Source: Telmatocola sphagniphila
GTDB taxonomy: Bacteria; Planctomycetota; Planctomycetia; Gemmatales; Gemmataceae
NCBI RefSeq assembly: GCF_018398935.1
Contig: NZ_CP074694.1
Coordinates: 3,630,001-3,662,000, forward strand
Length of the DNA: 32,000 nucleotides
Direction of reading: 5' to 3'
Every line of letters starts with the position of its first letter. The first letter of the stretch is position 1. The notes beneath the pieces were generated by a model. That model saw nothing but the letters and a program-made list of their open reading frames with translations. It ran no database searches and had not been told where the DNA came from. The translations under genes were made by a program, and so were the position numbers. Of the stretch, positions 1 to 32,000 are shown piece after piece.

Positions 1-1308
1 ACCCACCCCCGGTATGCTCGATCGACGCGAATCCTCCGATCGGAAAAAGGGATCGAACACATAGCCGATCTCTTCCGCGGGAATCCCTTTTGCGTGGTTT
101 TCCACGGATATGGATACCTGCTTGCTCAAGCGGATGACCTGCAGGAGGATGGGCGTGCGTTCCGGACTATATTTTGAGGCATTATCCACAAGATTATCGA
201 TCATCTGGGCCAGTAAAGCGGGCTGAGCCCGCACCCAACAGGGCAGATCGGGTCTGATGATTTTCAAATCGTGAATTCTCGGCAAATAGTCCCTTTGCTG
301 CCTCCAGGTTTCAATCCAGACACTCACGTCAAGGGGCTCGAATCCGGCTGCCAGCCCTTCCCGGTCCGCTCGCGTCAAAAAGAGCAGCGATTCGATAATC
401 TGACGCAACTGCAAGCCGCCGTTTTTCACTTTGACCAGTGTATCGCGATATTCCTCGGCCGAGCGCGGGTGACGCAGGGAAACTTCCACCTGTCCCATTA
501 TCGCCGCCAGCGGCGTCCGAAGCTGATGCGAAGCATTCCCCGCAAACTGCCGATTCCGCTCAAAAGCTTCCTGAAGTCTTGTTAGAAGGCCATTAAAGGA
601 CACCCCCAGAGACCGGAGTTCATCATCCGCCTCGGGAACGACCAGTCTCTCGTTCATCCTCTGCTCGTTCATCCGGCCGGCCTGCTCGGACATACGCGTA
701 ACTGGTCGCAGAGCCCGCTGGCAGATTCGTCGGCCTATCACCAGGAACGCCAACCAAACGATCGTGGAAACCACGAAAAGCATCACGGCTAGCCGAGAAA
801 GCGTGTTGTTGATCGGCTCGAGCGATACCGCTACGGCCACAATCAGACCGTCCATTTTCTGCAGAGATGTTTCGCGGGCCGTGTTGGGCTTGGGGGCAAT
901 CTGATGCTTCATGAACATCCAGGATCGACCGCCCGAATCTTCGAAATAGGTGAGCTGGTTTTCCTGGGAGTCCACCACGCGGGGAAAATCGTCGGCCCCT
1001 TCCAGATCCTGAAAATGGGCGGTTGAGACGATTCGCTTGCCGTGAGGAGAATAAACCCCCCACTCGACTTGATTGTGCTTGAGATCGCGCACACCGACAC
1101 TGACGAACAGAAAAGGCGGTTCCCAACCGACACCCATCGGCCGGATCTGCGCTGCGGATTCCAGTGTTTTGAGAACGAAATTGATTTGTTCCGCCGCGTC
1201 GAAATAGAGATCGCGACGGGAAAATGTGTAAGTGGTTGTGCCAAAACCAATCAGAACCACGGCCAGGACGGCGAGAAAAAAAGCCGTCAGCCGGGTTGTC
1301 AGACTCAT
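1..1308 (-). CDS. Sensor histidine kinase (3' end cut by window edge)
   Basis: Absent from the ORF track because it runs off the left edge. Hand translation of the minus strand from ATG 1308-1306 gives 436 open codons to position 1 (MSLTTRLTAFFLAVLAVVLIGF...). It has two hydrophobic segments, a HAMP-like linker, the H-box NASHQLRTPLAAIMG, the N-box QMIDNLVDNASKYS and FDPFFRSEDS at the edge. Its ATG overlaps the TGA of the response regulator (ATGA). Confidence 0.85.
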   Translation of the reverse strand, partial: MSLTTRLTAFFLAVLAVVLIGFGTTTYTFSRRDLYFDAAEQINFVLKTLESAAQIRPMGVGWEPPFLFVSVGVRDLKHNQVEWGVYSPHGKRIVSTAHFQDLEGADDFPRVVDSQENQLTYFEDSGGRSWMFMKHQIAPKPNTARETSLQKMDGLIVAVAVSLEPINNTLSRLAVMLFVVSTIVWLAFLVIGRRICQRALRPVTRMSEQAGRMNEQRMNERLVVPEADDELRSLGVSFNGLLTRLQEAFERNRQFAGNASHQLRTPLAAIMGQVEVSLRHPRSAEEYRDTLVKVKNGGLQLRQIIESLLFLTRADREGLAAGFEPLDVSVWIETWRQQRDYLPRIHDLKIIRPDLPCWVRAQPALLAQMIDNLVDNASKYSPERTPILLQVIRLSKQVSISVENHAKGIPAEEIGYVFDPFFRSEDSRRSSIPGVG

Positions 1309-1997
1309 TCTTCTTCCTTACCGGTGGGTTCGGTAAGTTGATAACCTCGACCACGGAGAGTTCGAATCAATCTCGGGCCGAACATTTCCAACTTTCGCCG
1401 AAGTTCCATGACGTGGACTTCCAGTGTGTTGGAAACCCCGTCGAATTTCTCTTCCCAAACATGTTCGTAAATCGTCGAACGAGAAAGTATCTCGTTGGGA
1501 TGCCGCATGAAGAACAGCAGTAATGCTTCTTCCTTGGTGGTAAAATCGAGCTTCTGCCCACCCCGCTTGACGACCCGATTCACTAGATCAAAAGTGATAT
1601 CCGCAAAGCGCAATGTCGTTTCGACGCTTGCCTGCGGCCGTCGAATCAAAGCTCGAATTCGAGCCAGAAGTTCTTCGAACGAGAACGGCTTACAGAGGTA
1701 GTCATTCGCTCCCCCGTCCAGGCCCTGCACGCGATCCGAGATTGCATCTCGGGCCGTCAGGAAGAGTACCGGGGTCGACTCCCCGCTGGCGCGGAATTTC
1801 TTAAGCAGACTCAGTCCGTCCTGACCCGGCAGCCACCAGTCCAGGATGACTACATCCCAGTTGCCTTTGGCCAGGAGTTTAGAACCGGTCTCTCCATCGG
1901 CGGCGTGCTCGACGGTGAAACCTTCTTCTTTCAGGCCACGGGTGAGATAATCCGCATTGGCCAAATCGTCTTCAACTACTAGGATGCGATGTGCCAT
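1305..1997 (-). CDS. OmpR/PhoB-family DNA-binding response regulator
   Basis: 230-aa ORF. The receiver domain shows ILVVEDD, VVILDWWLPGQDG, TPVLFLTARD and DYLCKPF. The winged-helix output domain shows LTTKEEALLLFFMRHPNEILSRSTIYEHVW...RTLRGRGYQL. The stop overlaps the start of the downstream kinase. Confidence 0.9.
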   Translation of the reverse strand: MAHRILVVEDDLANADYLTRGLKEEGFTVEHAADGETGSKLLAKGNWDVVILDWWLPGQDGLSLLKKFRASGESTPVLFLTARDAISDRVQGLDGGANDYLCKPFSFEELLARIRALIRRPQASVETTLRFADITFDLVNRVVKRGGQKLDFTTKEEALLLFFMRHPNEILSRSTIYEHVWEEKFDGVSNTLEVHVMELRRKLEMFGPRLIRTLRGRGYQLTEPTGKEEE

Positions 1998-2042
1998 GTG
2001 AGCAATTCTAGGAAAACATTTTGAAATTCTATTAAATTTTTG

Positions 2043-4097
2043 TTAATCCACAAATGGATCGGCCCCAAGATCCTGAAGCATGTCTTTTCGCTGCTTGTCG
2101 TAGTTCATCAAGTCCAACCGCTGCCGGAGGTGCTTGCGTTCGACTCGTCTTTGCGCCAGCATAAAGAGCTGACGGAACGAATTCCAGTCTCGTCTCCCAC
2201 CGAGTTTTCCTAATTCGGTGAGTTGGTGCTGTTTTGCGGGGCCTAAACCTTCGAGCAGCTTATCGTCGAGCGAAACAAAGAACTGACCGCTTCCCGGATC
2301 GCCCTGTCGACCGGCTCGACCGAGCAATTGACGATCGATTCGTATGGCCTCGTGCCGTTCGGTACCGATTACATGGAGCCCGCCCTTCTCGGCCACTCCC
2401 GAACCCAGTTTGATGTCGGTACCGCGACCGGCCATGTTCGTCGCCACAGTCACTCGACCAGGCTGACCGGCCGCGGCCACAACCTCCGCCTCGTGAGCAT
2501 CCTGGCGGGCGTTAAGAACTTTATGCTCAATTCGAGCCTTGGTCAATTTTTCCGAGAGGGCTTCGGACTTTTCGACCGAGCGGGTGCCGATGAGAACCGG
2601 TCGGCCCTGATTCACCAGATCCCGAACGCGTTCCACGATCGCGTCGAATTTTGCATCCTCGGTGGGCAGCACTTCATCCGGCAGCAATTTCCGCACGATC
2701 GGACGATTGGTGGGCACCCAGACGGTCTGCAGTTTATAGATCTTTTTCAATTCGCGGGCGTTCTGAATAACCGTTCCGCTCATACCGGCCAGTTTGTGAT
2801 AAAGCCGGAAGTAATTTTGAAAAGTAATTTGAGCCGCGTGATCGGAAGCAATGTGGATCGGCATTCCTTCCTTGGCTTCCACCGCTTGGTGAAGGCCTTC
2901 GCGCCACTGCCGATCCGGCATCGGGCGCCCGGTATTTTCGTCGACGATCACCACTTTGTTTTTGATGATCATGTAATGATGATCTTTAACGAACCGGTAA
3001 TGAGCCTGGAGCGCTTTCTCGACGGCCTCGAACAGCTTGTCCATCGCCTTGGAATGCGGTCCCACCGGCGGACTGGAATAGCGAGCCATATGTCGGCCCA
3101 CCTCGGTAAGTTCCACTTTGTCTTTTTTTGTGTCGATGGTGAAGTGTTCTTTCACAACCATTTTCTTGACGACGTTATCCGCCCAGTGGTAAACGACTTG
3201 CTCTTCCTTGCTTGCCTCCCGCGTAGGCGAACTGATGATCAGAGGCGTACGGGCTTCATCGATGAAAATACTATCGGCTTCGTCGACCAGTGCGAAGTAA
3301 TGGCCGCGCTGGACTCGCGGATCCATTTTGGCACTCCCGCCTTCAGTCCACGCGGCCCAGAACGGATCTTTGGCCATCTGCCCGCCGCGCAGTTTCATCA
3401 TATCGCGAAGAAAGTCAAAGCCGAATTCGGAGGCTGTGGCGTACGTGATATCACATTTGTACTGCTTGGCTCGCTCGTTATCGTCCATCTTCTGCTGGAG
3501 ACAGCCGACACTCAGCCCGAGCTTGCTGTAAACGGGGCCGACCATCTGCTCCGCATCGCGCTTAGCCAGGTAATCGTTCACCGTCGCAACGTGGACGCCC
3601 TTTCCCGCCAAGGCGTTCAAGAAGGCGGGGAACGTCGCGGTTAAGGTCTTCCCTTCCCCGGTGGCCAACTCCACGATGCTACCGGCGTGCATGCAAATGC
3701 CCGCCGCTAATTGCACATCGAAAGCCCGCATACCCAACACGCGCCAGACGGCAACCGAGCACAATCCAAAAGCCTGGGCTACCAACTTGCGATTGGGTTT
3801 TCCCGATCGGGCTTCGCCGCGAAGCTTGGCGGCCATCGCCGGCAGTTCCTCATCCGGGAGAATGCCGTAGTGCTGTTCCCAATGGCGAATTTGAGGGACG
3901 AGAATTGCGGCTTTAGCCAGAGCCCTCTTGGAACCTCGACCGATCAGGGCGCGGGAGCGATTGGCTAACGGATTTCCGAGTCGGCCACTCGAGCGTTGTC
4001 GGGGTGGACAAGGAGAACGCTGTTTCAATAGATCGGGGGCTTCTGCAACGATACTCATAGCTATCGATTCTTTCGGTTTTACCGCCGATTCAGACAC
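2043..4097 (-). CDS. secA: SecA-family translocase ATPase, short paralogue (684 aa)
   Basis: SecA motor motifs are present: LATGEGKTLTATFPAFLNALAGKGVHVATVNDYLAKRDAE, LVDEADSIFIDEARTPLIIS, ITFQNYFRLYHKLAGMSGT, VATNMAGRGTDIKLG and GGLHVIGTERHEAIRIDRQLLGRAGRQGDPGS. The protein ends shortly after the start of the scaffold helix (AQRRVERKHLRQRLDLMNYD). The helical wing, C-terminal linker and Zn tail of canonical ~900-aa SecA are therefore missing. It also carries a ~45-aa R/P-rich N-terminal extension. Confidence 0.8.
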   Translation of the reverse strand: MSESAVKPKESIAMSIVAEAPDLLKQRSPCPPRQRSSGRLGNPLANRSRALIGRGSKRALAKAAILVPQIRHWEQHYGILPDEELPAMAAKLRGEARSGKPNRKLVAQAFGLCSVAVWRVLGMRAFDVQLAAGICMHAGSIVELATGEGKTLTATFPAFLNALAGKGVHVATVNDYLAKRDAEQMVGPVYSKLGLSVGCLQQKMDDNERAKQYKCDITYATASEFGFDFLRDMMKLRGGQMAKDPFWAAWTEGGSAKMDPRVQRGHYFALVDEADSIFIDEARTPLIISSPTREASKEEQVVYHWADNVVKKMVVKEHFTIDTKKDKVELTEVGRHMARYSSPPVGPHSKAMDKLFEAVEKALQAHYRFVKDHHYMIIKNKVVIVDENTGRPMPDRQWREGLHQAVEAKEGMPIHIASDHAAQITFQNYFRLYHKLAGMSGTVIQNARELKKIYKLQTVWVPTNRPIVRKLLPDEVLPTEDAKFDAIVERVRDLVNQGRPVLIGTRSVEKSEALSEKLTKARIEHKVLNARQDAHEAEVVAAAGQPGRVTVATNMAGRGTDIKLGSGVAEKGGLHVIGTERHEAIRIDRQLLGRAGRQGDPGSGQFFVSLDDKLLEGLGPAKQHQLTELGKLGGRRDWNSFRQLFMLAQRRVERKHLRQRLDLMNYDKQRKDMLQDLGADPFVD

Positions 4098-4160
4098 CGT
4101 GTAAACAATACAAGATCCGCCCGATTTAGGTTGACGGACCCCATCGAATCATTATACCCG

Positions 4161-4901
4161 TTAAAGTTTCCGACGAAGTTCGTCTGCCAGCGATTTAATC
4201 CTCCGGCTGCAATCGGCCCGGGCGGACTTGTAACCTGCTGCGCTGGGTGAACCTTTTTTCAGATAATTCAAGACAACCGCCTCTGCTTCAGCCAGTCCGG
4301 AGCAACCCGCCACCACCAGGTGGGCCACGGAAGTGGGTATGGTCGTCACTCCGTTGCGGTCGCCATGCAGCAGATCCCCGGGATAGATGGTCACTCCTCC
4401 GATCCGAACGATCGTTTGAAGGTCCACAATCTGGCAGTAACCGTGGGAGCATATAGTACCAGTCGTAAAGCAGGGGAAATTTAGAACCTCCACCTGATCT
4501 AAATCTCGTCCGGTACCACTAGTGATCAACCCCACGCAGCCAAAAGACTGATAGGTAGTACACATCACTTCGCCGAAAGTCGCCGCCATGCTGGGGTCGT
4601 CTAAATCCTGAAATACGACAACTTTAGGGCCGGGGATTTGACTCAGAAGTTCCACCTGCCGATCCAGGCCGCTGTAGACGTCGCCCGCCCGTGCGGGAGC
4701 TGCCGAGCGAAAGGTGGCCGTGGTTGCGAACCCCACCATCGGGGGAAGTTTCGGAAAGCAGGCTTGAATTCGAGCATCCATGTATCCGGCCGTCCGGGGC
4801 CGGACTTCCAGTAGCTCGAGCACATTGCAGATCGTCGGCGTATCGTACTTGCGTAGAGCGCTTAAGACCCCTTCATCGACAGCGCTTGATTCGGATGACA
4901 T
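4161..4901 (-). CDS. RraA-family protein (RraA / HMG-CHA aldolase-like fold)
   Basis: 246-aa ORF. The pattern TPTICNVLE ... GEVMCTTYQSFGCVGLITSGTGRDLDQV ... PCFTTG matches my memory of the RraA / dimethylmenaquinone methyltransferase-like family. The enzymatic role cannot be decided from sequence. Confidence 0.65.
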   Translation of the reverse strand: MSSESSAVDEGVLSALRKYDTPTICNVLELLEVRPRTAGYMDARIQACFPKLPPMVGFATTATFRSAAPARAGDVYSGLDRQVELLSQIPGPKVVVFQDLDDPSMAATFGEVMCTTYQSFGCVGLITSGTGRDLDQVEVLNFPCFTTGTICSHGYCQIVDLQTIVRIGGVTIYPGDLLHGDRNGVTTIPTSVAHLVVAGCSGLAEAEAVVLNYLKKGSPSAAGYKSARADCSRRIKSLADELRRKL

Positions 4902-4937
4902 GACCCGTCCTCATTTCCCGTGCGTTGTGAAGTCTGG

Positions 4938-6488
4938 CTACTCCTCAAAACCGGAATCGCCCAGCAGCAGATCCCAGCCGTAGATCTGTCCGCAGACCAC
5001 TATTCCCGCCAGAAGAAAAATTATCAAAGCCCATTTCAGAAGCCAAAGTCGCCTTTGAAATCGCGGCTCCTCGTCCAGATTTTCAGCTAAGTTCCTGAGG
5101 TATTCCACTCGTCGATGGATTGTGGAGTGCTGCCACGAACCCAGCCAAGAGGTGATGGATTCGAAAATCCACAAGGGCTTGCCTCGCCAATCGAAGGAAG
5201 CCCAGCTGGGGCGATGTTTCTGCATCCCGTTAATCTCGGCGACATGATCCAGTGCTCTGGCAAAAGTTTGTATCCCGGTCGGACAGAGACTTCCCCGAAA
5301 GGGGCCCAGATCCTGAAGCATGTCGTGGCCGAGACAATGGGGATTATCGCAAGAAACCGCTTTACAACCGAAGATATCGGCCTGACGTTCGCAACGTCGG
5401 GAGAGAAAGCCGAAAGCGACAAAGATATACACGGCCAGAATTATTATGGGTGCGACAAAAAAGAGATTGGGGTGCTGCTCGGTCCAGACTGGGTGATAGA
5501 GTCGAAATATTTCGCTGAGCATACTGATCCAAATCAGACTCAGAATCACAAACAGGGCGTAAAAGAGCATATGGTGATGTTTGACGTGCCCGATTTCGTG
5601 ACCCAGAACGGCATCGGTTTCATCCCGGCTCAGTTCATTGAGCAAGCGGTCTGTAAAGACCACGTAGCGGGCTACGGGCAACAGGCCGAGAACCATGGCG
5701 TTGGCAACCATGCCCCGAGTGTTCCAAACGAGAATATCCCGGTATCTAAGTCCCAGGCGATTGGCTTTCGCGTGCAACCGGTCGCGTCCTTCGCCGAGGG
5801 GAAGGGATTTCCATCCCATCAGTTTGGGTAACATCCAGGGAAGAAAAATAAACAGAATGGGGAGAGAAGCCATCGACATCAGACTGGTATTCTGACTGTC
5901 GAACGTCTGGGGAAAACTGCGTGTAATGCTTTGCTGAAGCGTCATGAGCAAGGCGGGAAACAGGGTTAAAAGCAGATTCTGTCGCAGGTTCGCAAAGGCA
6001 TAACCCGCCCGACTGAAAAAGGACTGTTCCCGGAATGTGGAGTATGCATTGGTCTCATGAAAAGCCCGATCGGCATCATAGTAGACCAGCCAAGTTCCCA
6101 GCAGGATGATGAAGAACGGAGCAACGATGAGCAATTCGGCTCCCGGGCAGAGCCGGGCAGTGCCGCGGGAATCGTTAAATTGGCAATAAGTTTGAATTAA
6201 CCAGCCCCAGCCGAGGGACACCAGCATCAGGGCGAAGCCGAATAAATTTGCAAAAAAGAGCAGATTCCGACAGTAGATATATCGCTTACTGATGGAAATT
6301 CGTTCGTCCGGCTTTCTCGAAAGATGCCGGACAACCCGGTCCGAAACCATCGTTGCCAGACCAACGAGCAGGAGGACGATAAGTAAAGTGCTCAGGGAGA
6401 CGAGAAGCGGAAAGTTTCCAAAAACCGGTTCAGGCCATTGCACCGGAAGACAGGCTATCATCAGGCAGAATAGAAGGAGAAAGGCCAT
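4938..6488 (-). CDS. Polytopic membrane M48-family zinc metallopeptidase
   Basis: 516-aa ORF with many hydrophobic segments. It has an HExxH zinc motif (LGHEIGHVKHHH) and a downstream ERQADIFG region, as in HtpX/Ste24-like M48 peptidases. The C-terminal part is Cys/His-rich (CKAVSCDNPHCLGHD). Confidence 0.8.
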   Translation of the reverse strand: MAFLLLFCLMIACLPVQWPEPVFGNFPLLVSLSTLLIVLLLVGLATMVSDRVVRHLSRKPDERISISKRYIYCRNLLFFANLFGFALMLVSLGWGWLIQTYCQFNDSRGTARLCPGAELLIVAPFFIILLGTWLVYYDADRAFHETNAYSTFREQSFFSRAGYAFANLRQNLLLTLFPALLMTLQQSITRSFPQTFDSQNTSLMSMASLPILFIFLPWMLPKLMGWKSLPLGEGRDRLHAKANRLGLRYRDILVWNTRGMVANAMVLGLLPVARYVVFTDRLLNELSRDETDAVLGHEIGHVKHHHMLFYALFVILSLIWISMLSEIFRLYHPVWTEQHPNLFFVAPIIILAVYIFVAFGFLSRRCERQADIFGCKAVSCDNPHCLGHDMLQDLGPFRGSLCPTGIQTFARALDHVAEINGMQKHRPSWASFDWRGKPLWIFESITSWLGSWQHSTIHRRVEYLRNLAENLDEEPRFQRRLWLLKWALIIFLLAGIVVCGQIYGWDLLLGDSGFEE

Positions 6489-6567
6489 TCCGAATCCAGC
6501 GGTGAAACGTAAGTCGCACCTTTTTAGAATATTGAGTGCTATCTAAAAATCGTGCGACTTGTCTATT

Positions 6568-7206
6568 CTACCAGCCGTTGTCGTCGCTGTCGCTGAGAAC
6601 TCGAGAGGGCAATTCGGCACCCAGTCGCTCGGCCAATTGCTGAAATTCATCCTGAAAGCGAACGGTCGAGTGATGAAGGTGTTCGTCTTCACAAATCAAT
6701 TTCAGTTCATTATTCAAAGGTATCCCGTAATTCTCCAGGATCTTCTCAAAAGGCTTCAGTCTCTTTCCATAAACATGGAAGAGTTTGTGTTCGTCGAACT
6801 GCACTTCGAGCCGCTTTCGATCGGCCAGTACCGACAGAGCCGTGCAGCCGTCGTTCAAAAGGAGATTTTCGAATTCCCAGCAGTAACTGGAAAGCACGGG
6901 AGTGTCGATATCTGTCCGGCGGCAACAACGCACGCTATCCCGGCTGCCATCGTGCGACGACTCCAGAATGACATGAACCGTCGTGCCCAGAGGGACGATC
7001 AGTTCCAGAAACAGATCGAAAATTTTCTCGGCAGAAATCGCGGCCGAGAGCATCGGCAAAGTTTTGCCGGTGTAGGAATCGCGATACATCCCGACTCGGT
7101 ACCCTTCCGCCGGGAAGATTGACAGCCCGGGGCCAGGACGAATGGCATCAGTCAGTCGGAAGTTGCCGTACTGATTGCGGCGCAAGTGAGTGGTGATCGA
7201 TGACAC
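6568..7206 (-). CDS. Hypothetical protein (no domain recognised)
   Basis: 212-aa ORF with coding-like composition. It is the first gene of the same-strand run 7206->1. The overlapping plus-strand ORF 6559-7122 looks like its mirror image. No motif recognised. Confidence 0.5.
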   Translation of the reverse strand: MSSITTHLRRNQYGNFRLTDAIRPGPGLSIFPAEGYRVGMYRDSYTGKTLPMLSAAISAEKIFDLFLELIVPLGTTVHVILESSHDGSRDSVRCCRRTDIDTPVLSSYCWEFENLLLNDGCTALSVLADRKRLEVQFDEHKLFHVYGKRLKPFEKILENYGIPLNNELKLICEDEHLHHSTVRFQDEFQQLAERLGAELPSRVLSDSDDNGW

Positions 7207-7582
7207 GATCTAGGAAACCTCGAATATTTATGAATTTCGGCGTGAAGTCGGAGGCAGGTCTGAGTTGCGCGTTCGGTTATGCCGCAACTCTACCTCACAA
7301 CAGCCGGTAAGTTTTTCATTCCAGCTTCATTCTATTATGTGGACAACCCCCTGCAGGCGCAAGGTAGGAATTCGAGGCAAAGTAAGGATTACTCCAAATT
7401 TCATATTGCGAAATATGGGGCGTCTGCGGTGCCTGTGCAAACGTTGCCGGTCGCGCAAAGTTTAACAGTTACGGGGATTTATTGAAGATCTCCTAAGCTG
7501 AAGAACGACATATACTTTAATAGCTTGCGAAGCCTGCGCGATCCGCGGTTGAGCCGAGCGTTTGGGCTATTGGAGGTGAACC

Positions 7583-9118
7583 ATGCGCAGTCTCCTGATC
7601 GCTACGATATTTTTTTTCGCAATTTCTCCACTCCAGAGCCAAGAACGGCCAATCCCCTTCCCCGCTAAGAACAATAAAGACACCTCGAAATCCGAAACTC
7701 TCTGGGACGCGGCCTACTGGAAGGATGAAAGTGGCCAGTTTCACAAATTCGGCCACGTCCAAACTCAGCTCGAGCACGTGGTTCGGGACGGCAAAGAAAT
7801 CATTCGAGCCACGAGAGTTTACGATCTCAAAATGACGAGAGGAAGAGCGGTCTTCACCCTGGACGACAAACAGATCACGGAGGAATCCGAAGGCAAGTTG
7901 GTACGCATGGAGTACACCTCCAGTCTGTCCAGAATACAAAAAGAACTGACTGCCCTACCCAAGGGATATCTCATCTCCACAAAAACGCCGACCGAAAATT
8001 ACGAAGACAAGATCGGAGACTTTCCTCTGGTGGGATTTGCAACCGAACTTCAGATCTTGAAAGAACCTCGCCAACTCGAGGACAAGTTCGATTATTACTA
8101 TTTCGAGCCCACCCTGAATGCGGCTGTCAAAGTGCTGGGCAAAATCGCGGGCAAGGATCGATTCAAATCACCCGAAGGTGCGATTCTGGAATGGCAGCGG
8201 ATCGATCTTCAGGGTGCAAAGATCGGAGGAATTCTGCCTCCCTCCGCTTCGATCTGGGTCGATCCCAAAACTCGAGAAATCAAACAGACAATGATGGAGA
8301 TTCCGGGGATCGGCTACGCCACCCTGGTAAGAACCACCGGTGATCAGGCGAAAGCGGCTAACGGTAAGCTGCCCGATATTCAAGCGAATACCGATATTCC
8401 TCTCTCTCAACGAGTGAACCAGATTCACTCGTTGCCTCAAATGAGTTATCGTATAACTCTGGAATTTCCGATCGCACCGGGCGATTTACTGAAACCCTCC
8501 CATCTCCACACAATCGTGCAGCGTCAGGATAATCTGAGCTTCGAACTCACTGTGAAAGCTCTCCGCGAACCGCCTAAGAACGCGGTAAAGGCCGAGCCAG
8601 CGCCGCCAGAGTATCTGAACTCCTGCCACTATATTACCTCCAATGATGCGGAGGTGATCAAACTTTCCAACACGGCCAGCCGGGGTCAGGTTAATAATTG
8701 GGATAAAGCTCAGGCAATGGAGAGCTGGTTGAATAAGAACTTTCGTTTTGTGAGCACCAAAGTGATGGACACTGCGGCACAAGTCGCCAATGATCCGAAT
8801 GGTCTCAGTGGCGATTGCACGGAAGTAGCCATGTTGCTGGCGGCTATGTGCCGGGCTCAGGGAATTCCCTCGCGCACGGCCATCGGAGTCATCTACGCGG
8901 ACAATCCCAAGCCCCATTTCGCATTTCATATGTGGACCGAAATCTACATTCAGGGAACCTGGCTCGGGCTGGATGCTACTTTAGGAAGAGGATCAGTTGG
9001 ACCCGGGCATATCAAAGTGACCGATGCGAGCTGGGAAGGAGAACGAGGACAGACGCCTTTGATGCCAGTGATGCAGTTCATCGGTAAGCATCCGAAGATA
9101 GAGGTCTTGAAGAACTGA
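7583..9118 (+). CDS. Secreted transglutaminase-like domain protein
   Basis: 511-aa ORF with GGAGGTG just upstream of the ATG. Signal peptide MRSLLIATIFFFAISPLQSQE. The C-terminal transglutaminase-like Cys-His-Asp core reads GDCTEVAMLLAAMCRAQGIPSR ... HFAFHMWTEIYIQGTWLGLDAT. Confidence 0.8.
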   Translation: MRSLLIATIFFFAISPLQSQERPIPFPAKNNKDTSKSETLWDAAYWKDESGQFHKFGHVQTQLEHVVRDGKEIIRATRVYDLKMTRGRAVFTLDDKQITEESEGKLVRMEYTSSLSRIQKELTALPKGYLISTKTPTENYEDKIGDFPLVGFATELQILKEPRQLEDKFDYYYFEPTLNAAVKVLGKIAGKDRFKSPEGAILEWQRIDLQGAKIGGILPPSASIWVDPKTREIKQTMMEIPGIGYATLVRTTGDQAKAANGKLPDIQANTDIPLSQRVNQIHSLPQMSYRITLEFPIAPGDLLKPSHLHTIVQRQDNLSFELTVKALREPPKNAVKAEPAPPEYLNSCHYITSNDAEVIKLSNTASRGQVNNWDKAQAMESWLNKNFRFVSTKVMDTAAQVANDPNGLSGDCTEVAMLLAAMCRAQGIPSRTAIGVIYADNPKPHFAFHMWTEIYIQGTWLGLDATLGRGSVGPGHIKVTDASWEGERGQTPLMPVMQFIGKHPKIEVLKN

Positions 9119-9138
9119 GCCCAATCGCAGTACCGAAG

Positions 9139-9159
9139 GAGCCTATTTTGAATAGGCTC
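9139..9159 (+). terminator. Candidate terminator hairpin after the transglutaminase-like gene
   Basis: GAGCCTATT-ttg-AATAGGCTC, a 9-bp perfect stem beginning 21 nt after the stop codon. No U-tract follows, so the call is weak. Confidence 0.3.
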
Positions 9160-9362
9160 AGTTCGGGTCCGGAACCGGCCAAAATATAAATTTTAAATTA
9201 TATATAAATTTATTTTTATAATAATCGATTGCTTGCAAGGTAATAATTAATTCACAATTCTCAACACCAATTTTAATGAATTTCTTTACAATTTGCACTT
9301 GATATTACTAGCCTGGGCGGCTATCAATTAATTAGTTATAGACGTTTCATAATTGGAAAGTT

Positions 9363-9377
9363 GCTCTCCGTCCATTC
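9363..9377 (+). promoter_or_regulatory. Conserved leader/promoter motif GCTCTCCGTCCAYTC, copy 1
   Basis: GCTCTCCGTCCATTC lies 192 nt upstream of the DUF1559 gene start at 9555. A near-identical motif lies 188 nt upstream of the paralogue (11574-11588). A second shared block, ACGGATT, lies 64 and 62 nt upstream. Confidence 0.3.
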
Positions 9378-9554
9378 AATTAAATCTTTCCAGCTACGTG
9401 CGTAAATTGGGTTCCAGCGATTTCGTCACTGTCTATTTTTGTTCGAGAAGCGTTTAAACTGAAAATTGTCTGAAGTCTTATATCCTTTATACGGATTGAG
9501 TCTATATGTAGGTTTTCTGTTCCCAAATCTTCCTCATTTTTTGGAGTTTTTAAG

Positions 9555-10544
9555 ATGATGCGTTATCTCTCCCGTAACGGAAGCCGGAAAGGCTTCACTC
9601 TCATTGAGCTGTTGGTGGTTATCGCCATTATCGCGATTCTCATCGGCCTGCTCCTTCCGGCCGTGCAAAAAGTTCGTGAAGCAGCAGCTCGCGCTTCCAG
9701 CCAGAACAATTTGAAGCAAATCGGCCTCGCGATGCACATGTACAACGACACGATCGGAACCCTGCCGAACAACGGCACCAACGGCTTCTGGCCCAGCCCG
9801 AACGTTTGGAAGGATAACAATGGCCAAATCATGACGGCGTCATGGTGCTACAAGATCCTGCCCTACGTCGAACAAACCAATCTTTATAACAACTACAACA
9901 TTACCACCAAGCTGAAGGTTTTTGCTGAACCTGGTCGCGTGAACGGTGGTCGTGGCCCCGCTACCTATGATGGCAGTTCGAACAACAACATGGGTATTAA
10001 TGAAGCGGACAATCCTTCGAACCATGCTCTGGGTGCATTGACCGATTATGCCAGCAACTCGAATCTTATTGCTGACGGCTGGAATAATCTTGGTGTTATG
10101 AACACCATGACCCCGTCCATCCAGGGAATTATTGACGGCTCCTCCAACACGATTTTGGTCGGTGGCAAATCCATCCAGACCACGCAATATGTTGGCAACT
10201 ACGGTTGGGACTGGGACGAAACAGTTGGCTCAGGCGCTTGGGGTGGTACCGAGCGTGCTTTCATGTGGGACGGTATCGACGGCAACTACAACAACGGTCA
10301 AAATCCGAACTACAATCTCCCTAATCCCGGCTACTGGAACGACTTGGCTCGCTCGATCTTCAAAGACGGTATCTGGGGTGTAAACGGTTTCAACCATAAC
10401 AATAGCTGGGGTGGTCCATACGCTGCAGTTGGCCTGTTCCTCTTTGCTGATGGTTCGGTTCACTCCTTGTCCTACACCATCGACAAAGTCACCATGGGCA
10501 AACTCTTGATGCCGGCTGACGGCCAAGTTGTTTCGATCCCCTAA
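9555..10544 (+). CDS. DUF1559-type protein with prepilin N-terminal cleavage/methylation domain (paralogue 1)
   Basis: 329-aa ORF. Motifs: [64 protein letters not shown], and C-terminal [13 protein letters not shown]. This is the architecture of the planctomycetal DUF1559 / H-X9-DG family. Confidence 0.9.
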
Positions 10545-10574
10545 GTTCACCACCGGTAGAAAAAATACTCTTTC

Positions 10575-10603
10575 AAGTCGGCATGATAAACTCATGCCGA
10601 CTT
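10575..10603 (+). terminator. Intercistronic hairpin (attenuator/terminator-like), copy 1
   Basis: AAGTCGGCATG-ataaact-CATGCCGACTT, an 11-bp perfect stem followed by CTTTCATTTG. It lies between the DUF1559 gene and the lipoprotein gene. A homologous hairpin sits at 12788-12816. Confidence 0.5.
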
Positions 10604-10657
10604 CTTTCATTTGTCCCCTCCGCTTTACCCAAAGTTATGAGATGGAGATTCAATTAG

Positions 10658-11218
10658 ATGTTTTTCCAAAAAACACACCGATTTCTTGGCTTGGCGGCTT
10701 TGCTACTGGGATTCAGTCTGACTTCGATGGGCTGCTCCGGAAGTGTTGAGTACGCAGACATGACTGGTTCGGTATCGATCGACGGCAAAGCAGTCACGGC
10801 TGGCTCGGTTTACATTGTCTTGGCGGATAACCCTGAAGTAACTGGAGGAGGCGTGATCAAGGGGGATGGCACCTATACGTGCAAAGCACCCGTGGGCAAA
10901 ATCAAGGTCGCTATTCAAACGTTGGCCTTTAAACCGGGAGGGGCAAATGACAGCAAAACCAAATCCTCTGCCCCCAGCACAGCACCGGGAGCGAAAGGCG
11001 GAGCAGCTAAAGGCCCACCCGCTGGATATAGTAAAGAAGGGTTTAGCAAAAAGGGAACTACTACACCGCAAGCGCCGGCTTGGGCGTCGGGAGACTCGGA
11101 TCATCCTCCCGTATATGTAAAGATTCCCAGTAAGTACGAGAAAGTGGAAACCTCGGGTTTAACCTACGACATCCACAAGGGTTCAAACACTATTGAGATC
11201 ACTCTCGCTGAAAAGTAA
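10658..11218 (+). CDS. Small lipoprotein, carboxypeptidase-regulatory-like beta-sandwich (paralogue 1)
   Basis: 186-aa ORF. It has a lipoprotein signal with lipobox LTSMGC (Cys26). GSVSIDGKAVTAGSVYIVL...DGTYTCKAPVGKIKVAIQT is followed by a K/G/A/P-rich linker. GGAG lies upstream of the ATG. Confidence 0.75.
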   Translation: MFFQKTHRFLGLAALLLGFSLTSMGCSGSVEYADMTGSVSIDGKAVTAGSVYIVLADNPEVTGGGVIKGDGTYTCKAPVGKIKVAIQTLAFKPGGANDSKTKSSAPSTAPGAKGGAAKGPPAGYSKEGFSKKGTTTPQAPAWASGDSDHPPVYVKIPSKYEKVETSGLTYDIHKGSNTIEITLAEK

Positions 11219-11573
11219 TCGCTTTTGGGTGTGCGTTTGCACAAGATGCGAGCACACCCAGTATCACTTGAAAACATCTTCCCAACTGTCTGGCCAATAG
11301 TTTCCTCGACCAAAGCCTCGTCTATCCTGATCACCTATCCCCTCGCACCTGCTGAGCATAGCAGCCTAGTGCCTCCTCAAGGCAAAAATCTGATTCTCAT
11401 AAAATCGCCGCTGCCCACTATTTTGAGAGCCCATCTACCTACATTTTGCTCGCCAAAACTTCTTCTTGTGCTCGACCAGAGAAATCAATTCCCATATTCG
11501 ACCGATTTTGCCCTTGCAATTAACAACAGATAATGTAACTTTTATGTAAATTATGAGTTATTTATAATAAACC

Positions 11574-11588
11574 GCTCTCCGTCCACTC
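11574..11588 (+). promoter_or_regulatory. Conserved leader/promoter motif GCTCTCCGTCCAYTC, copy 2
   Basis: GCTCTCCGTCCACTC lies 188 nt upstream of ATG 11762 and directly follows TTATTTATAATAA. It corresponds to copy 1 at 9363-9377. Confidence 0.3.
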
Positions 11589-11761
11589 TGGTTTATTGAA
11601 ACTCATTTTGATCTGTGTGGTTGGTTACCGAACGGGCATTTGCGTAAAAGGTTTTACTCACTTTTCCGCTATGTCCTGCCAGTTTTCGACCACTTTCAAA
11701 CGGATTCTTGCAGATGCAAATCTGCTTTTTGTTTATTTATTCTTTTCAGGAGCTCTCTCTC

Positions 11762-12751
11762 ATGTCACGGTCTCTCCACCGGAATCGCAAAGGCTTTACC
11801 CTCATCGAATTGCTGGTTGTAATCGCCATCATTGCAATCCTCATCGGGTTATTATTGCCCGCTGTGCAGAAAGTCCGGGAAGCGGCGGCCCGGGCCTCCA
11901 GCCAGAACAACTTGAAACAGATCGGACTGGCCCTGCATTCCTACAACGACACTTTCGGTAATCTGCCCAACAACGGCACCAACGGCTATTGGCCCAGTCC
12001 CAGCGTTTGGAAAGACAATACCGGCCAGGTCATGACGGCCTCCTGGTGCTACAAGATCCTTCCTTATGTTGAACAAAACAACCAGTACAACAACTACTCG
12101 GCCACGGTCAAACTCAAGGTTTTCGCCGAACCGGCTCGAGTCAATGGCGGCCGCGGACCTGCGACCGATGGCAATACCGCTACCAACGGAGGCGTCAGCG
12201 GGATCAACGCTGCCGACAACCCCAATAACAAAGCTTTGGGCGCTCATACCGACTATGCCGGGAATTGGAACGTTATTCAGGACGGCTGGAATAACAAAGG
12301 CGTTCTCAACGCTCTAACCCCTTCCATTCAAGGCATTCAGGACGGTTCCTCCAACACAATTATCGTCGGGGGCAAAGCCATTCAAACCTCCCAGTACAAC
12401 GGCAATAACGGCTGGGACTGGGATGAAACAATTGGGACAGGCGGCTGGGGCGGAACCTGCCGCGGCGCCATGTGGGATGGGATCGATAACAATTACGACA
12501 ATGGACATAATCCCAACTACAACCTTCCGGTTGGAGGCGGCTCCAACGACTTGGCTCGCTCCATTTTCAAAGATGGAATCTACGGAGTCCACGGCTTCAA
12601 CCACAACAACAGCTGGGGTGGGCCCTATGCCGCGGTCGGCCTCTTTCTCTTTGGCGATGGCTCGGTTCATTCACTCTCCTACACGATCGACAAAGTCACC
12701 ATGGGCAAATTGCTAATGCCCGCCGATGGCCAGGTGGTTACCGTTCCCTAA
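11762..12751 (+). CDS. DUF1559-type protein with prepilin N-terminal cleavage/methylation domain (paralogue 2)
   Basis: The ORF track starts at 11708. I place the start at ATG 11762 ([20 protein letters not shown]...) because AGGAG lies 8 nt upstream and the N-terminus then matches paralogue 1. By eye it is roughly four-fifths identical to 9555-10544. Confidence 0.88.
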
Positions 12752-12788
12752 TTCTTCATTCGCCCTGTTGCAATAATTGACAACTTCA

Positions 12789-12815
12789 AGTCGGCAGGAT
12801 TTTCGCCTGCCGACT
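12789..12815 (+). terminator. Intercistronic hairpin (attenuator/terminator-like), copy 2
   Basis: AGTCGGCAGG-attttcg-CCTGCCGACT, a 10-bp stem followed by CCTTTCGTTTAT. It occupies the same position as copy 1. One stem pair has changed from T:A to G:C. Confidence 0.5.
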
Positions 12816-12860
12816 CCTTTCGTTTATCGATCTTCCTACTACCCTCAGAGGTCTCCCCTA

Positions 12861-13412
12861 ATGTCTCACTTGAGATTCCTTCGCAGCGCCGGCTTATTTT
12901 TACTCCTGTCGAATACCGTGATTTTTTCTTCGGGCTGTTCTAATGAAGTGGAATACGCAGACATGACTGGGTCCGTCAGTATCGAGGGCAAACCAGTGAC
13001 AGCCGGTAGCGTTTACGTGGTGCTGGAGGAGAACAAAGAAATTACTGCTGGAGGGATGATCAAAGGAGATGGGACTTACTCCGTGAAAGCCCCCGTCGGC
13101 AAAGTTAAGGTGGCCATCCAAACTCTCGCTTTCAAACCCGGCGGAGCCAATGAGGAGAGAAAGGCAACAAATGTTTCCACCGCACCAAACAAGAACGGAA
13201 AAACGGGACCACCCGCAGGTTATACCAAAGAGGGATACGTCAAAAAGGGTACCAATGTTCCACCAGCACCCGCCTGGGCTAATGGAGATCCTGAACATCC
13301 CCCCAAATACGTTAAAATTCCCGGCAAGTACGAAAAAATTGAAAGCTCAGGGCTCGCTTACGAGATTCATCGAGGTGCGAATGCCATCGATATTTCTCTA
13401 TCCGAAAAATAA
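12861..13412 (+). CDS. Small lipoprotein, carboxypeptidase-regulatory-like beta-sandwich (paralogue 2)
   Basis: The ORF track starts at 12777. I prefer ATG 12861 (MSHLRFLRSAGLFLLLSNTVIFSSGC, Cys26 lipobox) because the longer version would read through the conserved hairpin. By eye it is about 70% identical to 10658-11218. Confidence 0.75.
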   Translation: MSHLRFLRSAGLFLLLSNTVIFSSGCSNEVEYADMTGSVSIEGKPVTAGSVYVVLEENKEITAGGMIKGDGTYSVKAPVGKVKVAIQTLAFKPGGANEERKATNVSTAPNKNGKTGPPAGYTKEGYVKKGTNVPPAPAWANGDPEHPPKYVKIPGKYEKIESSGLAYEIHRGANAIDISLSEK

Positions 13413-13447
13413 GGCAGACTGTAGCACAATCCGCCTTGCATGGACAT

Positions 13448-15004
13448 TTAAACGATTCGCGGGAAGAGCGGCTTGATCTTCCCGTCCACCAACTCCGCTA
13501 CCAGCTTCAAATCTTCCCGAGTGCTCTTCAATTCCGAGGCTTCCGCAAAATCCACCGATTCCCAAGGCGTATCGAAGTTGAAGCTCTTGTAAATCGCCTC
13601 GGCCGATCGCGGAATGAACGGCTTCAGCAGAATCGAAGCAATTCGCAGCGATTGAATCGCATTAAACAACACTTCTTTCGCGGCGGCCATGTCGGTTTTC
13701 ACCAGCTTCCAGGGGGCATTCGCTTCCAGATACTGGTCGGTTGGTGAAATCAACTGCTGCACGATCGCGGCCAGGGCCAGATTATACCTGCAGTTCTCCA
13801 CGTGAGCACGAACTTCACCCACGAACACTTTCAGATCCAGATTCGAAACCGCCGCCGGTATACGGCCCGCCGTGCCCTCGAATGTCCCCGCATAGTTTTT
13901 CGCGAGTATGGTCGAGCATCGACTGAGCAGGTTGCCCAGCTTTCGCACCAGTTCCGTTTCGTACACTTCTTCGTAGCGCTGGCCGCTATAATCGCCATCG
14001 CCCGGGAAGCCGCACTCCCTCATGAAGAAATAGCGGTAGGCGTCGACGCTCGATTTCGCGACGATCTCTCGCGGCTCGACGACGTTCCCCATCGACTTGC
14101 CCATCTTGTCGCCGTTGATGGTCACAAAGCCGTGGCTGAACACTTTCTTAGGCGCTTCCTCTCCCGCGGCCCAGAGCATCGCCGGCCATAAAGCACAGTG
14201 AAAGCGGGTGATATCCTTGCCGATGAAATGGACATCGGCCGGCCAGTTCTTCCGGAACAACGCTTCATCGTCGCCATAGCCGATACCCGTGATATAAGTC
14301 AACAAGGCATCGAACCAGACGTAAATTGTGAACTCCGGATCGAACGGCATCCGGATGCCCCACTCCTCCCCCTGCCGGCTGATGTTGATATCGCGCAAAC
14401 CTTCGGCCTCGATCAGCCCCAGCATTTCATTTCGCCGAATCTCCGGCTGAATGAAATCGGGATTGTCCTGGTAGAATTTCACCAGCCGATCCTGGAAGGC
14501 GGACAGCCGGAAGAAGTAACAGGGCTCCACCCGGCGGATCAGTGGCTTGCGATGGCTGGGACAATTTCCCGCATTCTCTTCATAGAACTTGTCGCTCTTG
14601 AACTCCTCGCAGCCCGCACAGTACCAGCCTTCGTAGGTGCCCTTGAAAATATGGCCGTTGTCGTAGACCTTCTGAATGAACTTCTTACAGCAGGCCTTAT
14701 GGCGTTCGTGGCTGGTCTGGATGAAGCAGTCGTAACTGATGTCGAGAGCATCCCACACTTCGCGGAACTGTCGGGCCATTTCGTCGCAATATTCCTGCGG
14801 ACTCTTGCCCAACTCCTTGGCGCGGTCGGCCACCTTCAAAGTATTCTCGTCGTTGCCCATGAGGTAGCAAACGTCGTAACCTTCCATGCGCCGATAGCGG
14901 GCCTGGACATCCGCTCCCAGCTTCTCAAAAGCGGTGCCAATGTGCGGTCGGCTATTCGGGTAATCGATGGCGGCGGTTTGAAACCAGCGCGGCTTATCGG
15001 CCAT
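13448..15004 (-). CDS. metG: Methionine--tRNA ligase (short form)
   Basis: 518-aa ORF of a class I aaRS. It has a HIGH-type region (YPNSRPHIGTAFE), zinc knuckles (CAGCEEF ... CPSHRKP), the KMSKS motif as KMGKSMGN, and an anticodon-binding helical C-terminus. Confidence 0.9.
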   Translation of the reverse strand: MADKPRWFQTAAIDYPNSRPHIGTAFEKLGADVQARYRRMEGYDVCYLMGNDENTLKVADRAKELGKSPQEYCDEMARQFREVWDALDISYDCFIQTSHERHKACCKKFIQKVYDNGHIFKGTYEGWYCAGCEEFKSDKFYEENAGNCPSHRKPLIRRVEPCYFFRLSAFQDRLVKFYQDNPDFIQPEIRRNEMLGLIEAEGLRDINISRQGEEWGIRMPFDPEFTIYVWFDALLTYITGIGYGDDEALFRKNWPADVHFIGKDITRFHCALWPAMLWAAGEEAPKKVFSHGFVTINGDKMGKSMGNVVEPREIVAKSSVDAYRYFFMRECGFPGDGDYSGQRYEEVYETELVRKLGNLLSRCSTILAKNYAGTFEGTAGRIPAAVSNLDLKVFVGEVRAHVENCRYNLALAAIVQQLISPTDQYLEANAPWKLVKTDMAAAKEVLFNAIQSLRIASILLKPFIPRSAEAIYKSFNFDTPWESVDFAEASELKSTREDLKLVAELVDGKIKPLFPRIV

Positions 15005-15081
15005 TCGGCTTGCTCCTTGGTTCGTTTCGACGAACTATCGTTTTATGCATTGGTACAGATGGGCGAAAGGGCTAAAGGGGT

Positions 15082-15408
15082 TCACTCGCCTTCCAATTCC
15101 TGTCCCGGCTCGAGAATCGGCAACGGCGTCGCCCCTGGCGGCGGCGTCCCTTGCCCCGACCTCACATAGGCGGCCCGGCGCTGTTCGTACTCCGCGGGCG
15201 TCAGCTTTTCCAACTCGGTCGTGTCGCCCCCCTGCACCGCCGCTTTGAAAATCTGCTTCAAAAAGGGGATACACCAGCCACACCCGGTGCCCGCCCCGCC
15301 GCACTGCGACAACTGGCTAGCCACCTTCGGCTGATAGAGCCGGGCGTAATTGACCAGCTTCCGCTTACTGACGTGAAAGCACAGACAGACTTTGTCTTCC
15401 AGATCCAT
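15082..15408 (-). CDS. BFD-like [2Fe-2S]-binding domain protein
   Basis: 108-aa ORF. The Cys pattern VCLCFHVS ... CGGAGTGCGWCIPF (C-x-C ... C-x-x-C) is typical of bacterioferritin-associated-ferredoxin-like domains. It also has a Pro/Gly-rich C-terminal tail. Confidence 0.7.
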   Translation of the reverse strand: MDLEDKVCLCFHVSKRKLVNYARLYQPKVASQLSQCGGAGTGCGWCIPFLKQIFKAAVQGGDTTELEKLTPAEYEQRRAAYVRSGQGTPPPGATPLPILEPGQELEGE

Positions 15409-15452
15409 AACTTTATCCTATCTAATTTTCCACTCCCATTGGGACTCCTCCC

Positions 15453-16454
15453 ATGCGTGCTGCCTCTCTCTCCTTTCTGTTGCTGGCCGCGTTTCCGCTC
15501 TACTCCCAAGAGATTGTTGTCGGCGAGGGCAAACTCGAATTCAAATCGGGCGGCGAACTGGTCACCACCTATTACCATGGTAAGGAAGTCGCCAAACCTT
15601 ACTGGTGGCCGTTGAATGCGCCGGGGGAAATTACGGTGACGCGCGGCTATCCCATTGTGAAGGATCTTCCGAAGGAAACCAGCAAGGATCACCCACACCA
15701 CAAGTCGGGCTGGTTCTGCCACGGCGATGTCATTCCAGAAGGTTTAACGATCAAAACTAAAACGGCCGATCCGCACGTCAAAGGGGTCGACTTCTGGAGC
15801 GAGCTGCCCGGCCACGGCGTGATCCGCTGCACCAAAGTCGGCGAGATCACCAAGAAGCCGCACGAAGCAAGCGTGGTGACCTACAACGACTGGAACTCGG
15901 CCGACGGCGTCAAAGTTCTCGAAGAGGTTCGGACGATTACGCTCGTCGATTTGAATAAGACGGGACGGCTGATCATTATGGATTCGGAACTGATCGCCAG
16001 CCAGTGCCCGATCACTTTCGGCGATACCAAGGAAGGTTCCTTCGGGGTGAGGATCAGCGATCAGATACGGGAAGTGATCGATGAGAAGAAAAAGATTCAT
16101 GGCGGCACTCTGACGCTGGCGGATGGAAAAACGCTGGAGAAAAATGTCTGGGGTCAAGTCTCCCACTGGTGCGATTACTCGGGGAAGCAGGACGGGAAAG
16201 AGGCCGGGCTGACGATCTTTGCAAGTCCCAAGAACACGATTCCGACGGCCTGGCACTCTCGGGCTTACGGCTTAATGGCGGCCAATCCTTTCGGTCGCGA
16301 GGTGTCCGGCTTCCCATCGCAAAAGGGGAAGAGGGATCTGGTGAAGATTGCCCGGGGCGACAAATTGAAACTCACTTATGTGATCTATCTGCATACGGGA
16401 GATGTGAAGTCGGGTCAGGTGACCGAGGCCTACGAGAAATTTGTCGGGCGTTAG
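15453..16454 (+). CDS. Secreted PmoA-family / DUF6807-like protein
   Basis: 333-aa ORF with signal peptide MRAASLSFLLLAAFPLYSQE. The pattern KPYWWPLNAPGEITVTRGYP ... DHPHHKSGWFCHGDV ... VDFWSE matches my memory of the PmoA-like (PF14100/DUF6807) family common in Planctomycetes. Confidence 0.55.
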   Translation: MRAASLSFLLLAAFPLYSQEIVVGEGKLEFKSGGELVTTYYHGKEVAKPYWWPLNAPGEITVTRGYPIVKDLPKETSKDHPHHKSGWFCHGDVIPEGLTIKTKTADPHVKGVDFWSELPGHGVIRCTKVGEITKKPHEASVVTYNDWNSADGVKVLEEVRTITLVDLNKTGRLIIMDSELIASQCPITFGDTKEGSFGVRISDQIREVIDEKKKIHGGTLTLADGKTLEKNVWGQVSHWCDYSGKQDGKEAGLTIFASPKNTIPTAWHSRAYGLMAANPFGREVSGFPSQKGKRDLVKIARGDKLKLTYVIYLHTGDVKSGQVTEAYEKFVGR

Positions 16455-16982
16455 CCGCTCGCTTGTCCGGGACTTCCCTAGAGAGGTCATCAGATCATCA
16501 TTTTTCACATAGTGAGAAACGCAATTTTGATGACCTTAGATTATTTCTCGGGAATTATCTCGTTTTACCCTTGGTGTGATGAGACCGCCGAGAGTCTCAT
16601 TCAACCACTTCATAGTACCAAATTTTATCCGGAAACGCAATAAAAGTTGAGAGTGGACGTAGGATGCGATACTGTAGTGCGGGTACTTATTTTGAATACG
16701 CACTGGCAGGTAGCCAGTGCCACGCAGAACCAGGATGGATAAATGGTTCGGAGAGAGGGGGGAGGATCGCACCAGTGCCACCCGCGGCAACTAACACGAA
16801 CCGATATTGTGAAGCTGTTATTATTTATAACATATGCGTTGCTCAGGTATTAAAATTAATATGCACTTATTACAACAACTAAGAAATAGAGAAATAGTAT
16901 GATCGAGGCTAAATATAGAAAATTATCAAACCAAACCGATCGCCAAGTATTATCCTGCAGTTAATTGTTTAGCTTGTTCAAA

Positions 16983-17025
16983 CTGCTTGTTCGTGTGTAT
17001 CATTTTGCTACACACGAACAAGCAG
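16983..17025. repeat. Perfect 17-bp inverted repeat (hairpin) in AT-rich intergenic DNA
   Basis: CTGCTTGTTCGTGTGTA-tcattttgc-TACACACGAACAAGCAG. On the plus strand TTTTTT begins 9 nt downstream. The arm sequence GCTTGTTC is also partly repeated just upstream (16972-16979). Confidence 0.6.
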
Positions 17026-17155
17026 ACAGATAGTTTTTTAGAGGCTCTTATCCGGCAATTACAAACAAAAAGCTCGGCCAGTTCTAAAATGGCAAAGTTG
17101 CGGGCGCTTTTTTGATCAACTAAGAATCGTGTTACGTTTACTTAGGAATGTAATT

Positions 17156-17794
17156 ATGAAAAAGTATTTCGTCGTTGTTTTAGTTTTGGCAGTCATGCTT
17201 TGCTTCCTATCGATAGTTCTTTTTAATGTTCGAAATATTGCTGATCGTGCGAGGGCTATGGATTGTTTAGCAAGGCTCTCAATTGCATCCCAAAACTATT
17301 CTGCTACTCAGAATTCATTCGTTACTTCGGGAAAAAGGATAAATTCGACAGATAGTTTTTGTTCTTCTTGGCGAGTGCAGCTTCTTCCTTATCTTGATGG
17401 CCAAGAATTTTATAGCTCATACAAATTTATGGAGCCGTGGAATAGTGAATATAATATATCATTAATCAACAAAAATATGTACGCATCAAGAAATTATCGT
17501 ATTGATATAAAAGATAATATCGAATCGAACGTTTATTGTCTGAGCTATCCAAACACAAAAATAAATTTGGAAAACTCGTGGAAGATACTGTTGTATGCCA
17601 ATTCTGACTTTAAACAAATATGGACTGACTACCGAAGCCCTGTAGAGATATTCGATGAGAGCAAGATAACTTCCTTGGTTAAAGGTGATGGATATATAGT
17701 ATTTATAAACGGTAACGTTGCCAGAGTGAGTGATGGATTTCTTCTAATAAGATGCAGTGGTACTGGTTTGGACGAATTTCTTGTTCATCCATAG
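17156..17794 (+). CDS. Low-GC, highly diverged DUF1559-like membrane-anchored protein lacking the prepilin motif
   Basis: ORF 17129-17794, with the likely start at the MKKYF ATG at 17156. It has a hydrophobic N-terminus (FVVVLVLAVMLCFLSIVL). ADRARAMDCLARLSIASQNY resembles the DUF1559 AREAARRxQCxNNLKQIxLAxHNY region. SWRVQLLPYLDGQEFYSSYKFMEPWNSEYN resembles the SWRVxLLPYLEQ...EPW block. No GFTLIE cleavage/methylation motif is present. Confidence 0.6.
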   Translation: MKKYFVVVLVLAVMLCFLSIVLFNVRNIADRARAMDCLARLSIASQNYSATQNSFVTSGKRINSTDSFCSSWRVQLLPYLDGQEFYSSYKFMEPWNSEYNISLINKNMYASRNYRIDIKDNIESNVYCLSYPNTKINLENSWKILLYANSDFKQIWTDYRSPVEIFDESKITSLVKGDGYIVFINGNVARVSDGFLLIRCSGTGLDEFLVHP

Positions 17795-18001
17795 TGGATC
17801 AAATATATTATTCAATCCGAATTGGATCCTTTAAAATAATCAACTCTGAAACATGTATCGAATTTGGAATTTTGGAGAGATATCGTGAGTGAATCATATG
17901 AAGCGCCATTCAGTAACTTCGATTTTCGAAAATGACACTCTCTGGGTCAAAAATCTTGGATTTGAGCTCTTCCGACTCCTGAACCCAGGTGATGCGATGC
18001 C

Positions 18002-18676
18002 TGTACCCCTCACGTAATATTTGCCGTTTTTTGCGATTTAATTCCTAGAGGAATTGGCCCTCTCTTGAACAAAAGATCGCCGTGATCGACGAGAGCACGG
18101 CGTAAAGCAATTCGATCGATACGGCGAGCTTCCTGCTCGAGCAACACCCCCGAAGGAGATTTTCCTTCCTCCTTCATAGCTCGGTTCCGATGGATTTCAA
18201 CAAGCTCTCGGAACTGATCGCGAGATTCTGTTGCGACTCTCTCCCGACTTTTCCAAAGCGTCTCGGGAGTAGGACCCAGACCTCCTCTCGGTCGAGCCAA
18301 GGCATTGGCTTCCCGTCGAGCCGCCTCCACATCCTCAGCGTTCCACACTTCCGGATGGCCTTCCCAGGCAGCTCTACGTTCGATTCGACTTTTCAAAGAT
18401 CCTATGCCCGCTTCGATCGCACCGTTATATTGTGGCCTCCTCGGCGGAGAGTACAAGCCGAACACGCCTTCTCGCTGCAAAAATTCTTGGACCACTTCGG
18501 CAATAAACGGAGAACGGCAGCGCCTCGCGCCGGACTACGCCGGCCCATCGCAACACCCCGGTCTCGGTCATCAGACCGCTCCAAAATTCCCCGGTATTCG
18601 GCAAAACACCCTTCAAAATGCCAAAATCCCTACAGCTTTAATTCGGCTACAAATGCGACCAGAATTCGGTTCGGGA
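18002..18676. repeat. Direct repeat copy A (~675 bp, near-identical to 19690-20364)
   Basis: Copy A aligns base for base with copy B at an offset of 1688 bp. Only a handful of mismatches are visible (for example K/E and I/M differences in the encoded ORF). It begins TGTACCCCTCACG, and identity ends after ...GAATTCGGTTCGGGA. Confidence 0.9.
18010..18534 (-). pseudogene. 5'-truncated integrase-core (rve) DDE transposase remnant, copy A
   Basis: The frame is open for 174 codons upstream of the TGA at 18010-18012, bounded by an in-frame TAG at 18535-18537. The product ...RSPFIAEVVQEFLQREGVFGLYSPPRRPQYNGAIEAGIGSLK... is only the C-terminal third of an rve domain. It keeps the region around the catalytic Glu but both catalytic Asp regions and the HTH are missing. 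The outer end starts with TGT, as in IS3/IS481-type termini. Confidence 0.65.
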
Positions 18677-18778
18677 CACCAAAATTCCCTGGAATTCGGC
18701 AAAACACACTTCAAAATGCCAAAATCCCTACAGCTTTAATTCGGCTACAAATGCGACCAGAATTCGGTTCGGGACACC
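18583..18778. repeat. 98-bp tandem repeat x2 (3 mismatches) with internal AATTCGG sub-repeats
   Basis: Unit 1 is 18583-18680 and unit 2 is 18681-18778. The unit reads AAAATTCCCyGGwATTCGGCAAAACACmCTTCAAAATGCCAAAATCCCTACAGCTTTAATTCGGCTACAAATGCGACCAGAATTCGGTTCGGGACACC. A single, slightly shorter unit is present in copy B (20271-20364). Confidence 0.85.
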
Positions 18779-18800
18779 TCACGCCCAAGGGCGTAAGAAC

Positions 18801-18998
18801 TTGCTCTACTTCGGATCCGACAACGGCGTGCGAACATCGGCGATTCTCTCCAGGTTCACTGCAAGTTGCCTGATGCAAAAACGATCCCAGGTCATATCTT
18901 CCCGATGTCCTGATCCGCCTGCCGATCACAACTTATTGTCTCGCAAGAGTCGAAACAGGGCAGGACTATTTCAAAGACTTACCGGTTTTCCGCAGTAA
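18801..18998 (+). pseudogene. Possible decayed IS3-like transposase fragment
   Basis: The 65-aa ORF reads ...FGSDNGVRTSAILSRFTASCLMQKRSQVISSRCPDPPADHNLLSRKSRN. It loosely follows the rve pattern SDNGxxxTSxxFxxxxxxxGIxxSxSRxGxxxDNxxxES. The resemblance is weak and judged by eye only. Confidence 0.2.
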
Positions 18999-19338
18999 AT
19001 ATTGTATCAGTAGTGCCTTCAACTCTTATAGCTCTTAGCAACATGAATAAGGTATAGTTTTTGTAATATTCACTAGATTCATTTTGAATTTTCTTTAATA
19101 TTTCCATATTTGGCACAGTGCCAGACAGTTCCATTTCTGTCGACATATTGCCAACAAAAAAAAGCGATTTATTTATATATTTTTCTATTGTAGGCGCTTG
19201 ATACATGAGACTATTTTGATAATTTTCCGAAATTCCCTTTACTGAATTCATATATCCAATAATGTAACCAAAAAACATAAACAATACAGCGATACATATA
19301 TAAACTATTTTTTTGTATACTATCAATAGAATTTTCAT
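18979..19338 (-). CDS. Hypothetical small membrane-anchored protein (very low GC)
   Basis: 119-aa ORF with an N-terminal TM segment (IVYICIAVLFMFFGYIIGY). The composition is K/N/I/Y-rich and AT-rich. It lies between the two 675-bp direct repeats. No family recognised. Confidence 0.45.
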   Translation of the reverse strand: MKILLIVYKKIVYICIAVLFMFFGYIIGYMNSVKGISENYQNSLMYQAPTIEKYINKSLFFVGNMSTEMELSGTVPNMEILKKIQNESSEYYKNYTLFMLLRAIRVEGTTDTIFTAENR

Positions 19339-19689
19339 ATTTTCAACCTTTTTCCGATTGGATTGAAGTACAAATTACAAGATATCTCAGTATCGAACCT
19401 GCCGACTTTAGATATACTCATGAAGCAGTTATAAAATCGATTGCCAATCAATAGAACCTTTTCAAAGTCGTCTTAAATCATTCAAAGTAGTTATTAAACT
19501 CTCGAGATCGGCCCAGCCAGACACACATTGAATTCAACAAAATCCCGATTTCGCAATAGCGAAGCACAGTGCTTAGCTGCTTTGGGGATTACGATATATC
19601 TTAAATATTTATCTCCACAGCAGCGCTTGAGGGGCACACACGCATTTATTGATAATCCGCGAAAACGAACAGCACATTCTGGTCAGTTA

Positions 19690-20364
19690 TGTACCCCTCA
19701 CGTAATATTTGCCGTTTTTTGCGATTTAATTCCTAGAGGAATTGGCCCTCTCTTGAACAAAAGATCGCCGTGATCGACGAGAGCACGGCGTAAAGCAATT
19801 CGATCCATACGGCGAGCTTCCTGCTCGAGCAACACTCCCGAAGGAGATTTTCCTTCCTCCTCCATAGCTCGGTTCCGATGGATTTCAACAAGCTCTCGGA
19901 ACTGATCGCGAGATTCTGTCGCGACTCTCTCCCGACTTTTCCAAAGCGTCTCGGGAGTAGGACCCAGACCTCCTCTCGGTCGAGCCAAGGCATTGGCTTC
20001 CCGTCGAGCCGCCTCCACATCCTCAGCGTTCCACACTTCCGGATGGCCTTCCCAGGCAGCTCTACGTTCGATTCGACTTTTCAAAGATCCTATGCCCGCT
20101 TCGATCGCACCGTTATATTGTGGCCTCCTCGGCGGAGAGTACAAGCCGAACACGCCTTCTCGCTGCAAAAATTCTTGGACCACTTCGGCAATAAACGGAG
20201 AACGGCAGCGCCTCGCGCCGGACTACGCCGGCCCATCGCAACACCCCGGTCTCGGTCATCAGACCGCTCCAAAATTCCCCGGTATTCGGCAAAACACCCT
20301 TCAAAATGCCAAAATCCCTACAGCTTTAATTCGGCTACAAATGCGACCAGAATTCGGTTCGGGA
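19690..20364. repeat. Direct repeat copy B (~675 bp)
   Basis: Near-identical to 18002-18676. The flanks on both sides are unrelated to those of copy A. Confidence 0.9.
19698..20222 (-). pseudogene. 5'-truncated integrase-core (rve) DDE transposase remnant, copy B
   Basis: It has the same truncated frame as copy A. The 161-aa ORF-track product differs at two residues (AMEEEG and RRMDRI versus AMKEEG and RRIDRI). Confidence 0.65.
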
Positions 20365-20452
20365 TAATGAGCAGGCGCAAAAAAGAACCGGGAAACCTGC
20401 CCGCCAAAGGCACGTTCCCCGGAAGATTCATTAGGGTCCGCTTTAGGCCGGA

Positions 20453-20794
20453 CTAATTTCTTATGTCAAATGTCTGGTCTTGAGGACGCTCCGTCTTGTA
20501 TCGCATTATCAGGCCAACCTCTAGGAGTTTAACTGCTGCAATTCCGCTAAGAACAAAAGGGATTTGCTCTAAATCGGCAATAATAGATTCGTATGCGATG
20601 CCATATTCACCAGTATCGGCAATGTATTCACGGAGCTGTTCCATTTGCTCCCGAAACGAGAGACGGTTTTCGGGATAATGCACTGCAAGATTTTTCTGCA
20701 TTTCAAGCTCTTGCAGAACATCCATGAGTCTTGACTGCACGATCTTGTCCAGCTGCTCTTCGCTCATTTCTTCCGACCTCCATGTATCGATCAT
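20453..20794 (-). CDS. Putative toxin-immunity protein (small, acidic, all-helical; MafI-like pattern)
   Basis: 113-aa ORF. Its ATG overlaps the TGA of the upstream EndoU-like module (ATGA). The ...EYIADTGEYGIAYESIIADLEQIPFVLSGIAAVKLLEVGLIM... pattern resembles small helical immunity proteins annotated as the MafI family. The call rests on position plus pattern. Confidence 0.55.
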   Translation of the reverse strand: MIDTWRSEEMSEEQLDKIVQSRLMDVLQELEMQKNLAVHYPENRLSFREQMEQLREYIADTGEYGIAYESIIADLEQIPFVLSGIAAVKLLEVGLIMRYKTERPQDQTFDIRN

Positions 20795-21225
20795 TGGTTC
20801 CTTGGAAGATTCGTCGGGAACCCTGTTACGATGCGGCCGTTTAAAGTATCGACCACGACTTTTATATCTACTCCATCAACAGTCTTTGTGCCGGAAATGT
20901 AACCTCGTGCATCTGGCCGGGTCCACCGTATAGCCGGATCAGTGGCAATGTCAGAAACTTCTCCAAGTATCTTGCCATCACTCCAGCCCTCGCGAAACTC
21001 GCTCTTCCCAGGTTTGCCAGTCCCAGGGCGGTGACCGCCTCCTTTGCCTGGGCCATCGCCTTCAAGAATGTGCTTCTGTCCCTTGGGATCAACTAAACTT
21101 GGTTTTTCCGGAACTGCCGTCTTTGGGGCAATCTTTGCCTCTTTTGCAACTTTTTCAGCATCTTGTGCAACTTTGGCGGCTTTGTCGGCGGGTGGTACTG
21201 GCGATCTCTTAACTCCTATCGCTTG
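20791..21225 (-). pseudogene. Start-less orphan toxin module: bacterial EndoU-like RNase C-terminal domain
   Basis: Absent from the ORF track. By hand translation, 144 codons are open between TGA 21228-21226 and TGA 20793-20791. The product is QAIGVKRSPVPPADKAAKVAQDAEKVAKEAKIAPKTAVPEKPSLVDPKGQKHILEGDGPGKGGGHRPGTGKPGKSEFREGWSDGKILGEVSDIATDPAIRWTRPDARGYISGTKTVDGVDIKVVVDTLNGRIVTGFPTNLPRNQ. There is no in-frame ATG or TTG, and the only in-frame GTG is about 20 codons from the end. The HIL-G...GGGH...PGKSEF..WSD.KI...SD.ATDP...GVDIKVV...G.I.TG.PTN pattern matches my memory of EndoU_bacteria toxin domains. Confidence 0.6.
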
Positions 21226-21506
21226 TCATAACCCGTTATAGCGAATTGTCTTGTGTGGCACTGGCTCTGTCAGTGCGTATTCCAAGCAACTAACTCACTC
21301 AAACTATGTGATCATCGAATTCCTAGTTCAACAGAATCTCTGGATGCAACTCGAAGCCTTTCCAAATACCCGAGCTTTCGCGCACCGGCAAATAGTCAGT
21401 GCCACACACCTATCCCCCTCCCCTGACCAACAATTATCCAATCCCATCCAATTTTTCCATTCATCCACTTTACGAGGGAGTTTGTATTCATTTCCATCCC
21501 GATTCG

Positions 21507-23372
21507 GCTAGGCCTTAAACCAGCGTAGTTTTTTGGAGAATTGTTTCGATTTATCGAAGAAAGCTCGAAATCCTTTTTGTTTTCTGCGGTTTGTGTAAGT
21601 AACCGCTTAACAAATCGACAGTCGCAAAAAGGAGTTTCGAGTGAATGTTATTTTCGGACGTTGGTTTCAAAAATGCAAGAGTCGAATCGAACGTCGCCTG
21701 GCTAAGCGAGAGGCCGCGATGACCTTCGCTCCTTCTTTCGACGCCTCCAACATTCATTACGAAGTCTCCGAACGCGTGGGGGCGATCAGTTGCGGAGGCC
21801 TCGGGGCCATGCACCTTCTGGCCCGGCGTATCGGACTGATCGACGACATCGACGAGAAGCTGCATCTGCTCCAATTTCAAAGGCCTTACTCGGAATCGGA
21901 CCACGTGTTGGCCATCGCTTACAATTCCCTTTGCGGGGGTACCTGCCTGCAAGACATGGAACTGCGTCGCACGGACGAAAACTTTCTCAACGCCTTGGGC
22001 ACTCAGCGTTTTCCCGACCCGACTACTTCGGGCGACTTTTGTCGACGCTTCGATAGTGGCAGCATCCAGGCTTTGATCGACGCTTTCAACCAGACCCGTT
22101 TACGCGTCTGGTCGAAGCAACCCGATTCCTTTTGGGAATGCGCGAAGATCGACGCCGACGGCAGCTTTACCCAAACGCGTGGCGAGCGTAAAGCGGGGAT
22201 GGACATCAACTATAACAGAGACTGGTGTTACCACCCCCTGGCGGTGACCCTGGCCAACACCGGTGAGACGCTGAGCATCGTCAACCGTCCCGGCAATCGC
22301 CCTTCGCACGAAGGGGCCGCGGTCGAACTCGACCGGGCTCTTTTGCTGTGCCTTCAAGCGGGCTTTCGCAGGATCGTCTTTCGCGGCGACACCGATTTCT
22401 CGCAGACCACTCGCCTCGACGGCTGGGATGCCAACGCCAAGGTACGCTTTTATTTCGGCTACGATTCGAAGCAAAACCTCGAAGCAATCGCGGAAAAACT
22501 GCCGGAAGCGGCTTGGCACAAGCTCGAGCGTCCCGCGCAATACTCGGCGAAAGCGAAGTTGCGACACCGACGGGAAAACACCAAGGAGCGGATCGTCCAA
22601 GAGCGGGAATTCGTAAATGTGAAGTTGATCTCCGAAGCGGTGGCCGAGTTCGAGTACCAACCGACCGCTTGCCGAAGGGCGTATCGCCTGGTGGTGATTC
22701 GCAAGAATCTTTCCGTGGAAAAAGGCGAATCCGTTCTGTATCCGGACGAACGCTATTTCTTCTACATCACCAACGACCGGGAGTGCACGGCCGCCGAAGT
22801 CGTCTACGAAGCCAACGATCGCTGCAATCAGGAAAATCTGATAGCGCAGCTCAAGGGCGGTTGCCGGGCCTTGCACGCGCCGCTGCACGATCTGGAAAGC
22901 AATTGGGCGTACATGGTGATGGCCTCCCTGGCCTGGAACTTGAAAGCCTGGTGGGCCTTGACGTTGCCGGAAACTCCCGGTCGCTGGCGGGAAAAGCATC
23001 GGGACCAGAAGCAGTCGGTTTTGAAAATGGAATTCAAAACCTTCCTCAATGCTTTCATGCTTCTGCCTTGTCAGATCGTCCGGAAGGCCGGCCGCATCGT
23101 CTATCGATTGCTCGGCTGGAACCCGCACTTGCCGATCTTCTTCCGACTACTGAAAGCACTGAGGTGCTGATCGTTCGACCGACTGAAGTCGGGATCCGGA
23201 TGTCCCGATCCGATAAAACGCCGAGAGCTATTCGCGGAAAGGAAGAATGTTTGAAAAATAGAAGTATGCGTTCGGCCGAGCGAAAAGCTCCGGCGCGGAG
23301 GACTCATCGAACTATCTCGCTAAAACTCCCCACGGAATTGGCATCAAAAACTTCGCTTGTTTAAGGGCTAGG
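21507..23372 (+). mobile_element. IS1380-family insertion sequence (~1.87 kb), apparently intact
   Basis: It has imperfect terminal inverted repeats. The left end reads (G)CTAGGCCTTAAACCAGCGTAGTTTTT from about 21507. The reverse complement of the right end reads (C)CTAGCCCTTAAACAAGCGAAGTTTTT, ending at about 23372. About 22 of 26 positions match. The element encloses a single 509-aa transposase gene. Boundaries are uncertain by about 2 bp and no clear target-site duplication was seen. Confidence 0.7.
21641..23170 (+). CDS. IS1380-family DDE transposase
   Basis: 509-aa ORF with a GTG start 6 nt after AAAAAGGAG. Pattern: GGLGAMHLLARRIGLIDDIDEKL...YSESDHVLAIAYNSLCGG.CLQDMELRRTD...PDPTTSGDFCRRF...CYHPLAVTLANTGETLSIVNRPGNRPSHEGA...IVFRGDTDF. 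This matches my memory of IS1380 / DDE_Tnp_1_4-type transposases. Confidence 0.75.
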   Translation: MNVIFGRWFQKCKSRIERRLAKREAAMTFAPSFDASNIHYEVSERVGAISCGGLGAMHLLARRIGLIDDIDEKLHLLQFQRPYSESDHVLAIAYNSLCGGTCLQDMELRRTDENFLNALGTQRFPDPTTSGDFCRRFDSGSIQALIDAFNQTRLRVWSKQPDSFWECAKIDADGSFTQTRGERKAGMDINYNRDWCYHPLAVTLANTGETLSIVNRPGNRPSHEGAAVELDRALLLCLQAGFRRIVFRGDTDFSQTTRLDGWDANAKVRFYFGYDSKQNLEAIAEKLPEAAWHKLERPAQYSAKAKLRHRRENTKERIVQEREFVNVKLISEAVAEFEYQPTACRRAYRLVVIRKNLSVEKGESVLYPDERYFFYITNDRECTAAEVVYEANDRCNQENLIAQLKGGCRALHAPLHDLESNWAYMVMASLAWNLKAWWALTLPETPGRWREKHRDQKQSVLKMEFKTFLNAFMLLPCQIVRKAGRIVYRLLGWNPHLPIFFRLLKALRC

Positions 23373-23406
23373 ATAGCGCCCATCCAGATGAACCCAAAGG
23401 ATTGAC

Positions 23407-25017
23407 ATGAATACCCTCTCCCTCAGCCGGTTAAAAACCCGCAGTTCCTTTTCGACGAAATCCTCCTCCCGAATGGAATTGACGCCCCTCGAAAGTCGGC
23501 TCGTTCCCTCCACCTGGTGGGTGACCAACAACCTGGACTCCGGGTATGGTCCCGATGTCCCGGGTTCGCTTCGCTGGGACAACGATCATGCTCAGAATGG
23601 CGACATCATTCGATTTGCTCAAAATGTGCGGGGAGACTCGATCCAGCTGACCGGCCCCAATTTGACCATAGCCCACAACATTGCGATTTACGGCTTTTCC
23701 AATGGAGCCCTCACCATACTGGGGCGGTCGGGCCTCTCCGAAGGGTTCAATACCAACATTTTTGTGGTCAACTCGGGATGCACGGCCACCATCTCCGGGT
23801 TCACGCTGTCGAATAGTCAGGCGGAAGGCACTTGGGGAGGAGCCGTTTCGAATTTTGGCAACCTGACCATGACCCAGTGCGTCATCTCCAACAATATCTC
23901 CGATAACTATACCGGCGGGATTTACAACGCCGGGACTTTACTTCTGGATCAGGTCAATTTCAACAACAATCAGGTGCTGGGCGTCGAGATAAAAGGTTTG
24001 GACCCCTACTATAAGCAAAGTCAGGGAGGGGCCATCGATGCGGCTCCCGGCTCCAACACCGATATTCTCAACTGCACATTTACTGGAAACGTTTCGAACG
24101 CCGGTGGCTATGGCGGGGGGTTCGCCTACGGAGGAGCCCTCTACACCGCCGGGAACACCAATATCAGCAACTGCACTTTTACTTCGAACTCTACCACAGC
24201 GGGAGGCGAACTCCAAGTCGGTGGAACAGAAGCGTTCGCAAGAGGAGGGGCCATTTACGCGGCCGGGGGTCGGTTATCGATCTGGGCATCCACTTTTGTG
24301 TCCAATTCCGCCTACATAGCCGCCTACCCGGGTCAGGAAGGATCCTCCAGTGCACAAGGGGGGGCCCTCTGGCAATCGGGAACCACGATCACCACAGTTG
24401 TGAATTCCACCTTTTCCGCGAACAGCGTGACGGCCGCGACCCCCGATGCCGCGGACTCGACCGGGTACCTGGCGGGAGGGACGATGTACAACGGCGGCGG
24501 CCTCCTGTCGATTCAGCAATCGACCGTGGTGGGGGGAACGGTATATATGATCGATCCCGACCCGAGTACGCCTTTCCCGTACTACAGCGTGAGGGCCAGC
24601 GGCGGAAATATCTATACCGACCCGACGGGGTGGTCCGCTGGAACCACGGTCACCGCGCTGTTGGATACCATCGTCGCGGAGGGGCGTGAGGACTATATCT
24701 CGGATGGGAAAAACTTTGCGGTCGTCCCTTCGGATATCCAAGGATACGTGGAATCGCTTGGCTACAACCTGATTCAGTCGACCGCCGGGGTTACGGCATT
24801 CGCCAACAATGTTACTGGGAATATTTATGGGGTGGATCCGGATCTCGGACCGCTCCAAAACAATGGCGGCAATACGGAAACCTTCGCTTTGCTATCGAAC
24901 AGCCCGGCTCTTCATGCGGGGATTTATCTCTCGAGAGTAGATCAGCGCGGGGAGCCCCGTTACCTGAACGATACGGATATGGGAGCGTTTCAGACACCTG
25001 AACCAAGATGCGGATGA
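23407..25017 (+). CDS. Right-handed beta-helix (Pmp-like repeat) protein with choice-of-anchor-Q-like C-terminus
   Basis: 536-aa ORF. N-terminus: basic/Ser-rich stretch, then LESRLVPSTWWVTNNLDSGYG..PGSLRW. It contains many repeats of the type GGAxxNxGxLxxxxCxFxxN. The C-terminal LGPLQNNGGNTETFALLSNSPALHAG motif is typical of choice-of-anchor Q domains. Confidence 0.7.
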   Translation: MNTLSLSRLKTRSSFSTKSSSRMELTPLESRLVPSTWWVTNNLDSGYGPDVPGSLRWDNDHAQNGDIIRFAQNVRGDSIQLTGPNLTIAHNIAIYGFSNGALTILGRSGLSEGFNTNIFVVNSGCTATISGFTLSNSQAEGTWGGAVSNFGNLTMTQCVISNNISDNYTGGIYNAGTLLLDQVNFNNNQVLGVEIKGLDPYYKQSQGGAIDAAPGSNTDILNCTFTGNVSNAGGYGGGFAYGGALYTAGNTNISNCTFTSNSTTAGGELQVGGTEAFARGGAIYAAGGRLSIWASTFVSNSAYIAAYPGQEGSSSAQGGALWQSGTTITTVVNSTFSANSVTAATPDAADSTGYLAGGTMYNGGGLLSIQQSTVVGGTVYMIDPDPSTPFPYYSVRASGGNIYTDPTGWSAGTTVTALLDTIVAEGREDYISDGKNFAVVPSDIQGYVESLGYNLIQSTAGVTAFANNVTGNIYGVDPDLGPLQNNGGNTETFALLSNSPALHAGIYLSRVDQRGEPRYLNDTDMGAFQTPEPRCG

Positions 25018-25125
25018 AGTAAACGAGAATTCAAAATTTTTTCACGGTTAGAAAATTGATGCAGCATTTCGGACAAGACCGGTGTCTACTATCTCAGTGT
25101 AAAACCGAGGGAGTAGGATACTCGA

Positions 25126-28100
25126 ATGACGACTTCTTTCGCCAAAATACTATCGAGCTACCAATCAAGCCTCAAAAGTGAATCGTCGAATCTCAGCGAT
25201 TCTCAATTGCTGGGCCGGTTCGTCCGAAATCGACAAGCTTTAGCATTCGAACTATTATTCTGGCGGCACAGTGCCCTGGTCTGGGGTGTCTGCCAAAGAA
25301 TATTGAGTAACACCGCGGATGCCGAGGATGCTTTTCAGGCCACTTTTTTAATTTTAGCCAGGCGAGCTTGCACGATTCGAACGGATACTTCTCTGGCAGC
25401 GTGGCTGCACAGGACCGCCTGGCGTACCGCTTTAAATGCCCGCCGCAGTCGGTCGCGAAGATACCGGAGCGAACTCGCCGCAGCCACTTACTCGCCGAGT
25501 TCGGTTCCAGACTCCAGCAAAAAAGCCATTTCTTCAGAAATCCAGGAATTAATCGATCGGGAAATCAATCGATTACCCGATTCCTTAAGGTCGATTTTCG
25601 TGCTCTGCGAACTGGAAGGTAAATCGACGAACATGGTCGGGGCCGAATTGGGTATCCCGACTGGATCGGTGCGTTCCTATTTGACTCGAGCCAAGGAGAG
25701 ATTAAGAACAAGGCTGCAACGTCGCGGAATCGCTTGGGCCTCTTTGCCAATTGCAATCGTTCCCAGTGAAGTTTCCGCGGCAGCATCGCAAATTCTCACT
25801 TGTAGAGTGTCGCTAACAGTTCTTGAATTCGCCGCTGGGGCCACGGTCCTGGCCCTTAAAAAAATGGTTCTATTGGCATCGACCCTATTGCTAGTCACAG
25901 CGGGTATGGCTTATGGAGCTATACATTTTCACGCGAGTTATCTCGGAAATCCGAAGTTGAAAATATCAGATCCAGTATCCGAGAAGAAAAATGACGGGAA
26001 AAATTTTGGGGGTGACGCGAATTCGATGGAGGACAAACTGCCGGAAGGAGTACTGAAACGGATAGGAAGTTCGAGATTTCGAATGAGCGAACCCAGTTGG
26101 GATCTCGCGGTTTCACCGGATGGCAAGTGGCTCGCTTCGAATGCTGGCTTAATAATCTGGAATGCTCAGACAGGGAAAGTTCATTTAAAGATCCCACAAA
26201 TTGATACTTATCTTTCCTGGAATCGGATTGCAAAGTTCGATTCTGAATCCAAGAAGATTTTTTTAATTGATAATATCGCTTTTCGATGCTGGGACGCGAT
26301 CAAAGGCAAAGAGATTTATTCTGTACGCTTGAGAGACGAAGATAATGAAGAGAAGTATCTTATAGCATCGCAGTTCGCCAGGAGCAAGGAGGTGGCCGTC
26401 CTTATTTGGGATAATGGAAAATTTGAGATTCGTAGTACTGATTCGGGCCAAATCATCCGAAAGGGACAGCATCCATTCGTCCAAAATCCGCAAGTACCCT
26501 CACTGGTCCAAAGTCGTAGCATAAACGTCTCCATTTCGGACGACGGCGAAGTCTTCTTCTTAAAAAAAAGATTGGACCTACACGACAACAATGCGAAACC
26601 CACTTATCTCTTTAGCGATTCTAAAGGAAACCTAGAGCTCGATGATTGCTTGAAAGAGATTACAGATATCTCAAAATCTTTCTTTTTACCGAAAGAGAAG
26701 AAGTTGTTGGCAATCTTTAAAGACGAGGCGAGAGAATACAAGACACGTCTGGCAATTTTCGATCTGAAATTAAAAACCTGGTCCACGGATCTTAAACTCG
26801 ATCAGGGTTACGATACGTTCTCGCTATCGCCGGATGGAAAAACTCTTGCATTAACTTCCCAACGGCTCGATGCGTTTACGTTTGTCGATATCGCTTCCAT
26901 GAAAGAAATCGAAAAAATAAATGCGGATGGGCGCGCAGTTACCATGGCATTCTCTCCCGATGGAAAGTACCTTTATTATTGTTCCACTAGCGATACCATT
27001 AAGATCCTGGACTTGAAAAATAAGAACTTACATCCCCTTTCCTCGGACAATTTCTATGGGGGGAAGTTTTCAAACTCTGGCAACGAAATAATCTTTTACG
27101 GGGATTACCGCGAAAAAATCGACTGGGAATCTGGAAAGAAAATTCAATTTGGCAAACAGAAATCTTTAGACCCAAGATTTCGGCTCTACAATTGGTCTCA
27201 AAATGATCGCTATAAACTCGAACCGGATTATGAAAATAATTCGTTAAATATCAAAGACTCCCTCAGTAGCAAATCTCTCAAAATTCCGGATCTAGCTGAT
27301 TTTCAATATCATGCATTTTCTTGTGATGGATCACGCCTTGCTTTGTTGGATAAAAACGGCTCCAATTCGCATGTATACGTTTGGGATTTGGTAAAAAATC
27401 GGCAAATATTCCAGCTTGGAAATGCTCAATTTGGCCTCGTGCAGAAACTTTTATTATCTCCCGATGGCAAAAGATTATTTGTGTGTCAATCAAAAATGGA
27501 CGAACCCGTATCGGGCTTGCATTCCGAAGATGTCATTGATGTTTGGGGTGTTGACCAACAAAAACTACTGAATAAATGGAATACCGGAGGAGTTAACGGA
27601 ACTGGAATCTCTTCCGATGGTCAAATTGTTGCAATCAGTGAAAATGAGTACACCACAACCAACGAAGGCAGTGGTTACCTATTTCGTATTCAGATTCGAG
27701 ATTCTCAAAGCGGGAACCTGCATAGAAAATGGGAAGTAGGTAAGAGTGCAGGGAAAAAATTGGATAATTTCCGGGACTGGAGACCCTTTTTTACTTTTTC
27801 CTTTAGTTCAGTCCTCCCCTACAGCACAAACGATTTAGCGTTCTCCCCCGACAATCACTTCTTACTAAGCACCAACGCATATGGAGATATCCATCTCTGG
27901 GAGATATCTTCCGGCGAATTATTGCACACCTACCACGGGCATACTACCCACGTCTATCACTCAGAATTTTCCCCCGATGGCCGGCTTTTGCTCTCCTTCA
28001 GCCAGGAAGCCCCAGGCTTTCTCTGGGAAGTGTTTCCCAAGACCACTACCGCAGTAGATCCGAAAAAAGATTGGGAGGCTCTGGCCTCGACGGACGGGAA

Positions 28101-28479
28101 AGTCGTTTTCGAAGTCATGCGAAAGATGATCCACAATCCCCGATCAACGATCGATTTACTGAAGTCGGAAGAGTCCGCGATCAAATCGAACGAGAAAAAT
28201 CGAGTTTTGGATTTAATCCACGATTTGAGTGATAACAGCTTCCGAGTGCGGGAAAGAGCATCAAAGGAACTTGCGATGAATAGCGCAGTCTGGGCTCCCC
28301 TACTCGAAAAAGAAGTGAAACATACCTCCGCGGAGGTCCGGCAACGGTTGAGAGCAATTCTCGAAGCGGAAAGGCATTATTCTCCCGAAAATCTTCGTGT
28401 ACTTCGGGCGCAAACAATTCTCGAGTCCATTGGAACTCCTGAAGCACGGAAAGTTCTACCGAATTGGAAGATGGATTGA
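25126..28479 (+). CDS. ECF-type sigma-70 family factor fused through one TM helix to a WD40-like beta-propeller and a C-terminal helical repeat
   Basis: 1117-aa ORF. Sigma region 2 reads FELLFWRHSALVWGVCQRILSNTADAEDAFQATFLILARRA. Region 4 reads LPDSLRSIFVLCELEGKSTNMVGAELGIPTGSVRSYLTRAKERLR. The TM helix is MVLLASTLLLVTAGMAYGAIHF. At least 7 blades carry the SPDG signature (VSPDGKWLAS, LSPDGKTLAL, FSPDGKYLYY, FSCDGSRLAL, LSPDGKRLFV, ISSDGQIVAI, FSPDGRLLLS). The tail reads SFRVRERASKELA...AEVRQRLRAILE. Confidence 0.85.
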   Translation: MTTSFAKILSSYQSSLKSESSNLSDSQLLGRFVRNRQALAFELLFWRHSALVWGVCQRILSNTADAEDAFQATFLILARRACTIRTDTSLAAWLHRTAWRTALNARRSRSRRYRSELAAATYSPSSVPDSSKKAISSEIQELIDREINRLPDSLRSIFVLCELEGKSTNMVGAELGIPTGSVRSYLTRAKERLRTRLQRRGIAWASLPIAIVPSEVSAAASQILTCRVSLTVLEFAAGATVLALKKMVLLASTLLLVTAGMAYGAIHFHASYLGNPKLKISDPVSEKKNDGKNFGGDANSMEDKLPEGVLKRIGSSRFRMSEPSWDLAVSPDGKWLASNAGLIIWNAQTGKVHLKIPQIDTYLSWNRIAKFDSESKKIFLIDNIAFRCWDAIKGKEIYSVRLRDEDNEEKYLIASQFARSKEVAVLIWDNGKFEIRSTDSGQIIRKGQHPFVQNPQVPSLVQSRSINVSISDDGEVFFLKKRLDLHDNNAKPTYLFSDSKGNLELDDCLKEITDISKSFFLPKEKKLLAIFKDEAREYKTRLAIFDLKLKTWSTDLKLDQGYDTFSLSPDGKTLALTSQRLDAFTFVDIASMKEIEKINADGRAVTMAFSPDGKYLYYCSTSDTIKILDLKNKNLHPLSSDNFYGGKFSNSGNEIIFYGDYREKIDWESGKKIQFGKQKSLDPRFRLYNWSQNDRYKLEPDYENNSLNIKDSLSSKSLKIPDLADFQYHAFSCDGSRLALLDKNGSNSHVYVWDLVKNRQIFQLGNAQFGLVQKLLLSPDGKRLFVCQSKMDEPVSGLHSEDVIDVWGVDQQKLLNKWNTGGVNGTGISSDGQIVAISENEYTTTNEGSGYLFRIQIRDSQSGNLHRKWEVGKSAGKKLDNFRDWRPFFTFSFSSVLPYSTNDLAFSPDNHFLLSTNAYGDIHLWEISSGELLHTYHGHTTHVYHSEFSPDGRLLLSFSQEAPGFLWEVFPKTTTAVDPKKDWEALASTDGKVVFEVMRKMIHNPRSTIDLLKSEESAIKSNEKNRVLDLIHDLSDNSFRVRERASKELAMNSAVWAPLLEKEVKHTSAEVRQRLRAILEAERHYSPENLRVLRAQTILESIGTPEARKVLPNWKMD

Positions 28480-28779
28480 GTTTCGATTGCCGTTTAAAGC
28501 GTATCCGATTGTAACAAGTGCGTTCCACTCCGCCAACCTCCGCCAACCTTCGCCCTCCTCGCAAAACCACACAGTTCGATCTCCCCTCACTTGAACCTCC
28601 CGCCGTACTTGAATCTCCCTCCCCACAAGACTCGGAATTGACAGGATGGATAAGCTGGCTAGAATTCTGTGTCTAAACCTAAGTTCACGGACTGGGGAAT
28701 TCCTGGCGGGCTCGGGTACCACTCGCAGCCACACCGGTCGAATATTTCCCCCAGAAATCCGAGTTTCCTCTGATCCTGA

Positions 28780-30279
28780 GTGGCCAACGTGTCTGACCCG
28801 ACGAACCCCAATCCCGCCCCCGATGCCGATCTCGCTTCCTTCCGCTTGGAAAAGCTCAAGAAAATCGAGGCACTCGGGATCGATCCCTGGGGTGGCCGAT
28901 TCGACGGACATGTCGCCATCGAGAAAATTCGCGAACTGAAAGCAGGCTCCTTCGACGAACCCGATCTTCCTGTGGTTCGTGCGGCGGGGCGTATCGTCGG
29001 CCGTCGAGGGATGGGCAAGGTCCACTTCCTGGAGCTCTGGGATCAGACCGGCAAAATCCAGGTCATGCTCGGCCAGAAGCAGATCGGCGACCTCGGCTGG
29101 CAACTGGCCAATCTCCTGGACCGAGGCGATCTCATCGGCGTCGAAGGCCAGTTCGGCCGAACCAAGACCGGGGAACTGACCATCCGGGCCAACGGGGATA
29201 AGAGTCTGACGATACTATCCAAGTCGCTCGAACCGCATCCGACGAATTACTATGGCATGTCCGATATGGAATATCGGCTGCGGCACCGCTATCTCGATCT
29301 GGTTTACACGCCGGAAACTTTGCAGCGGGCCAAGCAGAGGATTTTGATCCTTCGCACTATTCGCGATTACCTCAACAACATCGGCTTCAACGAAGTCGAA
29401 ACGCCGACTTTGCACAGTATCGCCGGGGGTGCGGCCGCCCGACCCTTTACGACGCATCATAATGCTCTGGATATTCCGCTATTCCTCCGCATTGCTCTGG
29501 AACTGCACCTGAAACGGCTCCTGGTTGGGGGTATCGAGAAGGTCTACGAAATTGGCCGGGTGTTCCGCAACGAGGGGATCAGCCACAAGCACAATCCGGA
29601 ATTCACCATGATGGAACTGTACGAGGCGTACAGCGACTATCGGGGAATGATGGATCTGACCGAGGGGATTATCGTCGCCTGCGTCGATGCCATCGGCGGC
29701 GGACGCGTTCGGCCTTGGGGCGATAAGCAGGTCGATTTCACGCCGCCCTGGAAGCGGGCCAGCTATTCTGAATTGTTTTCCGAGCATGTCGGCTGTTCGC
29801 TCGAAGATCCGGTGGCCGTGCTGGAAGCGGCTCGCAAGAACAAGCTGGAAATCGGCAATAAAGAACACGACGTGCTCGTGCAGGAATTATTTGAGAAGTG
29901 CGTAGAAGACGCTCTTGTTGGCCCGGTATTCGTTTACGACTACCCGGCGGCCTTGTGCCCGCTGACCAAACGTAAGTTCGGCAATCCGAAATTGGCCGAG
30001 CGTTTCGAACTCTACGTTCACGGCATGGAACTGGCCAACGCCTATACCGAATTGAACGATCCGATCACACAGGAAGAGACTTTCAAGAAGCAACTGGTGG
30101 GGATGTCGGAAGAGGACAGCATGGCCAAGATGGACGATGATTTCGTCCGGGCGCTGCGACATGGCATGCCGCCAGCGGGCGGCCTGGGCATTGGAATCGA
30201 CCGACTCGTGATGCTATTGACCAATACCCCCAGTATACGCGATATTATCCTCTTCCCACTGCTGCGCCCTGAGGTGTAG
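28780..30279 (+). CDS. lysS: Lysine--tRNA ligase (class II)
   Basis: 499-aa ORF with a GTG start. OB-fold: VRAAGRIVGRRGMGKVHFLELWDQTGKIQV. Class II motifs: FRNEGISHKHNPEFTMMELYEAY, ELANAYTELNDP and GGLGIGIDRLVMLL. Confidence 0.9.
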   Translation: MANVSDPTNPNPAPDADLASFRLEKLKKIEALGIDPWGGRFDGHVAIEKIRELKAGSFDEPDLPVVRAAGRIVGRRGMGKVHFLELWDQTGKIQVMLGQKQIGDLGWQLANLLDRGDLIGVEGQFGRTKTGELTIRANGDKSLTILSKSLEPHPTNYYGMSDMEYRLRHRYLDLVYTPETLQRAKQRILILRTIRDYLNNIGFNEVETPTLHSIAGGAAARPFTTHHNALDIPLFLRIALELHLKRLLVGGIEKVYEIGRVFRNEGISHKHNPEFTMMELYEAYSDYRGMMDLTEGIIVACVDAIGGGRVRPWGDKQVDFTPPWKRASYSELFSEHVGCSLEDPVAVLEAARKNKLEIGNKEHDVLVQELFEKCVEDALVGPVFVYDYPAALCPLTKRKFGNPKLAERFELYVHGMELANAYTELNDPITQEETFKKQLVGMSEEDSMAKMDDDFVRALRHGMPPAGGLGIGIDRLVMLLTNTPSIRDIILFPLLRPEV

Positions 30280-30375
30280 GCAGTCCGCGGACAGCATAGG
30301 TCGATGCACTTACCCGAATGGAGTCGGGCGGATAGGCAATATAGCTAAACGGCTGATCGCCAACCGCTGCCTGCT

Positions 30376-31815
30376 ATGTACAAGTTCATTCTCTGTTGCC
30401 GGTATCTACGAACTCGCTTTCTGGCGCTGGTTTGCATCGTCAGCGTGATGCTCGGCGTCGCCACCCTGATCGTCGTCAATTCGGTCATGAGCGGCTTCAG
30501 CACGAAGCTACGCGATCGCCTTCACAAAATGATTTCCGATGTGGTCATCGAATCGCCCAATGTCCAGGGCTTTCCCATGTCGGTCGAGCGAATGCTGAAG
30601 AAGATTCAGGAATCGCCGATCGGCCCCGAAATCGAAGCGATGGCACCCACCATCGAAACCGTCGCCATGGTGCAGTTTCGCTATCCCAATGGCGAGAACG
30701 GACTTCGACCGGTCCACATCATCGGCTGCAATCCTAAACAGCTTTCGGCCGTGGGAGGATTCGGGCAATATCTGGTGCAGCCGGAACGGCGAATCGATCC
30801 CAGTTTCGAACTTACTGAAGAAGCCAAAAAACGCTACGACTTCCTCTATCCGCCGGCTCACAAGCTGCCGGATTTGCAAAAACCGCCACTGGGCGCCCCA
30901 CAGGCTAATGGCGATCCACCGTTGCCGCCGGTGATGCCGCCGCCGGAATTAGACCGTTCGCTGCCCGGCATCATTGTCGGTTATGCGATGGCCAGCTATC
31001 GGGACACCGATCCGGACACCGGCATCCTTCAGGAAAATTTTGTCATCCATCCCGGCGATGTGATGCAAATCATGACCATGGGTGTGGGTAAAGAGAATCC
31101 GGAGCCGGTCTATTCCAGTTTCATTGTCTGCGACTATATGAAGACGGAACTGGGCGATCAGGATTCCAATTTCGTGTTCGTGGATATCGACTACCTGGCC
31201 CGACTGCGGGGAATGGATGGCTCGGCAAGCACCATTCAAATCAAGTTGAAGAATTACGAACACGCCTCGCATGTGGTGGCAGAACTCGAAAGATTGTTCC
31301 CGAAGAGTGCCGGCTATTTCATCAACCGCTGGGAAGACAAACAATCGGCATTGCTTTCGGCGATCGATGTGGAGCGTGGCATTCTCAACATCCTGCTGTT
31401 TATGATCGTCGGGGTGGCCGGGTTCGGTATTCTGGCGATCTTCTCCATGATCGTCGTCGAGAAGACCCGCGACATCGGCATCATGAAATCTCTGGGGGCT
31501 TCGAACCGGGGCATCATGTGTATCTTCCTCAGCTATGGGTTCTTACTCGGTTTAGTGGGCAGCGTGCTGGGAAGTACTCTCGGCGTGCTGATCACCCGAA
31601 ACATCAATGTGATCGAGCATAAAATCAGCGAGATTACGCATCGCGAAATTTTCCCGCGCAGCGTCTACTATTTCGATGAGATCCCTACGAATATTCAGAT
31701 GACGAATGTCGGGTTGATCGACATCGGGGCGATCGCCATCGCCGTGTTCTTCAGTATTCTGCCGGCATTGCGTGCCGCCTGGTTGAATCCGGTGAAGGCG
31801 CTGCGATTCGAGTAA
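30376..31815 (+). CDS. LolC/LolE-family lipoprotein-release ABC transporter permease (FtsX-like)
   Basis: 479-aa ORF. It has an N-terminal TM segment (FLALVCIVSVMLGVATLIVVNSVMSGF), a large periplasmic loop, and a C-terminal FtsX-type bundle (ILLFMIVGVAGFGILAIFSMIVVEKTRDIGIMKSLGAS ... LRAAWLNPVKALRFE). Confidence 0.8.
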   Translation: MYKFILCCRYLRTRFLALVCIVSVMLGVATLIVVNSVMSGFSTKLRDRLHKMISDVVIESPNVQGFPMSVERMLKKIQESPIGPEIEAMAPTIETVAMVQFRYPNGENGLRPVHIIGCNPKQLSAVGGFGQYLVQPERRIDPSFELTEEAKKRYDFLYPPAHKLPDLQKPPLGAPQANGDPPLPPVMPPPELDRSLPGIIVGYAMASYRDTDPDTGILQENFVIHPGDVMQIMTMGVGKENPEPVYSSFIVCDYMKTELGDQDSNFVFVDIDYLARLRGMDGSASTIQIKLKNYEHASHVVAELERLFPKSAGYFINRWEDKQSALLSAIDVERGILNILLFMIVGVAGFGILAIFSMIVVEKTRDIGIMKSLGASNRGIMCIFLSYGFLLGLVGSVLGSTLGVLITRNINVIEHKISEITHREIFPRSVYYFDEIPTNIQMTNVGLIDIGAIAIAVFFSILPALRAAWLNPVKALRFE

Positions 31816-31875
31816 GAGTGGTTTCGGGTCCAAGATGTCGACGGACGTCCCGTGGTTCGAAGAAATGGAATTTCG

Positions 31876-32000
31876 ATGCTAAAAGCAACAGGCCTCTGCA
31901 AAACCTACCACCGGCATGCCGACACCGTGAAGGTTCTGACCGATCTTTCCCTGGAGGTCGCCGACAATGAATTTCTCAGCATTGTTGGGGCCTCCGGCTC
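31876..32000 (+). CDS. lolD: ABC transporter ATP-binding protein, probable LolD (5' part only)
   Basis: ATG 31876 gives MLKATGLCKTYHRHADTVKVLTDLSLEVADNEFLSIVGASG-, running into the Walker A loop at the window edge. It lies directly downstream of the LolC/E-like permease. Confidence 0.7.
   Translation, partial: MLKATGLCKTYHRHADTVKVLTDLSLEVADNEFLSIVGASG

Follow-up and report, generated by a model that had tools for sequence, protein, structure and literature searches.

The DNA analyzed here is a 32,000-nucleotide stretch of the Telmatocola sphagniphila genome, referred to below as the window, and the two genes of interest lie next to each other on its minus strand (Table 1). The first of these is an open frame that terminates at TGA 20793-20791 and for which a codon scan found no ATG, GTG or TTG ahead of codon 124. 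The earlier candidate starts within the frame are ATA or ATT only (codons 3, 32, 53 and later), and in-frame TTG (CLEY) and GTG (PVPH) codons are found further upstream, between TGA 21228-21226 and the next stop. The original prediction, which was made from the letters of the sequence, had claimed a 144-codon open frame with no usable start, and both the minus-strand translation and the codon scan agree with it. All of the motifs that it quoted can be located in the frame, one of them with a small correction (PGKSEF-EGW is actually PGKSEFREGW). The prediction had further described the toxin frame as missed by the list of open reading frames compiled for the window. The frame is absent from that list, and the description is accurate as far as ORF calling from ATG, GTG or TTG is concerned, but the deposited annotation already contains an EndoU domain-containing protein at this location. 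This NCBI entry (P0001) is a 142-aa "EndoU domain-containing protein" of T. sphagniphila that starts from the ATA at 21219-21217 and is 99% identical to the frame; an exact-sequence look-up of the entry returned no record.

Table 1. Features at and around the two minus-strand genes, in window coordinates
Feature	Position	Strand	Basis or remark
675-bp repeat with transposase-like ORF fragment; 3' bound of the unique island	19690..20364		Self-blastn
Hairpin resembling a terminator (-25.6 kcal/mol), located about 30 nt past the immunity stop and trailed by UUCUUUUUU	20379..20422	-	Folding
Immunity-type gene, 104 aa plus stop, all-helical, intact	20453..20767	-	100% identical to NCBI KIH39_14450 (P0053)
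Nine-codon in-frame extension MIDTWRSEE from the ATG in the ATGA overlap, which is unlikely to be the true start	20768..20794	-	Present in no homologue
GGAGG Shine-Dalgarno-like motif, 9 nt before ATG 20767 (5-9 nt across the window, L001 and L006)	20777..20781	-	Same place in L001 and L006
Start-less open frame, 144 codons plus TGA; Lys/Ala-rich linker, then EndoU_bacteria domain	20791..21225	-	Translation and start-codon scan
Conserved toxin-domain core (PEKPSLVD...PRNQ), 5' part of the common cassette	20794..21112	-	DNA comparison with L001 and L006
Unique Lys/Ala-rich linker, 32 codons, with internal 17-nt repeat and no homologue	21130..21225	-	L001/L006 comparison
In-frame TGA closing the toxin frame 5'	21226..21228	-	Read directly from the sequence
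284-nt spacer; each of the three minus-strand frames is interrupted by stops, and a toxin remnant is not recognizable	21229..21512		Translations
Target-site duplication (G)CTAGG, 5-6 bp, left copy	21507..21512		Right copy at 23367-23372
IS1380-family insertion sequence, transposase ORF 21641-23170, inverted repeats CCTTAAAC[C/A]AGCG[T/A]AGTTTTT	21513..23366	+	NCBIfam/Pfam

The evidence supports assignment of the C-terminal part of the frame to the EndoU family of RNase-toxin domains, with metal-independent RNase activity predicted. The 144-aa translation matches Pfam PF14436 (EndoU_bacteria) at E=1.7e-9, its 38.5 bits exceeding the gathering cutoff of 25.3, and database searches with the frame gave 52 homologues, the closest from another source at E=1e-61; chance similarity is far too small to account for these values. 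The EndoU signature recognized by eye in the original prediction is therefore borne out by both the profile score and the homologues. The Pfam alignment spans profile positions 64-128 of 129. However, coverage of approximately positions 61-129 is common to all clade members tested, including a full-length 1600-aa RHS toxin, and therefore the domain is complete for its clade and the partial coverage cannot be read as a truncated domain. Residues H52, H65, K74 and S75 are all retained in the frame, and each of the four columns is either invariant or at least 90% conserved among the 52 homologues; a catalytic role for these four residues would be consistent with the EndoU literature (PMC3482391, PMC9086364). 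Two substitutions in the window copy, P78R and P144Q, fall in columns that are conserved in at least 90% of homologues. Residues 41-144 of the frame are modeled by AlphaFold2 with pLDDT above 90, whereas the first 40 residues are low-complexity, unconserved and poorly modeled (pLDDT of 51-64 for the linker part). The best Foldseek match of the toxin model in the PDB was a weak one (E=0.036) to 7M5F, a CdiA-CT of the BECR fold that is not an EndoU protein, and no sequence match to solved EndoU structures was obtained with either the single sequence or the family profile as query. Similar to other Tox-EndoU domains (BECR-fold RNase toxins; Zhang et al. 2012), such as those of CdiA-CT STECO31 and the MafB EndoU tips, the frame passes the PF14436 threshold, shows the His...His...Lys-Ser order, corresponds to a domain with a C-terminal position on polymorphic toxins and has an immunity gene adjoining. 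Its clade differs in its size of approximately 100 residues and in the spacing of the second His and the Lys, which are only nine residues apart. The immunity proteins differ as well, as Imm28, SUKH and SuFu are listed for Tox-EndoU, and the protein encoded in the window is unrelated to these.

The second gene was originally proposed to encode a 113-aa immunity-like protein that is translationally coupled to the toxin frame through an ATGA overlap. The overlap does exist, with ATG 20794-20792 sharing bases with the toxin TGA, and the gene is intact with a 113-codon ORF (20794-20453) present. However, all 28 of 28 homologues of the small protein begin at the position of M10. Given these homologue starts, the conserved GGAGG and the NCBI annotation of the 104-aa form, ATG 20767 is most likely the start, and both the coupling and the longer protein are correspondingly disfavored. 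The overlap ATG arises solely from a window-specific change in the last codon of the toxin, from CCG (Pro) to CAA (Gln). The 104-aa protein retains every invariant residue of its family and is modeled with an AlphaFold2 pLDDT of 89.5. No Pfam family was matched at E<0.01 by any of 29 family members, no significant HMM match was obtained to the curated immunity families (Pfam Imm*, SUKH, SuFu and CdiI_*; NCBIfam), and comparison with the PDB gave no sequence match and no fold match better than E=2. Past the stop codon, the terminator-like hairpin has a z-score of -2.55, with 3 of 200 shuffled sequences folding as well. A promoter scan returned a single sigma-70-like match at chance level, using a tool that does not include planctomycete promoters. 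The immunity family is specific to the short EndoU clade, and, judging from the conserved gene order, the protein is probably the cognate immunity protein for the toxin domain.

That gene order can be followed in other genomes. The related toxin domains are C-terminal tips of RHS, PT-HINT and haemagglutinin-type toxins; homologues P0013, P0017 and P0031 have Rhs-core ends, others have PT-HINT ends or signal peptides, and some are named "filamentous hemagglutinin" by their sources. Immunity homologues follow EndoU tips in about four other loci (L001, L002, L006 and L007, with one count adding L008). In L007, a Cellvibrio RHS-EndoU protein of 1600 aa is followed by a 103-aa gene with an ATGA overlap, and in L001 a PT-HINT-EndoU protein is followed by a 104-aa gene, with the cassette located behind one of four PT-HINT heads that are 63-80% identical to each other. 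L006 is a second start-less EndoU copy with an intact immunity gene, and its toxin carries one suspicious substitution, P72S. In L004, from a member of the Isosphaeraceae, the immunity homologue stands alone without an EndoU remnant. At the DNA level, the window is 83% identical to L001 (from window position 21129) and to L006 (from 21112), in each case through to 20453. In three of three pairwise comparisons the detectable DNA homology is limited to the toxin domain and the immunity gene, defining a shared cassette of approximately 660 bp, roughly 21112-20453. The PT-HINT arrays of Gemmataceae-like planctomycetes (L001; P0110, a [quoted passage not shown]) have the same cassette of approximately 660 bp at 83% DNA identity, including the spacer and the GGAGG. 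Unlike the window copy, the cassette in L001 is fused to a head present in four copies that bear different tips; the window copy either lost this head or never had it.

For the toxin domain, dN/dS is 0.046-0.055 in the window and about 0.05-0.07 across the window and L006 copies, and for the immunity gene it is 0.2-0.28. Along the branch that belongs to the window copy, 21 synonymous and 6 non-synonymous changes have accumulated in the toxin domain. No decay of the toxin frame is evident beyond the three suspicious substitutions (P78R and P144Q in the window, P72S in L006). That strong purifying selection is still visible in the frame implies that its truncation or horizontal arrival would have been recent.

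Upstream of the toxin frame, the original prediction had placed about 280 bp of frame-broken sequence followed by an IS1380 element, which corresponds well to the 284-nt spacer (21229-21512) and to a match of the adjoining element to the NCBIfam equivalog NF033539 (263 bits, cutoff 180; Pfam DDE_Tnp_1_4 matches too). When the spacer was compared by blastx with the N-terminal parts of all 51 homologues, E was 3.5 at best, and tblastn with the four PT-HINT heads found no match in the spacer or the window. These null results rule out the spacer being a frameshifted PT-HINT, Rhs or pre-toxin remnant. The inverted repeats of the IS1380 element (21513-21528 and 23351-23366) match at 14 of 16 bases; exact-sequence look-ups of two versions of its transposase returned no record. 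When the flanks are joined without the element, they form a spacer of 318 nt that leads to a divergent choice-of-anchor Q gene. The target-site duplication therefore indicates a simple insertion into a previously continuous intergenic spacer, and the two inverted repeats, the duplication and the joined flanks together rule out that IS1380 severed a parent toxin. On the other side of the cassette, the 675-bp repeat has a second copy at 18002-18676 that is 99.4% identical. The island that holds the cassette sits within an IS-rich region of patchy GC content.

Consistent with the earlier claim that no parent toxin lies in the window, no Rhs, HINT, FHA, LXG or other delivery gene was found within the 32 kb. 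For the rest of the genome, the same is suggested by protein-database searches, which returned no other Telmatocola protein among the EndoU homologues or sharing the linker, and none of the 53 PT-HINT homologues is from T. sphagniphila. Searching the contigs of species-representative genomes for 8-residue patterns of the linker returned only an Akkermansiaceae metagenome-assembled genome; the window's own locus was missing from the result, and this collection may mask or omit the T. sphagniphila genome.

Given a start-less EndoU tip, an intact immunity-type gene and no parent in the window, the locus is quite likely a stranded orphan C-terminal toxin/immunity cassette of a polymorphic toxin system, and the analysis supports the original reading to this extent. 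The unit would consist of a compact RNase toxin domain of the EndoU_bacteria clade followed by its cognate 104-aa all-helical immunity protein. Delivery region, signal sequence, pre-toxin homology handle and canonical start are all absent from the toxin frame, and because of this the toxin tip is in all likelihood not produced, or produced in trace amounts at most. The immunity protein, by analogy with orphan cdiI genes, is probably expressed and may protect the cell from EndoU toxins of the same clade that are delivered by neighbors, which would make the immunity gene the working part of the module. IS1380 would have landed later in the upstream spacer; as its target-site duplication shows, it did not cause the truncation. 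Two observations sit less comfortably with this picture, as the frame shows so little decay for one that would be untranslated, and no convincing promoter was found for an immunity gene that would be expressed.

The closest precedents are the orphan cdiA-CT/cdiI and rhs-CT/rhsI modules (Poole et al. 2011, PMC3150448). In these too, the toxin tip lacks an initiation codon and a delivery region, the sequence of the toxin domain still looks functional, and the next gene downstream is a small, intact immunity gene that carries initiation signals of its own. However, the classical orphans form arrays directly after a complete cdiA or rhs gene, and each starts at a conserved handle, VENN or, for Rhs, PxxxxDPxGL; in this respect they argue against placing the window module in the same class. 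It is alone, isolated between IS1380 and the transposase-fragment repeat, with no parent within 32 kb and without VENN, Rhs core or PT-HINT. A second parallel is offered by orphan immunity genes, such as the CdiI of Salmonella Typhi (cited in PMC9086364) and those of type VI secretion systems (T6SS, PMC12247911), that are kept without a usable toxin. Their presumed function is protection against competitors, as proposed for the window gene, although the window locus differs in still having the full toxin coding sequence adjoining.

Several other explanations of the start-less frame were weighed against the stranded orphan. A missing start that is no more than an assembly or sequencing artefact is almost certainly not the answer, since a Logan contig from SRR14506984, a separate assembly of public reads that may share reads with the genome, is 100% identical over window positions 20335-21537. 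These 1203 nt cover the frame, the stops and the immunity gene, and they reproduce both the missing start and the upstream stops. The contig ends, at 20335 and 21537, coincide with the two repeated elements, and the IS junctions are clean with a target-site duplication. An alternative of a different kind is a live stand-alone gene that is translated from a non-canonical ATA or ATT and provides a cytoplasmic RNase with its inhibitor, as a toxin-antitoxin, addiction or abortive-infection pair and not as a weapon for secretion. The 142-aa protein annotated from ATA, the intact frame under purifying selection on its own branch (dN/dS 0.05), the equally well kept start-less copy in L006, and homologues of similar size in complete genomes that do begin with ATG (P0015, 139 aa; P0023, 141 aa) are all in line with this possibility. 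We nevertheless consider it unlikely. The annotated ATA is merely the first table-11 start codon and carries no evidence of initiation; it lacks a Shine-Dalgarno-like motif, whereas the immunity ATG has the conserved GGAGG. Initiation from ATA or ATT in E. coli is roughly 1% or less of that from ATG. Furthermore, the protein would open with the unconserved 40 residues, two of its substitutions (P78R and P144Q) fall at strongly conserved columns, and the selection signal could predate a recent transfer or truncation.

The original prediction had raised the idea of a silent module awaiting recombination, that is, a reserve cassette that could be joined to a delivery scaffold (PT-HINT, Rhs or other) at another site in the genome and so switch the toxin/immunity type. 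According to the accepted model, polymorphic toxins are switched by recombination between cassettes and scaffolds (PMC3482391, PMC3150448), the PT-HINT heads of L001 offer a clear homology handle, and the coding frame is well preserved. However, a handle of the PT-HINT, Rhs-core or VENN type is lacking from the window copy, the 5' 96 nt of the frame and the 284-nt spacer match nothing, and the searches described above gave no second copy, no other Telmatocola protein with the linker or domain, and no PT-HINT scaffold from T. sphagniphila; the linker patterns likewise occur nowhere else in the species-representative genomes, with the caveat on the content of that collection. A reserve role is consequently quite improbable. 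Still harder to credit is a small gene killed recently, in which nonsense TGA 21228-21226 separated the frame from the TTG or GTG that lie 10-18 codons upstream. These two codons are available and such an event would agree with the selection data, which imply that translation was lost very recently, but the approximately 20 extra residues have no homologue, signal peptide or delivery function and are found in no relative, and L006 lacks a start by a different route. Finally, the start-less EndoU tips of Gemmataceae-type planctomycetes could be coding units that are still actively kept and not dead relics. The copies in the window and in L006 are independent, both without start, delivery domain or handle, and both have dN/dS of about 0.05-0.07 on an intact frame next to an intact immunity gene. 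We regard this as improbable; if true, a cytoplasmic RNase could be translated at a low level from a non-AUG codon and act together with its inhibitor in addiction or abortive infection or, alternatively, the cassette could be redeployed independently of a handle, for example with the assistance of insertion sequences.

Cassettes of polymorphic toxin systems come as toxin-immunity pairs (PMC3482391), and the arrangement of an orphan toxin tip with its immunity gene has been well known since 2011; the locus is real but ordinary. The view that little has been described of polymorphic toxins in Planctomycetes is overstated, as planctomycetes appear in the lists of Zhang et al. 2012 (PMC3482391) for many families of toxins and immunity proteins. 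The main value of the stranded-orphan assignment is in annotation: the entry "EndoU domain-containing protein" would be described more accurately as an orphan toxin fragment and the adjoining "hypothetical protein" (KIH39_14450) as an immunity protein. In addition, the two start-less copies under strong purifying selection make up a small natural test of the rate at which a toxin tip decays relative to its immunity gene, and could show if selection in peat-bog planctomycetes acts on the orphan immunity function by itself. The immunity family, compact and helical with approximately 130 cluster representatives at 50% identity, could be curated as new, since neither Pfam nor NCBIfam has a model for it and no relative of solved structure exists.

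The toxin frame is closed upstream by a TGA and, as the original prediction held, has no usable start, since a codon scan found its earliest ATG, GTG or TTG, a GTG, only at codon 124, with nothing but ATA and ATT before it. The frame was also thought to have escaped the ORF track, and it has no entry in the mechanical ORF list of the window; however, it is already annotated in the deposited genome of this Gemmataceae planctomycete of peat origin (PMC3327967), where the best NCBI match, the 142-aa P0001, is named 'EndoU domain-containing protein [Telmatocola sphagniphila]' and has the same sequence begun at an ATA codon. That ATA is merely the first table-11 start codon within the open frame. 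The predicted stretch of about 280 bp of broken sequence 5' of the frame proved to be a 284-nt spacer with stops in all three frames, beyond which lies an IS1380-family element. The spacer also holds a 15-nt inverted repeat.

Features of the toxin-immunity island and its surroundings, in window coordinates
Feature	Position	Strand	Details
Stop codon limiting the toxin frame	21228-21226	minus	TGA
Toxin frame	21225-20791	minus	144 sense codons, then TGA
PEKPSLVD edge	21112-21129	minus	
Overlapping ATG	20794-20792	minus	overlaps toxin TGA; opens 113-codon ORF ending at 20453
GGAGG	20777-20781	minus	5-9 nt before M10 ATG
Immunity gene (likely extent)	20767-20453	minus	104 aa
Inverted repeat in spacer	21252-21266 / 21394-21408		93% complementary, 127 nt between
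IS1380-family element	21513-23366		1854 bp, 509-aa transposase
Inverted repeats of the element	21513-21528 and 23351-23366		~20 bp, imperfect, beginning CCTTAAAC
Choice-of-anchor Q gene start	23407		divergent
Unique island	20365-21506		1.14 kb
Match to Logan contig	20335-21537		100% identical
675-bp direct repeat	19690-20364 and 18002-18676		99.4% identical
~98-bp repeated unit	18581-18680, 18679-18778, 20269-20364		
Hydrophobic ORF	18979-19338		119 aa
DUF1559 fragment	17129-17794		in low-GC DNA
Paralogous DUF1559/N-methyl-type genes	9566-11218 and 11771-13412		69% identical, ~1.65 kb
Sigma-70/beta-propeller protein	25126-28479	plus	1117 aa

The motifs on which an EndoU RNase toxin had been proposed are all present, and by Pfam's own criterion the translation belongs to EndoU_bacteria (38.5 bits against a gathering cutoff of 25.3, E=1.7e-9), its fold and activity being predicted. 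The alignment is limited to profile positions 64-128, which raised the candidate of a truncated domain; this was rejected, because all relatives tested, the tip of a 1600-aa RHS toxin among them, show the same partial coverage, which marks a compact sub-clade. Among 5.8 billion proteins searched, 52 homologues were found, with which the window toxin shares H52, H65, K74 and S75 as well as almost every other conserved column, the exceptions being R78 and the terminal Q144, each a proline in at least 90% of homologues. AlphaFold2 modeled residues 41-144 at pLDDT >90 as a helix, a Gly-rich loop, a helix and three strands. Searches of the PDB with the toxin sequence gave no match, and the best Foldseek match of the model was a weak one to 7M5F, a BECR-fold CdiA-CT from Serratia marcescens BWH57 (E=0.036, probability 0.97), with colicin D at rank 48. 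A BECR-type RNase fold is plausible from the model, and a specifically EndoU fold is putative.

Several kinds of N-terminus precede the domain among its homologues, the signature of a polymorphic-toxin tip: Rhs-core ends (P0013, P0017, P0031), PT-HINT ends (P0002, P0025, P0049) and signal peptides (P0003, P0007, P0010), with source names that include 'filamentous hemagglutinin' and 'RHS repeat-associated protein'. Directly before the EndoU domain, many homologues with otherwise unrelated N-termini (P0002, P0003, P0007, P0010, P0023, P0031) carry a Gly/Ala-rich hydrophobic stretch of ~20-35 residues, a candidate membrane-entry segment that is absent from the window copy. A textbook cassette array is found on L001, a planctomycete-like contig that also carries DUF1559/N_methyl genes, where four PT-HINT heads (500-11030; 63-80% identical mutually) carry C-terminal tips that differ from head to head, with small genes behind them (Imm33-like, CdiI_5 and the 104-aa immunity family), and the EndoU/immunity cassette sits behind one of the four. 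In contrast, the window copy has no PT-HINT head.

The small downstream gene follows EndoU tips at five other loci: after a PT-HINT-EndoU gene on L001, after the 1600-aa RHS-EndoU toxin with an ATGA overlap on the Cellvibrio contig L007, and on L002, L006 and L008. This gene order assigns its product a putative cognate-immunity role. On L004, an Isosphaeraceae MAG, a 136-aa homologue with an N-terminal extension (8001-8411) represents an orphaned immunity gene from a different planctomycete, with Rhs/YD-shell fragments, an AHH nuclease tip and an Imm11-like gene as neighbors and no EndoU remnant. The original prediction of a 113-aa helical protein coupled to the toxin by an ATGA overlap stands in part. 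The model is all-helical and confident (pLDDT 89.5) and the overlap exists, but all homologues start where M10 of the longer ORF aligns, a GGAGG precedes the M10 ATG in the window, L001 and L006, and the overlapping ATG is owed solely to a last toxin codon of CAA (Gln) in the window instead of CCG (Pro). The gene thus likely encodes 104 aa, as in the NCBI entry (hypothetical protein KIH39_14450), and judged from its sequence probably has its own ribosome-binding site, independent of toxin translation. True ATGA overlaps occur in the distant members L002 and L007, but at the homologous start. A terminator-like hairpin (-25.6 kcal/mol) with a U run lies ~30 nt past the immunity stop. The 28 homologues, nearly all of 99-107 aa, share a highly conserved core (GEYGIAYES...AAVKLLEVGL...KTERPQD). 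Pfam and NCBIfam gave no match, and neither did the PDB by sequence or fold; the putative immunity protein is a member of a small family outside every library used here, for which a profile search across 1.84 billion cluster representatives finds only 132 members. Six members (P0134, P0148, P0171, P0204, P0214, P0240), of ~200-250 aa with two matched stretches, are tandem two-domain fusions.

A second start-less EndoU frame (122 codons, with no ATG, GTG or TTG before codon 102 in a nanopore assembly in which indel errors are possible) was found together with an intact 104-aa immunity gene at 7616-8315 of L006, a different metagenomic contig, ~1 kb from ISAZ013-type transposase fragments. In all three comparisons among the window, L001 and L006, DNA is 83-85% similar from the PEKPSLVD edge to the immunity stop, and no match was found for the 32 codons 5' of this edge (a linker rich in Lys and Ala that contains an internal repeat) or for the spacer. 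Flanks without constraint would be undetectable at the observed synonymous divergence, so the sharp limits mark constraint and are not proof of independent insertions. Within 20453-21112, measured against L001 and L006, evolution of the toxin domain is far slower than that of its immunity partner, with pairwise dN/dS of 0.046-0.067 (dS 0.5-0.9) versus 0.19-0.28 at similar dS. Placing changes on branches in this three-sequence comparison gave 21 synonymous and 6 non-synonymous changes for the start-less window copy, 15 and 6 for start-less L006, and 9 and 2 for HINT-attached L001; the window branch departs from a 75% non-synonymous expectation, the approximate share of such sites, at binomial p = 1e-8. 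By a rough estimate based on these numbers, neutral evolution would account for no more than about an eighth of the branch leading to the window copy, in which case loss of the front end or truncated horizontal arrival would be recent, or the frame would still be under selection. The start-less copies have substitutions at positions that 90% or more of the homologues conserve (P78R and P144Q in the window, P72S in L006), and L001 has none, a pattern that, in small numbers, hints at early decay.

The IS1380 equivalog transposase belongs to an apparently intact element with the direct repeat (G)CTAGG at both ends. That its insertion decapitated a toxin gene was considered and rejected, as in silico excision leaves the frame preceded by a 318-nt spacer and then the divergent choice-of-anchor Q gene. 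In agreement with the prediction that no parent toxin with a delivery domain is present, the 32-kb window has no Rhs, HINT, haemagglutinin-type, LXG or secretion genes, and there are no other Telmatocola proteins among the EndoU homologues or 53 PT-HINT homologues. The proposed sharing of the linker by a full-length toxin elsewhere was not found: six 8-residue patterns, two from the linker, matched only an Akkermansiaceae MAG among genome contigs, a weak negative because the scan missed the locus of the window itself.

An EndoU-family tip in conserved order with its immunity gene, with no start, delivery region or handle, intact immunity signals and a simple IS insertion nearby, fits the logic of paired toxin and immunity cassettes set out by Zhang et al. 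(PMC3482391). The toxin tip would not be made, whereas the immunity protein would be, and could neutralise incoming EndoU toxins of the same clade from neighbors; the module would have arrived, or become stranded, recently in a recombination-prone region. Orphan toxin fragments generally lack initiation signals and become toxic once such a signal is supplied, and the immunity genes that accompany them are expressed (PMC3150448; PMC9086364). Non-AUG translation, which would make a cytoplasmic TA-like pair, we consider unlikely. The window module works like orphan CT/immunity modules and has the defining features of a toxin-immunity cassette, but it does not lie in an array that follows a parent toxin and keeps a homology handle, so that isolated or stranded orphan is the best name. 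A reserve cassette kept for recombination is quite improbable. It is very doubtful that a very recent nonsense mutation cut the frame from the in-frame TTG and GTG codons upstream. The prospect of an assembly artefact is negligible, given the identical Logan contig assembled separately from public reads (SRR14506984); the missing start was thus not made by the assembler. Both ends of that contig coincide with the two repeated elements flanking the island, and its break at the left end of IS1380 suggests further copies of the element in the genome.

The finding is real and was recognised correctly in its essentials, yet it is partly annotated already and an ordinary case of a known kind; many polymorphic toxin and immunity families are already listed for planctomycetes, contrary to the view that they are poorly described there. 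Two points alone go beyond routine: an immunity family without curation, and start-less frames that are preserved better than expected.

The unique island lies between IS1380 and one copy of the 675-bp repeat, in DNA of patchy GC content (29-60%). Each copy holds a 161-aa minus-strand ORF that resembles the C-terminal part of a DDE/rve transposase and has no match in Pfam or NCBIfam. Between the copies is a ~1 kb low-GC (29-40%) segment with a hydrophobic ORF, and a ~98-bp unit occurs three times. The window also contains paralogous genes of the DUF1559/N-methyl type, which is typical of planctomycetes, another DUF1559 fragment, and a protein that joins ECF-type sigma-70 regions 2 and 4 at its N-terminus to long WD40/PD40 beta-propeller repeats.
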